DNA of 64,000 nt. Source: Planctomycetota bacterium. GTDB taxonomy: Bacteria; Planctomycetota; MHYJ01; WSZJ01. The stretch spans positions 64,001 through 128,000 of the forward strand of contig JBBTCT010000022.1 of assembly GCA_038060895.1 (NCBI GenBank). Reading direction: 5' to 3'. The notes under the pieces are model-generated. The model was not told the DNA's origin. It saw only the letters and a list, made by a program, of their open reading frames with translations, and did not search any database. The translations under genes and the position numbers were made by a program. Positions 1-64,000 of the stretch are shown here, one piece after another. Numbering within the stretch: position 1 is the stretch's first letter; each line of letters starts with the position of its first letter.

Positions 1-1
1 C

Positions 2-388
2 TCGTGTTACGACGCGGCCGGGCAAGTGCAGTACGGGCGCCTGGCGTCAACGGACCTGTTTCGAAGCGGACTTCAGCGAGTGCTCGAAGGCGCCGAAAAA
101 CACCGCCTCGCGCTGATGTGCGCGGAGAAAGAGCCGCTGGAGTGTCATCGGACCCTTCTGGTCAGCCTCGAGTTGGCGAAGCAGGGCGTCTCGATATTCC
201 ACATCCTCGCGAGCGGTCAGCTCGAATCGCACGACGAAACGCTGGATCGGTTGCTGCAGATGGAAAAACTGGGCGGAGCCGATCTCTTCCGGTCCAGAGC
301 GGACAAGCTCTCGGAGGCCTGCGCGCGGCAGGAAAAACGCATCGCGTACGCCACTGATCCGAATGCCGCCCCGCAAGAAATGCCATGA
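2..388 (+). CDS. DUF488 family protein, 5'-truncated by the window edge
   Basis: Motif F..G...RLALMCAEKEPLECHRTLLVS...IFHI is typical of the DUF488 C-terminal half; the frame is open to the window edge. Confidence 0.8.
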   Translation, partial: SCYDAAGQVQYGRLASTDLFRSGLQRVLEGAEKHRLALMCAEKEPLECHRTLLVSLELAKQGVSIFHILASGQLESHDETLDRLLQMEKLGGADLFRSRADKLSEACARQEKRIAYATDPNAAPQEMP

Positions 389-431
389 AAGTGTTAAAAA
401 CGGGTTCACAAAGAAGTCCGCCGAAGGATGA
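385..431 (+). pseudogene. N-terminal remnant of a second DUF488-family gene
   Basis: ATG at 385 overlaps the upstream stop (ATGA). MKV.. is followed, after a frameshift, by GFTKKSAE (402-425), the usual start of the second DUF488 of tandem pairs; stop at 429-431. Confidence 0.5.
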
Positions 432-455
432 CCTCGCCATCCTCGAGCGGCATGC

Positions 456-923
456 TCAGGCCCCGGCGCGTGCGGTGTCGATCGCGGTCAGCTCGACAAA
501 GGGAGCCAGGCTCGTAACTCGTCCGTGGCGATCTCGATCCGGATCAGTTCCGACCCACGTCCACGTGGCCTCACCATCGTCGCGAATTTCGACTTCGAGC
601 GACACGTCACCCGAAGTCCATGCGAGTCCGACGCTGCCTTCAGGTGAAGCGGCGACGAGCGGGCTTGCGAGTCCTGGGATTCCCGCGAGATCAAACACCA
701 GTTCCCTCGCAACTCGAATGGCCTCCGCGCTAACCGGTGATCCACCGTAGCTATCCCAGTTCTCGAGGACGTTCCCCAACTCCCGGAGTTTTCGATCCAC
801 CGAAATCTGCCACGCGGCCCACACGCGTTGAGGGTGCGCCTCAAGGCTCGGAGCTACGACCGCCGCCGGACGCACATAGCGGTTCGCGGGCAACTCTCCC
901 GAAGTCATCGGGGGCACGCTCAT
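456..923 (-). CDS. Hypothetical protein with L..NWDSYG..P.S..AI motif
   Basis: 155-aa ORF with GGAAGGAAAG upstream; motif LENWDSYGGSPVSAEAI...SPEGSVGLAW resembles small proteins of mobile/TA loci. Confidence 0.6.
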   Translation of the reverse strand: MSVPPMTSGELPANRYVRPAAVVAPSLEAHPQRVWAAWQISVDRKLRELGNVLENWDSYGGSPVSAEAIRVARELVFDLAGIPGLASPLVAASPEGSVGLAWTSGDVSLEVEIRDDGEATWTWVGTDPDRDRHGRVTSLAPFVELTAIDTARAGA

Positions 924-982
924 GAGTCTTTCCTTCCCTAGCGCTCGCGCTGGAACACTTCCGTAGTCGTGGCCAGGAACCC

Positions 983-1170
983 GTGAAGACGCGAGCCGGA
1001 GTCGCCGCCCTCGAGCAACTCCTCGAGGCCACCCGAAGCCTGCCTTGGCAGAAGGCCGACCCGGTTGGCGAAGGCGACGAGTACCGCGCTCAGCAGGGCG
1101 AGAGGGTCTTCGTCTCCGCGCTGACGCTCGGGGAAGCGCCGGTGCATGTCAGCGTGGTGGTGGCCGGATG
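983..1170 (+). pseudogene. Possible C-terminal fragment of an ARPP-1/DUF6569-like protein
   Basis: VGEGDEYR...SALTLGEAPVHVSV resembles the G.G...R....AL......HLS C-terminus of that family; no credible N-terminus. Confidence 0.3.
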
Positions 1171-1392
1171 GGTGAATCTGACGGGAACGGGGAGACACGC
1201 GGGCACTGGCCACAACCCTCCAGAACTTCGGGGTCCTCGACCGGAACGACAGAGAAGATGCGCGACGTATGCGCCAAGGCGGGGATTTCGCCGCCCGACG
1301 GGGATTCCGCGTGAGCGCAGACGATGGCGGCGTTCGACGCGTACAGAACTCGAGACGAGACTCATGACTTCATCTGCGACTTCCCCCGCGAA

Positions 1393-1464
1393 TTGTCGGG
1401 TGACTTGTCGGGTGACTTGTCGGGTGACTTGCCGGGTGACTTGCCGGGTGACTTGTCGGGTGAC
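1393..1464. repeat. Tandem repeat, 6 x 12 bp TTG(T/C)CGGGTGAC
   Basis: Read directly. On the minus strand it encodes (VTRQ)6; a related unit near 1729-1754 encodes VTGQATGQV. Confidence 0.95.
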
Positions 1465-1514
1465 GACACCTTCGAGTTCCTCCGCGGCAGGTTTTGACCG
1501 TGGCACCGCCCCTC

Positions 1515-2024
1515 CAGGGTTCTCCCCTGCTCGGTCAGCCGGTACTTCTGCCGGCTGCTCCTCGGCTTGTCCGGAATGGTGCGCTCCACCCAGTTCTCGC
1601 TCAGAAGTTGATCGAGGTAGTTCCGCTGAAAAGTCTCGCGATCGCGCAACCCCGTCGCCACCTGAAGCTCCCCACTGCTCAGCGGGCCATCGATGCATGC
1701 GCTCAGGGCACGTCGTACCCAGGCGTCGACTTGTCCGGTCGCTTGTCCGGTCACGGCGACGCTGGTGCGCCCGGGACTTCGCCGGATGGTCGCGGCGAAT
1801 CCATCCGTCAGCGCGAATCCCGGATCCTCAAGTCCCGCTCGCCGGCACCGCTCGATCATGTCGCCGATCCCAGTTCCCATCCGCTCGATGTACTTCGTGA
1901 GGTAGAGCGCCTCAGCGAGAAGCGGGTTGCCGGGAACCGAAGCATGGGGACGGCGCAGTTGCGGGAGAGTGAGCGATGGCGGAAGCGTCCCGGGGTTCCA
2001 GACCTCCAATCGGTCAGTGAAAAT
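1515..2024 (-). pseudogene. C-terminal part of a RecG-like ATP-binding protein (HATPase_c_4) with Fic-type winged HTH tail
   Basis: IFTDRLEVWNPG, NPLLAEALY, IERMGTGI..M...C, TIPDKPRSSRQKYRLT; N-terminal domains are missing. Confidence 0.75.
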
Positions 2025-2203
2025 TCGCCGACAAACCGGTTCGCGCAGCAGGGCACTCGAATCTCCTTCAGCCTTCTCTCCTTGATGTGGCTGTAGCCGA
2101 TCACTTTGTGGCCCTCGGCGATCATGGACGCGTCGGACTTCAACGCCCCCGCCGAAACGATGCCCGGGAGATTCTCGATGGGAGTGATGTGGTAGACCGG
2201 CAT
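2021..2203 (-). pseudogene. darT: N-terminal fragment of DarT (DUF4433) DNA ADP-ribosyltransferase
   Basis: MPVYHITPIENLPGIV..G.LKSD...IGYSHIKERR...VGEF; breaks off before the expected VPFYF..RSPML motif. Confidence 0.7.
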
Positions 2204-2267
2204 TCTTCTGATCAGGGGCGTCACGCCGGAGAGCTTGAGGATGTCTGCCTGCAAAATCAAGTCGTTG

Positions 2268-2432
2268 CGTGTCACGAACGCGGATGGCGAGGCCGAGGAC
2301 TAGCTCGAGGATTTCGTGGTCGTCGAGGGCGTCGAGACTGGCGCGGGAGAGGCGGGCGCGGAGGCGCTGGCGGTGGCCTTGCGCGTCGTGGCGTTTGCGA
2401 GGGGCCGGCTCGACGGAGTGCTGAGTCTGCAT
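2268..2432 (-). pseudogene. radC: N-terminal fragment of RadC
   Basis: GHRQRLRARL...LDALDDHEILELVLGLAI..RDT matches the RadC N-terminus; the JAB domain is absent. Confidence 0.7.
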
Positions 2433-2608
2433 GGCCCGAGAGCTTGCGCCGATCATTGATTTTCTCCTGAGGCCTTTCCGATTCCCCTCCGATCATTGAA
2501 CCCGGCGCAGGCTCCATATGTTCACGAAAACTTCTGTTTTGCAGAATTTATGCCTTGAAATCTGATGAAGATAGGTTATTGTTAATCCATCTGAACGAGG
2601 AGGACGGC

Positions 2609-3721
2609 ATGCCTTTGGGCGACCGGCTGCGCTTTGCACGGGAACGATCTGGACTCACGCAGTCCGAGGTGTCGCTTCGAACCGAAGTCGGGGAATCCTC
2701 GCTCTCCGAGTTTGAGAGCGGACGGCGGGAGCCAAGCCTCGGACAGCTGGAAACGCTCGCAAAGGCGTATCACCGGCCGTGGACCTGGTTCGTGGAGTCG
2801 ACACCCGTCGAGTCCGCTCCCCTCGTTCTCTGGAGACACAAGCCAACATCGGGGGCGTCCGAAGTCGAGGCGCACTTCCTCGAATTGTGCCACGCGTTCC
2901 GCCGGCTGGAGATTCTCGAAAAGGAACCGGAGGGGCCAGGGTTGCTGATGGTTCTCCGAAAAGCCGACAAGTGGACTTACTCCGACGCAATAGACCTGGC
3001 GCGGAGAGTTCGCAATTCCCTCGCGCTCGGCGACCGTCCCGGTCCTTCACTGCTGCGCGTGCTCGAAGAAGTCTGGAAACTCAAGATCTTCCACCTGGAC
3101 TTCGAGCCTGAGGGAACGGCGGCATCCCATTTTTCCGACGAGATCGGGGGCTCGATTCTTCTGAATCGCCGAAGCGTCCGGTGGCGGAGGAACCACGACC
3201 TGGCGCACGAGCTGTTTCATCTGCTCACGTGGAAGGCCTTTCACTGCGACGGCCAGGCGCCGACGGAAGATGAGTGGCGACACGAGGAGAAGCTGGCGAC
3301 AAGCTTCGCCGCGGCGCTTCTTCTTCCGGAAGAGCCGTTCCGCGCGGCAATCGCCGAGCACAGCCATGGCGGCCGAATTGATGTGGATGCACTTCATGAC
3401 GTCGCACGGTCCTTCGATGTCTCCGTAGAATCCGCAATCTGGCGATTGCACATCCTCTTCAAAGGCCCGGACGAGAGCGACGACACGCGTCGACTGATCG
3501 AGAAGGCGAAGGCTCTGAAGTCCACGCTGTCGCTACGCCAGGATTCGCCCGCCCCGGAGTTCCCGGCGAGATACGAAGCTCTGGCCTGGCGTGCCCTCAG
3601 AAGTGGGAGGCTTTCCGTGGGAGCTTTCTCACGGACGATGAATTTGCCGCGGGCAAGAGTTCTGCGGCTTCTTGGCGAGGACGAATGGAATGGCGAAGAA
3701 ATTCCGATTCCTTCTCCTTGA
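2609..3721 (+). CDS. XRE-family HTH fused to ImmA/IrrE (M78) metallopeptidase
   Basis: GAGGAGG RBS before ATG 2609; LGDRLRFARERSGLTQ..V..LSEFESGRREPS HTH; LAHELFH (HExxH); EKLATSFAAALLLP. Confidence 0.9.
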   Translation: MPLGDRLRFARERSGLTQSEVSLRTEVGESSLSEFESGRREPSLGQLETLAKAYHRPWTWFVESTPVESAPLVLWRHKPTSGASEVEAHFLELCHAFRRLEILEKEPEGPGLLMVLRKADKWTYSDAIDLARRVRNSLALGDRPGPSLLRVLEEVWKLKIFHLDFEPEGTAASHFSDEIGGSILLNRRSVRWRRNHDLAHELFHLLTWKAFHCDGQAPTEDEWRHEEKLATSFAAALLLPEEPFRAAIAEHSHGGRIDVDALHDVARSFDVSVESAIWRLHILFKGPDESDDTRRLIEKAKALKSTLSLRQDSPAPEFPARYEALAWRALRSGRLSVGAFSRTMNLPRARVLRLLGEDEWNGEEIPIPSP

Positions 3722-4214
3722 TGCCGACGTCCTGATCGAGTTGTGGCGGCGCGGCGTGTGGAAACATCTCCTGACGCTCTGCGATGTCACGATCGTCGAG
3801 ACAGTGCGCCATGAGGCGCGCTTCTTTGAAGATGCCGAGGGAAGCCGGCATGACATCGACCTGGACCCGGACATCGCGTCCGGAGACGTGAAGGTCGTTC
3901 AGGTTCCGATCGCGGAAATCCAGAAGCTGATGGAAGACATTCCTGTCTCCTGGCACCCCGACATGAATCCTGGTGAAACCGCTTCGCTTGCGTGGCTGCT
4001 GGCACAGCCTCCGGAACCGGCGTACCTGGTCTGCTCTGCGGACCACATCACGTTTCGCGTGCTCGGAATGAAACGAAGATCCGCGGCCGGGATTTCACTC
4101 GAGGAAGTTCTCGCTTCAATCGGGCGCGTCCAGAAGCTCGCGAGGCACTTCACGAAGCAGTACCGCGAGGACATCAGTCGACAGGGTTTCGCGGATGGAA
4201 TCACGGCGAGCTAG
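3690..4214 (+). CDS. PIN-domain protein (putative ribonuclease toxin)
   Basis: LLLDADVLI, MNPGETASL, CSADH acidic PIN motifs; overlaps the end of the XRE-ImmA gene. Confidence 0.75.
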   Translation: MAKKFRFLLLDADVLIELWRRGVWKHLLTLCDVTIVETVRHEARFFEDAEGSRHDIDLDPDIASGDVKVVQVPIAEIQKLMEDIPVSWHPDMNPGETASLAWLLAQPPEPAYLVCSADHITFRVLGMKRRSAAGISLEEVLASIGRVQKLARHFTKQYREDISRQGFADGITAS

Positions 4215-4313
4215 CCCGCAGACCTCGCTTCACGCATTGATTTCTTCCGCGGGGCGCGGGTGATGGTGCGATTCCCCGACCCGAACAGATTCCCGGCTAC
4301 GATGACCACGAAC

Positions 4314-5120
4314 CTACCGGCAAGCCGCCGCTTCCGCCATCCGCTTCTTCGCCCTCTGCATCCCCAGCACCGCTGCGCCGAGGGCCGCCGCGAACTGCGG
4401 GTGCTCGGGGAGGTTCACGGGGATGGCGAACTTGCGTTTGCAGGCCTCGACGAAGCCGCTCTGAAGAGCGACGCCGCCGACGAGGGTGACGGGACCGTTC
4501 AGGCCGACTTTTCGCAACTGCCCCACGGCGCGGTCGGCCATGGACTCGTGCATGCCGCGGGCGATGTCGCCGATCGGGACGTTCTCGGAAACGTGGTTGA
4601 TGATTTCGGACTCCGCGAGGACGGCGCAGACGCTCGAGATCGGCTGGATCCCTTTCGCGTCGACGGAGAGCTTGCCGAGCGAATCGAGCGGAACCTCAAG
4701 GTACTTCGCGGCCCGCACCAGGAACGCCCCGCCGCCGGCCGCGCACTTTTCGTTCGTGTGGAATTCCTTCACCTTGCCGTTGTCGCGCAGGTGGATCGCG
4801 CGGGTGCTCTGCGCGCCCACGTCGAGGACGAAGGAGGCTTTGGGGAAGAGCGTCCACGCGCCGCGGGCGGCGGCGGTGATTTCGGTGACCTGGATGTCGC
4901 GGAAGGTGACGGCGTAGCGGCCGAGGCCCGTCGTGCAGGTGTAGGCGACGTCGGAAGGCGACACCTTTGCGAGGGCAAGCGCCTCGTCCAGCACGTCGCG
5001 CGCGCCCTTGTCGAAGTCCGCGCGCGTCTTGGTGATCGCGCGCGCGAGCACCACGCCGTCGTCGCGGTAGAGGACGGCCTTCGAGAAGCCGCTTCCCAGG
5101 TCAATTCCCGCGCTGATCAT
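4314..5120 (-). CDS. bcrD: BadF/BadG/BcrA/BcrD ATPase (activase subunit of class I benzoyl-CoA reductase, BcrD/BzdP-like)
   Basis: [43 protein letters not shown]; ATGA-coupled to the upstream gene. Symbol assigned from position. Confidence 0.8.
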
Positions 5121-5968
5121 CGTTTCGTGTCCTGAAGGCCGTCTTCCCACCCGCCGAGCACCGCTTCCTCGCACTTGCCCCTGGAAGCGGTTTCCGCGCG
5201 TTCGAGGGCGAAGAGTGCGGCGCCGATGGCGCCCATGTAGTGCGAATCCGCGCTGATGTTCAGGGGCGCCTTCAGTTTTTCCTCGAGGGCGGCGACCATG
5301 CCGACGTTGCGGGTGACGCCGCCGGTCATGGAGTACTCGGGGCCCAGGCCGATGCGCTGGAGGAGGGACATGGTGCGCGCGGCGATCGCGCGGTGGACGC
5401 CGGCGAGGATGTCGGGGACTTTCTTTCCCTGCGCGAGGTAGGACATGATGTCGGATTCGACGAAGACGGTGCAGACGGTCGAGAGGCGGACGGGGTCTTT
5501 TCCTTCGAGGGCGAGCGGGCCGATCTTCTCCAGCGGAAGGTCGAGAACCTCGGCGGAGGCCGACAGGAAGCGGCCGGTGCCTGCGGCGCACTTGTCGTTC
5601 ATGGCGAAGTCGACGACTTCACCATTTGCGCCGACGCGGATCGCCTTGGTGTCCTGGCCGCCGATGTCGATGACGGTGCGGGTGCCGGGGAACATGAAAT
5701 GGGCGCCGCGGGCGTGGCAGGAGATTTCGGTGACCTGCGAGTCGCCGAACGTGACCTTGTAGCGGCCGTAGCCTGTGCCGATGACGTAGCCGATCTGCTC
5801 GCGCTTGAGTCCCGACGAGGCGAGCGCTTCGTTGAACATCTTCTCCGCGGCTTTCGACACGTTTGCGCCGGTCATTGCGAGCGCCCGGCCGACGATTTCG
5901 CGATTGGAGTCGAGGATGACGGCTTTGGTCTGCGTGGACCCGACATCGACGCCGGCGCCGTAGATCAT
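5117..5968 (-). CDS. bcrA: BadF/BadG/BcrA/BcrD ATPase (activase subunit, BcrA/BzdQ-like)
   Basis: [50 protein letters not shown]. Symbol assigned from position. Confidence 0.85.
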
Positions 5969-7215
5969 TGCGCCCCCCTCAGCAGTTTGCGGTGCTCCAG
6001 CGACTCAAAGAACGCGTCGATCCGGTTTTTCATCATCGCCTGCGCGTAGTAGCGAGGGTCTTCGAGGTCTGATTCGACCAGCAGCGTCGGGACTCCCAGC
6101 TCGTTGGCGAAGTAGTCGCGCATGTCGCCCTGGCCGGCGGAGAAGAGGCGGCAGCTCTTGACTGAGTGGATGACGAGCGCGTCCGCCTTCCATTCTTCGA
6201 CGTACCGGCGGATCTGCTTGTACCGGTCGAGCAGCGAGCGGTTGCAGAGGTTTTCCATGAGCATCTGTTCGGCGATCGACTCGAGCGGATTCTTCGGGTC
6301 GTGCCGGAAGCCGAACTCCCAGATGCCCCCGACCGTCGAGTAGGTGGACTGCACGGCAACGGCGTTCCACGCGGCAAACAGGTCGCGGAACTGGCGGTAG
6401 AACGGGTACGGCGGCGGCCCTTCCACGACGATGCGGAACTTCTCGATCGGGATGGGGCCCTTCTTCTCCTTTACGAGCGTCTCGTATTCCCTCACGGCGA
6501 CGTCGAAGAAATCCACGGCATCCTGCGTCCCGCGCAGGACGTTGATCGGGCCCATCAGGTTGATTGCGTCGAAGTAGGCATCCATCGGCGAGGGCGTGTT
6601 CTTGCACAGGTCCTTGCAGCGCTGCCAGCCGTCCTCGGCCTTCGCCGACAGGGCGCAGATGCCGCGCAGCTTGTCGATGTCGAACTTCTTCCCGGTCGCC
6701 TTCTCGCAGTCCGCGATCAGTTTCTTCAGCTGCGAGACGACGTATCGCACGTCCCCGTCGCTGGGCCGGTCGCTTCGCACGAACGGCACGTCGATCATGG
6801 TCAGGGGCACGCCCAGGAACTCGGAGCAGTGCTCGAACCACTTGATGTAGACGTTGCAGCCCACGAAGTTGCAGACGATGAAATTCGGCTTCGGGATCTT
6901 GCCGACTCCGGGCGCGCCTTCCCCGAACGTGAACCCGGCGTCCGCCTTCACATAGGCGCAGTTGTCGCTCGAGTAGCCCATTTCCTCGGCCTTGAGGATG
7001 AGGGGAAGCGACTGTTTGCGGATGGCGAGCTGAAGAGCGTTGACCTCGGGGAACACGGGCTCGATGTCGAACGCCCGCAGGATCTCGACGCAATTGCCGG
7101 AGATCATGAGGTACGCCGTCGGCGCGCCCGACTTCGCCGCCGCCGCGAGCCGGTCATACCACGCGCTCATCGCTTTACGCGACGCCTCGTGCACCGCCGT
7201 GCCGTATTCCGCCAT
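5965..7215 (-). CDS. bcrB: HGD-D family Fe-S subunit; benzoyl-CoA reductase BcrB/BzdO-like
   Basis: [56 protein letters not shown]; GGAGG RBS before ATG 7215. Confidence 0.8.
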
Positions 7216-7278
7216 GTTCCAACCTCCGCGCCGCCGTTTTCGCACCATCCCGATCCCCATCCCGATTCCGGCCGTTCT

Positions 7279-8421
7279 TCAGTCGAACAGCAACGACTCG
7301 ACGAAGGTCTCCACCTCTCCCCGCGTCCGTTCGAAGGTCCACATCTTCTCCTCGAACTCCACCATGAGGTGGGGGATGTTCTCCTTCTCCAGCTCGCGGC
7401 GGAAAATCACGTAGTCGAACAGCGCCGGTTCGCAGAACTTTGCGGGCATGAAGAGCACCGCCTGTGCGCCGGTTTCACGCACGCGCCGGACGAGGTCCTT
7501 GTGCCGGGGATTGTCGGGGTTGTAACGCGTCGAGGACGCGCGGCCGTGTTCGAGCCACGCGCGGGCGAGCTGCCGCACCGGGTCCGGGCCTTCCGGCACG
7601 TCGGTCGAGAACCACCGCCATCCCGCGCAGAAATCGTCGTCCACGACGTAGCACCCCGCGCCCTCCAGCGTCTCGATCAGCCCGACCGGCGGCTGCTCGC
7701 AGAACGCTCCTTCCACCACGACTTTCACCCGGTCCATGCGGCGGGGCTTCCTCGCGACGAATTCCTCCTTCGCCGATTCAAGCAGCCGGGCGTGCTCGTC
7801 GGGCGGCAGCATGGTCCCCGCGCGGACGAGAGGGAACAACTCGGCCGCCCCGATCCGCTCCGGTTCCTTCGAACGCATCGCGTACAGTTCCCGCATGAGT
7901 CGCCGCGGCCGGTTGTACTCGCGGATCGCCGCCGCCACCGCCGCGTCGTCGATGCGCCGCCCCGTGCGCGCCTCGAGCCCGGTCATGACGCGCCGGTACT
8001 CGGTGACAAGGTAGTCTTCCGTTTCCGGCCCCGCCGCGTTCTGCGGCAGGTGGATGTACTCGATGTGCATCGCCGGGAAGTTCCGCTTGAACACGCTCGC
8101 GAGATTCCGCGCGACGTCGCAGATCGAGTGGAATACCGCCCCTTCCATCCCCGTAAGCCGCTTCTGCAACCCCAGTTCCAGCGAGGTCTTCGCGATGGAA
8201 CAGACGAAGCTCTGGAAGCGCGCGTCCGCGTGGACGATGTCGATGGAGGCGCCGGCGCCCATGAGGCCGACCGGAAGTAGCCCGGCGGCGCGGATGATTT
8301 CGTAAGGGGAGTAGACGGGGAAGCAGCCGAACGCGGGGGCGTCACTGCGTTTCAGGACGGGGGCCAGCCCGGCGGACACGATGGCCTTGGCCTGCTCGAC
8401 GGCTTGGGAAGTGCGTCCCAC
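7279..8421 (-). CDS. bcrC: HGD-D family Fe-S subunit; benzoyl-CoA reductase BcrC/BzdN-like (start approximate)
   Basis: PVYSPYEII.AAG, QSFVCSIAK, SICDVARN, GAFCEQPP, KFCEPALFD, ETFVES. GTG 8421 chosen because it lies just downstream of the sigma54-like site. Confidence 0.8.
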   Translation of the reverse strand: MGRTSQAVEQAKAIVSAGLAPVLKRSDAPAFGCFPVYSPYEIIRAAGLLPVGLMGAGASIDIVHADARFQSFVCSIAKTSLELGLQKRLTGMEGAVFHSICDVARNLASVFKRNFPAMHIEYIHLPQNAAGPETEDYLVTEYRRVMTGLEARTGRRIDDAAVAAAIREYNRPRRLMRELYAMRSKEPERIGAAELFPLVRAGTMLPPDEHARLLESAKEEFVARKPRRMDRVKVVVEGAFCEQPPVGLIETLEGAGCYVVDDDFCAGWRWFSTDVPEGPDPVRQLARAWLEHGRASSTRYNPDNPRHKDLVRRVRETGAQAVLFMPAKFCEPALFDYVIFRRELEKENIPHLMVEFEEKMWTFERTRGEVETFVESLLFD

Positions 8422-8457
8422 AACGGCGGTGGCAGAGATTTCCACGGCGAATTGCGT

Positions 8458-8473
8458 TGCAAGCGGGATGCCG
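8458..8473 (-). promoter_or_regulatory. Putative sigma54 (-24/-12) promoter of the bcr-like operon
   Basis: Minus strand CGGCATCCCGCTTGCA = GG-N10-GC with TTGC(A), correctly oriented about 37 bp upstream of the bcrC-like start. Confidence 0.6.
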
Positions 8474-8499
8474 TGCAGAGTCGAACGGTGGAGTAGAAG

Positions 8500-8518
8500 G
8501 TCAGGAGTGACTCCTGAC
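8500..8518. promoter_or_regulatory. Perfect 19-bp palindrome GTCAGGAGT-G-ACTCCTGAC, candidate regulator-binding site
   Basis: Read directly; lies between the marR-like stop and the sigma54-like site. Confidence 0.5.
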
Positions 8519-8545
8519 AAGCTCAGGGCAACTTTCCCCTCACGG

Positions 8546-9103
8546 TCACGGTTTCGCGGCCGAGCAGCTCTCTGTCGGGCAGGAGAACCCGTGCTGCCGA
8601 ATGACGCAATTGGGAGATTCGTAGGCACCGCAATGGAGGCACATTTCCTTGCCGCTCGGCTTTTCCGTAAGAAGCAGGTCGATCGCCGCTTCCAGCCCCT
8701 GCGCGACGATCCGACGCTTCACCTCCGGAAGACCCGCCCAGAGCCTTTCGATGCGGCGCATTTTGAGCGCCTCGTGCCGGCGGACGAGGGCACGGGCCCG
8801 CGGCGTGATGAAGAGATCCTCCGCGCGGCCGTCGGACAGGCTGGGACGGCTCTTCACCAGGCCCTTGCGGCGCAGCCGGCCGATGAGCTGAGTCGCGGCG
8901 GGGGCTGACGAAGAGAGGTACTTCGCGACGTCCTGAGCCCGGCGGGGCCCTGCGGAATCGAGCCACTTCAGGATGACGATCTGGGTGAACGAGGCGCCCT
9001 CTCCGTCGGCGGCGTTGACGTCGGATTCCAGGATGCGGCGGGTCAGGTCTGCGAGCATGTGGAGGTCCCGGGCGATGCGGCGGGCATGGGGTTCGTGGGT
9101 CAT
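8546..9103 (-). CDS. MarR-family regulator with Cys-rich C-terminal extension
   Basis: SFTQIVILKWL, VAKYL..SAPAATQLIGRLRRKGLV, DGRAEDLFIT; tail CLHC-x7-C-x8-C-x4-C; AGGAG RBS. Confidence 0.85.
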   Translation of the reverse strand: MTHEPHARRIARDLHMLADLTRRILESDVNAADGEGASFTQIVILKWLDSAGPRRAQDVAKYLSSSAPAATQLIGRLRRKGLVKSRPSLSDGRAEDLFITPRARALVRRHEALKMRRIERLWAGLPEVKRRIVAQGLEAAIDLLLTEKPSGKEMCLHCGAYESPNCVIRQHGFSCPTESCSAAKP

Positions 9104-9179
9104 GGGGCTCCTGAGGCGGGGGATCCTGATGCCGTCGCCAGCATGTCAGGAGGTGTGTTCGCGGACCCGGTGATTTTAC

Positions 9180-9192
9180 TTAACGGCATTAG
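9180..9192. promoter_or_regulatory. Operator-like palindrome copy 1 (TTAACGGCATTAG)
   Basis: 2 mismatches to TTAATGnCATTAA; in the divergent marR / catabolic operon intergenic region. Confidence 0.55.
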
Positions 9193-9413
9193 CCAGGGAC
9201 AGCGTGAAGTTGCGCAGAAGGTGCGGGAAACCGCGCGAGCGCCGGATGTCAGAATCCGCACTTTTGCCGGGGATTCGGCGTTCACGGCCGTTTCCGGTCC
9301 TCTCCTTTCGTGGCTCGGAATTTCCATGAGCATCGCGGGATCGCAGAGATTGCGCAGGTCCGGGTGAAAGACCTCGGACGCGCCCGCCGTCGAACCAGGA
9401 GGCCCGTCAAACG

Positions 9414-10730
9414 ATGACGATTTCGGAAGGGCCTTCGATCCTGGCCGTCGCGGCCCGGATTCCCCCGTACGAATTGCGGGCCGCCGACGTCGCGCGGGCG
9501 TGCGGCCGGCCCCCGGGACCCGGATCCCGCCGGTTCGGGTCATGGGACGAGGACGCATTCACCCTGGCCTTCGCCGCGGCCGATCGGTGCCTCGACGTCG
9601 CGGGCCGTCCGGAAGTGCGTTCCCTGCTTGTTGCGTCCACCACCTGGCCCCAGGCCGTCGCACCGCAGGCCGAACGCCTCGCGACCGCGCTGGACCTGAA
9701 GCCCGACGTCGAGACCGCAACCCTCGCCGGATCTCTCCGCGGCGGAGTCGCGGCCCTTCGCATCGCCCTGGGCGGCGCGCGGCTCCCGGCCCTCGTGGTT
9801 GCAGCCGAGCGCATGGACCGGCCAGCGGGAAACGACGCGGAAGCGTCCGTGGGCGACGCCGGAGTCGCCATCCTCGTCGGCCACGGCGGATTCGCGCGGC
9901 TGGAGCGATGGACGACTCGAAGCGAGGCGGCGGCGTGGGACTCCGCCGATGTGCGCTTCCTGCAGGAGCAGGCGGCGCGGCTCGTCTCCGGGGCGCCTCG
10001 CGAAGGATGTTCGCGCGCGGCGATCTCGGCGCCCGGGAGCCGCCTCGCTCGTGCGGCGGCGCAGAAACTCGGACTGCCGGGCACCGACGCGGCGATGGAC
10101 CGGATTGGTTTCTGCGGCGCGGCGCACCCGCTTCTGGCGCTCGTGGAAGCGATGGAAGGCGCGCGCCCGGGCGAACCGGTGCTGTGGGCGGCCTGCACGG
10201 AGGGACTCGACGCCGCGGTCCTGCACGTTACCGGGGCGGCGGTCGGGAAGTCCTTTGCCGAAGGGCTGGAGCGGGCGACGCCCGTGGCGGAATACGGGAA
10301 GTGGCTCGCCTCGAGGCGCTTCTTTGAAACGGAAGCATCGCGGGAGGTGTTCCGTTCTCCTGCGATGGAACATCGCGACGAAGAGCATCTCCTGCGGCTG
10401 CACGCGGCGAAGTGCAAGGCGTGCGGCCGGCTGGACGCCTTGCCCGGGCCCTGCTGTCCCGCGTGCGGCGAACCGCGCGGGACCGGGCGCGTTCCGCTTC
10501 GCAGGACGGGAACGGTCTTCACGTTCACGCACGAGTCGTACGTGCCGACGCCGTGGCCGCCGGTGACCATGGCGGTGGTGGACCTGGACGGCGGCGGCAG
10601 GATCCTGGTCCCGGCCGCGGACGTTTCTCCGGAAGCCGTGCGCATCGGCCTGCGAGTCCGGCTCGTGCTCCGGCGCCTGCACATGGGCGGCGGGGTGCCG
10701 AACTACTACTGGAAGGCGGTCCCCGAATGA
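9414..10730 (+). CDS. HMG-CoA-synthase-like scaffold fused to DUF35 Zn-ribbon/OB-fold (IaaQ-like thiolase partner)
   Basis: DEDAFTLA, VGDAGVA, IGFCGAAHPLL; C-terminal CKAC...CPAC, GTVFTFT, NYYWKAVP; no Cys at the usual condensing position (AGSLRGG). Confidence 0.85.
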   Translation: MTISEGPSILAVAARIPPYELRAADVARACGRPPGPGSRRFGSWDEDAFTLAFAAADRCLDVAGRPEVRSLLVASTTWPQAVAPQAERLATALDLKPDVETATLAGSLRGGVAALRIALGGARLPALVVAAERMDRPAGNDAEASVGDAGVAILVGHGGFARLERWTTRSEAAAWDSADVRFLQEQAARLVSGAPREGCSRAAISAPGSRLARAAAQKLGLPGTDAAMDRIGFCGAAHPLLALVEAMEGARPGEPVLWAACTEGLDAAVLHVTGAAVGKSFAEGLERATPVAEYGKWLASRRFFETEASREVFRSPAMEHRDEEHLLRLHAAKCKACGRLDALPGPCCPACGEPRGTGRVPLRRTGTVFTFTHESYVPTPWPPVTMAVVDLDGGGRILVPAADVSPEAVRIGLRVRLVLRRLHMGGGVPNYYWKAVPE

Positions 10731-11899
10731 GCGGCCGCGTGGCCATCGTCGGTGCGGGGTGCACGCCCTTCGGCGAGCATTTCGATCTCAGCTACACGGA
10801 CCTCGCCGCCGCGGCGTGCCGCGAAGCGCTGGGCGAGGCGGGAATGCGGCCGCGCGACGTCGGCGCGGCGTGGCTCGGGACGGCGTTTCCGGATGTCGGC
10901 GTCTTCCGCGGGCGATCGGGGATGGATCTGGTGGAAGCGCTGGGGCTCGGGGCGTGCCCTGTGACGCGCGTCTCGAACTACTGCGCGACCGGCGGCGACG
11001 CGATCCGTAACGCGGCGAATGCGCTTCTCGCAGGGGACTGCGACATCGCGCTCGCGGTGGGGGTGGAGAAGCAGAGGGATCGCCCGCCGCAGGAGAGCAT
11101 CGTCAAGCTGATGGTGGAGACCGGGCATCCCTACTACCAGAAGGGTTTCACGGCGGCGGGGACGTTCGCGGTGTTCGCGGTGCGGCGGATGAAGGAGTTC
11201 GGGCTGAAGCGCGAGGATCTCGCGGCGGTCTCGGTGAAAAATCATGCGCATGCGGCGGGGAATCCGCGGGCGCACCACAGGAAAGCGGTCACGGTGGAAC
11301 AGGTGCTCGCGTCCGCGCCCGTCGCCTGGCCGCTGACTCTTCTCGACTGCTGTCCGACGACCGACGGCGCGGCGGCGGTGGTGCTGGTGCGGGAGGAGGA
11401 CGCGAAGAAGTATCCGGGTCGTGTGCTCGTCGCAGGAGTGGGGTTTGCGGTGACGTCGGGGTGGGACGCGCCGTTCCACGATCCGGCGTTTGATTTCATT
11501 GGATTCCCGGCGGTCCGCGAGGCGGCGCGGATCGCGTACGCGCGCGCGGGGATCGGCAACCCGGCGCGGGACGTGCACGTCGCGGAAGTGCACGACTGCT
11601 TCACGATCAACGAACTGATCGCGTGCGAGGACCTCGGGTTCTGCGGGCGCGGGGAGTCGGCGAAGCTGATCGCGGACGGGGTGACGAAGCTGGGCGGGAA
11701 ACTGCCGGTGAATCCCGGCGGCGGGCTGCTCTCGTGCGGGCATCCCGTGGGCGCGACCGGCGTGCGCATGGTGCACGACGTCGTGAGGCAGCTTCAGGGG
11801 AAGGCGGGGAAGTGCCAGGTGCCCGGCGCGCGGGTCGGGCTGACGCAGAACATCGGTGGGCCGGGGGCGGTGGCGTTCGTGTCGGTGCTGACCACATGA
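10727..11899 (+). CDS. Thiolase family protein (SCP2-type; IaaA-like)
   Basis: VAIVGAGCTPFGE, SNYCATGG, DCCPTTDGAAA, EVHDCFT, NPGGGLLSCGHPVGATG; ATGA coupling. Confidence 0.92.
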   Translation: MSGRVAIVGAGCTPFGEHFDLSYTDLAAAACREALGEAGMRPRDVGAAWLGTAFPDVGVFRGRSGMDLVEALGLGACPVTRVSNYCATGGDAIRNAANALLAGDCDIALAVGVEKQRDRPPQESIVKLMVETGHPYYQKGFTAAGTFAVFAVRRMKEFGLKREDLAAVSVKNHAHAAGNPRAHHRKAVTVEQVLASAPVAWPLTLLDCCPTTDGAAAVVLVREEDAKKYPGRVLVAGVGFAVTSGWDAPFHDPAFDFIGFPAVREAARIAYARAGIGNPARDVHVAEVHDCFTINELIACEDLGFCGRGESAKLIADGVTKLGGKLPVNPGGGLLSCGHPVGATGVRMVHDVVRQLQGKAGKCQVPGARVGLTQNIGGPGAVAFVSVLTT

Positions 11900-12324
11900 C
11901 GAAACCCCCTTCCGGCGCGCGTCCGCCGCGCGTCCTCGTCGCCAAGCCCGGCCTCGACGGGCACGACAAGGGCGCGAAGGTGGTCGTGCAGGCTCTTCGC
12001 GACGCAGGGATGGAGGTCATCTACTCGGGTCTGCACGCGTCGCCTGAGGCGGTCGTGAAGGCGGCGATCGAGGAGGACGTGGACGTGGTCGGGCTGAGCG
12101 TGCTGTCAGGGGCGCACCTGCCGATCTGCCGGCGCGTCTGCGACGGCCTCCGCGGGACCGGAAAGGCGGTGGTGCTCGGCGGCGTGGTGCCGCAGGGCGA
12201 CGAGGCCGAGTTGCGCGCGATGGGGGTCGAAGCGGTGTTCCGCATGGGCGCCCCGTTCGAGGAGATCGCCGAGTGGATCCGTCACAGGACCGGAAAGTCG
12301 TCGCCGAGTCCGGCTTCGAAATAA
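11896..12324 (+). CDS. Cobalamin-binding small subunit of an acyl-CoA mutase
   Basis: KPGLDGHDKGAKVV (DxHxxG), GLSVLSGAH, LGGVVP. Confidence 0.92.
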   Translation: MTKPPSGARPPRVLVAKPGLDGHDKGAKVVVQALRDAGMEVIYSGLHASPEAVVKAAIEEDVDVVGLSVLSGAHLPICRRVCDGLRGTGKAVVLGGVVPQGDEAELRAMGVEAVFRMGAPFEEIAEWIRHRTGKSSPSPASK

Positions 12325-13862
12325 AGCCGGTCTACACGGCCGCCGACGCCGCGGGACTCGATCCCGGACGGCCGGGGGAGTTTCCGTTCACGCGCGGCAT
12401 CCACCCGCAGATGTACCGGAAGCAGCCGTGGACGATGCGCCAGTACGCGGGGTTCGGGACGCCCGCGCAGACCAACGAGCGGTTCCGCTCCCTCATCGCG
12501 CACGGGCAGAACGCCCTGAACGTGGCGTTCGATCTTCCGACGCAGCTCGGGCTCGACTCGGACGACCCGCGGGCGGAAGGAGAGGTCGGGCGGGTCGGGA
12601 TGGCCGTGGACACGCTGGACGACATGGAGCGGGCCTTCGAGGGGATCCCGCTCGGCAAAGTGTCGACGGCGCTGACCATCAACGCGCCGGCCCTCGTCAT
12701 GCTCGCGATGCACCTCGCGGCGGCGGAGAAACAGGGCGTCCCGGCCACCGAGGTCCGCGGAACGCTTCAGAATGACATCCTCAAGGAGTTCATCGGCCGC
12801 GGCGCCTGGATCTACCCCGCGGGTCCCTCGGTCCGCCTCGTCGCCGACTCGATCGAGTACTGCGCGAAGTCCGCGCCGAAATACAACGCCGTCTCCGTCT
12901 GCGGTTACCACCTGCGCGAGAGCGGCGCGACCCCGGCCGAGGAAATGGCGCTCGCGTTCGAAATCGCCCGCGCCTACCTCGACTCCGCGATCGCCCGCGG
13001 CGTCACCGTCGACGACGTGGCCGGCAAGATCACCTTCAACCTCAACGTCTTCGGCAACCTCTGGGAACAGGTCGCGAAATTCCGGGCGGGGCGGAAGCGA
13101 TGGGCCTCGATCGTGCGCGACGAGTACCGCGCGAAGGAACCGAAGTCCGCGCAGCTGCGCATGCTCGCGGGCGGCGGCGGCGGCGGCCTGACCATCGAGG
13201 AGCCCGAGAACAACATCGTCCGCGGCGCCTATTACGCCCTCGCCGCGGCCCTCGGCGGCGCGCAGACGATGGCCCTCTGCTGCTACGACGAGGCCTACAG
13301 CATCCCCACCGAAAAGGCGTCCCTCCTCTCTCTCCGCACCATGCAGATCCTCGCCGAGGAGGTCGGCCTCTGCGACACCGCGGACCCGCTCGGCGGATCG
13401 TATTTCGTGGAAGCGCTGACGGCGGAGATGGAGAAGAAGATCGTCGCGGCCGAGAAAGAAGTGCGTGCGCTGGGAGGCGTGGTGAAAGCGATCGAAGACG
13501 GGACGATCCAGCGGAAGCTCGCGCGCCAGGCCTACGAGTCGGAGAAGCGGCTCCGCTCGGGCGAGACGCCGAAAGTGGGGGTCAACCGCCACGCCGTCGC
13601 GGGCGCGCCCGCGCCGAAGGTCGAGACGCACCCGTACGACTCCGCCTCCGCAGACCGGAAAATCGGCGACCTGCGTGCCCTTCGCGCCCGCCGTTCGTCC
13701 GACGCGGTCCGCGCTTCCCTCGACGCCGTCCGCCGCGCCGCGGCCGGAACGGCAAACCTGGTGCCGCCGATCCTCGAGGCCGTGAAGGCCCGCGCGACCG
13801 TGGGCGAAATCTGCGGCACGCTCAAGGACGTCTTCGGCGAATTCCGGGAGCCGAGATTCTGA
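12273..13862 (+). CDS. B12-dependent acyl-CoA mutase large subunit (methylmalonyl-CoA mutase family; likely arylsuccinyl-CoA mutase, IaaGH-like)
   Basis: PGEFPFTRG, WTMRQYAGFG, AFDLPTQ, GTLQNDILKE, GYHLRESGA, YDEA, DPLGGSYFVE, ATVGEI. Confidence 0.92.
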   Translation: MDPSQDRKVVAESGFEIKPVYTAADAAGLDPGRPGEFPFTRGIHPQMYRKQPWTMRQYAGFGTPAQTNERFRSLIAHGQNALNVAFDLPTQLGLDSDDPRAEGEVGRVGMAVDTLDDMERAFEGIPLGKVSTALTINAPALVMLAMHLAAAEKQGVPATEVRGTLQNDILKEFIGRGAWIYPAGPSVRLVADSIEYCAKSAPKYNAVSVCGYHLRESGATPAEEMALAFEIARAYLDSAIARGVTVDDVAGKITFNLNVFGNLWEQVAKFRAGRKRWASIVRDEYRAKEPKSAQLRMLAGGGGGGLTIEEPENNIVRGAYYALAAALGGAQTMALCCYDEAYSIPTEKASLLSLRTMQILAEEVGLCDTADPLGGSYFVEALTAEMEKKIVAAEKEVRALGGVVKAIEDGTIQRKLARQAYESEKRLRSGETPKVGVNRHAVAGAPAPKVETHPYDSASADRKIGDLRALRARRSSDAVRASLDAVRRAAAGTANLVPPILEAVKARATVGEICGTLKDVFGEFREPRF

Positions 13863-15034
13863 TGCTCAAAGGATTCCGCATCCTCGACCTGACCCGCATG
13901 CTGGCGGGCCCGTACGCTTCCATGATCCTCGGCGATCTCGGCGCGGAGGTCGTGAAGATCGAGCCCCCCGAAGGCGACGAGATCCGGAAGATGGGGCCGC
14001 CGTTCGTGAAGGGGGAGTCCGCGTACTTCATGGCGGTCAACCGAAACAAGAAGTCCGTCGTGCTCGACCTGCGCGACCCGGCCGCGCGCGCCGCCTTCGA
14101 CCGGCTCGCCGCGAAAGCGGACGTCGTCCTCGATAACTTCCGCCCCGGAGTCATGGACCGTCTCGGGATCGGCCACACCCGCCTCCATGAGGTAAACCCG
14201 CGCCTCGTCCTCTGCTCGCTCACGTCGTTCGGCGAGGAAGGCCCGATGCGCGATCTTCCCGCGTTCGACCTCATCGTGCAGGCCTGGTCGGGAGCGCTTT
14301 CGCTGACGGGCGAGCCGGGCGGTTCCCCAGCGCGGCTCGGCATCCCGATGGGAGATCTCGCCGGCGGCATGTACTCCACAGTCGCGATCCTCGGGGCGCT
14401 TCTCGAGCGCACGAAAACCGGCAAGGGCCGCAGGCTGGAACTCTCGCTTCTCGACTGTCTCACCGCCATGACGACGTACCTCGCCCAGTACTGGTTCGCC
14501 GACGGAAAAGTCCCGGGCCCGCAGGGGACCCGGCACCTCTCCGTCGTCCCCTACGGCGCGTACGAGGCCGCCGACGGCTGCCTCGTGGTCGGCGTCTTCA
14601 CGGAGCGCTTCTGGCAGGGTTTCTGCCGCGCGCTCGGTCGGCCGGAGTGGGAGCTGGATCCGCGCTGGAGCGCGAACGAGTTGCGCGTGAAGAACCGGAA
14701 GGAACTCGAAGCGCTGATTGCGGAAACGCTCGCGGCGCTTCCCGTTCAGGAATGGCTGACGCGCCTCAATGCGGAAGGGGTTCCTGCCGCGCCTGTCCTC
14801 ACTCTCGACCGGACGCTCGGCCTCGAACAGCTCCTCCTGCGGGGCATGGTCCAGCGCTTCACACACCCGGTCGCCGGAGACGTCCCGACGCTGGGCGACC
14901 CGATCCTCCGGGGGCGCCCGGGGCCGCCGCCGCTGCTGGGGGAGCACACCGAATCCGTACTTCGCGAAATCGCGGGACTGTCCGCGGCCGAAGCGGCGGC
15001 GCTCGCGAAAGGGGGGCGCGCCGCGGCGCGTTGA
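13862..15034 (+). CDS. Class III CoA-transferase (CaiB/BaiF); IaaL-like by context
   Basis: RILDLTRMLAGPY, LGDLGAEVVKIEPP, NRNKKSV, DNFRPG, PMGDLAGG (catalytic Asp), PPLLGEHT. Confidence 0.92.
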   Translation: MLKGFRILDLTRMLAGPYASMILGDLGAEVVKIEPPEGDEIRKMGPPFVKGESAYFMAVNRNKKSVVLDLRDPAARAAFDRLAAKADVVLDNFRPGVMDRLGIGHTRLHEVNPRLVLCSLTSFGEEGPMRDLPAFDLIVQAWSGALSLTGEPGGSPARLGIPMGDLAGGMYSTVAILGALLERTKTGKGRRLELSLLDCLTAMTTYLAQYWFADGKVPGPQGTRHLSVVPYGAYEAADGCLVVGVFTERFWQGFCRALGRPEWELDPRWSANELRVKNRKELEALIAETLAALPVQEWLTRLNAEGVPAAPVLTLDRTLGLEQLLLRGMVQRFTHPVAGDVPTLGDPILRGRPGPPPLLGEHTESVLREIAGLSAAEAAALAKGGRAAAR

Positions 15035-15043
15035 CCCCGATGA

Positions 15044-15056
15044 TGAAGCACATTAA
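15044..15056. promoter_or_regulatory. Operator-like palindrome copy 2 (TGAAGCACATTAA)
   Basis: Reverse complement of 15043-15056 (TTAATGTGCTTCAT) is 13/14 identical to 30798-30811; directly upstream of hydantoinase A. Confidence 0.6.
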
Positions 15057-15098
15057 CCTTCTTGTGAGGCGGCGGCCCGCAACATTCCGGAGCCCGGC

Positions 15099-17150
15099 AT
15101 GCGCATAGGAATCGACGTCGGCGGCACATTCACGGACGTCATCGGGATCGACCGCGAAGCCCGGGTGACGGTGCGGAAGACGTACACCACGCCGGCGGAC
15201 CCGTCGGAGGGAGTCGTGACGGGGATCGGGAAGCTGCTGGCGGCCGCCGGCGCGACGGCCCGTGACGCGGAGCTCGTCGTGCACGGGACGACGATCGGCA
15301 CCAACGCGCTCCTGACGCGGAACGGCGTGAAGACGGGCATGCTCACGACGGCCGGCTTTCGCGACGTCCTCGAGATCGGCCGGGTGCAGCGCCCCGCCGC
15401 GGGCCTGTACGACATCAACGTGGACAATCCTCCGCCTCTCGTACCCCGGGCGCTCCGGCTTGAGGCCGTCGAGCGTGTCGGGAGCAAAGGCGAGGTGGTC
15501 ACGCCGCTCGACGAGGCGTCCGTCCGCGTCGCGGCCGGTGTCTTCCGCGTCGAAAAAGTCCGCGCCGTCGCCGTCTGCTTCCTCTTCTCGTTTCTCAATC
15601 CGTCGCACGAAAGACGCGCCCGCGAGATCCTCGCGAAGGAACTCCCCGGGGTTTACGTCGCGATTTCGAGCGACGTGTGCCCCGAGTTCCGCGAATTCGA
15701 GCGCTCTTCGACCGTCGTGATCAGCGCTTACCTCGCGCCGATCGTGGAGTCGTACGTGGAAAGGCTGTCGAAACGCCTTGCGGACAGCTACCCGTCGACG
15801 CAACTGCGGCTGGTGCAGGCGAACGGCGGCGCGATGCGGGCGGCGGCGGCGAAGGGACGCGCGGTGCACCTCGTCAATTCGGGGCCGGCCGGGGGCGCGA
15901 CGGCGGCGGCCTGGCTCGGGCGGCTGACCGACGAACCGCAGATCGTCGCGGTGGACATGGGCGGGACATCGTTCGACATCAGCCTCATCGCGGAGGGAGT
16001 GGCGCACGTCACGACGACCGCGAAGTTCGACGGCTACCCGATCAAGATCGCCATGGACGACGTCAACGTCATCGGCGCCGGCGGCGGGTCGATCGCCTGG
16101 GTCGACCGCGGCGGCGCCCTCTGCGTCGGCCCCCAGAGCGCCTCCGCTGTCCCCGGCCCCGCCTGCTACGGCCGCGGCGGCGCCGAGCCCACCGTCACCG
16201 ACGCCAACGTCGCCCTCGGCCGCATCAGCCCCGGGTACTTCCTCGGCGGCGAAATCGCCCTCCGAAAGGACCTCGCCGAGAAAGTCATCCGCGACCGCGT
16301 CGCCGGACCCCTCGGCCTTTCCTTCGAGGAGGCCGCCTTCGGAATCCTCCGCGTCGTCAACGCGAACATGGCCAAGGGCATCGCCGCCGTCTCCACACAG
16401 CGCGGCCACGACCCCCGCGAGTTCTCCCTCCTCGCCTTCGGCGGCGCAGGGCCGCTTCACGCGGTAGAAATGGGCCTGGACCTGGCCATGAAGCGCGTCC
16501 TGATCCCGCCTTACCCGGGCGCCTTCTCGGCGTTCGGGTTGCTCGTCGCGGACACGCGCCACGATTTCACCCGCACGGTGATGATTTCGCAGGAAGACCT
16601 GGACCCGGCCGCCCTCGGGAGGACTTTCGCAGAGCTGGAGGAACGCGGCGTCGCGGAGCTGGAAGCGGACGGGATCGCGAGGAAGGACCGCCGGGTGCTC
16701 TGGTCCGCGGACCTGCGCTTCGAGGGACAGTCGTACGAGCTGAACGTGCCGGTGGGGCGGAAACCGAAGCCCGACGTGGAGTCGATGCTGACGGAGTTCG
16801 AGAAGCTGCACGAGCGGATCTACGCGTTCAAGGCCGTGGACGAACGGACGGTGGTGGTGAACCTGCGCGTCACGGCGATCGGCGTCACGCCGGAGATCGA
16901 CCTGCCGCGGCCGGCGAAGGGCACGAAGGACGCGAAAGGGGCGTTGAAGGGGAGGCGGAAGGTGTACTTCGGCGGGAAAGGGTGGGTGGACTCGGGGATC
17001 TACGAGCGGGCGAAGCTGAAGGCGGGGAACGTCGTCGCCGGCCCCGCCGTGGTGGAGGAGGAAATCTCATGCACCGTGGTGCCGCCGGGACTGTCGCTGC
17101 TCGTGGACGCGTTCGGGGTGCTGGTCGTGGACCTGGAGGGAACGCGATGA
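15099..17150 (+). CDS. Hydantoinase/oxoprolinase subunit A (ATP-dependent; IaaCE-like by context)
   Basis: IGIDVGGTFTD, HGTTIGTNAL, EFREFERSST, SGPAGG, DMGGTSFD, IGAGGGSI, PTVTDAN, AFGGAGPLH. Confidence 0.93.
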   Translation: MRIGIDVGGTFTDVIGIDREARVTVRKTYTTPADPSEGVVTGIGKLLAAAGATARDAELVVHGTTIGTNALLTRNGVKTGMLTTAGFRDVLEIGRVQRPAAGLYDINVDNPPPLVPRALRLEAVERVGSKGEVVTPLDEASVRVAAGVFRVEKVRAVAVCFLFSFLNPSHERRAREILAKELPGVYVAISSDVCPEFREFERSSTVVISAYLAPIVESYVERLSKRLADSYPSTQLRLVQANGGAMRAAAAKGRAVHLVNSGPAGGATAAAWLGRLTDEPQIVAVDMGGTSFDISLIAEGVAHVTTTAKFDGYPIKIAMDDVNVIGAGGGSIAWVDRGGALCVGPQSASAVPGPACYGRGGAEPTVTDANVALGRISPGYFLGGEIALRKDLAEKVIRDRVAGPLGLSFEEAAFGILRVVNANMAKGIAAVSTQRGHDPREFSLLAFGGAGPLHAVEMGLDLAMKRVLIPPYPGAFSAFGLLVADTRHDFTRTVMISQEDLDPAALGRTFAELEERGVAELEADGIARKDRRVLWSADLRFEGQSYELNVPVGRKPKPDVESMLTEFEKLHERIYAFKAVDERTVVVNLRVTAIGVTPEIDLPRPAKGTKDAKGALKGRRKVYFGGKGWVDSGIYERAKLKAGNVVAGPAVVEEEISCTVVPPGLSLLVDAFGVLVVDLEGTR

Positions 17151-18787
17151 AATCCGACCCGGTCACGACGCAGGTCATCCGCTACCGCATGGAGTCGATC
17201 GCCGACGAAATGGGATTCACGCTCGTGCGGACGTCCCGCTCCACGGTGATCAAGGAAATCGAGGACATCTCGTGCGCGGTGTTCGACCGGCGCGGACGGA
17301 CGATCGCGCAGGGGCACCACGCGCCGATGCTGTTGACGGGATTCGAATTCACGATGGCCGCGCTCCTGGAACGCGTGAAGGACTGGGAGGAAGGGGACGT
17401 CGTGCTGTCGAACGACCCGTACCTCGGCGGGCAGCACCTGACGGACCTGCAGACGTTCTCGCCGGTTTTCTACAAAGGGAAGCTGTCGGGGTTCGTCGGC
17501 AACATCGCGCACCACTCGGACGTCGGCGGCTCTGCTCCCGGCACCGTCACCGGCGGGCTCACCGAGATCTTCCAGGAGGGCCTGCGCCTCCCGATGGTCA
17601 AGCTGTACCGCGCCGGCGTCGAAGCGCCGGACATCTTCGGCATCCTGCGCGCCAACATCCGCGTTCCCGACAAGACACTGGGCGACCTGCGCGCCCAGGC
17701 GGCGGCCGGATTCGTTGGCGTCCGGCGCCTCAAGGAAACGCTCGAGCGCTACGGCCCCGGCGTCGTCGAGGCCGCGACGGAAGAACTCATGGCCCACTCG
17801 GAGAAGCGGATCCGGGCGGCGCTTCGAGAAATCCCCGACGGGACCTACTCTGGCGAGGATTTCGTCGACGACGACGGGATCTCAGACCAGCCGATCCGGA
17901 TCTGCGTGAACGTCCGGAAAAAGGGCGACGGCGCGACTGTGGACTTCACCGGGTCGAGCCCGCAGGTGGTGGGAAACCTGAATTGCCCGATCGCGACGGC
18001 GCACGCCGCCGTCTACTACGCGCTGATCGCCGTCCTCGATCCCCACGTGCCGCCCAATTCCGGCTGCTACCGCCCCTTCAAGGTGGTCGCCGAAGAAGGA
18101 CTCGTCATGAACCCCCGCCCTCCCGCGGCGGTCCAGGCCCGCACGAACACCTCCCAGAAGATTTCCGAGGCCACGCTCCGCGCCCTCGCGCTCGCACTTC
18201 CCGACCGCGTCACGGCCGGCTCGCACGGGAACATCATGACCAACGCCTTCGCAGGCTGGTACCCGGGGACCCACAAGCGCTTCGTCTGCATCGACATCCA
18301 GGGCGGCGGCGCTGGTGCGCGCCCCACCAAGGACGGGCGCGACGGGCAGGACTCCCACCTCGCGCGCTTTATGAATACGCCCACCGAGGCCCAGGAACTG
18401 GAATACCCGCTTCGCGTCGAGCGGTACGAGTTCATCCCCGATACAGGCGGTGCCGGGAAGTACCGCGGCGCCCTCGCTCTCCGCCGCGACATCCGCGCCC
18501 TCTCGGACATGACCTTCTCGCGCTACGCCGACCGGCAGAAGTTCCCGCCCTTCGGCGTGCTGGGCGGCAAGGACGGCTCGTGCGGCGAAACGCGCATCAA
18601 CGGGAAAAAGACGAAAGCGAAGGGGATCGACCGCCTGAAGGCCGGTGACGTCGTGAGCCTTCTCACGCCCGGCGCGGGCGGCTACGGGAAGCCGGGCGAG
18701 CGCGATCCCGAGGCGGTCCGACGCGACGTCCGCGACGGAAAGGTCACCGCAGAAGCCGCTCGGCGCGATTACGGAATCGACTCATGA
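17147..18787 (+). CDS. Hydantoinase/oxoprolinase subunit B
   Basis: DPVT..VI, RTSRSTVIKE, NDPYLGGQHLTD, HHSDVGG, IFQEGL, GGAGKYRG, TPGAGGYG; ATGA coupling. Confidence 0.93.
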   Translation: MKSDPVTTQVIRYRMESIADEMGFTLVRTSRSTVIKEIEDISCAVFDRRGRTIAQGHHAPMLLTGFEFTMAALLERVKDWEEGDVVLSNDPYLGGQHLTDLQTFSPVFYKGKLSGFVGNIAHHSDVGGSAPGTVTGGLTEIFQEGLRLPMVKLYRAGVEAPDIFGILRANIRVPDKTLGDLRAQAAAGFVGVRRLKETLERYGPGVVEAATEELMAHSEKRIRAALREIPDGTYSGEDFVDDDGISDQPIRICVNVRKKGDGATVDFTGSSPQVVGNLNCPIATAHAAVYYALIAVLDPHVPPNSGCYRPFKVVAEEGLVMNPRPPAAVQARTNTSQKISEATLRALALALPDRVTAGSHGNIMTNAFAGWYPGTHKRFVCIDIQGGGAGARPTKDGRDGQDSHLARFMNTPTEAQELEYPLRVERYEFIPDTGGAGKYRGALALRRDIRALSDMTFSRYADRQKFPPFGVLGGKDGSCGETRINGKKTKAKGIDRLKAGDVVSLLTPGAGGYGKPGERDPEAVRRDVRDGKVTAEAARRDYGIDS

Positions 18788-19269
18788 GCGCGATTCCCGA
18801 CGGCCTCGCCTTCGAACCCGGCCGCATCACCCTTCGCGGCGTCCGCTTCCTCCTCGTCCGCCCCGAGACCCTCGTCGGTTTCCAGAAGGCGGTCGAGCAT
18901 GAAGCGGGTGAGATTGCGAAGCGCAGTCTGATGGCCGGCGGCATCGACGGCGGCGGCCGGTCCGCGCGGCGCCTGCGCGACGGCGGGCTGAAGGGCCGGG
19001 AGGTTGTCGAGGCGATGTGCCGCATGGGAACCGAGATCGGTTGGGGGAGGTTCCGCATCGAAGGATTCGCGGACGGCGGGTTCGAAATGGCGATCGAGTC
19101 GTCGCCGTACGCCGAGGCCTACGGGCCCTCGCCACATCCCGTCTGCCATTTCCTCGCGGGAGTCGCGCAGGGCATCGGGGAAGCGGTGTACGGCGCGGCG
19201 GCGGCCGAGGAGATCGCGTGCGCGAGTGCCGGGGCGCCGGCGTGCCGGTTCGAGGTGAAGAAGCGATGA
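18784..19269 (+). CDS. Stand-alone V4R-domain protein
   Basis: GWGRF, PVCHFLAG, EEIAC...GAPACRFEV; coupled to neighbours at both ends. Confidence 0.85.
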   Translation: MSAIPDGLAFEPGRITLRGVRFLLVRPETLVGFQKAVEHEAGEIAKRSLMAGGIDGGGRSARRLRDGGLKGREVVEAMCRMGTEIGWGRFRIEGFADGGFEMAIESSPYAEAYGPSPHPVCHFLAGVAQGIGEAVYGAAAAEEIACASAGAPACRFEVKKR

Positions 19270-20390
19270 TCGAATTCTCCCCGGAAGAAACCGAGTTCCG
19301 CGCTTCAGTTGCGCGCTTCGTGGACGCCGAGATCGTCCCGGCCGCCGCGGCGCTGGACGAGCGGCAGGAATTTCCGCGCGAGCTGTTTCTGCGCATCGGC
19401 CGGCTCGAGTATTTCGGCCTGCGGTACCCCGAGGCCGCGGGCGGCAGCGGCGCGGGGTTCGCGACGTACTGCATTCTCGCGGAAGAGCTGGCGCGCGGCT
19501 CGATGAGCGTCGCGGCGATGACGGCGATGCAGGCGATGATGGGGACGGACTTCCTGTTCCGCTTCGGCACGCCCGACCAGCACGAGCGGCTCTTCAAGCC
19601 CGCGCTGCGTGGGGAGAAGATCGGCGCGTTCTGCCTGACCGAACCGGACGCGGGGTCGGACCTCGCGAGGATCGCGACGACGGCGAAGGAGACGCCTGCG
19701 GGCTGGCGGCTCTCGGGGAGCAAGTTCTGGGTCACGAGCGGGACCGTCGCGGACTTCTTCACGGTCGCCGCTTCGGTCGACAGGACGAAAGGGCTCAAGG
19801 GGCTGAAGTTCTTCCTGGTCGAGCGCGGCGCGCCCGGGCTCGTCGTCGGGCGCAAAATAAAAACATTGGGCAACTGGGGGGGCGAGACGACCGAGCTGTC
19901 GCTCGACGACGCGCCCGCCGCGAAACTCGGCGACGCCGGTCTCGAAGATCTCGGCAAACTCCTCAACCAGATCCGCGTCATGACCGGCGCGCTGTCCCTC
20001 GGCCTCGCCCGCGCCGCGCTCGACGAAGCCACCCGTTACTCGAAGGAACGCATCTGCTTCGGCCAGCCGATCGCGAATTTCCAGGCTCTCCGCCACCTCA
20101 TCGCCCAGTCCTGGGCCGACCTCGAAACCTCCCGCCTCGCGGTTTACCAGGCCGCGCGCATGATCGAGCGCAACCAGAAGTGCGGCGCCCAGGCCGCCGC
20201 CGCGAAACTCGTGGCCTCCGAAATGGCCAACCGCGCTGCCGACACCGCCCTGCGCGTCCTCGGCGGCGCCGGATTCGCCATGGAGCACGCCGCGCAGCGG
20301 TATTATCGCGACGCGCGGTTCCTGCTCATCGGCGGCGGAACGTCCGAAATCCTCCGGAACGTCATTGCGAAAGAACTGCTCGGCGACTGA
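19266..20390 (+). CDS. Acyl-CoA dehydrogenase; probable decarboxylating (2-amino)benzylmalonyl-CoA dehydrogenase (IaaF-like)
   Basis: AFCLTEPDAGSD, GSKFWVT, FGQPIANFQ, LGGAG, YYRDAR; IGGGTSEI and LNQIR lack Glu at both usual catalytic positions. Confidence 0.9.
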   Translation: MIEFSPEETEFRASVARFVDAEIVPAAAALDERQEFPRELFLRIGRLEYFGLRYPEAAGGSGAGFATYCILAEELARGSMSVAAMTAMQAMMGTDFLFRFGTPDQHERLFKPALRGEKIGAFCLTEPDAGSDLARIATTAKETPAGWRLSGSKFWVTSGTVADFFTVAASVDRTKGLKGLKFFLVERGAPGLVVGRKIKTLGNWGGETTELSLDDAPAAKLGDAGLEDLGKLLNQIRVMTGALSLGLARAALDEATRYSKERICFGQPIANFQALRHLIAQSWADLETSRLAVYQAARMIERNQKCGAQAAAAKLVASEMANRAADTALRVLGGAGFAMEHAAQRYYRDARFLLIGGGTSEILRNVIAKELLGD

Positions 20391-20441
20391 AGCGCAGACA
20401 AGAGACTCGCCATTCCCGCCATCCCTGTTTCGAGGTTCACC

Positions 20442-21146
20442 ATGACGCCGGAAATCGCCGCTCTCAAGCCTGCCCCCGTCCAGGTTTTCGTCGTCCCTCC
20501 CATCCCACCGCCGCAGCGCCACCCGATGATCTTCGGCGCGTTCGAGAAACTCGCTCCCGGGGAATCGGTCGTGCTCGTCAACGACCACGACCCTCGCCCT
20601 CTCCACATGCAATTCCAGACCCGCTGCGCCGGTCGCTTCGAATGGCTCTACCTCGAGTCAGGTCCTTCGCGCTGGCAGGTCCGGATTCTGTGCACGGCGG
20701 CGGCGCCCGCCGGGGCCGCGCCAGCGCCGGCTCTCGCAGGAGGTTGCGGTGGCCATGGACCCGCGGCCCCGCCGGCGGCGCCGACCGTCTTTCGTCCCGC
20801 GGACCGCGCGCAATACCGGCCGGAGAAGTTCAACCCGCTCGTTCTCGCGCAGACGCCGCGCATGAAAGTCGTCCTGGCGTGCTTCGAGCCGGGCCAGTTC
20901 ATCCCCGTTCATTCACCCGGAATCGATCTGGCGCTCTATGTCATCGAGGGGCGCGGCACCTGCCAGGTCGGCCCTGAAGAACGCGCCGTCCAGGCGGGGG
21001 ACCTCGTCTGGGTGCCGGCGGGCGAGAAGCGCGGCATCCGCGCGGAGACCCGGATGTCGGTGCTGCACATGGTCGCTCCGCCGCCGACCGACGCGGACCA
21101 CTCCGAAGTGCACACGGGAATTGCCCGGGGGACCTGGAAGAGCTGA
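20442..21146 (+). CDS. DUF2249 domain fused to a cupin domain
   Basis: IPPPQRHPMIFGAFEKL.PGE..VLVNDHDPRPL..QF...YLESGP..W, then FEPGQFIPVHSP...YVIEGRG...GDLVWVPAGEKRGI. Confidence 0.85.
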   Translation: MTPEIAALKPAPVQVFVVPPIPPPQRHPMIFGAFEKLAPGESVVLVNDHDPRPLHMQFQTRCAGRFEWLYLESGPSRWQVRILCTAAAPAGAAPAPALAGGCGGHGPAAPPAAPTVFRPADRAQYRPEKFNPLVLAQTPRMKVVLACFEPGQFIPVHSPGIDLALYVIEGRGTCQVGPEERAVQAGDLVWVPAGEKRGIRAETRMSVLHMVAPPPTDADHSEVHTGIARGTWKS

Positions 21147-21299
21147 GCAAGCGAGGGGGGACGGAGGCCGCCGGATGCCGACGGCGAGTCCCGGCGACCC
21201 GTTCTCGAGCGGCCCTTCAGGGCGCCATGAAGAATGGGTGATGTTTTTCCCGATCCGGAAACCCGTACCGCTCCGCGCCTGTATGAGCGCGGTGGCGGA

Positions 21300-22040
21300 A
21301 TGAAAAACAAGGAACCTCACATGCGTGTTGCCGCTTCAGCTCTCCTTGTCCTGCTTCCCGTCACCCTGCTCGCCCAGGAGCCTCCCGCGCCTCCGTCCCA
21401 GAAGGAGGCCGACGCGCGCGTCGCCGCGCTGAAGGAGGCGTACAAGGGGGACTCCGACGCGGCGAAGAAAGAGGCGATCGCTGCGTGCGCCGACTGCCCG
21501 CACGCGACGGTCGCAGCCGCGCTTGCGCCGCTGCTGGTGTCCGGCGCCGACGAGCTTCGCATCGCCGTCGCCCAGGTCCTGGGGAAAATGGCGGGCTTCG
21601 CCGACGCCGCCAGGGCGCTTCACTCCGGCCTGAAACCCAACGAAAAGCAGGACAAAGTGCTGCGCGCCGTATTCGAAGGGATCGCCCGCGTCGGCCACGC
21701 CTCTTCGGTCGGCATTCTCGAAAAGTGGATCGACGACCGGCTCGACCTGCGCGACTCGGAAGAAGTGCCGGGCGTGATCCTGGCGTTCGACGTGCTGGGA
21801 TTCCTGAAGTTCAAGGCGAGCGTGGACGTCATCCTGGAGCTGTGCGACAAGAAGAAAGTCTCGGGCGAAGGGGCCGGGACCGGCGGCGGGTACAAGCTGA
21901 AATGCGGGAAACACGCGGAGGCCGCGCTCGTGCGCCTGACGGGGCAGGAAGCGTTCGGCGACGTGGAATTGTGGAGGGACTGGTGGAAGAAGCACGCCCG
22001 GGACTACAAGGACGACATGAGCCCGCGGGAAGGCAAGTAG
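21300..22040 (+). CDS. Exported HEAT-repeat protein (start may be 21321)
   Basis: Signal peptide (ALLVLLPVTLLA-QE), LRIAVAQVLGKM repeats, AL.RLTGQ.FG...W..WWKKH C-terminus. Confidence 0.75.
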   Translation: MKNKEPHMRVAASALLVLLPVTLLAQEPPAPPSQKEADARVAALKEAYKGDSDAAKKEAIAACADCPHATVAAALAPLLVSGADELRIAVAQVLGKMAGFADAARALHSGLKPNEKQDKVLRAVFEGIARVGHASSVGILEKWIDDRLDLRDSEEVPGVILAFDVLGFLKFKASVDVILELCDKKKVSGEGAGTGGGYKLKCGKHAEAALVRLTGQEAFGDVELWRDWWKKHARDYKDDMSPREGK

Positions 22041-22088
22041 GGAGGATCTCCCGACTTGTTGCGGGCGGCGCGCGAAGAAGGGCCAGTC

Positions 22089-22163
22089 GGTAGGGGGTAG
22101 TTGGTAGGGGGTAGGTATGTCTCCTGCGACAGCGGTCGTTCCTACCCACTACCCCCTACCCCC
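22089..22163. repeat. Imperfect inverted heptamer-repeat hairpin (GGTAGGG / CCCTACC) between convergent genes
   Basis: GGTAGGGGGTAGTTGGTAGGGGGTAGG faces CCTACCCACTACCCCCTACCCCC; likely a bidirectional terminator or RNA stabiliser. Confidence 0.6.
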
Positions 22164-22171
22164 TGCCGTTC

Positions 22172-22612
22172 CTACTTTGCAGCGAATAGCTTCGCCCCCA
22201 CGATCTCCACCAGGATCTCCGGCTGCGGACACGCGTGACCTTCGCCGGAACCGCTTCCTTCTCCGCCCTTGGCCGCTCCCATCACGCGCACCACGCCCTG
22301 CACCAGCACGCGCTGCCCGACGCAGTCTTTGGGGAAGAGGACTGAATCGTTGAGGCTCTTCGCGATCGTCTTTCCCTTCCCGTCATCGACTTCCACCCAG
22401 CAGCCACGGCCCTGGCAGACGCCACGGACGGTGCCCTCGATCTGAACTTGCTTGCCCTTGAGCGCCTCGTTGAGGTCTGCCACCGGAGTGACGGTCCCCC
22501 TGTCGAACTTCGCGCCGCCTTCCCAGGCCGCCGCAGAGGGGGTTTCTTCCGTGGTGCTGCAGGCCGCGAGGACAAGCGCCGCCAGGCAGGCCGTTGCCGT
22601 TTTCAGTCTCAT
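22172..22612 (-). CDS. DUF4920-like lipoprotein
   Basis: Lipobox LAAC; IEGTVRGVCQGRGCWVEV, FPKD..G..V.V.G. Confidence 0.75.
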   Translation of the reverse strand: MRLKTATACLAALVLAACSTTEETPSAAAWEGGAKFDRGTVTPVADLNEALKGKQVQIEGTVRGVCQGRGCWVEVDDGKGKTIAKSLNDSVLFPKDCVGQRVLVQGVVRVMGAAKGGEGSGSGEGHACPQPEILVEIVGAKLFAAK

Positions 22613-24612
22613 TCGTTTCTCCTTTGGAGGGAATCGTTGCGGATCACCAGCGCGTCCACGCCTTTCAGGCTTTTCGCGGAAGCGATCACAGGGTTGGCGT
22701 CAACTTCGAGAACATCGGGGTGCCTCTTCATCCAGCGCGCGAGCGCTGCGATCGCCCTGGCGACTGCGGGGATCGCTTCGGGAAGCCGCGCGGCGAGGCG
22801 TGCGCCCGCTTTTGTTTCGGCGATCATCGAACGCGCTTCGGCCGCCGTGACCGCGCCGACGCGGAGGGCGACGTCGCGAGTCTGTTCGGTCCAGATGCCA
22901 CCGCTTCCGAACATCACGACCGGGCCGAACGTGGGGTCGCGGCGGGCGCCGATCAGCAATTCGTGGCCGCCCGGAGGGAGCATTTCCTGCACGACGGCTC
23001 CGGCGCCGAAGGCGCGCTCGAGTTTTTTCCACGCGGCGGCGAGGGTCTTTTCCGTGACGCCGAGGAACACGCCGCCGCGTCCCGACTTGTGGGGGCCGGC
23101 GTGAAGAGCCTTGAGGGCGACGGTGCCGCCGAAGCGGCGGAGGAGGCGTCGGGCTTCGGCGAGGGAGGAGGCGGTGGCCTGGCGGCACATGGGGATGCCG
23201 GCGTTTTCGAGGAGCTTTGCAGACTCGTACGGGTCGGCGGCGCGGCCCGCGGCGGGCGCGGCGGGTTCGGCAGGCTGGCTCGCGCCCCGGTTCAGGAGGG
23301 CGAACGCGCGGACGGCGCGCTCGGGCGTCGGGAACACGGGGATGCCGGCGTCGGTGAAGGCTTTCTGGATCAACGGAACGTCGAGCGTGAACGCGAGCAC
23401 GGGGACTTTTGCCTTCGCCTGCGCGAACGCGGCGCCGAACTGCAACCGGTCGAGGCCGACGTTGATGGCAAGCAGGGCGCCGATCTGCGGGTCCGAGGCG
23501 ACGGCCGCGACGGCGGCGGGGAAGCGTTCCGGGTCGCACTGGGGTGTCATGTCCACGGGATTGCGGAGCGCGCCGAACTCGGGGACGAGCGCCTTGAGAG
23601 CGGTCTGCGTCCCGGGCCCCAGCTCCGGCATCCAGACGCCCGCTTCTTCCGCCGCGTCGGCCGCCGCGACGCACGGGCCTCCCGAGATCGTCACGACCGC
23701 GAGCCCCTTCCCCACGGAAAGCCCTTTCGGATACGCGCTGTACGCCGCGAGGGCGTCGAAGAATTCGTCGGTGTCGCGGGCGACGACGGCGCCCGCCTGC
23801 CGCAAGGCGGCTCGGACGACGTCGCCATCGCCGGCCATGGAGCCGGTGTGGGACTGTGCGGCGCGCCGGCCCGCGACGGTGCGGCCCACCTTGAAGGCGA
23901 CGACGGCCTTCGTGCGGCAAAGGCGGCGGCAGGTTTCGAGAAAACGCGGGCCGTCCTTGATCTCTTCGACGAAAAGGCCGACGACCTCGGTGCGAGGGTC
24001 CGACTCGAGCCAGTCCATCACGTCGGCGTGGGTGATGTCGGCCTGGTTGCCGATGGAGGCGAAGACCGAGACGCCGATCGAGCGCCGGCGGAGTTCGCCG
24101 AAGAGGAGCCCGCCGTAGGCGCCGGACTGCGAGACGAACGCGAGGTTCCCCTCGCGACGCGGCAACTCCCAGAAGTAGGTCGCGTTGAGCCGGCCGGGGA
24201 GGTTGTAGACGCCCATGCAGTTCGGTCCGAGGAGGCGCAGGCCGGACTTGCGGACTTCTTCCTGAAGAGCCTTTCCGTCGCCGCCCATCTCCCCGAATCC
24301 GCTTGCGAGAATGACGGCCGCCTTCGAACCGCGCGCGGCGGCGTCGCGGATTGCGCCGGGCACGCAGCGGTTGGGTATGGAGAGGAGCACGAGGTCGGGC
24401 GCGACCGGGAGCGAGCGGACGTCGGGGAAGACGGTTCTTCCGAGAATCTCGCCGCCGGACGGGTTGACGGGGAAGACCTCTCCTTCGAAACCGTAGTCGA
24501 GCACGTTCTTCAACAGGACGTGCCCCAGCTTGGCCGGGTCTCGGGAAGCGCCGACCACCGCGATGGAGCGCGGGCGAAACAGCGGGTCCAGCGCGCGCGA
24601 GGGCGCGGTCAT
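22609..24612 (-). CDS. ADP-forming acyl-CoA synthetase (acetate-CoA ligase family, fused alpha/beta)
   Basis: LFRPRSIAVVGAS, RLLGPNCMG, SQSG, SIGNQAD, AAQSHTGSMAG (phospho-His), NPVDM, RDPTFGPVVMFG, EVDANP. Confidence 0.9.
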   Translation of the reverse strand: MTAPSRALDPLFRPRSIAVVGASRDPAKLGHVLLKNVLDYGFEGEVFPVNPSGGEILGRTVFPDVRSLPVAPDLVLLSIPNRCVPGAIRDAAARGSKAAVILASGFGEMGGDGKALQEEVRKSGLRLLGPNCMGVYNLPGRLNATYFWELPRREGNLAFVSQSGAYGGLLFGELRRRSIGVSVFASIGNQADITHADVMDWLESDPRTEVVGLFVEEIKDGPRFLETCRRLCRTKAVVAFKVGRTVAGRRAAQSHTGSMAGDGDVVRAALRQAGAVVARDTDEFFDALAAYSAYPKGLSVGKGLAVVTISGGPCVAAADAAEEAGVWMPELGPGTQTALKALVPEFGALRNPVDMTPQCDPERFPAAVAAVASDPQIGALLAINVGLDRLQFGAAFAQAKAKVPVLAFTLDVPLIQKAFTDAGIPVFPTPERAVRAFALLNRGASQPAEPAAPAAGRAADPYESAKLLENAGIPMCRQATASSLAEARRLLRRFGGTVALKALHAGPHKSGRGGVFLGVTEKTLAAAWKKLERAFGAGAVVQEMLPPGGHELLIGARRDPTFGPVVMFGSGGIWTEQTRDVALRVGAVTAAEARSMIAETKAGARLAARLPEAIPAVARAIAALARWMKRHPDVLEVDANPVIASAKSLKGVDALVIRNDSLQRRNE

Positions 24613-24679
24613 TGCCGGATGTGCCGTTGCGCTGCCCGTCACTTGCGCCTCCGTTCTGAAAGGAACGAAACTCTCGCTT

Positions 24680-25066
24680 TTACAGGACGGCAAACCCCTC
24701 GATTTCCACCTTCGCTCCCGCTTCCACAAACCCCGCGACCTGCAGGCACGTCATCGCGGGATAGTGCTTCCCCATGATCCGTTTGTACTCGGGGCCGAGC
24801 GACTTGAGCGACGCGTTGTACTCGTCCTTCGAGCCGATGAAGATCGCCAGCCGGACGATGTTCTCCGCCCGCCCGCCCGCGGCCTTCACGACGTCCACCA
24901 CATTCTGAAGCGCCTGCGCGAACTGTTTCACGAAGTCGTCGCCGACGAGTTTCGAATCCTTGTCCCATCCCACCTGACCGGCGACCGCGAGGAACGTTCC
25001 CGTCGCCTTGACGCCGTTGTTGTATCCGAGCGGTTTCGCCCAGCCGGGCGGATTAACGATTTCCAC
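24680..25066 (-). CDS. RidA/YjgF family enamine/imine deaminase
   Basis: AVAGQVGWD, QFAQALQNV, MGKHYPAMT, KVEIEG. Confidence 0.9.
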   Translation of the reverse strand: MEIVNPPGWAKPLGYNNGVKATGTFLAVAGQVGWDKDSKLVGDDFVKQFAQALQNVVDVVKAAGGRAENIVRLAIFIGSKDEYNASLKSLGPEYKRIMGKHYPAMTCLQVAGFVEAGAKVEIEGFAVL

Positions 25067-27251
25067 GAAGGGCTCTCCACACTCTTTCAGGGGTCATCGG
25101 GAACTCGCGCATCCGGACGCCCGTCGCGTCCGCGATCGCATTTGCAATCGCCGGCCCGATCGGGACGATCGGCGCCTCGCCGATGCCCTTCGCGCCGAAC
25201 GGCCCTTCGGGATCGTTGGTCTCGACGAGGACGGTCTCGATCTCGGGGATGTCGCGCAGTCCGGGCATGCGGTAGTCGAGGAAGAACCCGTTCTGCATCT
25301 TGCCGTCTTTGAGGACGCACTCTTCGAACAGGGCGTAGCCGAGGCCCTGGATCACGCCGCCTTCGACCTGCCCTTCGGCGTGCATCGGGTTAATCGCCTT
25401 CCCGATGTCGTGAGCCGCGACGATGCGCTTTACCACGACCTGCCCGGTCTCGGTGTCCACCTCGACCTCGACGCCGTGGCAGCCCCAGGTGTAGGCGGCG
25501 GAGACGTTGCCGTGGTTCGCCTTGTCGACCATCGTCGTGGGCGGGTCGTAGAAGACGCTCGCGACGATGAGGCGGCCTTTCTGGCGGAAGTGCTCGGCGC
25601 GGACGACCTTGTCGATCGACGCGTCGGCGGGGAGTTTCAGCGCCGCGCGGGCGTCCTCGATCTGCTTCTTTGCTTCCTTGGCCGCAAGCCGCACGGCGTT
25701 GCCGGCGATGAAAGTCGTGCGGGAGGCGTGGACGCCGACGTCCCAGAGGCGGATGTCCGTGTCGGCTTGCGTGGCGACCCGGACCATGGACACGGGGACG
25801 CCGATTTCGTCCGCGGCGATCTGGGCCATCGCGGTCTCCATCCCCTGGCCGATGTCCGTCGCGCCGACGATGACGACGACCTTGCCGAAATCGTCCACCT
25901 TGACGGTCGCGCCGCAACCGTCGCTCCGGTAGATGCGCGCGCCGCCGCCGACGTGGAACACCGCCGCAATGCCGATCCCGCGCCGCAGGTGCGGCAGCGC
26001 TGAAGCGGCCGGCCGTTTGAGGCGCGTCCTCACCGCCTCCAGGACTTCCTTGAACCCGCACGACGTGATCCGCCCGCCCGCCGGCGTCGTCTCCTCGGAG
26101 CGGTTCGCGTTTTTCAGCCGGAAATCGATCGGGTCGATGTGAAGCGCCTTCGCCAGTTCGTCCATCTGGGATTCCATGGCGAAGAGGAGTTCGGGATTGC
26201 CGAAGCCGCGGAACGCGCCGGTGGGCTGCGTGTTCGTGCAGACGGTCCGCGCCTTGTAACGCGCTGCGGGGCACTGGTAGAAGTTCCCGAAGGTGTTGAC
26301 CATGACGACCGGCGTCATGGCGCCCCACGAGACGTACGCGCCGCAGTCCACGAGGATGTCGGCGTCGCGGCCGAGCAGCGTGCCGTCGGCGGCCGCGGCC
26401 GTGCGCAGGCGGACGACGGTCCGCGGCCGGACCGGGTCGGTCTGGAAGTCCTCGTCACGCGAGAAGACGATCCGGACGGGCGTTCCGGTTTTCTTCGCGA
26501 GAAGCGCGACGATCGCCTCGTGCGGGTAGAGGTCGAGGCGCGCGCCGAACGCGCCGCCGATGCACGGCTGGACGAGCCGGATGTCCGCCGGAGAAATGTC
26601 GAGGGCTTCCGCGAGGTCGCGCTGGACGAGGAACGGGATCTGCGTCGGGTCGTGGAGCGTCAGACGGCCGTTCGCGTCCCACTCGGCGATCGCTCCGGCC
26701 GGCCCGAGGCACCCGTGCTGCTGCGCCGGCAGGATGAACGTCCCTTCGACGATCTTCGCCGCGTTCGAGAACGCTTCCTCGATCTTCCCGTGCTCGTAGT
26801 GGTGCGTCTGGACGAGGTTCGACCCGCGCGCTTCGTGCAGGACTGGCGCCCCCGGCTCCAGCGCCGCCTCCATCTCGTACACCGCCGGAAGCGGCTCGAT
26901 CAGCACCTTGATCCGCTCGCACGCCTCGATCGCCGCTTCGATGTCCGTCGCCGCGACCGCCGCGAGCTCGTCGCCGATCCGTCTCACGCGGTCGCCTTTC
27001 AGTGCCACCTGGTCCTTCGAGTACCCCCACACCTTCGCCGGGATGTCCTTCGCCGTCAGGATCGCCCGCACTCCCGGCACCTTCCACGCCTCCGTCACGT
27101 CAATCGACACGATCCGCCCGTGCGGCACCTTGCTCCGCAGGATCTTCGCCTCGAGCATCCCCGCCAGCCGCAGGTCCTGGACATACCGCGACTTGCCGGT
27201 CGCTTTGTCCGCCGCGTCAAGCTTGGGGACGCGTTGTCCGACGCTCTTCAC
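25053..27251 (-). CDS. Xanthine dehydrogenase-family molybdopterin-binding large subunit (IaaIJK-like hydroxylase by context)
   Basis: KATGKSRY, LRSKVPHGRI, IGGAFG, AFRGFGNP, DIGQG, EGQVEGG, GPFGAKGIGE. Confidence 0.92.
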   Translation of the reverse strand: MKSVGQRVPKLDAADKATGKSRYVQDLRLAGMLEAKILRSKVPHGRIVSIDVTEAWKVPGVRAILTAKDIPAKVWGYSKDQVALKGDRVRRIGDELAAVAATDIEAAIEACERIKVLIEPLPAVYEMEAALEPGAPVLHEARGSNLVQTHHYEHGKIEEAFSNAAKIVEGTFILPAQQHGCLGPAGAIAEWDANGRLTLHDPTQIPFLVQRDLAEALDISPADIRLVQPCIGGAFGARLDLYPHEAIVALLAKKTGTPVRIVFSRDEDFQTDPVRPRTVVRLRTAAAADGTLLGRDADILVDCGAYVSWGAMTPVVMVNTFGNFYQCPAARYKARTVCTNTQPTGAFRGFGNPELLFAMESQMDELAKALHIDPIDFRLKNANRSEETTPAGGRITSCGFKEVLEAVRTRLKRPAASALPHLRRGIGIAAVFHVGGGARIYRSDGCGATVKVDDFGKVVVIVGATDIGQGMETAMAQIAADEIGVPVSMVRVATQADTDIRLWDVGVHASRTTFIAGNAVRLAAKEAKKQIEDARAALKLPADASIDKVVRAEHFRQKGRLIVASVFYDPPTTMVDKANHGNVSAAYTWGCHGVEVEVDTETGQVVVKRIVAAHDIGKAINPMHAEGQVEGGVIQGLGYALFEECVLKDGKMQNGFFLDYRMPGLRDIPEIETVLVETNDPEGPFGAKGIGEAPIVPIGPAIANAIADATGVRMREFPMTPERVWRALRGNR

Positions 27252-27654
27252 GGATCGCCTCCTGGATCTTCTTGTACCCCGTGCACCGGCACAGGTTCCC
27301 CTCCGGCACGTCCTCCGTCTTCGCCGCGAGGATCATCCCCGGCGTGCAGAACCCGCACTGGATCGCCCCCTTCGCGATGAACGCCTCCTGCATCGGGTCG
27401 AGCTTTCCATTCTTCGCAAGGCCTTCGATCGTCGTGATGGAAGCGCCTTCCGCGTCCGGGGCGAGAACGAGGCACGAGACGAGCGGCTTGCCGTTCACGA
27501 GCACGGTGCACGCGCCGCAGTCTCCGGTCGAGCAGCCTTCGCGCACTCCGGCGAGCCCGAGGTCGTTGCGGAGGACCTCGAGCAGCGTCCGGTGCGGCTC
27601 GATCTCGAGCGCGACAATGTTCCCGTTCACCGTCATCGTGAGACTCCGCTTCAT
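27217..27654 (-). CDS. 2x[2Fe-2S] small subunit of the XDH-family enzyme
   Basis: GCSTGDCGACTV..SC, QCGFCTPG, GNLCRCTGY. Confidence 0.92.
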   Translation of the reverse strand: MKRSLTMTVNGNIVALEIEPHRTLLEVLRNDLGLAGVREGCSTGDCGACTVLVNGKPLVSCLVLAPDAEGASITTIEGLAKNGKLDPMQEAFIAKGAIQCGFCTPGMILAAKTEDVPEGNLCRCTGYKKIQEAIREERRTTRPQA

Positions 27655-28427
27655 GAGGCCACCCTTTCCAGCGCCCGCCTCACGAGCACGCGCACCATCT
27701 CCCGCCGGTATTCCGCTGAGGCCCGGATGTCGTCGATCGGCGAACAACGCCTCACGGCCTCTTCCACCGAGGGCGGCACCCGGATCGGAGTCGGGGAGAC
27801 CGCGCCAAGCGCGAGCCGCACGTCCTTGCCGACCGCGGCGCACGCGACGCTCACGAACGCGAGGTCCATCGCGCGGCGCGTGCAGAACTTGATGAAGCAG
27901 CCCCTGGCCGTCGCCGCGGGGATGCGGATTTCTTTCAGGATCTCGTCGGGTCCCAGCGCAGTCTTCCCGGGTCCCAGGAAGAACTCCCTGAGCGGGATCA
28001 GCCGCTCCCCCCGTGTCCCCCACACGTTCAGCGTCGCGTCGAGGCAGAGCAGGGGAGGCGCGAGGTCCGCCGCGGGGGATGCATTGCACAGATTGCCGCC
28101 CGCCGTCGACATCGCCCGGACCTGCGGCGATCCCATCTCGTGCACGGTCTCCACGAGCATCGGCCAGCGATTCGCCACGATTTCCGATGCCGCCAGCTCG
28201 TCGAGCGTCGTGAGCGGCCCTACGAACACGTGATCGCCGCGCTCCTCGACCCCGCGCAGCCCACCGATCCGCTTCAGGTTGATCACCCGGTCCACCGTCC
28301 ACTCGCGCCGCTTCAGCCGCACGAGCAGGTCCGTGCCGCCCGCCAGCAACCGGTTTCGCCCGGGGCGCGCCATCAGCGCCGAGGCCTCTTCCAGCGTGCG
28401 CGGCTCTTCGTAGTCGAACGCTCTCAT
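27651..28427 (-). CDS. FAD-binding medium subunit of the XDH-family enzyme
   Basis: FDYEEP, LAGGTDL, TAGGNLCNASPAAD, PIDDIRASAEYR; no HcrB-type [4Fe-4S] insertion. Confidence 0.92.
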   Translation of the reverse strand: MRAFDYEEPRTLEEASALMARPGRNRLLAGGTDLLVRLKRREWTVDRVINLKRIGGLRGVEERGDHVFVGPLTTLDELAASEIVANRWPMLVETVHEMGSPQVRAMSTAGGNLCNASPAADLAPPLLCLDATLNVWGTRGERLIPLREFFLGPGKTALGPDEILKEIRIPAATARGCFIKFCTRRAMDLAFVSVACAAVGKDVRLALGAVSPTPIRVPPSVEEAVRRCSPIDDIRASAEYRREMVRVLVRRALERVAS

Positions 28428-28948
28428 GCCTTCTCCGCGCCTTTGAGGAACGCCTGCCGGTTCGCTTCGACCGCTTTCGGCGGCGAGAGCTTCTCGAGGG
28501 CGGCGAGCAGGGAAGCGCGCGCCGGGAAGGCGCCAGGCGCGGCGGTGGACGAGAAGCCGAGGAGTGCGATGTTCGCCGCGCGGGTGGCGTTCAGCTCCCG
28601 GGCGATCGCCGACGCGTCGAGCGACCGCGCGCCTTCGGCCGCCGTCGCGTTCACGAAGCACGCGCCGCCTTCGCGCAGGAACGACCGCGCGTCCGCCAGC
28701 CGGGTCACGTCGATCGCGACCGTCACATCGGCTTTCCCGCGGCGCACCAGCGGCCCCTCGAACCCGCCGATCTTCACATGCGACTCGACGGCGCCGCCGC
28801 GCTGGGACATCCCGTGCGTCTCGCTGACGATGGCGTCGCGTCCCTCCATCTCCGCCGCTTCCGCGAGGAGCCGAGTGACGAAGAGAATCCCCTGGCCGCC
28901 GAGGCCGAAGATGACGATCTGGGAACGCGTCGCGGCGGCGGCGATCAC
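28424..28948 (-). CDS. iorB: Indolepyruvate:ferredoxin oxidoreductase beta subunit
   Basis: GLGGQGIL, SETHGMSQRGGAV, ANIALLG, N..AF..G; GTG start overlaps the iorA stop. Confidence 0.88.
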   Translation of the reverse strand: MIAAAATRSQIVIFGLGGQGILFVTRLLAEAAEMEGRDAIVSETHGMSQRGGAVESHVKIGGFEGPLVRRGKADVTVAIDVTRLADARSFLREGGACFVNATAAEGARSLDASAIARELNATRAANIALLGFSSTAAPGAFPARASLLAALEKLSPPKAVEANRQAFLKGAEKA

Positions 28949-30756
28949 GTGAGCGGGACCTCCTTCTTCAGCGGCAGGATCGCGTCGGACGGGCACATGT
29001 ACACACACTGGCCGCAGTCGATGCACTTCGTATGGTCGATCACCACCTTCCCCGTCGCCCGGTCCTTCACGAGTCCCGGGCACTCGCACATCTTGAGGCA
29101 GTAATCGCACCCGTCGCACAGTCCCGAGTCGATCTCCACGGGCGTCCGGACCTCGGGCGGCTGGTAGAGCGCGCAGGGACGCCGCGCGACGACGACTGCG
29201 ATCCCGCCCTCGGGTTCCTTCGTCCAGGCCCGCGCTTCCTTGAGAATCGCGATTCCGCCCTCGACGTCGTACGGGTCCGTCGTCCGGACCCATTTGACGC
29301 CCACGGCCCGGCAGATGGCCTCGATGCTCGCGCCGGCGTCCGCGGGCGTCGGCTGCGCGCCGGTCATGGCGACGATGCCGTTGTCGGAGACGACGCAGAC
29401 GAAGCGTGCGCGGGCGGCGACGGCGTTGAGAAGGGCGGGGATGCCGCTGTGGAAGAACGTGGAGTCGCCGATGATCGCGACGATCGGGATGTCTTTTCCA
29501 TCGAGCCGGTGCGCGCGCCAGAAACCTGTCGCCATGGTGATCGACGCCCCCATGTCGAGGCAGGTGTCGATCGCGCGCTGGTTGGTGCCGAGCGTGTAGC
29601 AACCGATGTCGCCTGCGAAGATGGCGCCCGGCATCGCCAGCTTGAGCTCGTAGAAAACCGAACGATGCCCGCACCCCGGGCAGAGGCGGGGGGGAAGCGG
29701 CGCCGACGGCGGCGCGGGGGGCGGCGGCCGGCAGCCGAGGAGGCGGGCGACGACCTCGGGGGTCAGCTCCCCGTGCCCGGGCACGTGGCCGGTCAGCCGT
29801 CCCTGGACATCGCGCCGGTCCGGGATCTGCATCTCGATCGCAGCATCCGGCTCCTCGATGACGAGCACGCGGTCGTGGCGCGCGACGAAGCGCGTGACGA
29901 GGCCGAGGGGAAGCGGGTACGGGGTCCCGATGCGGAGGACGGGGATGTCGAGCCCTTCTTCGGCCAGGACGTCGCTCACGGCGGCGGCCACGCAACCGCC
30001 GGCGATGATCCCGAACGGCGTCGGCCGCGGGTCTTCGACATTGAACGGCGACGTCTCGAACTCCGCGCGGATCGCCTCGAGCTTCGCGTTGAGCTCCGCG
30101 TGAAGCGGCAGCCGGAACCGCGGCGTCGCGGCCCAGCGTTCGGGGTCCTTCGAGAATTTCGCCGGCCGCGGCCGCCGGTCGAGCGGCCCGGCATCGATCG
30201 CCTGCCGCGAGTGGCAGACGCGCGTCGTCGGTCGCAGCAGGACCGGGAGCCGGTGCCGCTCCGACAATTCCATTGCCGCCATCGCCATCGCCCGCGCTTC
30301 CCGCGGTGTCGACGGGTCGAACACGGGGGTCTTCGCGAAGATCGCGAAGAGCCGCGTGTCCTGCTCCGTCTGCGACGAGTGCGGCCCGGGGTCGTCGGCT
30401 GCGACCACCACGAAGCCGCCTAGGCATCCGGTGTAGGCCGCCGAGAGCAGCGAGTCGCTCGCGACGTTCAGACCGACCTGCTTCATTGCCACCGCGGTGC
30501 GCTTCCCGCACATCGACGCCGCCAGAGCGACGTCGAACGCGATCTTTTCGTTCACGGACCATTCGGTGGCGACTGCGGCGCCGAGGGCGTCGCGCTGGCG
30601 CACGATCTCCTCGAGGATCTCGGTGCTGGGCGTCCCGGGGTACGCGGTCGCGACCTCGCAGCCGGCCTCGATCAGGCCGCGCGCAATGGCGCCGTTGCCG
30701 AGAAGGACTTCCCGGGCAGGCGCCGAAGTCTGTTTCAGGGACGTGTCGGGGTCCAC
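28945..30756 (-). CDS. iorA: Indolepyruvate:ferredoxin oxidoreductase alpha subunit
   Basis: LLGNGAIARG, YPGTPSTE, NEK, MKQVGLNVA, SSQTEQD, LCPGCGH, GDIGCYTL, GDSTFFHSG (TPP), two C-terminal ferredoxin motifs. Confidence 0.93.
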   Translation of the reverse strand: MDPDTSLKQTSAPAREVLLGNGAIARGLIEAGCEVATAYPGTPSTEILEEIVRQRDALGAAVATEWSVNEKIAFDVALAASMCGKRTAVAMKQVGLNVASDSLLSAAYTGCLGGFVVVAADDPGPHSSQTEQDTRLFAIFAKTPVFDPSTPREARAMAMAAMELSERHRLPVLLRPTTRVCHSRQAIDAGPLDRRPRPAKFSKDPERWAATPRFRLPLHAELNAKLEAIRAEFETSPFNVEDPRPTPFGIIAGGCVAAAVSDVLAEEGLDIPVLRIGTPYPLPLGLVTRFVARHDRVLVIEEPDAAIEMQIPDRRDVQGRLTGHVPGHGELTPEVVARLLGCRPPPPAPPSAPLPPRLCPGCGHRSVFYELKLAMPGAIFAGDIGCYTLGTNQRAIDTCLDMGASITMATGFWRAHRLDGKDIPIVAIIGDSTFFHSGIPALLNAVAARARFVCVVSDNGIVAMTGAQPTPADAGASIEAICRAVGVKWVRTTDPYDVEGGIAILKEARAWTKEPEGGIAVVVARRPCALYQPPEVRTPVEIDSGLCDGCDYCLKMCECPGLVKDRATGKVVIDHTKCIDCGQCVYMCPSDAILPLKKEVPLT

Positions 30757-30797
30757 GGGCGTGATTTTATCCTCGGGGGAACGGAGGCGATAGGTGA

Positions 30798-30810
30798 TTA
30801 ATGTGCTTAA
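30798..30810. promoter_or_regulatory. Operator-like palindrome copy 3 (TTAATGTGCTTAA), followed by an extra TTAATG half-site
   Basis: About 40 bp upstream of the iorA start; AT-rich patch in GC-rich DNA. Confidence 0.65.
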
Positions 30811-30823
30811 TTAATGTCTCGTG

Positions 30824-32044
30824 TCACAGGACCGCCTGCGGCGCGACGTCCCGGCCTGGAGTCGAAAGCCGCGCGGGCTCATGCCCCGGCAGGTGTGTTT
30901 CGCCGCGCCCGCCGCGGACTCCGGCGGGAGCTTTTGCGCGCGCCCGGAAAGTGGCAATTCCGAGCGTGGCGAAGAAGAAGACAATGGAGGCGGCGTTGAG
31001 GAGCCCGCCCCACTGGCGGCCGGGCATCCAGGCGGTCGCGTCGGCGACAAGCCGGACGGCGAGAGTTGCGTGGAGGCCGGCGAGAGGGAGGTACAGGAAG
31101 CGGGTCCAGGCGGCAGGGAGACCGGTGACCGCGGGGAGGATGACGGGTGCGTGTGCCATGATCATGCTGAAGACGAAACCCAGGAAAATGGCGTGGTAGG
31201 CGAAATCCCGGCTTAGCGCGTTGCGGGCGAGATCGGGCGCCCAGCCTGTGAGAAAGACGCCCGCGACGGCCAGCCAGGCATATCCGGAGAGAAGGCCGGT
31301 GGCGATGAAGCGCGGGAGGCCGGCGATGCGGACGGTGCGGCGTGCGACGTCGAAGCGCAACAACCAGACGGCGAGGACGGCGAAGACCACGCCGAGGGCG
31401 CGCAGGCCGTGCGGCGGGTCGACCGTCGCCCAGGCGAGTGTTGCGCCCAGCGCGGCGACGGCGGTCACGAATGAGATGGTCGCGAACCGCGTCAAGCGCG
31501 TCATCCGGCTGAGTTCGAGTCTTTCCGCGGCGATCGTCAGCACAAGGAACCCCATCCACCACGGCACGACCTTGCTGATCGGGCTCCCGAAGAACCACAG
31601 CGCGTTGCCGGCGAGCCAGCTGACGGCGCCCAGCGTGATCACGGCGGAATGCAGCACGGGTTGGCGAACCAGCACCACTCCCGTGACCAGCGACAGGATT
31701 GCCGCTTCGGCGACGAAGAACCCGCGGGCCCACCGAGGGTCAAGCGGGCTCACTTCCGGCAGAGTCCCGAAGAGAGCCACGGCGCCGAGGAGCGCGAAGA
31801 CGGGAGTCAGCCAGCCCCACCACCGGCCTAGCGCCACGGCCCGCTCCACGCCGATCACGCCGCCCAGGAATCCGCAGACGACCAGCGCGCCGTGAATTTC
31901 CGGCATCCGCTCCCACGGCACAGGCCATCCCCACCCGATCCGCACCAGCCCGCCCCAGAGCGCCGCCAGCAGCAGGACGACGAAGAGGCCCAGCAGCGGC
32001 AGCGGCCCCGTCTTGCGCGCAAGCTGGCCGAGGGGACAGGCCAT
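30824..32044 (-). CDS. Polytopic membrane protein, distantly NnrS-like (HG.L.V.GFLG..I..ERAVAL family)
   Basis: Many hydrophobic segments; IHGALVVCGFLGGVIGVERAVAL, LTIAAERLELSR, HAIFLGFVFSMIMAHAPVILP. Confidence 0.8.
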   Translation of the reverse strand: MACPLGQLARKTGPLPLLGLFVVLLLAALWGGLVRIGWGWPVPWERMPEIHGALVVCGFLGGVIGVERAVALGRWWGWLTPVFALLGAVALFGTLPEVSPLDPRWARGFFVAEAAILSLVTGVVLVRQPVLHSAVITLGAVSWLAGNALWFFGSPISKVVPWWMGFLVLTIAAERLELSRMTRLTRFATISFVTAVAALGATLAWATVDPPHGLRALGVVFAVLAVWLLRFDVARRTVRIAGLPRFIATGLLSGYAWLAVAGVFLTGWAPDLARNALSRDFAYHAIFLGFVFSMIMAHAPVILPAVTGLPAAWTRFLYLPLAGLHATLAVRLVADATAWMPGRQWGGLLNAASIVFFFATLGIATFRARAKAPAGVRGGRGETHLPGHEPARLSTPGRDVAPQAVL

Positions 32045-32046
32045 GG

Positions 32047-32385
32047 CTACCACCCCATCGCGGCCCGCGCCGATGGCGAGAGGAGTTCATGCGACCACGG
32101 GGGCTCCCAGACCAGCGACACCGTGCAGGAGCGGACGCCGGGGACCCCCATCTCTACCGCCCGTTGTGCGCCGCTCACCATGGCCGGCCCGACGGGGCAA
32201 CCCATGCTGGTGAGCGTCATCTTGATCTCCACGTCCTTGTCCAGAACAGTGACCTCGTAGACGAGCCCGAGTTCGACGATGTCCAGGCCGAGCTCAGGGT
32301 CGAGGATGCCGTGAAGAGCCTCGATGACCTTCTTCATCGTGGGGACATCGTCCCGGCCGGGAATGGAGTGGTCGATTTGTCTCAT
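32047..32385 (-). CDS. DUF59 / SufT-like metal-sulfur cluster assembly factor (start may be 32337)
   Basis: ILDPELGLDIVELGLVY, MTLTSMGCP, LVWEPPW. Confidence 0.9.
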   Translation of the reverse strand: MRQIDHSIPGRDDVPTMKKVIEALHGILDPELGLDIVELGLVYEVTVLDKDVEIKMTLTSMGCPVGPAMVSGAQRAVEMGVPGVRSCTVSLVWEPPWSHELLSPSARAAMGW

Positions 32386-32671
32386 GATGGAGAAGTTTCA
32401 CACAAGCCGTGTGCCGCGAAATGCGCAGGGGGCGAGGTAGCGCGCAGCGGATTTTTCCCCCGCGCAGCGTGGATTCACACAAATCAGGGGGTTGGGCACA
32501 GTGAATCTGGTCCAGCGCTGTTGTGACTGCAGCTGCGGACGGCTACGAACTACATCATCGCCGAACCCTATGCGTCATTCGTTTTTTCCGATGTTGGAAT
32601 CCGAAATTGCGCTGAACCCACCACTTCTGATCCTCGGATTATGGCTTGCCCTATTCCGGCTATTGTATTAG

Positions 32672-32684
32672 TTAATGACATTTA
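32672..32684. promoter_or_regulatory. Operator-like palindrome copy 4 (TTAATGACATTTA)
   Basis: 1 mismatch to TTAATGnCATTAA; about 70 bp upstream of the Hzs-like/Rnf-like operon. Confidence 0.55.
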
Positions 32685-32756
32685 CTAGTATTCCGACGGC
32701 CAGATTAGGCCGCGGAAAATGACCCCTGGGATCTGCCGCCGTTCAGGAAGGAATCC

Positions 32757-35687
32757 ATGAACCGTGATCGCCTGTTCGTTGTCTTCGCGATCCTCTCTCT
32801 CGGTGTCGGCATCACCGTCTCCCTGGCGCGAGCCGGAAGAGCGGCCGATTCCAGCGTGCTTCCCACCGCGAATTCCATCGCCGACTCCTGGAAACGGCGC
32901 TCGCTTCGCCCCGTCCCGAACCCCGATCCGAACGCGAAACCGCAGCCTCACCGCTGCCGTCCGTACCGCGTCGCCGCTTCGGCGGACGGCGAGCGAGCCT
33001 GGGTCACGCTCTCCGGAAAAGAGATCTGGCCCGGCTCGGAGGTCGCTGTCCTCGATGTCCCCGGGCGGCGCGAGGTCGGCCGCGTCGCCGTCGGTTCCTA
33101 CCCCTACGCCATCCGGATGCACCCCGCCGGCAAGTGGGTCGTCGTCACCAACCGTTACTCCAACTTCCTCTCCGTCATCGACGCCGTCACGAACAAGGTT
33201 ACTTCGGAGATTCCGGTCCCGTTCTATTGCGAAGAGCTTGAATTCTCCCCCGACGGGCGCCTCGCCTGCCTCTCGAATTTCTGGAACAACCAGGTCCTGG
33301 TCGTCGACCTGCAGGAAATGGACGGTTGCCTGAAGGGACGGATGCGTGAGCTGGGCTTCGACCGCGCGGCGTTCCGGGGCGAAGAGGCCGCCGGGACCAT
33401 CAGAGAGTCGGTGTGCGAGGCGTGCGGCTGGCGGGGCGAGCCGGCTTTGAAATGTGCCCGCTGCGGCGCGCCGGCGCCGCGGATCGTGGAGCGGCCGCGC
33501 GCCGTTTCGCGGCCGGGCGGCGTTTACTCCGCGCTGCGCGCCGGCTGCGGGACGGCGGGTTGCCACCTGTACGGGCTCGGCGGCTTCACGGCCGGTCCGG
33601 ACCCCGCGGAGACTTTCCGCAGCGCTGTGGCCCACGCGTTCCCTGACGCGCCCGAGGCCAGCCCGCTCCTCCGCTGCACAACCTCGCTCCGCGACGGCGG
33701 CTGGGCCGATGGCATCGACGGCCGGCACCACCCGGGCGGTGTCGCCTTCGCCGACCCCGCTCACAACCCCGACTACGCGCTCATCCGCGATTGGATCGCC
33801 TCGGGAACCGAGGGCCCCGGGATCTCCGTCGGCGACAAGCCCCGCGACATGGCCTTCAGCGCGGACGGACGCTTCCTCTTCGTCGCCAACACCGGCTCGC
33901 TCGACGTCTCCGTGATCGACCTCTCGACCCTCCGCGAGACCCGCCGCATCTTCACCCGCTCCCCCGTCAACGACATCGCGTGGGCCGGAGACCGCCTCGT
34001 TTTCGCCACCCTCGGCGTCGGTTCAGGGCACCCCAAGGCGCGCAACCCGGCGCGCGAGTCCCTCGATCGGACAGGCGCGGAGACGGAATTCTCGCTGAAG
34101 CGCGACTTCGCGACAGGGAAGCCTCTTCCGCTCGAGAACCAGGACCCCCTGGGCCCCTACGACGATGTGGACGGGACCGCGCAGGAGAAGTTCCGGGACA
34201 TCACGAACGACGTCGTGCTGCTCGACCCGTCGGTGAGCGACGTCGCGGCATACGCGGCGACGGACGCGTGGGTGAGGTACACGTCGGACACTTTCGAGGC
34301 CCTGCCGGGAGACAAGAGAGGCGACGTGCCTCCGGAGCTGATGAAGGTTGCCGGGGCGTTCCCTGAGCAGATCGCGACCGCGGCGGACCGGGTTTACGTG
34401 ACGATGTCCGGCACGTTCCAGGTGCAGGAGTGGTCGCGCGAAGGAAACCGGCTGGTCCCGGGGCGCGTGTTCGATACGGGGTTCAAGCCTTCGGGGATCG
34501 CCGCCGCGGGGCGCACCCTGGTCGTCGCCAACCACCTGCAGGAAAGCGTGACGTTCATCGACCTCGAATCCGGCGCGGCCTCCTCGCTTTCGCTGTCGCA
34601 AATCCTCGAGCCGTTCCCGGCAACGGATTTCGAGCGCGGCGAGTTCTTCGTCCAGACGTCGATCTTCTCCGTCGACCAGGACCAGAGCTGCGTCCACTGC
34701 CACTTCCGCGACACCTCCGACGGCAAGAAATGGTCCGTGAGCCAGACCATGGGCCAGAGCCGCGACGGAAATGAGCGCGCCGGCGGCAGCCGCGAGGTCC
34801 CGGATATGCGCGGGCTCTTCCATGACGTCCCCTTTTTCGTCGAGGGAACGCTCACCATGGACGAGCCGCTCACCATGATCATGGAGCAGAACCCGCTCGT
34901 GGATTTCCAGGGCAGGACGCCCGTCGGCGACTTCACGGGAATCGTGGCGACGCCCGACGAAGAGAAGAAGTACTCGAAGTCGGCGGACGCGATCGTGGTG
35001 GCGACGGGGAAGTGGTCGTCGCCGGATGTGAAGCTGGCAGATCTAATGAAGCGCCGGGAGATCCACTTTGCGAGGATCTCGGAGAAGTACTGGGGGAGCG
35101 CGTATGGTCTTCGCGACTGCCAGAAGTTCGTGGGGGCGTATCAGGGGGAAGAGCCGAGGCTGCTGGCGAACCCGGAGGCCTCCGAAGATCCGATGGTCGT
35201 TCAGGGGAAGGCGATCTTCGAGGACGCACGGGTCGGGTGCGCCCAGTGCCACCCCGCGCCGGCGTTCACGGACAAGAAGCACCCGAACAACATGAACCGG
35301 TCTTTCCCGCCGCTTGTGACGCCGGCGCCGCGGGACAACGTGCACACGCTGGTGAGCGCGGACCGCCTCGACGCGATCAACGGGTTCGTGCGGGCCTGGG
35401 ACGCGGAGGACAAGGGGCGCGTCGAAGAGCGTGAAGGGTTCTTCGTGGCGCCGTCCTTGCGCGGCCTCTGGGCGCGCCCGCCGCGGCTGCTGCACCACGG
35501 CCGGGCGGTCAGCCTGCGGGAAGTGGTTTGCACGCCCGGCCACGCCGCCCTCAAGCCGCTTCCCTACGGCCGCCACGAACAGGGGCTCAACGAACGCGAC
35601 GGCGTGCCGGACACGCACGGCGTGACGTCGCACCTCATGGTCTGGGAGATCGAATGCCTGGTTCGCTACCTGCGCTCCATCGAATAG
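32757..35687 (+). CDS. Exported YVTN/YncE beta-propeller protein with c-type hemes and C-terminal diheme CCP/MauG-like domain (HzsB+HzsC-like architecture)
   Basis: N-terminal hydrophobic helix; repeats VGSYPYAI..HP.G, VGDKPRDMAFSADG..LFVANTGS; CEAC/CARC insert; CGTAGCH, CVHCH, CAQCH; VPDMRGL and APSLRGLW...LHHGRA.SL.EV. Confidence 0.8.
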   Translation: MNRDRLFVVFAILSLGVGITVSLARAGRAADSSVLPTANSIADSWKRRSLRPVPNPDPNAKPQPHRCRPYRVAASADGERAWVTLSGKEIWPGSEVAVLDVPGRREVGRVAVGSYPYAIRMHPAGKWVVVTNRYSNFLSVIDAVTNKVTSEIPVPFYCEELEFSPDGRLACLSNFWNNQVLVVDLQEMDGCLKGRMRELGFDRAAFRGEEAAGTIRESVCEACGWRGEPALKCARCGAPAPRIVERPRAVSRPGGVYSALRAGCGTAGCHLYGLGGFTAGPDPAETFRSAVAHAFPDAPEASPLLRCTTSLRDGGWADGIDGRHHPGGVAFADPAHNPDYALIRDWIASGTEGPGISVGDKPRDMAFSADGRFLFVANTGSLDVSVIDLSTLRETRRIFTRSPVNDIAWAGDRLVFATLGVGSGHPKARNPARESLDRTGAETEFSLKRDFATGKPLPLENQDPLGPYDDVDGTAQEKFRDITNDVVLLDPSVSDVAAYAATDAWVRYTSDTFEALPGDKRGDVPPELMKVAGAFPEQIATAADRVYVTMSGTFQVQEWSREGNRLVPGRVFDTGFKPSGIAAAGRTLVVANHLQESVTFIDLESGAASSLSLSQILEPFPATDFERGEFFVQTSIFSVDQDQSCVHCHFRDTSDGKKWSVSQTMGQSRDGNERAGGSREVPDMRGLFHDVPFFVEGTLTMDEPLTMIMEQNPLVDFQGRTPVGDFTGIVATPDEEKKYSKSADAIVVATGKWSSPDVKLADLMKRREIHFARISEKYWGSAYGLRDCQKFVGAYQGEEPRLLANPEASEDPMVVQGKAIFEDARVGCAQCHPAPAFTDKKHPNNMNRSFPPLVTPAPRDNVHTLVSADRLDAINGFVRAWDAEDKGRVEEREGFFVAPSLRGLWARPPRLLHHGRAVSLREVVCTPGHAALKPLPYGRHEQGLNERDGVPDTHGVTSHLMVWEIECLVRYLRSIE

Positions 35688-36724
35688 CCCTCGCCACCGC
35701 CGCCGCGTTCGCGCTGGCCGGCCTCGGCCTGTGGGCGCGTCGCGACGCGTTGCCCGCCGCCGCCCCGTCGTCCGCCGCTTCCGGCGGCACCGTCGTCCGC
35801 GCGACGCGGCCGCTCATGGGAAGCGTCTTTGAAATCGCGGTCTGGGCGCCTGCGGGGAAAGAGCCGGAGGCGGCTGAGGCGGCGCGGGCGGGGCTGGACC
35901 TGGTTGCGGCGCTCGAGGAGAAGATCAGCGAGTGGAAACCGTCGAGCGAGATTTCCGCCGTGAACGCGGCGGCGGGGGGCGAGCCTGTGAAGGTCGGGCC
36001 CGAGACGCGCGAGCTCGTCGGCGCGATGGTCGAGTGGTCGCGGCGGACGGGTGGAGCGTTCGACGTCACGGGCGGGCCTCTGTTCCGGCGGTGGGAGAAG
36101 GCGCGCAAGGAGAAGGACCTTCCGTCGGGCGCGGAGGTCGACGCGCTTCGGGCCCTCGTCGGATGGGAGAAGATCACGCTGGGCGCCGGAGCGGTCCGCC
36201 TCGCGAAGCCTGGAATGGCGATCGGTACGGGAGCGATCGGCAAGGGCTGGGCCGCCGACAAGGCGGGGGCGATGCTCGAGGAGCGCGGATTCCCCGACTA
36301 CATCGTGGACGCGGGAGGCGACCTGCGCGTCGGTGGCTCGCGCGGCGGCGAGCCGTGGACGGTCGCCGTGAAAGAGCCGCGGCGCGAGGGCTTTCTCGCG
36401 ACGATCGCCGCCGCGCCCGGCGGCATCGCGACATCCGGCGATTACGAGCGGTTCTGGCTCGTGGACGGCGTGCGCTACTCCCACATCCTCGACCTCCGAA
36501 CCGGCTGGCCGGCGCGCGGCCTCGCAAGCGTCACCATCATCGCGCGGGACGGCACTTCGGCCGACGCCCTTGCCACGGCCGTATTCGCGATGGGGCCGGA
36601 GAAGGGGCTCGAGTTTGCGAATGGTCTCAAGGGGGTGGAAGCGATGCTGGTGCGCGACGACGGAGGGGAGATCTTCACGCGCGGCCTTCGGCGGAAAGGC
36701 GACCGGCTGGAGGTGATCCGGTGA
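35654..36724 (+). CDS. apbE: ApbE FAD:protein FMN transferase
   Basis: LMGS, SEISAVN, GAFDVT, GAIGKGWAAD, DAGGD, ATSGDYER, YSHILD, ADALATA; N-terminal membrane anchor. Confidence 0.92.
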   Translation: MPGSLPALHRIALATAAAFALAGLGLWARRDALPAAAPSSAASGGTVVRATRPLMGSVFEIAVWAPAGKEPEAAEAARAGLDLVAALEEKISEWKPSSEISAVNAAAGGEPVKVGPETRELVGAMVEWSRRTGGAFDVTGGPLFRRWEKARKEKDLPSGAEVDALRALVGWEKITLGAGAVRLAKPGMAIGTGAIGKGWAADKAGAMLEERGFPDYIVDAGGDLRVGGSRGGEPWTVAVKEPRREGFLATIAAAPGGIATSGDYERFWLVDGVRYSHILDLRTGWPARGLASVTIIARDGTSADALATAVFAMGPEKGLEFANGLKGVEAMLVRDDGGEIFTRGLRRKGDRLEVIR

Positions 36725-39700
36725 ACGGCGCGCAGGTGCGGGGGGCGATGGTGCTGGCGGCGGCTTCCGCGGCCGCGGCCATCATAGGATGGAAGGCGTT
36801 CGCGATCCGGGAACGACCTGCGCCGGCGCGGCAGGCCGGCGATTCCTTCGCCGTCTTCTGTCGCGAAGTCGTCCCGGTGCTGGACCGCCGCTGCGGCGGC
36901 TGTCACGGTGTTCCCGGCGACGTTTACGATGCCATCGCCGCCGAGCCGCTGAACCGCACGCTCCTGCGCTGGCCCGTCGACGAATCCGGCCGCATCGCGA
37001 CGGCCGGCCAGCGCGTCGAAGCGTTCCGCCGACTCACGCAGACCTCCGCGGGCGGAGGGAAGCAGTTCGCGCCGCTCGACCGCCGCGGGCCAGCCCTCGC
37101 AAGCCAGATTCTCCGGGCGCCGCTCGCTGAATCGCTCGGCGGCTACGTCCACGCCGAGGTGTTCGCCTCCGTCGCCGACCCGGACTTCGTCGCGCTGGCG
37201 GCGTGGGCCAGCCTGGAGATCTCCGCGAGTCCCGAGCCCGCCGCGACGCTCTCGCCCGGCGCCGAGACCTTCTTCGCCGAAAGGGTCGTCCCCATCCTCG
37301 AGCGCAAGACCTGCTTCGGCTCCAACTGCCACGGAAAGCTGGCCTTCAACGACCTCAAGCTCGACCCCGGCATCCCCGCCCTCCGGGAACGCTTCACCCC
37401 CGCTCTCCACCGCGCCAACCGCCGCGCGATGCTCGGCGAGGTCACCCGCCTGGTAAACCTGTCCGGCGACGTCGAGCAGTCGAAGCAGCTCAAGAAGAGC
37501 ATTCCCGTCGAGCAGGGCGGGATCGTGCACAAGGGCGGGAACAACTTCCTCGAGAAAGGCGACCCGGACTACGCCGTGGTGAAGGAATGGCTGGAGCGGG
37601 AACGGGCCGAAGCGCGGAAGGCGACCGGTGCAGCGCTTGGAGACCTGCGCGGGATCGTGTTCGTGCGCCGGCCGCGGGCAACGCCGGAGCGGTACTTCGA
37701 GCCGCTCGTTTGGCTGCCGGGAGCGGACGTGATCCTGCTTCGGGACGGCCGCGAGACGAACCTCACGGCGGCTCTTCACCCGTCCGCCCCCGCGGACATC
37801 CGTGCGGCGGAGGTCAGCTACGACGCGCGGAGGATCTCGTTCGCGATGCGCAGGAGCGAGGAAGAGCCGTTCAACGTCTGGGAGATCGAGCTCGAATCCG
37901 GCGCGGCGCGGCAGATCACGTTCTCGACGGACCCTGCGGTTCATTTCGTCGATCCGGTCTACGTCCCCGACCCCGAGGACGCCGACGGCCTGCGGCTCGA
38001 TCTCGCGGACCTCGTCGTGCTCTCGAACTTCTCGGGCGAATTCTGCGAAGTGAGCCCCGACGGGGTCCTCGGCGAGGCCGAAGGCGGGACGGCGGACGCC
38101 ATCGAGGACGCTGAGCTGCGCGAGAAGGCAGGAACGTTCGACGGACGGCGCCTGCGAGTCCTTCGCGGTGCAAACACCGGCGAAGCGCGGACCATCTCCC
38201 GCCAGGAGCCAGGCCGGCTCCAGCTGGACCGGCCGTTCCCGTCGCCCTGCGACTCCACGACCCACTACGTGATCGACGCGCCGGTAAGAGTGGCGCCGAA
38301 GTTCGATCTGTACCGCATGAAACTGGCGGCCCCGGGCGGCGAGCGCGCGGCATTCCAGGCGACGCTGCGGCGGATGACCTGGTCGCCGTCGCAGGCGCGG
38401 CGGCCATCGCTGCGGTCGAGCGGGGAAGTGATGGCGACGTTCCTGCGCGCCGGCTGGCAGGAAGGGCGACCGTTCTTCAACGGCGCGATCTTCCGCACGC
38501 ACATCGACGGCTCGAATTTTCACACTCACGGCGGCAACCGCTCCGGCCTGCCGATCCACGCAGACGGGCGCGAGGCCGCGGACGGGCTGGAGGTCCGGAT
38601 CGGGCGCGACGCGGACTCGTGGTGGGGCGGCGTGCCGATCCTTGTTGACCACCAGTTCGGCCCTCACATCGAGGACCGCAACCCCCTCGACGACCTCGAC
38701 CACCCGTGGCGCAATGGCCCCCCGAAGTCCGCGATGACGCGCTTCGCGTCCGCCTGGATCCCGCTCGACGAAACAGCCTCATGCCGCGGGTTGTCCCCGG
38801 GAGGCGCGTGGCACGACCTCTTCCCCATGCCCGACGGCTCGATCCTCGCGTCGTTCGCGCCGGGGCCCGTCGACCTCGACGACCCGTCGGCGGCTCCGGA
38901 CTTCGACATTGTGCGGCTCGTGCCCGACCCGGCGTTTCAGTCCGCGGACGGATTCGCGGGCGGAAAATTCCGGCGCGAAACGCTCGCCGGCGGGCCTTCC
39001 GCCGAGCTGTGGCCGCGCCCCGTCGCGCCGCACCTCAAGGAACCCCTGTCGAAAACCATCAAGATCGACGAGGACCTCTTCGGCCCCGCACCCCGCGACC
39101 GCGGCCTCGCCCGCTACCCCGCAGGCGCTGCATCCGTGCTCCAGGTGTTCGATCTGCCGCTCCTGGACGCGTTCTTCACCCAGTCCACGCCGGTCGGTGT
39201 CCGCCACATCGCGTCCGATGTCTGCCCCTCCTGCGGCGACGCGACCCCCGACATCGACCAGGTCCATCTCGCCCGCATCGTCGGCCTCCAGGCGCGCCCT
39301 GACCCCGCCGCGCAGCCCCGTCGCTTCCTCATCGCCGAAGTTCCCCTCGCCGAAGACGGCTCCATCCAGGCCGCCATCCCCGCCGGCATCGCGTTCGACA
39401 TCGAGTCGGTCAACGCGCGCGGCATGGCGCTGCGCTCCCCGAACCGCTGGCTCTACACACTCCCCGGCGAACGCCACACCCTCTCCATCCCGCGCCCGCT
39501 CTTCGCCCAGACCTGCGGCGGCTGCCACGGCGGCCTCACCGGCGCGCCCGCCGACATCCTCCGCCGCCCCGACATCATCACCTCGGCATCGCGGACACAG
39601 GCGATCTGGGATGTCGAGAAGCGCCGCAAGCTCCTGCCCTCCAACTGGGACGGCGGGCGCGCGCCGGCGCCGGTCGAAGTGAGCTTCGAGAAGAGCGTCC

Positions 39701-39978
39701 GCCCGATCCTCGAGCGCCGCTGCCTGGAGTGCCACGAGGGGAGCGGAGCGGTGTCGGGAGTGAATCTTGCGGGCGAAGCGGCCTACGACACCCTTTTGCG
39801 CTTTATAGATCTCGACGACCGCCGCGCGATCGTCTCGCGACTCGCCGAGCGGCTCGAGGGACGCGAACTGCACGCCCCGGGTGTAGCGCCCGCGGCACCA
39901 CACCCGGACGGCGCACCGCTTCCCGACGAAGATCTCCGCGCTATTTACCGCTGGATCGACCTGGGGGCGGAGCGATGA
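36721..39978 (+). CDS. Hydrazine synthase alpha-related (HzsA-like) multi-heme beta-propeller protein
   Basis: TM anchor; CGGCH, CFGSNCH; TolB-like VSYDARRISFAM; HZS-alpha middle-domain pattern VPLAEDGSIQAAIPAG..FDI..NARGMAL...RW...PGE...CGGCH; C-terminal CLECH..WID.GA. Confidence 0.8.
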   Translation: MNGAQVRGAMVLAAASAAAAIIGWKAFAIRERPAPARQAGDSFAVFCREVVPVLDRRCGGCHGVPGDVYDAIAAEPLNRTLLRWPVDESGRIATAGQRVEAFRRLTQTSAGGGKQFAPLDRRGPALASQILRAPLAESLGGYVHAEVFASVADPDFVALAAWASLEISASPEPAATLSPGAETFFAERVVPILERKTCFGSNCHGKLAFNDLKLDPGIPALRERFTPALHRANRRAMLGEVTRLVNLSGDVEQSKQLKKSIPVEQGGIVHKGGNNFLEKGDPDYAVVKEWLERERAEARKATGAALGDLRGIVFVRRPRATPERYFEPLVWLPGADVILLRDGRETNLTAALHPSAPADIRAAEVSYDARRISFAMRRSEEEPFNVWEIELESGAARQITFSTDPAVHFVDPVYVPDPEDADGLRLDLADLVVLSNFSGEFCEVSPDGVLGEAEGGTADAIEDAELREKAGTFDGRRLRVLRGANTGEARTISRQEPGRLQLDRPFPSPCDSTTHYVIDAPVRVAPKFDLYRMKLAAPGGERAAFQATLRRMTWSPSQARRPSLRSSGEVMATFLRAGWQEGRPFFNGAIFRTHIDGSNFHTHGGNRSGLPIHADGREAADGLEVRIGRDADSWWGGVPILVDHQFGPHIEDRNPLDDLDHPWRNGPPKSAMTRFASAWIPLDETASCRGLSPGGAWHDLFPMPDGSILASFAPGPVDLDDPSAAPDFDIVRLVPDPAFQSADGFAGGKFRRETLAGGPSAELWPRPVAPHLKEPLSKTIKIDEDLFGPAPRDRGLARYPAGAASVLQVFDLPLLDAFFTQSTPVGVRHIASDVCPSCGDATPDIDQVHLARIVGLQARPDPAAQPRRFLIAEVPLAEDGSIQAAIPAGIAFDIESVNARGMALRSPNRWLYTLPGERHTLSIPRPLFAQTCGGCHGGLTGAPADILRRPDIITSASRTQAIWDVEKRRKLLPSNWDGGRAPAPVEVSFEKSVRPILERRCLECHEGSGAVSGVNLAGEAAYDTLLRFIDLDDRRAIVSRLAERLEGRELHAPGVAPAAPHPDGAPLPDEDLRAIYRWIDLGAER

Positions 39979-40424
39979 AGGGCGCCTCGATCCTCGGCAT
40001 TCTCCTGCTTGTCGTGGCGCTCTCGGCGGCGGCGTGGCTGGCGCATGAAGGGGTGTCGGGAGTTTCCTGCGCGAAGGCGGGTGACTGCGCGAGCTGCCAC
40101 AAAGGGTCGCCGCCGACGACGCATACACCGGCTTTCGTCGAAGAAGGGCACGGACCGGCGGCGCTTCAGAATCAGGCGTCCTGCCTCGGCTGTCACAAGC
40201 GCGAGTCGTGCGACGAGTGCCACGCAAAGGAGCGGCCGAAGTGGCACACGAGCGGGTTTCGGGCGCCGGGGAGGGGGCGGGAGGAGAGGGAGGAGCACAT
40301 CCGGATTTCGGCGGCGCACCGGGAGTCGTGCGGCGAGTGCCATGCGCGGCGGTTCGCGTCGCAGTGCGCGGAGTGCCACCGGCCGGACGAGGCGTGGCTG
40401 AAGACGGCCCAGGAGGCGCGATGA
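39975..40424 (+). CDS. Small membrane-anchored/exported pentaheme cytochrome c
   Basis: Hydrophobic N-terminus; CASCH, CLGCH, CDECH, CGECH, CAECH plus additional His residues. Confidence 0.88.
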   Translation: MKGASILGILLLVVALSAAAWLAHEGVSGVSCAKAGDCASCHKGSPPTTHTPAFVEEGHGPAALQNQASCLGCHKRESCDECHAKERPKWHTSGFRAPGRGREEREEHIRISAAHRESCGECHARRFASQCAECHRPDEAWLKTAQEAR

Positions 40425-41542
40425 AGGTCCCGGCGCTGAAGCAGACGGTGCGCGAGGCGATCCGGGCGCTGGAGCCGGCGCCGGCAGTCCGCGTCCGGAC
40501 GGCCGGGCTGCTCGCGCGAGTGGTGCCTGGAGACCGCGTGGAAGCGGGGCAGGTGATCGCGGAGTCGCCGGAAGGGGAGGGGTTCGCGCGGCGTCGGCAC
40601 TCGCCGTACGACGGCGTCGTGGTTTCGGCGAAGCGCCCGGGAGAAATCCGGATCGAGGGCCGGCCGCGCGTCCTTCCTTCGGCGCCGCACCGGGAGTTGG
40701 CGTCGCTCTCGCCCGAAGCGGTGGTCGCCGCCGTGCGGGACGCCGGCATCGAGGGAATGGGAGGCGGGATGTTCCCGACGTATGTGAAGCTCGCGCCCGG
40801 CCGGCCGGTCGAGTGCGTGATCGTGAATGCCTGCGAGTCGGAGCCGTACCTCGCGTGCGACGCGCGCGTGATGGCCGAATTCCGCGACGACGTCGAGTGC
40901 GGGATGCGCCTCGCCATGCGCGCCGTCGGCGCCGCGCGCGGCGTGATCGTCCACGACGACGGCGGCTACCCGGGCGGCTACGAACGCTTCCTCGTCCGCC
41001 AGGTCCTCGGCCGCGATGTCCCACCGGGCGGCCGCCCGGCAGACGCGGGCGCGATCGTGATCAACGTGCAGACGGCCCGCGCGATCCACCACGCCGTCTG
41101 CCTGGAGCGGCCTCTGCTGGACCGCGTCGTGACCGTCGATGGCGGCGCCGTGGCGCGCCCCGGGAATTTCACGGTGTCGCTCGGCACCGAGTTCGGCCAC
41201 ATCCTCGCCTGCGCTTCGGCCGACCTCGCGCTGGCGGCGGTCCTTCTCGCAGGCGGTCCGATGATGGGCGTCGAGTCGCTGCCCGACGCCGTCGTCGAGC
41301 CGGGGACCGGAGGCGTCCTCGCGCTCACCCGCGAGGAGATCCGCCGCCCCACCGACAACCCGTGCATCCGCTGCGGCGACTGCCTCGAAGCGTGCCCCGT
41401 GGGCCTGAGCGCGCGTCACCTCATCCTTCGCCCCACGGCCGCCCTCTCGCGCTGCATGGACTGCGGCATGTGCCAGTACGTCTGCCCCGCCGACCGCTCC
41501 CTCGTCGCCCTTCTCCGCCGGGCCAAGGCGACATTGCGATGA
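40421..41542 (+). CDS. rnfC: RnfC/RsxC-like subunit (FMN/NAD-binding, SLBB, 2x[4Fe-4S])
   Basis: HSPYDG.V, AGIEGMGGGMFPTYVKL, IVNACESEPYL..D, YPGG.E, NVQT, GGPMMG, CIRCGDCLEACP, CMDCGMCQYVCP. Confidence 0.88.
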   Translation: MKVPALKQTVREAIRALEPAPAVRVRTAGLLARVVPGDRVEAGQVIAESPEGEGFARRRHSPYDGVVVSAKRPGEIRIEGRPRVLPSAPHRELASLSPEAVVAAVRDAGIEGMGGGMFPTYVKLAPGRPVECVIVNACESEPYLACDARVMAEFRDDVECGMRLAMRAVGAARGVIVHDDGGYPGGYERFLVRQVLGRDVPPGGRPADAGAIVINVQTARAIHHAVCLERPLLDRVVTVDGGAVARPGNFTVSLGTEFGHILACASADLALAAVLLAGGPMMGVESLPDAVVEPGTGGVLALTREEIRRPTDNPCIRCGDCLEACPVGLSARHLILRPTAALSRCMDCGMCQYVCPADRSLVALLRRAKATLR

Positions 41543-41997
41543 GCGAAGCGCCCCCGGCGCGCGCCCGCGTGGCGACCGCCGTCCTTCTCGCCGCCGCCGC
41601 GGCCGTCGCGTTCGCGCTGCGCCCTGCTGACCCGGACCGCGCGCTCGCCGAGCGGCTCATCGGCCCCGCCGCGCGCGTCCCTGGCGGCGGCCCGCCCGCA
41701 TTTCACAACGGCCGCAAAGCGGTCCTCTTCTTCGAACGCCCCGGCGTCCAGGGGCTCATCCGCGGCGCCGTCGTCCTCGAGGGAGATGCCGTCGCCGACG
41801 TCCTTGTCCTCACCAGCACCGAGGGCCACGACGGCCGCGTTCTCCAGTCCCCCGGGTTCCTCGCTTCGTTCCGCGGCCGGCCCGCACGCCCCCCCGTCGT
41901 CGTGGACTCCGTCACCGGCGCGAGCGTCTCCTCCCGCCTCCTCATCGACGCCGTCAACGACCGCCTCCGCTGGTGGTCCACCGAGGCCCCCCGATGA
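41539..41997 (+). CDS. FMN-binding protein (RnfG-like)
   Basis: TM anchor; G..G.I...V, F...F.G, VDSVTGASVSS flavinylation motif. Confidence 0.8.
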   Translation: MSEAPPARARVATAVLLAAAAAVAFALRPADPDRALAERLIGPAARVPGGGPPAFHNGRKAVLFFERPGVQGLIRGAVVLEGDAVADVLVLTSTEGHDGRVLQSPGFLASFRGRPARPPVVVDSVTGASVSSRLLIDAVNDRLRWWSTEAPR

Positions 41998-42392
41998 AAC
42001 TCCGCTTCCCCGCCGGGTGGATCCTTGCCGGGCTCGTGCCTGCGCTCTGGGAAGCGCCGCCGGTCGCGTCGCTGGCCTGGGCCGCCGCGCTCGGGCTTGG
42101 CGCGGCGCTCGCCGCCGGCCGGCCGTCGCGGTGGGTTGCGATCGCGTGGATCGCCGCGGCCGCCGTCCCTGGCGTCCCGCTCGCTCCCATCGCCGCCGCG
42201 GGCGCTCTTCTCGCCGGCGGTCGCGCCCACCTCGGCGCGGCCGCTCTCGGCGCTGCCCTCGGCGCCGCCGCGCAGTTCGCTCCCTTCGTCGTCCCTGTCC
42301 ATGCGGGCGGAGCCCTTCTGCTCGCGGCGGCCGCCGCCCTCGCCCTTCTGCCGTCAAACCCCGAACCGCCCGAAGAGGAGTCCGCCCGATGA
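41994..42392 (+). CDS. Small hydrophobic membrane protein, possibly degenerate RnfE
   Basis: 132 aa, almost all hydrophobic, ATGA-coupled on both sides, in the RnfE position; no Cys. Confidence 0.55.
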   Translation: MKLRFPAGWILAGLVPALWEAPPVASLAWAAALGLGAALAAGRPSRWVAIAWIAAAAVPGVPLAPIAAAGALLAGGRAHLGAAALGAALGAAAQFAPFVVPVHAGGALLLAAAAALALLPSNPEPPEEESAR

Positions 42393-42772
42393 AGCCCTGG
42401 GACGCGGTCTTCCTCGCCGCCGCCGCCGGTCTTTTCCTCCAGCGCCCCCGCGCCTGGTGGCTGGCCGCAGCCGCTCCACTCCTCGCTCTCGCTGCGCAGC
42501 CGCTCGGCACGTTCGCCGGCCCGGCCGCCGCGCTGGCCGCCGTCCTCGTCGCGCCGCGCTTCGCCCCTGCCGCCCTCCTCCTCGCCGCCGGGCACTACAC
42601 CGGCTGGGCCGACGCGGCGCGCGCTTCGGCCGTCTGGCTCGCCGTGAGCGCGCTCCTGGCCTCGATGGAAGAGCGTTTTGAAGAAGTTTCGCCGCGCCTC
42701 CGCGGCGCGCCGATCCGGCTGTTCGCGACCGGCGTGCTCTACTACGCGCTTCTCCCGGTGGCCTACCTGTGA
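42389..42772 (+). CDS. Degenerate RnfA-like membrane protein
   Basis: C-terminus LLASMEERFEEVSPRLRGAPIRLFATGVL resembles RnfA (IRERL..VP..FRG.PI.LITAGL); 127 aa; no Cys. Confidence 0.6.
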   Translation: MKPWDAVFLAAAAGLFLQRPRAWWLAAAAPLLALAAQPLGTFAGPAAALAAVLVAPRFAPAALLLAAGHYTGWADAARASAVWLAVSALLASMEERFEEVSPRLRGAPIRLFATGVLYYALLPVAYL

Positions 42773-43683
42773 GCCCCGGCCCCCTGGTCCACAGCGGTCG
42801 CACGACCCGTGTCTTGATGGCGCAGGTGCTGATCGCACTCGCGCCCGCCCTGATCGCTGCCGTCGTGCGCGGCGGCGTAACGGCGGCCGCCTCGCTCGCC
42901 GCCGCCCTGTCCGTCGCGTGGGGAGTCCAGTGCTTCTTCCTCAGGCGCGCCGCGTTCCACGAAAGCGCTCTCGTCACCGCCGCCATTTTCGCGCTCACTC
43001 TCCCCGCGACGGCGCCGTGGTGGCTCTCCGCGCTCGGCGCCGCGATCGCGGTCTCCCTCGGGAAACACCTCGGCGGCGGCGCTGGCAACTCCCTCTTCAA
43101 TTCGGCCGCCCTCGCGCGCGCCGTCCTCATGGGCCTCGCTCCCGGCCTCCTTTTCGCCCCGCGCTGGCCCGCCGCCGACGGAATCACCGCCGCAAGCCCG
43201 CTCGCAAAAGAAGTCGATTCCGTGGCAACGCCGCTCCTCGACCTCCTCCTTGGCCAACACCCCGGCTCCCTCGCCGAAGCCGCCCCCCTGGCCGTCCTCG
43301 CCGGCGGCCTCTTCCTCGTCGCCGTCCGCGCCATCGAGGGCCGCGTTCCCCTCGTCTACTTCGCGACCGTCTCTCTCTTCGCCCTCTTCCTCCCCGCAGG
43401 CGACCGCATCGCCGGCCACGCGCCGTGGCTCGCCCACAATGCCCTCCTTCACATCGCTTCCGGCGGCGTGCTCCTCACCGGATTCTTCATGCTCACCGAC
43501 CCCGTCACCGCGCCCTTCACGCCGCGCGGCCGCATGCTCTTCGCCGCCCTCGCCGGCGCCGCGACCATGCTCGCGCGCTTCTACACGCCCTACCCCGACG
43601 CCGCCGTCCTCGCCGTCCTCCTCGCCAACGCATGCGTTCCCGCCATCGACGCGCGGACGATTCCGCGGGAAGCGCTTTCCTGA
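42769..43683 (+). CDS. rnfD: RnfD/NqrB family membrane subunit
   Basis: SALVTAAIFALTLP, KHLGGGAG..LFN.A, DGITAASPL, PGSLAE, FFMLTDPVTAP, YPD..LAVLLAN. Confidence 0.9.
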   Translation: MSPGPLVHSGRTTRVLMAQVLIALAPALIAAVVRGGVTAAASLAAALSVAWGVQCFFLRRAAFHESALVTAAIFALTLPATAPWWLSALGAAIAVSLGKHLGGGAGNSLFNSAALARAVLMGLAPGLLFAPRWPAADGITAASPLAKEVDSVATPLLDLLLGQHPGSLAEAAPLAVLAGGLFLVAVRAIEGRVPLVYFATVSLFALFLPAGDRIAGHAPWLAHNALLHIASGGVLLTGFFMLTDPVTAPFTPRGRMLFAALAGAATMLARFYTPYPDAAVLAVLLANACVPAIDARTIPREALS

Positions 43684-43701
43684 ACTACTGGTTCGGCACG
43701 C

Positions 43702-43746
43702 TTGATTTCGTGGGTCGCGCCCTTCGGACGCGACCCACGAAATCAA
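43702..43746. terminator. 18-bp perfect-stem hairpin between convergent operons (REP-like)
   Basis: TTGATTTCGTGGGTCGCG ... CGCGACCCACGAAATCAA with a 9-nt loop. Confidence 0.7.
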
Positions 43747-43759
43747 AGCTGACTCACCA

Positions 43760-45688
43760 CTAGCGTGCGGCGCGCACGAGCCATTCGCGGAGGAGGCCGC
43801 GAAGCACTGCGGGATCGGCCTTCCAGGCGGCGACCCAGCGTGCAAGCTCCGCGGCCGCGGGGGCGGAGCCCAGAAGGGCGCGGTGCTGGCGTTCGAACCA
43901 GAGGGACGCGAACGCGTCCCGTCTGAGGAGTTCGGGTCCGAGTCCGCGGGCCGGGGGCGGGGTCGAATCGGACGGAACGCGCTCCCCGGCGAGGCGGGCG
44001 AGCAGCGTGCACGCGGCGACGGCGGAATCGGGGAAGCGGCGATTGATGTTCGAGTCGGCGAGCCAGAGCTTCCAGGTTTCCAGGAGATTCCCTTCTCCGT
44101 TGGCCCATCTCGCGGATTCCACGGCCAGGTCGAAACCGTCCGGCGCGAAGGGGCCCATGAGATCGAGGCAGGCGAGGTCGCGGGCGAGGAGGACGCGCCA
44201 GAAATCAGGATCGGCGAGGACATCGTTGGCGAGATCCTCGGGCGAAAGTGTGGCAAGCCGTGCGGCGGCAGAAGCGTCGGCCTCGAGGCCGAAGACACGG
44301 GCGACGAGGGTCTTGATGCGGGCGACGCGGGCGGCGGAGGGCGCCACGGGCGAGACGCCGGCAGTTGCCTTCGCGCGGAGCCGGACGCGCGAAGGAAGGC
44401 TCCGGCCGCGCGACGGGTCGATGACGGCCAGCTCGAGCACCCACGTTCCGGCGACATCCGCCTTCAGGCTCGCCTCCCGCCCGTCGGCATTGGCGAGCTT
44501 CGCCTCCGAGCCGGCGGGCGCGAGGACGATTCTCCATTCCCACTTCAGCCTCCGCCCTCCCGGCTCGCGGCTTCGTTCGCCGTCGAATTTCGCGACGCGG
44601 CCGGGCTCGATCTCCTGGTCGGGGCCGGCGTCGGCCAGGGGCCTGACCTCCGAGGGCTCCGCGCCCGCGGCGAACGCCACGAACGCCGTGTACTCCAGCG
44701 AGCCTCTCCGGAAGTTGTCGCCGCCTCCGTGTTCCGCGCCGCCGTCCTCGAGCGCCAGCGGCTTGAGGACGAGCGGCGAACGGTCGGGGGCGTCGCGGCG
44801 CGCAAAGCGCACGACGACGTCGAAGTTTTTCTTTCGCGAGATCGCCCCGTGGCCGGATTTCCCCGGAAGCGTCAGGACAAAACCGCCCACGGGAAGCCCG
44901 GGCTTCGCGTGGCACGACATGCAACTTGCGTCCAGAATCGGCAGGATTTTCTCGGAGAAAGTTGCCTGACTCAGTTCCTTCATTTCCGTTGCCCCCGGAG
45001 CGGGCAGCTCGGGGCGCGGCGGAAGCGGCGTCTTCGTCGCGACGTCGTACGGCGACTCGGAAGGCGGCTGCTTCACGGCGGGAGGTTTTTTCGACGGGGG
45101 CAAGTCGCGCGCGGGAGGCGGGTCGGGAACCTGTGGTTTCGGGGGAGGAGGCGGTTTTGCGGTCGCGGGACTGCCCTCGGAAGGCTCCGGCGCCTTTGCC
45201 GCTTCTTCCGGTGCTTGTGAGGAGTCGTGTTTCGAGGCGATCGGCGTGAAATCCTGGGTGAGTGCCCCGGGCGATTCGGGCCGCGCGGCCGGGAGGTTGA
45301 ATTCGCCGAGAGCGAGAACCAGGATTGCGGCGAATGCGACGAATGCGCCCGTCAGCCCCAGAACGACGGGAAGAAGTCCGCGCGGCGCACGCGGAAAAAT
45401 CAGCTCGTCCGTCGGCGCGTCTTCCGTCGCAACAGCGGGCGCCGTGCCGGCGTCAGGCCCGCGCCCCACGGGAGAACATCGCGGGCAGAGATCCGCTCCC
45501 GCCGCGATCTCCTCGCCGCAGCCGCACTCGAGCGAGATCACCTCTGCCCCCGCCACATCCGGCACCACCACCGACGTTCCGCAACCCGGGCAGCGGGACC
45601 GGTGGCCGGATTTGCGAAGGGGAGCGAGCAGCCGGTGACCGCAGGCGCACCGGAATTTGACCTGCAGATTCTGCTCGTCCTTCGACAT
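43760..45688 (-). CDS. Membrane protein: N-terminal Zn-ribbons, TM helix, Pro-rich linker, planctomycete-type cytochrome c domain, PKD/Ig-like domain
   Basis: CACG..CPGC, CGCG..CPRC; TM helix; CMSCH...SPLVLKPL...HGGG; ADAGPDQ.....FDG..S; GAGGTG RBS before ATG 45688. Confidence 0.7.
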   Translation of the reverse strand: MSKDEQNLQVKFRCACGHRLLAPLRKSGHRSRCPGCGTSVVVPDVAGAEVISLECGCGEEIAAGADLCPRCSPVGRGPDAGTAPAVATEDAPTDELIFPRAPRGLLPVVLGLTGAFVAFAAILVLALGEFNLPAARPESPGALTQDFTPIASKHDSSQAPEEAAKAPEPSEGSPATAKPPPPPKPQVPDPPPARDLPPSKKPPAVKQPPSESPYDVATKTPLPPRPELPAPGATEMKELSQATFSEKILPILDASCMSCHAKPGLPVGGFVLTLPGKSGHGAISRKKNFDVVVRFARRDAPDRSPLVLKPLALEDGGAEHGGGDNFRRGSLEYTAFVAFAAGAEPSEVRPLADAGPDQEIEPGRVAKFDGERSREPGGRRLKWEWRIVLAPAGSEAKLANADGREASLKADVAGTWVLELAVIDPSRGRSLPSRVRLRAKATAGVSPVAPSAARVARIKTLVARVFGLEADASAAARLATLSPEDLANDVLADPDFWRVLLARDLACLDLMGPFAPDGFDLAVESARWANGEGNLLETWKLWLADSNINRRFPDSAVAACTLLARLAGERVPSDSTPPPARGLGPELLRRDAFASLWFERQHRALLGSAPAAAELARWVAAWKADPAVLRGLLREWLVRAAR

Positions 45689-45717
45689 CGCCACCTCTTG
45701 GCTCCGGATTGCCGGGC

Positions 45718-46971
45718 CTACGCCTTCTTCAGGAACCCGAGCGCCGGCGCCTGCGGCTTCCAGTCGGGGAAGAACTTCTCCATCTTCGTGAACCCGAGGA
45801 AACCGCTCAGCACCTCCGTGAACGGAAGGCGGAAGTCCGTGTGCACCGGCATGTCCCGCTCCTCGTACAGGCTCTTCGGTTCCAGCCCCGTCCACTTTCC
45901 GAAAATCTTCCCTCCGTCCACCTGCCCGCCGAGCGCCAGCATGATCCCGCCGTGGCCGTGGTCGGTGCCGTTGTTCCCGTTCTCCGCCACCGTGCGGCCG
46001 AATTCGGACATCGTCAGGACGAGCACGTCCTTCATGCGCGCCTCGCCGAGGTCCTCCGCGAACGCGGCCAGCGTGTCCGAGACGTTCTTGAGCATGTCCG
46101 CCATCTGCCCGTCTTCCACGCCTTCCTTCGCGTGGTGGTCCCACCCGTTGTAGTCCGCCGCCGCGACTTCCAGCCCGCACCCCGCCTTGATGACCTGCGC
46201 GATCCCCTGGAATTGCCGCCCCAGCGTCGTCGCCGGGTACTTCACGCCGCCGGCGCCGTCCGCCTTCGCGAGAATGTCCTGCAGGAAGCGCAATTTCCGG
46301 ATCGTTTCCTGCCCCGCACCCAGGATCTTGTCGGCGGGATCGTCGGACCGCTTCTCCATCCCGCCCCCCTTCCCGTACTGCCCCTCGAATTCGTCCATCG
46401 CCTGCATCGCGCGGTCCTCGGGAACGGCCAGCACAGGGAATTGGCCGCGAAGCGCTCGGGGCAGAAGCGGCTGCGCCGCGAGGGCGCGCAACTCGACTTC
46501 CTTCCGTTTCCCTTCGTTCGTCGCGGTCAGCCAGCGATTGAGCCAGCCTTCCGTAATCGTGCGGACGCCCGGCGCGGCGTACTCCATGAAGTCCTGCGCG
46601 TCGAAGTGGCTGCGCGTCGGGTGAGGGGAGCCGACGTTCAGGATCGGCGCGAACATTCCCTTCTTGTAGAGAGCGTGCAGCCCCTTCATCGACGGATGCA
46701 GCCCGAACCCGCCGCCGAGGTCGAGCGCGCCGCCGTCGGCGCCGGGGGGCGGGACTGCGATCGTCGGGCGGATCTTGCGGTACGTCGCGTCCGTGTACGG
46801 CGCGACGAGACTGAGGCTGTCGGCGCCGCCCCTCATGTAAAGCACGACGACGGTCTTCACGGCCGCGCCCTTCTCGTCGGCGAGGGCGCTGAGGCCGAAG
46901 CGGCCCGAGGCGATCGCGCCGAAGACCGCTCCGGAGGCGCGGAGAAAATCACGGCGGTTGAAATCGGTCAT
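45718..46971 (-). CDS. DUF1501 family protein (Tat-exported)
   Basis: NRRDFL Tat motif; LYMRGGADSL, FGLHP, RSHFDAQD, GWDHH, MSEFGRT, NGTDHG. Confidence 0.92.
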   Translation of the reverse strand: MTDFNRRDFLRASGAVFGAIASGRFGLSALADEKGAAVKTVVVLYMRGGADSLSLVAPYTDATYRKIRPTIAVPPPGADGGALDLGGGFGLHPSMKGLHALYKKGMFAPILNVGSPHPTRSHFDAQDFMEYAAPGVRTITEGWLNRWLTATNEGKRKEVELRALAAQPLLPRALRGQFPVLAVPEDRAMQAMDEFEGQYGKGGGMEKRSDDPADKILGAGQETIRKLRFLQDILAKADGAGGVKYPATTLGRQFQGIAQVIKAGCGLEVAAADYNGWDHHAKEGVEDGQMADMLKNVSDTLAAFAEDLGEARMKDVLVLTMSEFGRTVAENGNNGTDHGHGGIMLALGGQVDGGKIFGKWTGLEPKSLYEERDMPVHTDFRLPFTEVLSGFLGFTKMEKFFPDWKPQAPALGFLKKA

Positions 46972-46982
46972 GGGGATCTCCG

Positions 46983-48629
46983 CTACTGTTCCTGGAAGGT
47001 GGGGGAACCGAGAAGAGCGCCGAGGAGCGCTTCGGCAGCCTGGCGCGGCTTGAGGCCCTGCTTGAGGATCTCCGCGCAGCGCGCCTCGGTCGGGGCGTCG
47101 ACGCCTCCGGGCAGAATCATGGACTCGAGCGCTTCTTTCATGCCGGCAGGGTCCTTGGCGAGGATCGGCTTGAAGTAGTCTGCCGACATCGAGATGCCGC
47201 CCATCCGGCCGCTGGCGAGCCTCAGCGCGAACTGCCACCGGTACACGAGAACGCCGGGGTCGAGCCACGCTTCCGCCTGGTCGAAGTACCCGGTCGGGTC
47301 CTTGCAGCGGCAGGTAGGCTGGCCCATCTGGTCGAGCATCCGGAGGGTTTCGTTCGTGTTCACGATCGAGCTTCCGGTGGCGCGAAGCGCGCTGACCGTG
47401 AACTCAAACGGCGTCTTGAATTTCACGCGGAAGTTCTCACGGCGATAGAAGTCGTCGCCGAAGATGATCGTCTGGTAGACGGCCTTGAGATCTCCGCCCG
47501 TCTTCAGGTATTCGGCTGCGGCCTTGTCCACGAGCGCCGCGGGCGGCTGGTCGTTCACGAGGTGCCGGCAGAGTTTCCAGCAGATGAACTTTGCGGTCAG
47601 CGGGTGCCGGGCGAGCCGGCGGATGACTTCCTCGCCTTCCTCGATTCCGCCGTTGCCCGAGAGGCTCAGGTTCAGGACGCCGATTTTCTTGGGGTCGTCG
47701 TCGTGCCACTCCTTGCGGAAGTTGAACTCGCAGCGGTCTTCGCCGAACGACACGGTCCATCCCGTCAGCGTCCGCGCCACGGCGATCACGTCCTGCTGCG
47801 TATAGCCGCCGGGGACGTTCTCGTTCTGCACGCCCACCGTGTGGAGTTCCATCACCTCGCGTGCGAAGTTCTCGTTCAACCCGTGCTGACGCTCGAGCTT
47901 CTGGATGAACTCGGACTTCTTTCGGTTCGCCCCCCCGCGCTCGACCATCTCCTTCTCGCGCTCCGACAGAGGCCGTTGCGACAGCACGTTGTCGAGGTAC
48001 ACGAGCATCGCGGGATGCTTCGCGCACGCCATCAGCATGTCCTCGAACTTCCCGAAGACGTGCTTCCGGATCACGTCTTCCTCGTAGTTCCCGGCGAGCA
48101 GCTGGCACTGGTCTTTCGACTGGTCGATGCTGAAGTGGTTCCGCCAGAAGTTCACGAGCACTTCGTTCAGCTGGCGCCGCGAATGTGCGGCGCGGAGGAT
48201 GACCGCCGATCGCAGTTCCTCCTGGACGTCGCGGCGGAGCCGGTTGTACTCCTGCTGCAGCTTCAGCAGTTCCTCGGGAGTGAGGTTCTTGCGGTCGCGG
48301 AGTTCCTTCGGGCGGTACTGGTCGATGACTTCGGAGGTGCTCATGAAGACGGACGGGCAGTCCTTCTTCAGCCTCTCCTGGAGCGCGGAGTCGTCGATCT
48401 TCTCAGGCTCGAGCTGTTCGAGGGTCCACGCCATCCAGCCCCGGGAAAGGATGTCGTCCACTTCGCCCGGCCGTGGTCCGAACGAGAGGCGGTTCAGGCA
48501 GTGGAAGGCGATCTCCCGCTGGCTCAGCTTCGTGCCCGGTTGCGCCTGCGTAGGCGGCGCGGGGTCTTCGCCGGGGCAGGCGAGGGCGGCGGCCAGGACG
48601 AGTACGGACGAAACGACTGTTCTGTTCAT
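46983..48629 (-). CDS. DUF1800 family protein
   Basis: HCLNRLSFGP, FWRNHF, HPAMLVYLDN, NENFAREVMELHT.G, YTQQDV, KFKTPFE, SPTFQ; signal peptide. Confidence 0.92.
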   Translation of the reverse strand: MNRTVVSSVLVLAAALACPGEDPAPPTQAQPGTKLSQREIAFHCLNRLSFGPRPGEVDDILSRGWMAWTLEQLEPEKIDDSALQERLKKDCPSVFMSTSEVIDQYRPKELRDRKNLTPEELLKLQQEYNRLRRDVQEELRSAVILRAAHSRRQLNEVLVNFWRNHFSIDQSKDQCQLLAGNYEEDVIRKHVFGKFEDMLMACAKHPAMLVYLDNVLSQRPLSEREKEMVERGGANRKKSEFIQKLERQHGLNENFAREVMELHTVGVQNENVPGGYTQQDVIAVARTLTGWTVSFGEDRCEFNFRKEWHDDDPKKIGVLNLSLSGNGGIEEGEEVIRRLARHPLTAKFICWKLCRHLVNDQPPAALVDKAAAEYLKTGGDLKAVYQTIIFGDDFYRRENFRVKFKTPFEFTVSALRATGSSIVNTNETLRMLDQMGQPTCRCKDPTGYFDQAEAWLDPGVLVYRWQFALRLASGRMGGISMSADYFKPILAKDPAGMKEALESMILPGGVDAPTEARCAEILKQGLKPRQAAEALLGALLGSPTFQEQ

Positions 48630-48788
48630 CGTAGGGGTCTCCGATGCGGCTCCCGGGCCGCGCGGGACGGCCTCGAGGGGACGCTGTCCCCTTGCCGGAC
48701 CCGGCGCGCCGGTCTCCGCAGAATTCAACACGCGCGAAGGGGCCCGGTTGCCGGGAATCCCTCCCGCCGGCCGAATCGGCGGAACTAC

Positions 48789-48801
48789 TTAATGGCCTTA
48801 A
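48789..48801. promoter_or_regulatory. Operator-like palindrome copy 5 (TTAATGGCCTTAA), flanked by GGAAC/GTTCC
   Basis: 1 mismatch to consensus; about 160 bp upstream of the DUF1800 gene. Confidence 0.55.
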
Positions 48802-48926
48802 TGTTCCGCTTTCACGGCGCGCAGTTCAAGCGGGATTGCGTCCGGAATCTGCGGAATCCCCGGAAAGGGGGACCGCCTGTTCCGCCGCACAAGCCGACGT
48901 CCTGCGGGCGATGGCGGGGCGCCTGC

Positions 48927-51716
48927 TCACCGTGTCCCGCGCCGCGACACCAGAAACAGCGCCAGCGCTCTTCCCGCCCCGACCTGGATCGCCCGCGCGC
49001 GCAGCTGCGTCGCCTTCGACAGCTGGCGGCGGCCGGCGAAAACCTCGGCCATGAGGAGGTAAAGCTCCGCGGCGAGGTTGGGCGAGAGGCTGGCCGCGTA
49101 GGACCAGAGGGCTTCAAGCGGCTCGGAGCCGACGATGACGCCCGCGATGGGAGACCACTCGGGCATCGCCGCGACGGTTTCGGCCAGGCGGTTGATCGCG
49201 TCGTCGGAGCGGTTCATGGAAGAAAGGGCTGCGCACTCGAGAAGAACGCGGAAGAGCTCCTGGAGGGACTTGCTGGCGACATAGGCGGCGGATTCGCGCT
49301 CGAGTATCGAGAGGCACTCGTCGGGGTTGCCGTCGAGAAGCGCGACCAGCGCGAGCCAGTTGCGCGCCCAGGCGCCTTCGTTCGACGGGTGGGTGGCGCC
49401 GCCCATGACGACGGTGAGGGAGGCGCGCGCGGCGCGGAGGTCTCCCTCCGCGATCTGCGTTTCCGACAGCCGCAGCATCGTCACCCACCGGTCGCGCGCC
49501 GCCAGGTTGACGCCGAGCGCGAGCGTCTCCTGCAGTTCCATGCGGCATCGCGCAATCAGGTCCGGCGTCATCCCCGAGCGCGCGAGCGCCGCGTGGCACT
49601 CCATGCGGACTTCGACCGCGAACTTCTCACGCATCAGCTGCCGCGCCGCCTCGTCGCGCACGCGCGCCGGCCCCCCGATCACGCTGCACAGGCGCAGCAT
49701 TTCCGCGCACACCTGCGCCGCCTCCGTCGCATCCAGCCACCGCTGCCGAAGGAGTTCCTGGTACATCGAAGAGGCCTTGTCGGGCGACTCGCGCTCGACC
49801 TTGTCGATCGTCTCCAGGAGAAGCGTCCACAGCTCGATGCGCACGGGGTCGCCGGGATAGCGCTGGCAGCCTTCCTGAAGCGCGACCACCGCTTCGTACT
49901 TGTTTCCCGCCTTGAGTTCGAGCTTCGCCTGGCCGAGGGGGATGACGGCCTCGAGAGGCGTGCCGTCGAGCTTGCGAAGAGCCTCGAGCGCCTCGAGGCG
50001 CTCACCCATTTCGATCGAGCACAGCGCGCCCTTGTAGTGCGCGAGCAGCCCTTCCTCCCGGTCCGGGTGCGTCTCGCCCATCTCGCGGTACAGGTCGCGC
50101 GCTTCCGACATCTTGCCGAGCTGGTAGAGCTTGTCGGGGAGCGCGAGGAACGTCAGCTGCAGGGGCGCGCCGCGGCCTTCGAGCTTAAGTTCGCGGAATG
50201 CGACGCCCTCCTCGTCGCACGACAGGCCGACGCGGTCGCCGCGGAGGGGAAAGAGGTCGCGGTACTCGAGGGCGCGGGTGCCGTTGATGGTGAGCGTGAT
50301 GCGGTCGCCTTCGCGCAGGACGAGGATGCGGTAGCGCGTCCGCGCGGCGAGGCGCACGTCGATACGGCGCGCGGCGGTGACGCCGTGGCGGATCAGCTCG
50401 ACGCGCCCCTCGGGGCCGGCGGCCAGCCGGATCTGGTAGCCCTCCAGCGAAAAGCCACCGCGGATCGCCAGCCAGACCGAGGCTTCCCACGACGTGCGGT
50501 CCATGTCCGCGGCCAGCGTGAACTCGAGGCGCACGTCGCCGGTGACGCGCGGCACCGCCACGACCCGCGCCGACTGGCCGCCCGCGCAGACCAGGTCGCG
50601 GCCCTTGCGCGACCAGCGGCCGCTCACAAGGTCCCACGCCTCCGCGCCCTTTCCCTCCGCGACGTCGCGCCACGGAACCCGCCCCGCCAGAAACTCGTCC
50701 ATCGCCCGCGCCAGCTCGCGCGCCGTCGGGTACCGCTTCGCAGGATCCGGATCCATCGCCCGCTCCACGATCTGGCAGAGCGCGCGGGGAGCGAAGCGCC
50801 CCTGCCCGCGTTTGTGCACCGGCGTGATCTCCGCCTTGAGCGTCGCCCGAAGCGCTTCGTCCGGATCGCCGGTGTCCACGGGAGGATGAAGCGTGATGAT
50901 TTCGTAGAGGATCGTCCCCAGCGAGTAGACGTCGCTGGGAGGCCCGACGAGCGTTCCCATGCCGGCGGCCTGCTCCGGCGACATGTACCCCGGCGTGCCG
51001 ACGATGATCCCGTCGCGCGTCAGCCCGCCTTCTGCCGGCGACACGATCTGCGTTGTCTCCGCGCGCTTGCGCTTCTCGCCCATCACCCGCGCCAGCCCCC
51101 AGTCGAGGACGAGCGCTTCGCCGAATTCCCCGATCATGATATTGCCAGGCTTGAGGTCGCGATGGACGACGTCATTGAAGTGCGAAAACGCGATCGCTTC
51201 GCAGACGCGCGCGAAGACTCCGAGCAGCGCCAGGAGCGGCCAGGCTTCCTCTTCGCGCGGCTTGCGGTCGCGCAGTCCCTCGAGGATGTCGGAGAGCGGC
51301 CGGCCCTGGACAAGCTTCATCGTGTACCACGGCCCCCACGTCGTGTCGTTCCCGAGCTGGTGGACGGGGACGATCCCGGGGTGGGCGAGCCGGCCGGTGA
51401 CCACGGCCTCGTCGGCCAGCCGCTCCGCGAACTCCGCCGAGTAGACGTCGGGGCGCAGAACCTTGAGCGCGACGTCGCGGCTCAGGACGGGGTCGCGCGC
51501 GAGGTAGACGGTCCCCATCCCTCCTTCGCCCAGGATCGAGAGGATCTCATATCCCCCGATTTCCGACGGCTGCCCCTGCGGCGGCGTCGTCCCGGGCGCC
51601 GGCCCCTCCGCCAGCCCCGCCTTCGTCGGCGGCTGGCACCGGTCGCAGAGCCGCGAAGGCTCTCCGGCCGGCAGCTCGGTGCCGCAGCGGGGACAGCAGT
51701 TCACGGTAGGGGTCAT
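48927..51716 (-). CDS. Hanks-type Ser/Thr kinase with beta-sandwich and TPR-like C-terminus (Chlamydia PknD-like architecture), paralog 1
   Basis: N-terminal CPRC/CDRC; LGEGGMG.V, VALK, HRDLKPGN, DWGLA, GTPGYMSPEQ, DVYSLG; LALPD...HPDREEG. Confidence 0.92.
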   Translation of the reverse strand: MTPTVNCCPRCGTELPAGEPSRLCDRCQPPTKAGLAEGPAPGTTPPQGQPSEIGGYEILSILGEGGMGTVYLARDPVLSRDVALKVLRPDVYSAEFAERLADEAVVTGRLAHPGIVPVHQLGNDTTWGPWYTMKLVQGRPLSDILEGLRDRKPREEEAWPLLALLGVFARVCEAIAFSHFNDVVHRDLKPGNIMIGEFGEALVLDWGLARVMGEKRKRAETTQIVSPAEGGLTRDGIIVGTPGYMSPEQAAGMGTLVGPPSDVYSLGTILYEIITLHPPVDTGDPDEALRATLKAEITPVHKRGQGRFAPRALCQIVERAMDPDPAKRYPTARELARAMDEFLAGRVPWRDVAEGKGAEAWDLVSGRWSRKGRDLVCAGGQSARVVAVPRVTGDVRLEFTLAADMDRTSWEASVWLAIRGGFSLEGYQIRLAAGPEGRVELIRHGVTAARRIDVRLAARTRYRILVLREGDRITLTINGTRALEYRDLFPLRGDRVGLSCDEEGVAFRELKLEGRGAPLQLTFLALPDKLYQLGKMSEARDLYREMGETHPDREEGLLAHYKGALCSIEMGERLEALEALRKLDGTPLEAVIPLGQAKLELKAGNKYEAVVALQEGCQRYPGDPVRIELWTLLLETIDKVERESPDKASSMYQELLRQRWLDATEAAQVCAEMLRLCSVIGGPARVRDEAARQLMREKFAVEVRMECHAALARSGMTPDLIARCRMELQETLALGVNLAARDRWVTMLRLSETQIAEGDLRAARASLTVVMGGATHPSNEGAWARNWLALVALLDGNPDECLSILERESAAYVASKSLQELFRVLLECAALSSMNRSDDAINRLAETVAAMPEWSPIAGVIVGSEPLEALWSYAASLSPNLAAELYLLMAEVFAGRRQLSKATQLRARAIQVGAGRALALFLVSRRGTR

Positions 51717-52030
51717 GAAGTGGTATCCGGAGAAGCGAGGTGGGAACCGGAGAGTATCGCACTCGGCGGCCTAAGGGATCGCCCATAGGGTGGCGTCGAG
51801 AATTCGCGCTTGGATGAGATAACTCGCCGTGGCCCTTTCAGCCCGCAACCTCGCCGTCTCAAACAATGTTCCCGCATGACGCGCACGCACCTGCGCCACG
51901 TCCCGCACCGATCCAGAAAGATCCGTCACTGTCAGCCACGCTCGCGACATGCCCATTGCTTACTTCGACGGTCTCTGACTCCAACCGATAACTGCCAACA
52001 AATGCGTGGGAAGCCCACCAGTCGCTCAGC

Positions 52031-52744
52031 TTATTCGCAGTTGAGGACCTGAGTCACAACAACGATCCCATCGGCGTCTCCTTCGATGCCCCCTAGAGGG
52101 CCCCCTTCGTCTCCTCCCCACCTGACTTTTGCCTCCGCTGTCGTATCCAAAACCGAGTTGTCTAAGAACGCACACGCAACCGGGTCGGAGACCGGAAGGA
52201 CCCATCGCAGGTCGATGTGGTCCTTCTTGCCATCGAATTTCGTTTTGAACTTCACCTGCCTTCCGATCGCCGGAACTCCGACGACAGGGGCTGCGGGGAG
52301 CGGACCCCACGAGACGAAGCATCCCATTGAGTCGGAGTCAAAAAACACCAAGACATTGTCGCAGGAAAAGGTCACCGTCCAAATGCAATCGACTATGAGA
52401 GTCCCGTTTGCGGTGGCTCGATCGGACTTGGTCTTGATCTTGAGATCTAGCTCTGCATCGGCTTGTCCAAAAGCAAAGTGCCCCGGGTGGAGCTGCCCTT
52501 GGTGGTTGCAAAGCGAAGTCGTCTGACCGAAGGAATGTACGTCTGCGTCACCGCCGCCCTTCCTCGAAACGCAGGTCAGTACCTGCGACCCCCCGGGCGA
52601 TTCCTGAGTGGTAGTGAAACCCAGGTAAACCAGAACCAGGGAATATGACGGCGAATCAGTACTACTGTGGTTGACGGGGCCTGTGACGCCGATGGCGCAG
52701 GTCACCAAGGCGGTGGCAACAGCAAGTCTCACCAGACGCATCAC
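52031..52744 (-). CDS. Hypothetical exported Cys-containing, beta-rich protein
   Basis: Signal-like N-terminus (MMRLVRLAVATALVTCAIG), AGGAGG RBS, ATGA overlap with the upstream gene. Confidence 0.6.
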   Translation of the reverse strand: MMRLVRLAVATALVTCAIGVTGPVNHSSTDSPSYSLVLVYLGFTTTQESPGGSQVLTCVSRKGGGDADVHSFGQTTSLCNHQGQLHPGHFAFGQADAELDLKIKTKSDRATANGTLIVDCIWTVTFSCDNVLVFFDSDSMGCFVSWGPLPAAPVVGVPAIGRQVKFKTKFDGKKDHIDLRWVLPVSDPVACAFLDNSVLDTTAEAKVRWGGDEGGPLGGIEGDADGIVVVTQVLNCE

Positions 52745-54510
52745 TTTCCTCCTTCTTTTGGCTCCGAGTGAGCTTCGAGGAAATCCTCAAGCAGAGACAC
52801 CACTTGCTTGAGAGAATGATCCGCACCTCCGCTGGCCGAGAGCGAATCTCTGATTCGAGCCAGCATTTCGGGCGTGCAAGATTCACCGACCATCAAGGCC
52901 GACCGCAAGCCGAGTTTCTTGTCTCGTAACAGCTTGACGACTTCAGGTAACACCGCGGCTTGTGAATCTAGATCTCCGACCTTGAGAACATAACGAACCG
53001 CGTCGAGCCGCAATGCAGGTTTCGTCGACGAACCCGTGCCGATCTGTTTCATCACCCGGAGCAAGTCTGGGCTAAGTTCGCAACTCGAGGCACCGCGAAC
53101 CAGTCGCTCAACGGCAGGGTGATCGTTCGGCAGACGGTCCAGACAGGATGCAATCGTCGAGGCACCATCGGCCTCCCTTCGCGCGATCGCGGCAAAGCCA
53201 TCAGCGGCAGTCACACTTTGCATGACGGTCCCACCGACAACGTCCGACTCCAAGTCCTTCCGGATCGACTCGATTGCGGCGCCGGTTAGCCCTACGAGAT
53301 CGGAGCGAGCGATTAGCACGGACAGGCAGGAACGCACTGCCGGGTCCAAACACGCTTCTCGGAGATCCGAAAGGGTCGTCGCTTTCAGCAAGGCCGGATT
53401 CAAGAGAGATGCCGCCGACAGGAGATCAGAGCGCAGCGGATCCTCCGCCGATGTGGAGATCAATCGTTGAACGAATTGCTCGATGACCGTCGAATCGTTG
53501 ACGTAGGCGAGCGCGAATACTGCCTGCCGCTTGTGAATTGTCGGGTAGTCACCCTCGAGAATCCTCGCAAAAAATGTCGAAGCGAATTCCGGCGCCGCAC
53601 CTCTCATACCGTAAATGAACAGGTTTGTTTCGGTCGGATCCAACTGCAGGGTCAGCACTTCGATGGCGATCAACTCGAGGAATTCCGGATCTAACTTGGC
53701 CACGGCCTTCAGGAAAGGGTCCTCACCGGAAATGATTCCGTTCTTGGAGGCGCGAACGCCTACCGCCCACGCGCGAACAAGCCGGGTGACAATATCGGGA
53801 CGATTGGCAGCCCGAAGAAAGGCAGCCGCTCGCGCCTTGACTTCACGGTCGGTTCCGTTCTCGAGCAGTTCAAGGATTATCTCGGTTGCGCGGTCCGGGT
53901 TAAGCACGACTAGAATTCGCATGGCAGCGTCAAACAGGTCCGCGTCGCCGGAGTGTTCGAGCGCCAGGCGTTCGACGATTTCCTGGACTCCGTCGCAGGA
54001 ATTCGGAAGAAGCGCAGAGAGAGCAAGTACCAAGATCGCCTTGTCCTTCGACGCCTCAAGCAGAGTCCGTACGAACTTCAGTTCTGGCACCTCCGCCAGC
54101 AGAATTGTCGCGGCTAGGACGCGAACTGCTCGTTCGGACGACTCGAGTGCCAAGGCCGCGAATACGCCAGGACGCAATCGCGCCTCGGCCTCAAGCTGTC
54201 GATCAACGTCGCCGATTCCTCGCTGCATGGCGTCAAGCCGGCGCAGAAGGAGCGCCACAATTCTCAGACGATCGCTCTCAGCGACCGGTTCCAAAGGCAT
54301 TCGAGACGCCCCGGCTCCGGACACTAACTTGAACTCTGTCGTTCTGAATGGGACATTTGGTGGGATCGGTTTCTCAGACTGCATTGAGTCTCGCAGGATC
54401 CACATGGAAAGGCATGCCACGACGCAGGCGATGCTCATCACCACCGCGAGGAAAAGTTGTTTTCCTGTGCGAATCGACGGAAGGATCGAGCGGCCGGGTT
54501 TCTTGTTCAT
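52741..54510 (-). CDS. Hypothetical membrane-anchored alpha-helical (HEAT/ARM-like) protein
   Basis: 589-aa ORF; one N-terminal TM helix; VRVLAATIL, VKARAAAFL, KRQAVFALAY repeats. Confidence 0.65.
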   Translation of the reverse strand: MNKKPGRSILPSIRTGKQLFLAVVMSIACVVACLSMWILRDSMQSEKPIPPNVPFRTTEFKLVSGAGASRMPLEPVAESDRLRIVALLLRRLDAMQRGIGDVDRQLEAEARLRPGVFAALALESSERAVRVLAATILLAEVPELKFVRTLLEASKDKAILVLALSALLPNSCDGVQEIVERLALEHSGDADLFDAAMRILVVLNPDRATEIILELLENGTDREVKARAAAFLRAANRPDIVTRLVRAWAVGVRASKNGIISGEDPFLKAVAKLDPEFLELIAIEVLTLQLDPTETNLFIYGMRGAAPEFASTFFARILEGDYPTIHKRQAVFALAYVNDSTVIEQFVQRLISTSAEDPLRSDLLSAASLLNPALLKATTLSDLREACLDPAVRSCLSVLIARSDLVGLTGAAIESIRKDLESDVVGGTVMQSVTAADGFAAIARREADGASTIASCLDRLPNDHPAVERLVRGASSCELSPDLLRVMKQIGTGSSTKPALRLDAVRYVLKVGDLDSQAAVLPEVVKLLRDKKLGLRSALMVGESCTPEMLARIRDSLSASGGADHSLKQVVSLLEDFLEAHSEPKEGGK

Positions 54511-54613
54511 GACTTGTAAGTAGGTGGCAATTTGCGTTGGTAAAACGCCTTAGGAACGTTCAGGCTAGCAAGTCGGCGGTACTGGAATCAAGGACAGAAC
54601 GGAGGAGTATTCG

Positions 54614-57439
54614 CTACCGCGCGCTCGCCAATTTTCTCACGAACTCGCGCTCGCCGCCTACCGAAAGCGCCTGCCGCCGCAGGGTCGTCGCCGAAGCGTC
54701 GCGCTGCCTCGCCATCTGCAGCTCCGCGCCTGCGATGTAGAACTCCGCCTGGAGATTCGGGGTCAACCCGCCCGCGTACTTCATGAATGCTTCCATCGGC
54801 TCCCGCCCCGAGAGCGCGTCCATCACCGCTCTCCACTCCGGGTGCGCCGTATCGCCTTCGAGCGACGGCACGATCTGTTCGCGAAGCCCCATCCAGGACA
54901 GCGCCGCCGCTTCCAGGATCGCGCCGATCAGGTGCTGCGGCTGCGCGGTCGCCGAATACTCCTTCGAATGCGGAGCGAGCGCCGTCAGCGCTTCCTGCGG
55001 GCCGCTTCCGACGATCCAGCAGAGCGCGAGCCAGTTGCGCGCCCAGGCGCCCTCGACGGACGGGTGCGGCGTTTCCTTCATGACGACCGAGAGCCAGCGG
55101 CGGGCGTTTTCGAGTTCGCCGGAAGCGATCAGCGTTTCGCAGAGCCAGAGGATGACGCGCCAGCGGTCGCGCTTGCCGAGGCGGGCGCCGAGGGCGAGCG
55201 TCGCGTGGAGCGCGAGGCGCGACTGCTGGACCAGCGCCGGGGTCATGCCGGAGCGGGCGAGCGCGGTGTGGCACTCGAGGCGGACGGGGACGTTGTGGGG
55301 ATAGACGGAGAGGATGCGCAGGGACTCGGACCGGATCTTCGGCTTGCCGCCGACAAGCCCGGCGAGCGCCATGAGCTCCGAGATCACCTGCCCCGTTTCG
55401 TGCGACTCGAGCCACGGCTCGCGCAGGAGCTGCTCGTAGAGCGTCGCACCGAGCTCCGCCGATTCGCGGCTCACGCGGTCGGCGGTGTTCATGAGCAGCG
55501 TCCAGATCTCGACGCGCACCGGGGCGTCCACGAAGCGCCGGCAGCCGTCGCGCAGAACCTCCCACGCTTCCATGATGTTCTTCGAGCGGAACCCGATGCG
55601 CGCGCGGCCGAGCGCTGACAGCGCTTCCAGGGTCGTCCCCTCGAGCTGCCGCAATTCCTCGAGCGCGGCGTCGTTCTCGCCGAGCTCGATCGAGCAGAGC
55701 GCGGACTTGTAGCGGGCGATCAGGCCTTCATCGCGGTCGGGGTGCGAAAAAGCGAGCTCGTTGTACAGCTCGCGCGCTTCCGTGAGCTGCCCGAGCTGGA
55801 ACAGCTTGTCGGGGAGGGCGAGGAAGGCGAGCTGAAGCGGCGCGCCGCGGGTTTCGACGAGGAGGCGGCGCAGGAAGATGCCGGCGCCGTCGGCGGCGAT
55901 GGCGACCCGGTTGCCGCGCAAGGGGAAGACGTCGCGGTATTCGAGGGCGCGCGCGCCGTTGATGAACAGGGAGATGCGGTCTCCTTCGCGCATCACGAGC
56001 AGCTCGTAGTCCGCGCCCGCCGAGAGGCGCAGGTCGAGGCGGCGAATCGCGATCACTCCGTCGCGCACGAACTCGACGCGCGCTTCGGGGCCGCCCGCGA
56101 GGCGGATCTGGTACCCGTCCACCGAGAACGACCCGCGCAACGCGAGCCAGAACCCGATCTCCCACGACGTCCGTCCTTCCGCGCGCACCGTCGCCGCGAT
56201 GCGCACGTCGCCGGGAAGCTGCGTTTCGAGGAGAGCGCGCGCCGGCCCCGCGAGGCAGGTCAGCGACTCCGCGCCGACGTCCCATTTGCCTGACGGAGTC
56301 TGCCACTTCGCCTTCCCCCCGTCCGTCACCGGCCGCCACGGCGCACGCCCGCCGAGGTAATCCTCGATCGCGCGCGCCACCTCGCGCGCCGAGGGAAGCC
56401 GGTCCGCGATGTTGAGCGACAGGCACTTCTCCACGAGCGTCACCAGCACGCGCGGGGCGGATCGGCCGTGCGGGCGCTTCTCCAGCGGCACGAGCTGGCC
56501 GGCGATGACCTTCTGAAGGGCGTCCTGCGTCGTCGCGGCGTCGACGGGGGAGCAGCGCGCGAGAAGTTCGTAAAGGATGGCGCCGAGGGAGTACACGTCC
56601 GAAGCGAGCCCGATATCGGATGACGCGCCCTTGGCCTGCTCGGGGGACATGTAAGCGGGTGTCCCGATGACCTGCCCGTCGTGCGAAAAGGACGAGCTGT
56701 CGGGGGTCAACGCCGCGGCCCCGGGGGCGGTGTAGAACTTCGTCGTCGAGGGACGCATGCCCTCGGGCGCGTTCTCCTCCAGCTTCTTCGCGAGCCCCCA
56801 GTCCAGGACCAGCACTTCGCCGAAGTCCCCGAGCATGATGTTCCCGGGCTTCAGGTCGCGGTGCACGATCCGGTGGTGGTGCGCGAAGGCCACCGCTTCG
56901 CACGCGCGCAGGAAAATGCCGAGGAGAACGGGCAGCGTGAACTTCTCCAGGTCCTCGGCGCGGTTCTCGCGGAGGCCGGCGACGACCGAGGAAAGCGCGC
57001 GTCCCTCGACGCGCTTCATCGTGTACCACGGCCCGTGCTGCGGGTCCTCGCCGATGCGGTACACGGGGACGATGCCGGGGTGCGCGAGCCGCCCGGTCAC
57101 GACGGCTTCGTCGAGGATTTTCCGCGAAATGTGGTCGCCGATCTTCGGCCGAGGGACCTTGAGGGCGACGAGCCGGTCGAATCCGGGCTCCATCGCGAGG
57201 TAGACCGAGCCCATTCCGCCGACGCCCAGCACGCCCAAAATGTCGTGGCCGCCGATCTGCCTGGGAATCGGTTCTTCCGTCGAAGAGTCCGGCGGCGGCT
57301 CGCCGGCACCGGTGTCGACCTGTCCCGACTGGGTGGCCGGCGTCTGCGCGGCGCGGCAGAGGCCGCAGAGCGCGAGCGTCGAGCCGGGCTCGATGGGGAG
57401 GCCGCAGCGGGTGCAGAAGGATTTTTCGGCGGTGGGCAC
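54614..57439 (-). CDS. Hanks-type Ser/Thr kinase, PknD-like, paralog 2
   Basis: CTRC/CGLC; LGVGGMGSV, HRDLKPGN, DWGLA, GTPAYMSPEQ; colinear with paralog 1 over its whole length. Confidence 0.92.
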   Translation of the reverse strand: MPTAEKSFCTRCGLPIEPGSTLALCGLCRAAQTPATQSGQVDTGAGEPPPDSSTEEPIPRQIGGHDILGVLGVGGMGSVYLAMEPGFDRLVALKVPRPKIGDHISRKILDEAVVTGRLAHPGIVPVYRIGEDPQHGPWYTMKRVEGRALSSVVAGLRENRAEDLEKFTLPVLLGIFLRACEAVAFAHHHRIVHRDLKPGNIMLGDFGEVLVLDWGLAKKLEENAPEGMRPSTTKFYTAPGAAALTPDSSSFSHDGQVIGTPAYMSPEQAKGASSDIGLASDVYSLGAILYELLARCSPVDAATTQDALQKVIAGQLVPLEKRPHGRSAPRVLVTLVEKCLSLNIADRLPSAREVARAIEDYLGGRAPWRPVTDGGKAKWQTPSGKWDVGAESLTCLAGPARALLETQLPGDVRIAATVRAEGRTSWEIGFWLALRGSFSVDGYQIRLAGGPEARVEFVRDGVIAIRRLDLRLSAGADYELLVMREGDRISLFINGARALEYRDVFPLRGNRVAIAADGAGIFLRRLLVETRGAPLQLAFLALPDKLFQLGQLTEARELYNELAFSHPDRDEGLIARYKSALCSIELGENDAALEELRQLEGTTLEALSALGRARIGFRSKNIMEAWEVLRDGCRRFVDAPVRVEIWTLLMNTADRVSRESAELGATLYEQLLREPWLESHETGQVISELMALAGLVGGKPKIRSESLRILSVYPHNVPVRLECHTALARSGMTPALVQQSRLALHATLALGARLGKRDRWRVILWLCETLIASGELENARRWLSVVMKETPHPSVEGAWARNWLALCWIVGSGPQEALTALAPHSKEYSATAQPQHLIGAILEAAALSWMGLREQIVPSLEGDTAHPEWRAVMDALSGREPMEAFMKYAGGLTPNLQAEFYIAGAELQMARQRDASATTLRRQALSVGGEREFVRKLASAR

Positions 57440-57575
57440 GATGCGGTTACTTTAGAAGGTGGGGGAAGAAAGGACACAACGAAACCAAAAACGAAAAACA
57501 AAAAAGGAAAAACGAAAAGACTCCTTGATCCGCCGGCCGTACTTCCTGAGTGCGAATGAAAGGCTGCAGGGGTCG

Positions 57576-58937
57576 CTACTTTCCGCCCGCCGCCGCCCAT
57601 TTCTTCCAGTCCGCGACCCTCGCGTCGTCGTCCTCTCCCGCCGACTTGCGCCTCGTCACCGATTCGAGCGATGCCATCGCCGCCAGGCGGATTTCTCCTC
57701 GCGCCACGTCGTTGCCTCGCGCGTCGCGGAGCGTCGCGGAACGGTCGTCGTCGAGAAGCGCCAGGAGCGCGGGCACGGCCGCGTCGCGCGGGGCGCGCGC
57801 CAGCGCCGCCGCCGCCACGAGGCGGACTTCCGCGTCCTCGTCCGCGGCAGCCTTCACGGCATCCGTGGCATCCGACGCCAGGATGATCCGCCACGCCGCG
57901 GCCCGCAGCGCGGCATTCTCGTCCGCGAGACACCCTTTCGCGTCCTCAATCCCGGGCGGATCGATCGCCGCCAGCGCTTCCAGCGCCGCCTGCCGCAGGA
58001 TCGGCGCGCGCCCCTCGACCGCCATCGCCGCGCGAATCGCCGGCGCCGCGTCCTTCGACTTCATCCTGGCGCACGCGTCGATCGCAGATCGCACCACATC
58101 CGTTCCCTCGTCGTCGAGCCCGCGAGCCGCCGCCGCCGCGCCGCGCGGGTCGCCGATCGCCCCCAGCGCTTCGATCGCCGCCATCCGCACCGCAGAAACC
58201 GAATCGACCGCTGACTCCGACAGCCTCTTCACCGCCGCGCTGTCGCCGATCCGCCCCAGGGCCCGCGCCGCCGCCGATCGCACCGTTCCGTCCCTCGCGT
58301 CGAGCGCCGAAAGCGCCGGCGGCAGCACCCGGCGCTTCACGACCTCGTCCAGCGCGTCCGGAGCCTTCCCGGTCGCGCGCCCCCACTCGCCGGCCACGCT
58401 GAGAGCCAGCACGCGCAGTCCGGGCTCGGGGTCGGTGAGAAGCGGCACGAGGCGTTCGAGGGAAGCGGGGTCGCGCAGGGTCGCCAGCGCGGAGGCGCGG
58501 CGCGAGACGAGCAGCAGGGCGTCCTTTTTTGCGCGGCCGGTTCCCATGTCCATGAAGCGCATGGCGGCCGGCACGACGTCCACGCCCGGGCAGGTCACGC
58601 CGAGCATCTGGATCCAGCGGATGAGCGACTCGTCGTCCGCCACCAGGATTTCGTCTGCCGCGGCCGGGTACTTCTTCAGGAAGGCGGCCGGAAGCGCCGT
58701 GCGCCACTCGATCTGGGCGAGGGCTTTTCCCGCCTTGGCCCGGACCTCGGCGTCCTCGCTGTTGGCCGCTTCGCGCAGGGCGGGGATCGCGGCGTCGCCG
58801 ATTTCCGTCAGCCGCTCCGCCGCTCTTTCGCGGGTGTCGTAGTCATCGTCGCCCAGCGCCTTTACCAGGTCGGCGATTTCGTCGGCGGTCGCCGTGAGGG
58901 CGAGGAGGGAGCACAGGCAGAGAATCGCGGCGCGCAT
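57576..58937 (-). CDS. Exported HEAT-repeat protein
   Basis: Signal peptide; LGDDDYDTRERAAERL, VRSAAARALGRIGD, VRMAAIEALGAIGD, W.KW C-terminus. Confidence 0.85.
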   Translation of the reverse strand: MRAAILCLCSLLALTATADEIADLVKALGDDDYDTRERAAERLTEIGDAAIPALREAANSEDAEVRAKAGKALAQIEWRTALPAAFLKKYPAAADEILVADDESLIRWIQMLGVTCPGVDVVPAAMRFMDMGTGRAKKDALLLVSRRASALATLRDPASLERLVPLLTDPEPGLRVLALSVAGEWGRATGKAPDALDEVVKRRVLPPALSALDARDGTVRSAAARALGRIGDSAAVKRLSESAVDSVSAVRMAAIEALGAIGDPRGAAAAARGLDDEGTDVVRSAIDACARMKSKDAAPAIRAAMAVEGRAPILRQAALEALAAIDPPGIEDAKGCLADENAALRAAAWRIILASDATDAVKAAADEDAEVRLVAAAALARAPRDAAVPALLALLDDDRSATLRDARGNDVARGEIRLAAMASLESVTRRKSAGEDDDARVADWKKWAAAGGK

Positions 58938-59026
58938 TCGCCCGATGGTAGAGGCTGCGTCCCGGCACGGAAAGCCCGCGTCCGTTTTCGATTGAGCCGC
59001 CCCGCGCGCGTCCGTACCCTTCGCCC

Positions 59027-59773
59027 ATGAGAATCCTCTTCGTCGCGGCCCTGGCCGCCAGCGTTTCCGTCGTCGCCGGATGCGGCAAGCCCGAGACCGG
59101 CCCGAAACCGATCCGGGTCGGCACCGAAGCCGCGTACTTCCCGTTCGAATTCGAGGAAGGCGGCGAGATCAAGGGCTTCGATGCCGACCTCATCCGCGCG
59201 GTAGGCCGCGAAATCGGCCGGCCGGTCGAGCTGCAGAATTGCGACTTCGGCGGCCTCGTTCCCGCCCTCAAGACAGACAAGTACGACGCGGTCATTTCCT
59301 GCATCACGATCACGGAAGATCGAAAGAAGGAAGCGGACTTCAGCGACCCGTACTACGACGCGGGGCAGATCGTGGCGGTCCGCGCCGAGGAGACGGCGAT
59401 CGGGTCGAAGGACGACCTGAAGGGCCGGGTCGTCGGGGCCCAGACGAACACCACGGGGTACGACCAGGCGGTCCTGATCACGGGCAGCAAGGACCTCGTG
59501 AAGCCCTACAAGGACGTCAACCTCGCCTTCCAGGACCTTCTCAACGGGCAGGTCGTGGCCGTCATCAATGACGAACCCGTCAGCCGCCGGCTCGTCGCCA
59601 CCAAGCCCGGGTTCAAGCTCGTGGGCGACGTCTTCACGACGGAGCAGTACGGGATTGAGGTCCAGAAGGGAAACAAGGAGCTGCTGGACCAGATCAACGC
59701 GGCGCTGAAGAAGATCCGCGCGTCGGGGGAGCTGGAGCGGCTTCGGGAAAAGTGGATCACGAAGCCCCAGTAA
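59027..59773 (+). CDS. Polar amino-acid ABC transporter substrate-binding lipoprotein (SBP_bac_3)
   Basis: VAGC lipobox; GTEAAYFPFEF, GFDADL, TITEDRK..DFSDPYY, EQYGI. Confidence 0.92.
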   Translation: MRILFVAALAASVSVVAGCGKPETGPKPIRVGTEAAYFPFEFEEGGEIKGFDADLIRAVGREIGRPVELQNCDFGGLVPALKTDKYDAVISCITITEDRKKEADFSDPYYDAGQIVAVRAEETAIGSKDDLKGRVVGAQTNTTGYDQAVLITGSKDLVKPYKDVNLAFQDLLNGQVVAVINDEPVSRRLVATKPGFKLVGDVFTTEQYGIEVQKGNKELLDQINAALKKIRASGELERLREKWITKPQ

Positions 59774-59776
59774 GCC

Positions 59777-60442
59777 GTGGACCTGAAGCCCTATCTTGAG
59801 AGCCTGCCGTCCGCGATCGCAAACACGGCGTTGCTCACTGTCTGTTCCCTCGCGGTTGGAATTGTGCTGGGACTGGTCATCGGACTGGCGCGGGTCAGTT
59901 CGATCAAACCGCTGAGGATGGCCGCCGCCGTGTACGTGGAGGTGGTCCGGGCGATCCCGCTCTTCGTCCAGATCCTCTACCTCTACTACGGGATCGGGTA
60001 CCTGATCCGGAAGATCTACATCCCGAGTCCCTTCGTGTCGGCAACCGCGGCTTTCGGGCTCTGCTACGCCGCCTACATCGCCGAGATCTTCCGGGCCGGG
60101 TTCCAGTCCCTCGACAGGGGACAGTCCGAAGCGGCGCGGGCCCTCGGGCTGACGCGCCCCCAGGCGATGCGCTGGGTGCTGCTTCCGCAGGCCTTTCGCA
60201 ACATCCTTCCGGCGCTGGGTAACGAGGGCGTCGCCTTGCTGAAGGACACCTCGCTGGCCTCCGTCGTCACCATCACCGAGTTGACCCAGGTAGGCGGCCA
60301 GCTCACCAACCGGATCTACAAGCCCTTCGAAGTCTGGACCGTGATCGCCCTCTGCTACCTCGCGCTGACTCTTCCGCTTTCCTGGGCTGTCCGCAAACTG
60401 GAGGCTCGCCTGCGTGTCCGCGGCACCTCTCATACGGCTTAA
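59777..60442 (+). CDS. Polar amino-acid ABC transporter permease
   Basis: [30 protein letters not shown] (EAA motif), LLKDTSL. Confidence 0.93.
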
Positions 60443-61148
60443 GGGCCTTCGAAAAACCCTGGGCGGCAAGGAGATCCTGAAAGGGATCGACCTCGACGTC
60501 GCCAAGGGGGAGGTCCTGTGCGTCATCGGACCGTCCGGATCGGGAAAGTCGACCCTGATCCGGTGCATCAACTTCCTCGAGGTCCCCGACCAGGGCACGA
60601 TCGAGTTCGACGGCGTCCTCGTCCGTCCGGATGGATCGCTCGATCGCCACCGTTCCCGGGTGGGAATGGTATTTCAGCGCTTCAACCTGTTCTCACACCT
60701 GTCCGTCGTCGAGAACTTGACCCTCGCCCCGACGAAAGTCCTCGGACTTTCCCCCGGCCAGGCGCTTCAGCGCGCCCGTGCGCTGCTCGACCGGGTCGGA
60801 CTCGCCGACCGCGAGAACGCGTACCCTGCCGAACTCTCGGGGGGCCAGCAGCAGCGTGTCGCCATCGCCCGGGCCCTCGCCATGCAGCCCCAAGTCATGC
60901 TTTTCGACGAGGTCACCAGCGCTCTGGACCCGGAACTGGTGGGGGAAGTGCTGGAAGTCATGAAGGGGCTGGCGCGCGAAGGGATGACGATGCTGGTGGT
61001 GACTCACCAGATGAAATTTGCCCGGGAGGTGGGGCACCGGGTGATCTTCCTGGAAGGGGGAGTCATTGCGGAAGAGGGGAAACCTGGGGATGTTCTGGAG
61101 CGGCCGAAAGGGGCCCGTTTGAAGGAGTTTTTGGGACATTTCTCATGA
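60414..61148 (+). CDS. Polar amino-acid ABC transporter ATPase (GlnQ-like)
   Basis: [48 protein letters not shown]. Confidence 0.95.
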
Positions 61149-61347
61149 AGTTCCCATAAGTCATTACGCAGAAGCATGTTAAGATGTGGTCGATTTGCAA
61201 TCGTCAAAATGAAATGCACTTGAATTACCCCTTCTCCACGACATACAATTCTCCCTTGCCCCCCTGAGAGGTTGCCTCCGCCGCGCCGAACGCGACACCA
61301 CTCCTTGTCGCGCCAACCCGACCTCTCCGCCCCCAAAACACACCCCC

Positions 61348-63207
61348 ATGCTCACCATTACCAGCGCCAAGTTTGTCGGTCGGGACGCCGAATTCCAGGC
61401 GTTCAAGGACCTGATCGCCCGGCGCATCCTCCAGGCCGACCCCGCGGCCCACGACGTCTTCATCATGACGGGCCCCCCGGGTATCGGAAAGTCCCGCCTC
61501 TTGCAGGAATTCAAGTACCACGCCCTCATGAAGGAGGTCGGCTTCTTCATGGCCACCTCTCACGACGACGACGTGTCCTCCGCCCCATTCCTCGACATCA
61601 TTCGCCGCATGGTTCACCAGACCCTCGGCGCCTCCGGCCCCATGGTCGGATCCCAGACCCGCCGCCTCCTTGCCCAGACCGCCATCCCGAAAAACCTGTC
61701 CCAGCTCCTCGACAAGCATCGCGCCGCCCTGACCCCCTTCATCCCGGAATTCCGCGCCGAGGGCAATCCTCCCGAAGCCGCCCGCGGCCCACAATGGCAC
61801 AAGGCAGCCTTTAACTTCCTCTCCGACACCGCCCGCGTCATCCCCGCGGTCTATGCCGTCGAGGACCTCCACCTGGCCGACGAGCACACGCTCGCCATGT
61901 TCCGCGACCTCGCCCTTTCAGCCGCCGATCCCGGGCGCCGGCTTGTCCTCGTCGGCTCCACCTACCTCGAACTCTCCCCGGCCCATGCCCTCGCGCCCCT
62001 TCTCGCCCAGCTCCGCACCGCCGGTCGCGTCACCGACGTCCGGCTCGAAGGACTGAAGGCCATCGAGATCGCCGAGCTCATCCGCAACATGCTCCAGATG
62101 GACCGGAGCACCATTCCCCTCGTCAAGCGCATCATCCAGGACTGCCAGGGGAACCCGCTTTTCGTCGAGGAACTCATGAAGCTCCTCATCGAAGAGCGCG
62201 CCATCTACTGCGAAACGACCCGCTTCCGCACCAACCTCGACCGCCCGGAGGAATTCCGCTTCCCGACGTCGCTCGCCGAGTGCTACGTCCGCCGCCTGAA
62301 CCACCTCTCCGCCGACGCGCGCCGCATTCTCGCCGTGCTCGCGGCGCTTCGCAGGCCCGCCGACCTCAACGCCCTGGCCGAGAATGCAGGCTTCGAACGC
62401 GCCCGGATGGGCGAACTCCTCGTCGAAGCCGAACGAAAGGGATTCATCCGCAAGCAGATCGACGAGGACCGGGTCAACTACAAGCTCCGCCACCCGGCCA
62501 TGCGCGACGCCGTCATGTCCACGTCTCTCCAGACCGGGCTGCCCTCCTACCGGGGGGAACGCGGGCTCCGCGAAGTCCTCGAGATCAACAAGGGACTGTT
62601 CATGGAGACGTCCCTCGAAGCGCTTCATCGCCGCATCCTCGAAGGCGCCGCCCTCCTTTCCGGCGCCGAGCGCGGCTTCCTCCTCGCCCGCACCGACGGC
62701 GAAGTGCGCGTCGGCGCGATCCGGCGCTTCGATGCCGAGAAGCTCCTGGGCCCCGCCTACCGGGATCTCATCGACAAGGCCAAGTCCGTGTCCGCCCCGC
62801 AGCGCACCGTCGTCGGCGGCGAAGGCGCGGACCTCGCCCGTGCCAATCCGGAAGGCCTCGGCCTGCGGAGCACGATGTTCCTGCCTCTATCCGTCGGCGC
62901 GGAGAGTTTTGGCGCCCTGTGCCTGGACAACTCGCTGGCGGGCGCGCCGTTTCGCGAGGAAGACCTGCGGCTCGCGACGGAATTCGCCGAGCAGGCCGCC
63001 CTCGCGATCCGCTGTTTCCAGCGCGCGCCCGGACCGGACAAGGAGCCGGACGCGCCGTCCCGGACGCTGGAGTCCGTGGAGCTGGCCTACATTCGCGAAG
63101 TGCTGACCTACGCGGGCGGAAATCTTGCCCAGGCGTCGAGAATTCTGGGTGTGCCGTACGTCACGCTCTGGCGCAAGGTCAAGAAGCACCAGTTGGCGGT
63201 CAAGTAG
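61348..63207 (+). CDS. AAA_16/STAND-like ATPase + GAF + Fis-type HTH putative regulator
   Basis: FVGRDAE, GPPGIGKSRL, VEDLHLAD, GNPLFVEE; GAF (AERGFLL...GALCLDN...F..EDL); LESVE..YI..VL...GNLAQASRILGV...TLWRK. Confidence 0.85.
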   Translation: MLTITSAKFVGRDAEFQAFKDLIARRILQADPAAHDVFIMTGPPGIGKSRLLQEFKYHALMKEVGFFMATSHDDDVSSAPFLDIIRRMVHQTLGASGPMVGSQTRRLLAQTAIPKNLSQLLDKHRAALTPFIPEFRAEGNPPEAARGPQWHKAAFNFLSDTARVIPAVYAVEDLHLADEHTLAMFRDLALSAADPGRRLVLVGSTYLELSPAHALAPLLAQLRTAGRVTDVRLEGLKAIEIAELIRNMLQMDRSTIPLVKRIIQDCQGNPLFVEELMKLLIEERAIYCETTRFRTNLDRPEEFRFPTSLAECYVRRLNHLSADARRILAVLAALRRPADLNALAENAGFERARMGELLVEAERKGFIRKQIDEDRVNYKLRHPAMRDAVMSTSLQTGLPSYRGERGLREVLEINKGLFMETSLEALHRRILEGAALLSGAERGFLLARTDGEVRVGAIRRFDAEKLLGPAYRDLIDKAKSVSAPQRTVVGGEGADLARANPEGLGLRSTMFLPLSVGAESFGALCLDNSLAGAPFREEDLRLATEFAEQAALAIRCFQRAPGPDKEPDAPSRTLESVELAYIREVLTYAGGNLAQASRILGVPYVTLWRKVKKHQLAVK

Positions 63208-63214
63208 GCCTGCT

Positions 63215-63388
63215 GCGCCAAGTAGCTCCACGTTGATTCTGTGCCATGCAGCCGCCGCGAATCTCGCCGGCCCGCAAGGCGGGCCGGGACTGGAGCGGAA
63301 CGGAGCTCCAGTGAGGATCGACAACGAAGCGGGACGGCGAAAGGCGCGCGGATGCATGGCACAGAATCAACGTGGAGCTACTTAGCGC
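63215..63388. mobile_element. MITE-like element with 31-bp perfect terminal inverted repeats
   Basis: 63220-63250 AAGTAGCTCCACGTTGATTCTGTGCCATGCA is the exact reverse complement of 63353-63383; about 100 bp structured interior; no transposase. Confidence 0.7.
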
Positions 63389-63999
63389 TTTCCGTACCTC
63401 CGCATCGCGAACTTCTTGCCCTTTCCTTCAGCGCGGATGTCCGAGATTTTCGGCGCGTCCGAGCCCTTTTCTTCTCCTGGAGCGCCTCCGGCGCCGGCCG
63501 GGACGGGAGGCGGGATGAAGTTGGGCTCCTGCAACCCGAGCTCCTGCTTCTGCCCTGCCGACAGCGCCATCCGTACCGTCGCCGGCGCTTCCTTCATTTC
63601 GAGACGGACGGTCGGTGGTTTCCCGGCCGATGTGCCGGGCGCCGGTGGCGGGGCGGGCGGCGGCGCGGCGACCGGCGCAGGCTCGCCGATCGGCTTCGAC
63701 TTCTCCACCAGCTCGAATGCGATCTTCTCCGGTGTCACATTCGAGGTCTGGCACTTCGGGCACTTGATCTTCTGCCCCACCGCAAGCCCCGCGACGTTCA
63801 TCTTCATCGCGCATTTAATGCAGAACACGACCCGCCGGCCCTGCTTCTTGTTCAACTCGAAGACCTGCGCTTCGCTCAGGTATCCCTTCTGCAGCATGAT
63901 CCGGTCCACCGTCGTCTGGCGCCCTTCCTTCTCAATCTCCTCCTGGTACTTGAGGCACTCTTCAACCCGCTCCCTGGTTGCGAGTTTTTCCTTCACCGC
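63382..63999 (-). CDS. Hypothetical protein with helical N-terminal domain, Zn-ribbon and Pro-rich tail; 5'-truncated by the window edge
   Basis: VEECL..Q......RIMLQKGYL, CIKC...CPKC; host-like codon usage. Confidence 0.7.
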   Translation of the reverse strand, partial: AVKEKLATRERVEECLKYQEEIEKEGRQTTVDRIMLQKGYLSEAQVFELNKKQGRRVVFCIKCAMKMNVAGLAVGQKIKCPKCQTSNVTPEKIAFELVEKSKPIGEPAPVAAPPPAPPPAPGTSAGKPPTVRLEMKEAPATVRMALSAGQKQELGLQEPNFIPPPVPAGAGGAPGEEKGSDAPKISDIRAEGKGKKFAMRRYGKR

Positions 64000-64000
64000 G

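What the first reader, a model, noticed from the sequence alone, without database searches (positions are those of the whole stretch)
32757..43683. Candidate new system: hydrazine-synthase-like periplasmic heme enzyme wired to a reduced Rnf module
Seen: nine genes with overlapping stop/start codons encode a propeller + diheme CCP/MauG-like protein, ApbE, a protein with the HZS-alpha middle-domain pattern and 4 heme motifs, a pentaheme cytochrome, and RnfC-, G-, E/A- and D-like subunits. Known: anammox hydrazine synthase has alpha (propeller, middle domain, hemes), beta (propeller) and gamma (diheme CCP-like) subunits, with beta and gamma fused in some anammox bacteria; ApbE flavinylates RnfG and RnfD. 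Inference: both halves of an HZS-like architecture come with their own electron wire: NAD(H) - RnfC - RnfD - RnfG(FMN) - pentaheme cytochrome - periplasmic enzyme. I do not know of a described system with this composition. The substrate is unknown, and nothing here shows anammox.
Basis: partly seen in the sequence, partly recalled or inferred. Interest (0 to 1): 0.92.

Follow-up and report, generated by a model that had tools for sequence, protein, structure and literature searches.

The report
Hydrazine-synthase-like heme enzyme on a cut-down Rnf
A groundwater planctomycete carries a nine-gene cassette, shared by bacteria of several phyla, that joins distant relatives of all three anammox hydrazine-synthase subunits to a stripped-down NADH-linked Rnf module, a pairing of unknown chemistry that I could not find described in the papers searched.

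Summary
Nine translationally coupled + strand genes (32757-43683) encode a beta-gamma-like propeller/diheme protein, ApbE, a four-heme alpha-like protein, a pentaheme cytochrome, RnfC, an RnfG-like FMN protein, two small membrane proteins and RnfD. Family profiles and AlphaFold2 models of the two large proteins find hydrazine synthase (5C2V) as their best heme-protein match, but HZS-specific residues and NCBIfam cut-offs are not met, so this is not anammox. The two "RnfE/A-like" genes match no Pfam or NCBIfam family and have no cysteines. One shows weak similarity to the RnfA/E C-terminus and is predicted to bind RnfD. No RnfA/E/B gene was found elsewhere in the genome (86.5% complete).

Among 74 related loci, 27 share this architecture (RnfC 20 of 21 assessable, RnfG 18 of 18, RnfD 14 of 15). 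A second architecture has RnfD fused to a NuoF-like NADH domain. A third uses the ApbE substrate DUF3570.

Best reading: a one-way NADH - RnfC - RnfD - RnfG - pentaheme wire feeding a periplasmic two-subunit heme reductase of unknown substrate. HZS-like homologs outside anammox are published. I found no paper with the Rnf/ApbE link. Verdict: new variant of a known kind, high interest.

The parts
32386..32756 (.). Divergent intergenic region upstream of the operon, with a GGAAGGA ribosome-binding site 5 nt before the ATG at 32757
   Evidence: sequence; upstream genes lie on the - strand. No sigma-70 consensus site was found.
32757..35687 (+). G1, 976 aa: N-terminal helix anchor, seven-bladed-type YVTN/YncE propeller with a ~150-aa insertion carrying a CX4CH heme motif, and a C-terminal diheme domain (C645xxCH, C828xxCH). 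Homolog of a fused HZS beta-gamma subunit.
35654..36724 (+). G2, 356 aa: ApbE FAD:protein FMN transferase with an N-terminal hydrophobic anchor
   Evidence: PF02424, 272.9 bits; found in 15 of 19 assessable type-1 loci; fused to the alpha-like protein in P0051
36721..39978 (+). G3, 1085 aa: N-terminal helix anchor, ~270-aa helical domain with two heme motifs (C58xxCH, C198x4CH), then propeller, HZS_alpha middle domain and two C-terminal c-heme sites (C932xxCH, C1001xxCH). Homolog of HZS alpha.
39975..40424 (+). G4, 149 aa: pentaheme c-type cytochrome (5 CXXCH) with an N-terminal signal or anchor
   Evidence: weak c7/c3 matches; 5 CXXCH in 24 of 26 homologs; found in 25 of 26 assessable type-1 loci and also in type-2 loci
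40421..41542 (+). G5, 373 aa: RnfC (Complex1_51K FMN/NADH domain, SLBB, two CxxCxxCxxxCP 4Fe-4S motifs). Cytoplasmic.
   Evidence: TIGR01945, 260 bits, above the 245.95 cut-off; the only RnfC in the genome
41539..41997 (+). G6, 152 aa: short RnfG-like protein with an N-terminal TM helix and an FMN_bind domain carrying a D-x-x-[ST]-G-A-[ST] flavinylation motif
   Evidence: FMN_bind, 22.8 bits, cut-off 22; G127, A128 invariant; S/T at the modified position in 14 of 14
41994..42392 (+). G7 (m1), 132 aa: cysteine-free small membrane protein matching no Pfam or NCBIfam family
   Evidence: found in 15 of 18 assessable type-1 loci; contacts G8 in the complex model
42389..42772 (+). G8 (m2), 127 aa: cysteine-free small membrane protein. 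Its C-terminal hairpin weakly resembles the C-terminus of RnfA/E. Predicted to bind RnfD.
   Evidence: (ipSAE 0.75 against a best control of 0.02); found in 16 of 17 assessable loci
42769..43683 (+). G9, 304 aa: RnfD/NqrB-family membrane subunit with a conserved D-G-x-[ST]-x-A-[ST] flavinylation-type motif
   Evidence: PF03116, 248 bits; TIGR01946, 188 bits, below the 207 cut-off; the only copy in the genome; its close relatives occur only in genomes that also have G3

Best explanation
The operon encodes one self-contained respiratory or detoxifying unit with two halves.

Periplasmic enzyme. It is built from a beta-gamma-like subunit (G1, 3 heme motifs) and an alpha-like subunit (G3, 4 heme motifs). 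Both are distant homologs of hydrazine synthase and both are membrane-anchored by N-terminal helices.

One-way transmembrane electron wire. RnfC oxidises NADH (FMN, two 4Fe-4S clusters). Electrons pass through RnfD (riboflavin, then a covalent FMN on the periplasmic side) to the covalent FMN of the short RnfG-like protein. In place of the missing RnfA/E/B branch, they then pass to a pentaheme cytochrome (G4) that reduces the enzyme. ApbE installs the two covalent FMNs. Two small cofactor-less membrane proteins (G7, G8) sit on RnfD, and G8 is perhaps a relic of RnfA/E.

Proposed chemistry. The enzyme would carry out a low-potential, multi-electron reduction of a small diffusible oxidant at the gamma-like heme, possibly followed by a second step at the alpha-like heme. 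My best guess for the substrate class is an N-oxide such as NO, hydroxylamine or nitrite (about 0.3). Peroxide comes next. It is not hydrazine synthesis.

Shown: gene content, homology, conserved linkage, motif conservation, and absence of the other Rnf genes from the assembly.
Inferred: the order of the wire, its direction, the cytochrome's role as the link, and the substrate.
For: Homology of both large proteins to HZS: profiles against the PDB; models and Foldseek.

Linkage. Of the 74 related loci, 27 have the window's architecture. Among loci long enough to judge, the counts are G1 13 of 13, ApbE 15 of 19, cyt5 25 of 26, RnfC 20 of 21, RnfG 18 of 18, G7 15 of 18, G8 16 of 17 and RnfD 14 of 15.

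Independent support for an NADH input through RnfD. All 7 type-2 loci that reach far enough have the order alpha-like, beta-gamma-like, ApbE, cyt5, RnfD. In 5 of them RnfD is fused to a NuoF-like Complex1_51K + SLBB + NADH_4Fe-4S module, and in 1 to a Fer2/Fer4 module.

Further points:
- P0051 is a natural ApbE::alpha-like fusion.
- Flavinylation-type motifs are conserved in the RnfG-like and RnfD-like proteins. The motif definition and ApbE's role come from PMC8238504 and PMC12174285.
- The Rnf cofactor order RnfC - RnfD riboflavin - RnfD FMN - RnfG FMN is established (PMC12174285).
- The own genome (86.5% complete) has no PF02508 RnfA/E (19 of 40 other Planctomycetota do), no PF04060 RnfB-type domain, one RnfD and one RnfC.
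- The RnfD of this type (>=51% identity) occurs in 3 of 401 Planctomycetota genomes, all three of which carry G3. The next best full-length match is 39%.
- Similarity to related genomes is confined to 32895-43674, so the nine genes move as a unit.
- G8 is predicted to bind RnfD/G7: median score 0.75 against a best control of 0.02, a mark reached by 58 of 80 solved complexes and 2 of 110 mismatched pairs. Runs agree in >=90% of contacts and partner pLDDT is >=80. My own alignments were used, so these counts hold only roughly.
- HZS's own putative donor is a low-potential multiheme cytochrome (-400 and -190 mV; PMC12607021), which fits an NADH/flavin/multiheme supply.
Against: There are no biochemical data.
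- The direction of electron flow is not determined by any result here.
- RnfG-to-cytochrome and G1-to-G3 contacts were not tested.
- The window's own HZS_alpha (23.4 bits) and CCP_MauG (17.9 bits) matches are below Pfam cut-offs, and rnfD TIGR01946 is below its cut-off.
- Exceptions to the linkage: L024 has no G7, G8 or RnfD within the 10-kb flanks. L007 has G8-RnfD displaced about 3 kb upstream of G1. ApbE is missing from 4 of 19 assessable type-1 loci (L011, L014, L018, L023).
- The gamma-like domain of the G1 model has low-confidence stretches (651-699, 834-864).
- The genome is 86.5% complete, so absence of RnfA/E/B is 'not found'.
- Features that tie HZS to N-N chemistry are lacking. The residue at His936+4 is Thr, not Tyr. 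There is no Cys where type-3 proteins have an NFCC motif. The inter-heme aromatic residue is Phe, not Trp or His.
- Type-1 alpha-like proteins are among the more distant relatives of HZS alpha: 22 bits to NF052339, against 55-297 bits for 9 of 10 other superfamily members tested.
Confidence: 0.6

Rival explanations
1. Same wire and enzyme, but the chemistry is peroxide or oxygen-species detoxification. The diheme CCP-like domain of G1 would reduce H2O2 with NADH-derived electrons, giving an anaerobe a periplasmic NADH peroxidase.
For: The C-terminal domain of G1 belongs to the bCCP/MauG/HZS-gamma fold group (weak CCP_MauG 17.9 bits and MbnH 20 bits; PMC12607021, states that gamma is homologous to bCCP and MauG). 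Type-3 loci carry AhpC/TSA-type thioredoxin-fold genes next to ApbE. The neighbouring genes suggest a fermentative life-style (2-oxoacid:ferredoxin oxidoreductase, ADP-forming acyl-CoA synthetase).
Against: A peroxidase does not need a 1085-aa four-heme alpha-like partner, which is conserved in all 74 loci by construction and linked to G1 in all 13 assessable type-1 loci. The inter-heme Trp of CCP/MauG is Phe in type 1. Among solved structures the domain hits only HZS gamma, not CCPs. The Trx-fold genes fit the published DsbD/DUF3570 electron route rather than peroxiredoxin function.
Confidence: 0.13
2. The wire runs in reverse. The periplasmic enzyme oxidises a very low-potential substrate, and electrons flow through cytochrome, RnfG, RnfD and RnfC to reduce NAD+, possibly helped by ion influx through RnfD.
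For: Rnf is reversible (PMC12174285, abstract seen; passages). RnfC/NuoF-type modules work in both directions in other enzymes (established knowledge). Nothing fixes the direction.
Against: Few periplasmic heme-enzyme substrates lie below -320 mV. HZS, the only characterised relative, consumes electrons from a low-potential donor. The flavinylated export modules described so far are interpreted as outward, one-way routes (PMC8238504).
Confidence: 0.12
3. G1 is a MauG/MbnH-like protein-modifying enzyme that matures a cofactor or cross-link in G3 or another protein, and the Rnf-like module only supplies or removes the electrons needed for that maturation.
For: Weak MbnH-family match of G1 (TIGR04039, E 2.9e-4). 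Type-2 loci add FGE-sulfatase-domain proteins, a family of protein-modifying enzymes, including ApbE::FGE fusions.
Against: A stoichiometric maturation step would not justify a dedicated five-subunit NADH-linked wire plus a pentaheme cytochrome conserved across phyla. FGE-domain genes are absent from all 27 type-1 loci scanned except one unlinked - strand hit in L039.
Confidence: 0.04
4. There is no functional link. A decayed rnf operon merely lies next to unrelated heme-protein genes.
For: RnfA, RnfE and RnfB are missing. G7 and G8 could be read as debris.
Against: All nine frames are open and translationally coupled. The order is kept at 46-85% protein identity in 27 loci labelled from several phyla. 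G7 and G8 are conserved families. RnfD of this type occurs only with G3. Type 2 re-creates the same link by gene fusion.
Confidence: 0.02
5. It is a genuine hydrazine synthase, and the organism is an unrecognised anammox bacterium.
For: All three HZS subunit folds are present in beta-gamma then alpha order. The genome has one HAO-family multiheme ORF elsewhere.
Against: NCBIfam equivalog scores are 22, 57 and 24 bits against cut-offs of 800, 560 and 625. There is no Tyr at His+4 of the alphaI-type heme. The superfamily is widespread in non-anammox phyla, and the HZS_alpha model also matches Bacteroides thetaiotaomicron. PMC12758564 reaches the same conclusion for other clades.
Confidence: 0.01

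Closest known systems
Anammox hydrazine synthase (Kuenenia HZS alpha-beta-gamma, PDB 5C2V/5C2W)
   Same: Same three folds: alpha propeller + middle domain + two c-hemes, beta propeller, and gamma diheme CCP-like domain. Beta and gamma are fused, as in some anammox bacteria. The genes are adjacent in beta-gamma then alpha order. The electron supply is by a low-potential multiheme cytochrome.
   Different: Very distant: 13-16% identity in the Foldseek alignments, and NCBIfam scores far below cut-off. G3 has an extra ~270-aa two-heme N-terminal domain, and G1 an extra heme in a propeller insertion. There is no Tyr ligand position, no third-Cys position, and Phe at the inter-heme position. Electrons come from an Rnf-type NADH module instead of the anammox electron-transfer module (the latter is recalled, not from a call).
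HZS-like alpha / beta-gamma gene pairs of non-anammox bacteria, clades I-IV of Hagglund et al. 2025 (PMC12758564), and the hzs-like genes of PMC10732223
   Same: Co-localised alpha-like and fused beta-gamma-like genes in Planctomycetota and other phyla, with key HZS residues not conserved. My type-3 loci show the Trp and Cys features that the paper reports for clades I-III.
   Different: The main text of that paper mentions no ApbE, flavin, NADH or electron transport, and 'rnf' occurs only in its reference list. It reports FG-GAP/CRTAC1 and ABC-transporter neighbours. Here the neighbours are ApbE, a pentaheme cytochrome and RnfC/G/D. I cannot tell whether the window's type is the paper's 'clade IV', because the figures and supplements were not visible.
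Rnf complex (RnfABCDGE) and Na+-NQR
   Same: RnfC, RnfD and RnfG homologs are present with their cofactor motifs, ApbE-dependent flavinylation sites and membrane topology.
   Different: It lacks RnfA, RnfE and RnfB, that is, the whole ferredoxin branch and the intramembrane 2Fe-2S cluster. It has two new cysteine-free small subunits. RnfG is shortened to 152 aa. The output is periplasmic rather than back to the cytoplasm.
'NQR/RNF-like' one-way flavinylated exporters of Meheust et al. 2021 (PMC8238504)
   Same: The concept is the same: a partial Rnf/Nqr with ApbE that carries electrons one way from cytoplasmic NAD(P)H to an extracytosolic acceptor.
   Different: That class is defined by RnfD fused to an NqrF-type PF00175 domain and occurs mainly in Actinobacteria and CPR. 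Here RnfD is unfused and works with a separate RnfC (type 1), or is fused to a NuoF-type module (type 2). The acceptor is a multiheme cytochrome plus an HZS-like enzyme.
Methanosarcina acetivorans Rnf with the multiheme cytochrome MmcA
   Same: An Rnf-encoded multiheme c-type cytochrome takes electrons out of the Rnf flavin path to an external acceptor (PMC12174285; PMC8238504).
   Different: That complex keeps all six Rnf subunits and uses ferredoxin. The cytochrome is an added branch, not a replacement for the RnfA/E/B half.
DsbD / DUF3570 / thioredoxin-like / ApbE system (PMC8238504)
   Same: My type-3 loci place DUF3570 (found in 18 of 34), ApbE (9 of 34) and Trx-fold genes beside the alpha-like and beta-gamma-like pair. 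The same enzyme family is thus served by another ApbE-dependent route.
   Different: There are no Rnf parts and no pentaheme cytochrome. The published description gives no terminal enzyme for DUF3570.

Membership tests
Hydrazine synthase (HZS alpha, beta, gamma) | Alpha-subunit fold: propeller + HZS_alpha middle domain + two C-terminal c-type hemes | tested here: met
   Profile A1 against the PDB: 5c2v_A at E 1.5e-24, five collinear stretches. Foldseek: 5c2v_A at E 3.7e-26, TM by target 0.59. HZS_alpha scores 28.7 bits and 23.4.
Hydrazine synthase (HZS alpha, beta, gamma) | Beta propeller and gamma diheme domain present and encoded beside alpha | tested here: met
   Profile A2: 5c2v_B at 1.9e-24 and 5c2v_C at 4.6e-12. 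C-terminal domain alone: 5c2v_C at 2e-6. G1 and G3 are separated only by ApbE.
Hydrazine synthase (HZS alpha, beta, gamma) | Scores above the NCBIfam equivalog cut-offs (NF052339 800, NF052340 560, NF052341 625 bits) | tested here: not met
   22.3, 56.6 and 23.5 bits
Hydrazine synthase (HZS alpha, beta, gamma) | Heme alphaI with a Tyr proximal ligand four residues after the CxxCH histidine, that histidine binding zinc (PMC12607021) | tested here: not met
   C932-x-x-C-H936 is followed by G-G-L-T. There is no Tyr within +6, and the consensus of 26 homologs is the same.
Hydrazine synthase (HZS alpha, beta, gamma) | Third covalent Cys-heme bond at gammaI, and His at the position of the CCP/MauG Trp (PMC12758564) | tested here: inconclusive
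   In alignment A2, type-3 proteins have PWF and NFCC motifs at these places, while the window's type has PFF and no Cys. No direct residue-level alignment to HZS gamma over this stretch was obtained.
Rnf complex (RnfABCDGE) | RnfC with FMN/NADH domain and two 4Fe-4S motifs | tested here: met
   TIGR01945, 260 bits, above the 245.95 cut-off. Complex1_51K, 106 bits. Two CxxCxxCxxxCP motifs.
Rnf complex (RnfABCDGE) | RnfD and RnfG with covalent-FMN sites | tested here: met
   PF03116, 248 bits (though TIGR01946 at 188 is below its 207 cut-off). FMN_bind, 22.8 bits, above the cut-off of 22. Conserved [ST]-x-A-[ST] motifs. Flavin attachment itself is not testable here.
Rnf complex (RnfABCDGE) | RnfA/RnfE pair carrying the intramembrane 2Fe-2S cluster on conserved cysteines | tested here: not met
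   No PF02508 in the operon or in the 86.5%-complete genome, while 19 of 40 other Planctomycetota have it. G7 and G8 have no Cys. hhalign gives G8 69% over 49 columns and G7 2.4%. RnfA/E C29 and C112 are invariant.
Rnf complex (RnfABCDGE) | RnfB polyferredoxin subunit | tested here: not met
   No such gene in the operon. No PF04060 match in the genome.
NQR/RNF-like system sensu PMC8238504 | RnfD/NqrB membrane domain fused to an NqrF-type NAD-binding domain (PF00175) in an ApbE-associated cluster | tested here: not met
   G9 is a 304-aa RnfD domain only. In type 2 the fusion partner is Complex1_51K/SLBB/NADH_4Fe-4S, not PF00175.
Bacterial diheme cytochrome c peroxidase / MauG (PF03150) | Pfam gathering score, and the inter-heme Trp | tested here: not met
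   17.9 bits against a cut-off of 25.6. Phe at the aligned position in type 1. No CCP or MauG chain among the PDB sequence hits.

The most novel reading that the evidence does not exclude
The whole HZS-like superfamily outside anammox would be a set of flavin-fed periplasmic two-site heme enzymes. The window's cassette would be a horizontally mobile, NADH-powered version that performs HZS-type tandem chemistry on small nitrogen species: multi-electron reduction of NO or nitrite at the gamma-like heme, tunnel transfer, then a second bond-forming or reducing step at the alpha-like heme. That would be a previously unrecognised nitrogen-cycle reaction in groundwater bacteria and a living model of the pre-anammox ancestor. 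The RnfC-D-G-m1-m2 module would at the same time be a natural minimal half-Rnf that still couples electron export to ion movement.
Probability: 0.12. Interest if true: 0.95.

Novelty: new variant of a known kind. Interest (0 to 1): 0.75.

Why it matters
Hydrazine synthase has been treated as an enzyme almost without relatives, and the function of its recently noticed distant homologs is unknown.

A conserved, dedicated NADH-linked supply line makes these homologs experimentally approachable. The donor (NADH), the carrier (a 149-aa pentaheme cytochrome) and the enzyme pair are all named in one cassette, so candidate substrates can be screened with a defined assay.

The cassette is also a natural dissection of Rnf/Nqr. 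It keeps only the RnfC-RnfD-RnfG half, replaces RnfA/E with two cofactor-less small subunits, and sends electrons out instead of back. This bears on which half of Rnf moves ions and how the mobile RnfG domain chooses partners.

Three different ApbE-dependent routes serve one enzyme superfamily: RnfC/D/G, the RnfD::NuoF fusion, and DUF3570 with a Trx-fold protein. This gives a possible terminal enzyme to the orphan DUF3570 system and suggests a general rule for how HZS-like enzymes are fed.

Tried and rejected
- G7/G8 as RnfA/E. Tested with Pfam and NCBIfam at E<=1, the ESM Atlas (no usable feature hit, only low-TM structural rows) and hhalign. Rejected as functional RnfA/E. Only a weak C-terminal resemblance of G8 remains, and G7 and G8 are not paralogs (probability 0.5%).

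- True HZS alpha as an outgroup for a tree. Ten superfamily members were scanned against NCBIfam. Nine matched NF052339 (55-297 bits) and P0215 gave no match at E<=1e-5. None reached the 800-bit cut-off, so no rooted tree was built.

- Complex of G1 with G3.

- RnfG with the cytochrome.

- Promoter and terminator scan. 0 sigma-70 sites and 2 terminator-like sites, below the shuffle mean of 6.2. Uninformative.

- Substrate hints from neighbours.
  - The window's flanks (FeS_assembly_P, a 409-aa unknown, 2-oxoacid:ferredoxin oxidoreductase-like, xanthine-dehydrogenase-type MoCo subunit, ADP-forming acyl-CoA synthetase, DUF1501/DUF1800, Ser/Thr kinases) are not shared with the related loci L003-L005, so they say nothing about the cassette.
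  - Recurrent flank genes elsewhere are sensor kinases (8 of 26 type-1/2 loci examined) and ANTAR- or LuxR-type response regulators (4 of 26). This is compatible with a small-molecule signal but names none.

- Expression. Contigs of two metatranscriptome runs of one aquifer sample match pieces of G1, ApbE, G3, cyt5/RnfC, RnfG and RnfD. X13 had 14 contigs laid, 13 at >=99% identity. X16 had 9 laid, all at >=99%. Depth is about 1-3, the contigs cannot show strand or level, and DNA carry-over is not excluded. I treat this as no more than a weak hint.

- Habitat. Runs holding half or more of the sampled words are groundwater metagenomes that may be the source (X1, X2), plus X3 and X4 of an unlabelled study. 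Smaller shares in aquifer and sediment runs were laid only for X7, X13 and X16.

- NrfA. No match over the cut-off in the genome.

Supplements of PMC12758564 (gene-order and clade tables) and PMC8238504 (Supplementary file 1, cluster lists) could not be seen and may already list clusters of this type.

Full report
**What is there.** The window lies in a 5.4-Mb, 86.5%-complete MAG. Its closest relatives in the genome collection are titled Planctomycetia/Planctomycetota MAGs. Between - strand genes on both sides lie nine + strand ORFs, 32757-43683. Seven of the eight junctions are ATGA/GTGA four-base overlaps, and the first pair overlaps by 34 nt. A GGAAGGA ribosome-binding site precedes the first ATG.

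The Pfam and NCBIfam assignments are:
- G1, 976 aa: YVTN/YncE-type propeller plus a weak CCP_MauG match.
- G2: ApbE (273 bits).
- G3, 1085 aa: weak HZS_alpha plus cytochrome c matches.
- G4, 149 aa: five CXXCH motifs.
- G5: RnfC (TIGR01945, 260 bits, above cut-off).
- G6, 152 aa: FMN_bind at threshold.
- G7 and G8, 132 and 127 aa: no family.
- G9: RnfD (PF03116, 248 bits).

Heme motifs total twelve: three in G1 (one CX4CH in a propeller insertion plus two CXXCH), four in G3 and five in G4.

**Are the large proteins really HZS-like?** Yes, as folds and as distant homologs.
- A profile of 26 G3 homologs finds only HZS alpha among 177,635 PDB sequences (5c2v_A, E 1.5e-24). It matches in five collinear pieces covering the propeller, middle domain and C-terminal heme domain. 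The next hit has E 0.038.
- The AF2 model of G3 (pLDDT 87.6, pTM 0.86) has 5c2v_A as top Foldseek hit (E 3.7e-26, TM by target 0.59), seventeen orders of magnitude ahead of TolB.
- A profile of 30 G1 homologs hits HZS beta (1.9e-24) with its N-terminal half and HZS gamma (4.6e-12) with its C-terminal part.
- The last 377 residues of G1 alone hit only HZS gamma below E=1 (2e-6).
- The G1 model (pLDDT 78.5) has 5c2v_B as best Foldseek match.

It is not hydrazine synthase.
- NCBIfam equivalog scores are 22, 57 and 24 bits against cut-offs of 800, 560 and 625.
- The alphaI-type CxxCH is followed by G-G-L-T rather than carrying the Tyr at His+4 that ligates heme alphaI in HZS.
- In my alignment the window's type has Phe where type-3 relatives have the CCP-like Trp, and no Cys where they have an NFCC motif.
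- Other members of the superfamily score 55-297 bits to the HZS alpha model in 9 of 10 tested. The window's type is therefore among the more remote branches.
- The HZS_alpha Pfam model also matches a Bacteroides control genome.

**Is the link to the rnf-like genes real?** G3 has 79 relatives at E<=0.001 among the 8000 candidates scored. All that carry a source name are 'hypothetical protein' or 'mono/diheme cytochrome c family protein', and their MAG labels span Planctomycetota, Verrucomicrobiota, Acidobacteriota, Myxococcota, Gamma- and Deltaproteobacteria. I fetched 4 genome and 70 metagenome loci with up to 10-kb flanks. I scanned their six-frame translations with HMMs built from the window's proteins and from neighbours annotated by Pfam. 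Three architectures appear.

Type 1 (27 loci, G3 identity 46-85%) repeats the window: G1, ApbE, G3, cyt5, RnfC, RnfG, m1, m2, RnfD. Among loci long enough to judge, the counts are:

| Gene | Found / assessable |
|---|---|
| G1 | 13 / 13 |
| ApbE | 15 / 19 |
| cyt5 | 25 / 26 |
| RnfC | 20 / 21 |
| RnfG | 18 / 18 |
| m1 (G7) | 15 / 18 |
| m2 (G8) | 16 / 17 |
| RnfD | 14 / 15 |

The exceptions are:
- L024 has no m1, m2 or RnfD within the flanks.
- L007 has m2-RnfD displaced about 3 kb upstream of G1.
- L011 lacks an m1 hit.
- Four loci lack ApbE.
- L017 and L041 are cases of spacing or truncation.

Type 2 (13 loci, 32-39% identity) has G3, G1, an FGE-sulfatase-domain protein, an ApbE::FGE fusion, cyt5 and RnfD. 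RnfD was found in all 7 loci that extend far enough. In 5 of those it is fused to a NuoF-like Complex1_51K + SLBB + NADH_4Fe-4S module and followed by a Fer2_4/2x4Fe-4S protein. In one it is fused to that FeS module instead.

Type 3 (34 loci, 23-38% identity) has G3 and a G1-like gene (23 of 34). DUF3570 is present in 18 of 34, ApbE in 9 of 34, and AhpC/TSA-type Trx-fold genes in several. These type-3 counts are not corrected for contig ends. DUF3570 is an experimentally shown ApbE substrate whose terminal function is unknown (PMC8238504, passages).

Further support for the link:
- One database protein (P0051) is an ApbE::alpha-like fusion.
- Only 5 of 401 Planctomycetota genomes (own included) have a G3 match at E<=1e-20.
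- 172 of 401 have some RnfD/NqrB, but only three (own, G197, G349) have one above 50% identity. All three carry G3, and the next best full-length match is 39%.
- Nucleotide similarity to L003-L005 (79-82%) begins at 32895-32952 and ends at 43674, or at 41546 for L005, whose locus ends there. The flanks are unrelated. The nine genes thus behave as a cassette.

**What kind of Rnf is this?**
- The genome has no PF02508 (RnfA/E/NqrD/E) match, whereas 19 of 40 other sampled Planctomycetota have pairs of them.
- It has no PF04060 RnfB-type domain, one RnfD and one RnfC.
- G7 and G8 are conserved families without any cysteine. Planctomycete RnfA/E have two invariant cysteines.
- hhalign gives G8 a 69% probability match (E 4.5e-5) to the last two helices of RnfA/E, around a shared G-x-P-I motif. 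G7 gets none.
- A three-chain prediction of RnfD, G7 and G8 (G8 as partner) scored 0.75 (median of three runs) against 0.02 for the best of three controls. Contacts agreed in >=90% and partner pLDDT was >=80. That mark was reached by 58 of 80 solved complexes and 2 of 110 mismatched pairs in the tool's calibration. The counts hold only roughly here because my own alignments were used. The interface uses the C-terminal helix of G8 and RnfD residues 97-122 and 269-295.
- The RnfG-like protein keeps the D-x-x-[ST]-G-A-[ST] motif (G and A invariant in 14 sequences). RnfD keeps D-G-x-[ST]-x-A-[ST] in both type 1 and type 2.

According to the 2025 review (passages read), electrons in Rnf pass RnfC (FMN, two 4Fe-4S), RnfD riboflavin, RnfD covalent FMN on the periplasmic side and RnfG covalent FMN. 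RnfG's mobile domain then swings to the RnfA/E 2Fe-2S cluster. The subunits retained here are exactly the contiguous NADH-to-periplasm half.

**Mechanism proposed.** NADH is oxidised by RnfC. Electrons cross the membrane through RnfD to the FMN of the short RnfG-like protein. With no RnfA/E cluster to dock on, that protein hands them to the pentaheme cytochrome, which reduces the membrane-anchored G1/G3 enzyme. The N-terminal helices of G1 and G3 are modelled.

The type-2 fusion of RnfD to a NuoF-type NADH module, with the same cytochrome and the same enzyme pair, is an independent re-invention of the same path. It is the strongest argument for the wire.

The direction (outward) is inferred from two points. 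The only characterised relative consumes electrons from a low-potential multiheme donor. And few periplasmic donors lie below NAD+/NADH.

The substrate is unknown. I rank the candidates as follows:
1. A small N-oxide, because of the ancestry and the two-site architecture.
2. Peroxide.

The sensor kinases and ANTAR/LuxR response regulators beside the cassette in other genomes fit induction by a small periplasmic signal but do not identify it.

**Literature.** I read these items:
- PMC12758564: abstract, sections 7 and 8, and term searches. It describes co-localised HZS alpha and beta-gamma homologs in non-anammox bacteria (clades I-IV) and concludes that key residues are not conserved. Its main text contains no 'ApbE', 'flavin', 'NADH' or 'electron transport', and 'rnf' occurs only in a reference.
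- PMC10732223: passages. It reports hzs-like genes in Phycisphaerae and KSB1 MAGs and suggests a broader enzyme family, with no Rnf or ApbE.
- PMC8238504: passages. It defines one-way 'NQR/RNF-like' systems as RnfD::NqrF fusions and describes DUF3570.
- PMC12174285: passages. The only cytochrome-bearing Rnf it mentions is that of M. acetivorans.

Full-text searches for 'hydrazine synthase' together with 'ApbE', and together with 'RnfD', returned 0 papers each. Searches for HZS-like terms and for partial-Rnf terms listed nothing describing this combination. The library lacks most subscription journals, and the supplements were closed.

**Verdict.** Chemistry and direction are open.

It is a new variant built from known kinds: an HZS-like enzyme pair and a partial Rnf exporter. 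It has two new small subunits and a conserved flavin-to-heme junction, it is spread patchily across phyla, and DNA runs place it in groundwater metagenomes. Fragments also turn up in an aquifer RNA library, which is only a weak hint of transcription.

Noticed in passing
L040:16464-22725; also L026-L028, L030, L031, L035, L036: Type-2 relatives of the cassette carry FGE-sulfatase-domain genes, one free-standing and one fused to ApbE. They also carry RnfD fused to a NuoF-like NADH module, followed by a Fer2_4/2x4Fe-4S protein. An FGE-type modifying enzyme tied to ApbE and a heme enzyme is unexplained.
   Followed up: partly
L043, L050, L059, L065, L067-L069 and other type-3 loci: The orphan flavinylated protein DUF3570, often with ApbE and a Trx-fold gene, sits between or beside alpha-like and beta-gamma-like genes. 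This suggests the HZS-like pair as the missing terminal enzyme of the published DsbD/DUF3570 route.
   Followed up: partly
window 33400-33470 (G1 residues ~215-240): The propeller insertion of G1 holds a CxxC-x10-CxxC zinc-ribbon-like motif just upstream of the CX4CH heme motif. Its conservation was not examined.
   Followed up: no
window 43760-48731, - strand: Convergent downstream genes: an 806-aa protein with a CxxCH motif and weak PKD matches, then DUF1501 and DUF1800. A DUF1800 gene also follows the type-2 cluster in L031 (13730-15382). These families are abundant in Planctomycetota, so this may be coincidence.
   Followed up: no
window 22609-32385, - strand: Upstream divergent block: FeS_assembly_P protein, a 409-aa ORF with no Pfam match, a TPP/4Fe-4S 2-oxoacid:ferredoxin oxidoreductase-like protein, a xanthine-dehydrogenase-type molybdopterin subunit and an ADP-forming acyl-CoA synthetase. 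This looks like a fermentative aromatic or amino-acid pathway and is not shared with related loci.
   Followed up: no
G000:C24:36534-37100 (L083) and G000:C4:24014-24850 (L084): Elsewhere in the genome lie one HAO-family multiheme ORF (PF13447, 83 bits, 533-aa frame) and a second ApbE gene. Their contexts were not examined.
   Followed up: no
window 48927-51770 and 54614-57451, - strand; 52001-54000: Two ~946-aa Ser/Thr protein kinases with TPR repeats flank a stretch whose G+C drops to 0.58, against about 0.68 for the window.
   Followed up: no
L007:1093-2525 and L024: In L007 the m2-RnfD pair lies about 3 kb upstream of G1, next to a PAS histidine kinase and an ANTAR response regulator. Its close relative L024 has the kinase and regulator but no m1, m2 or RnfD within 10 kb.
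   Followed up: partly
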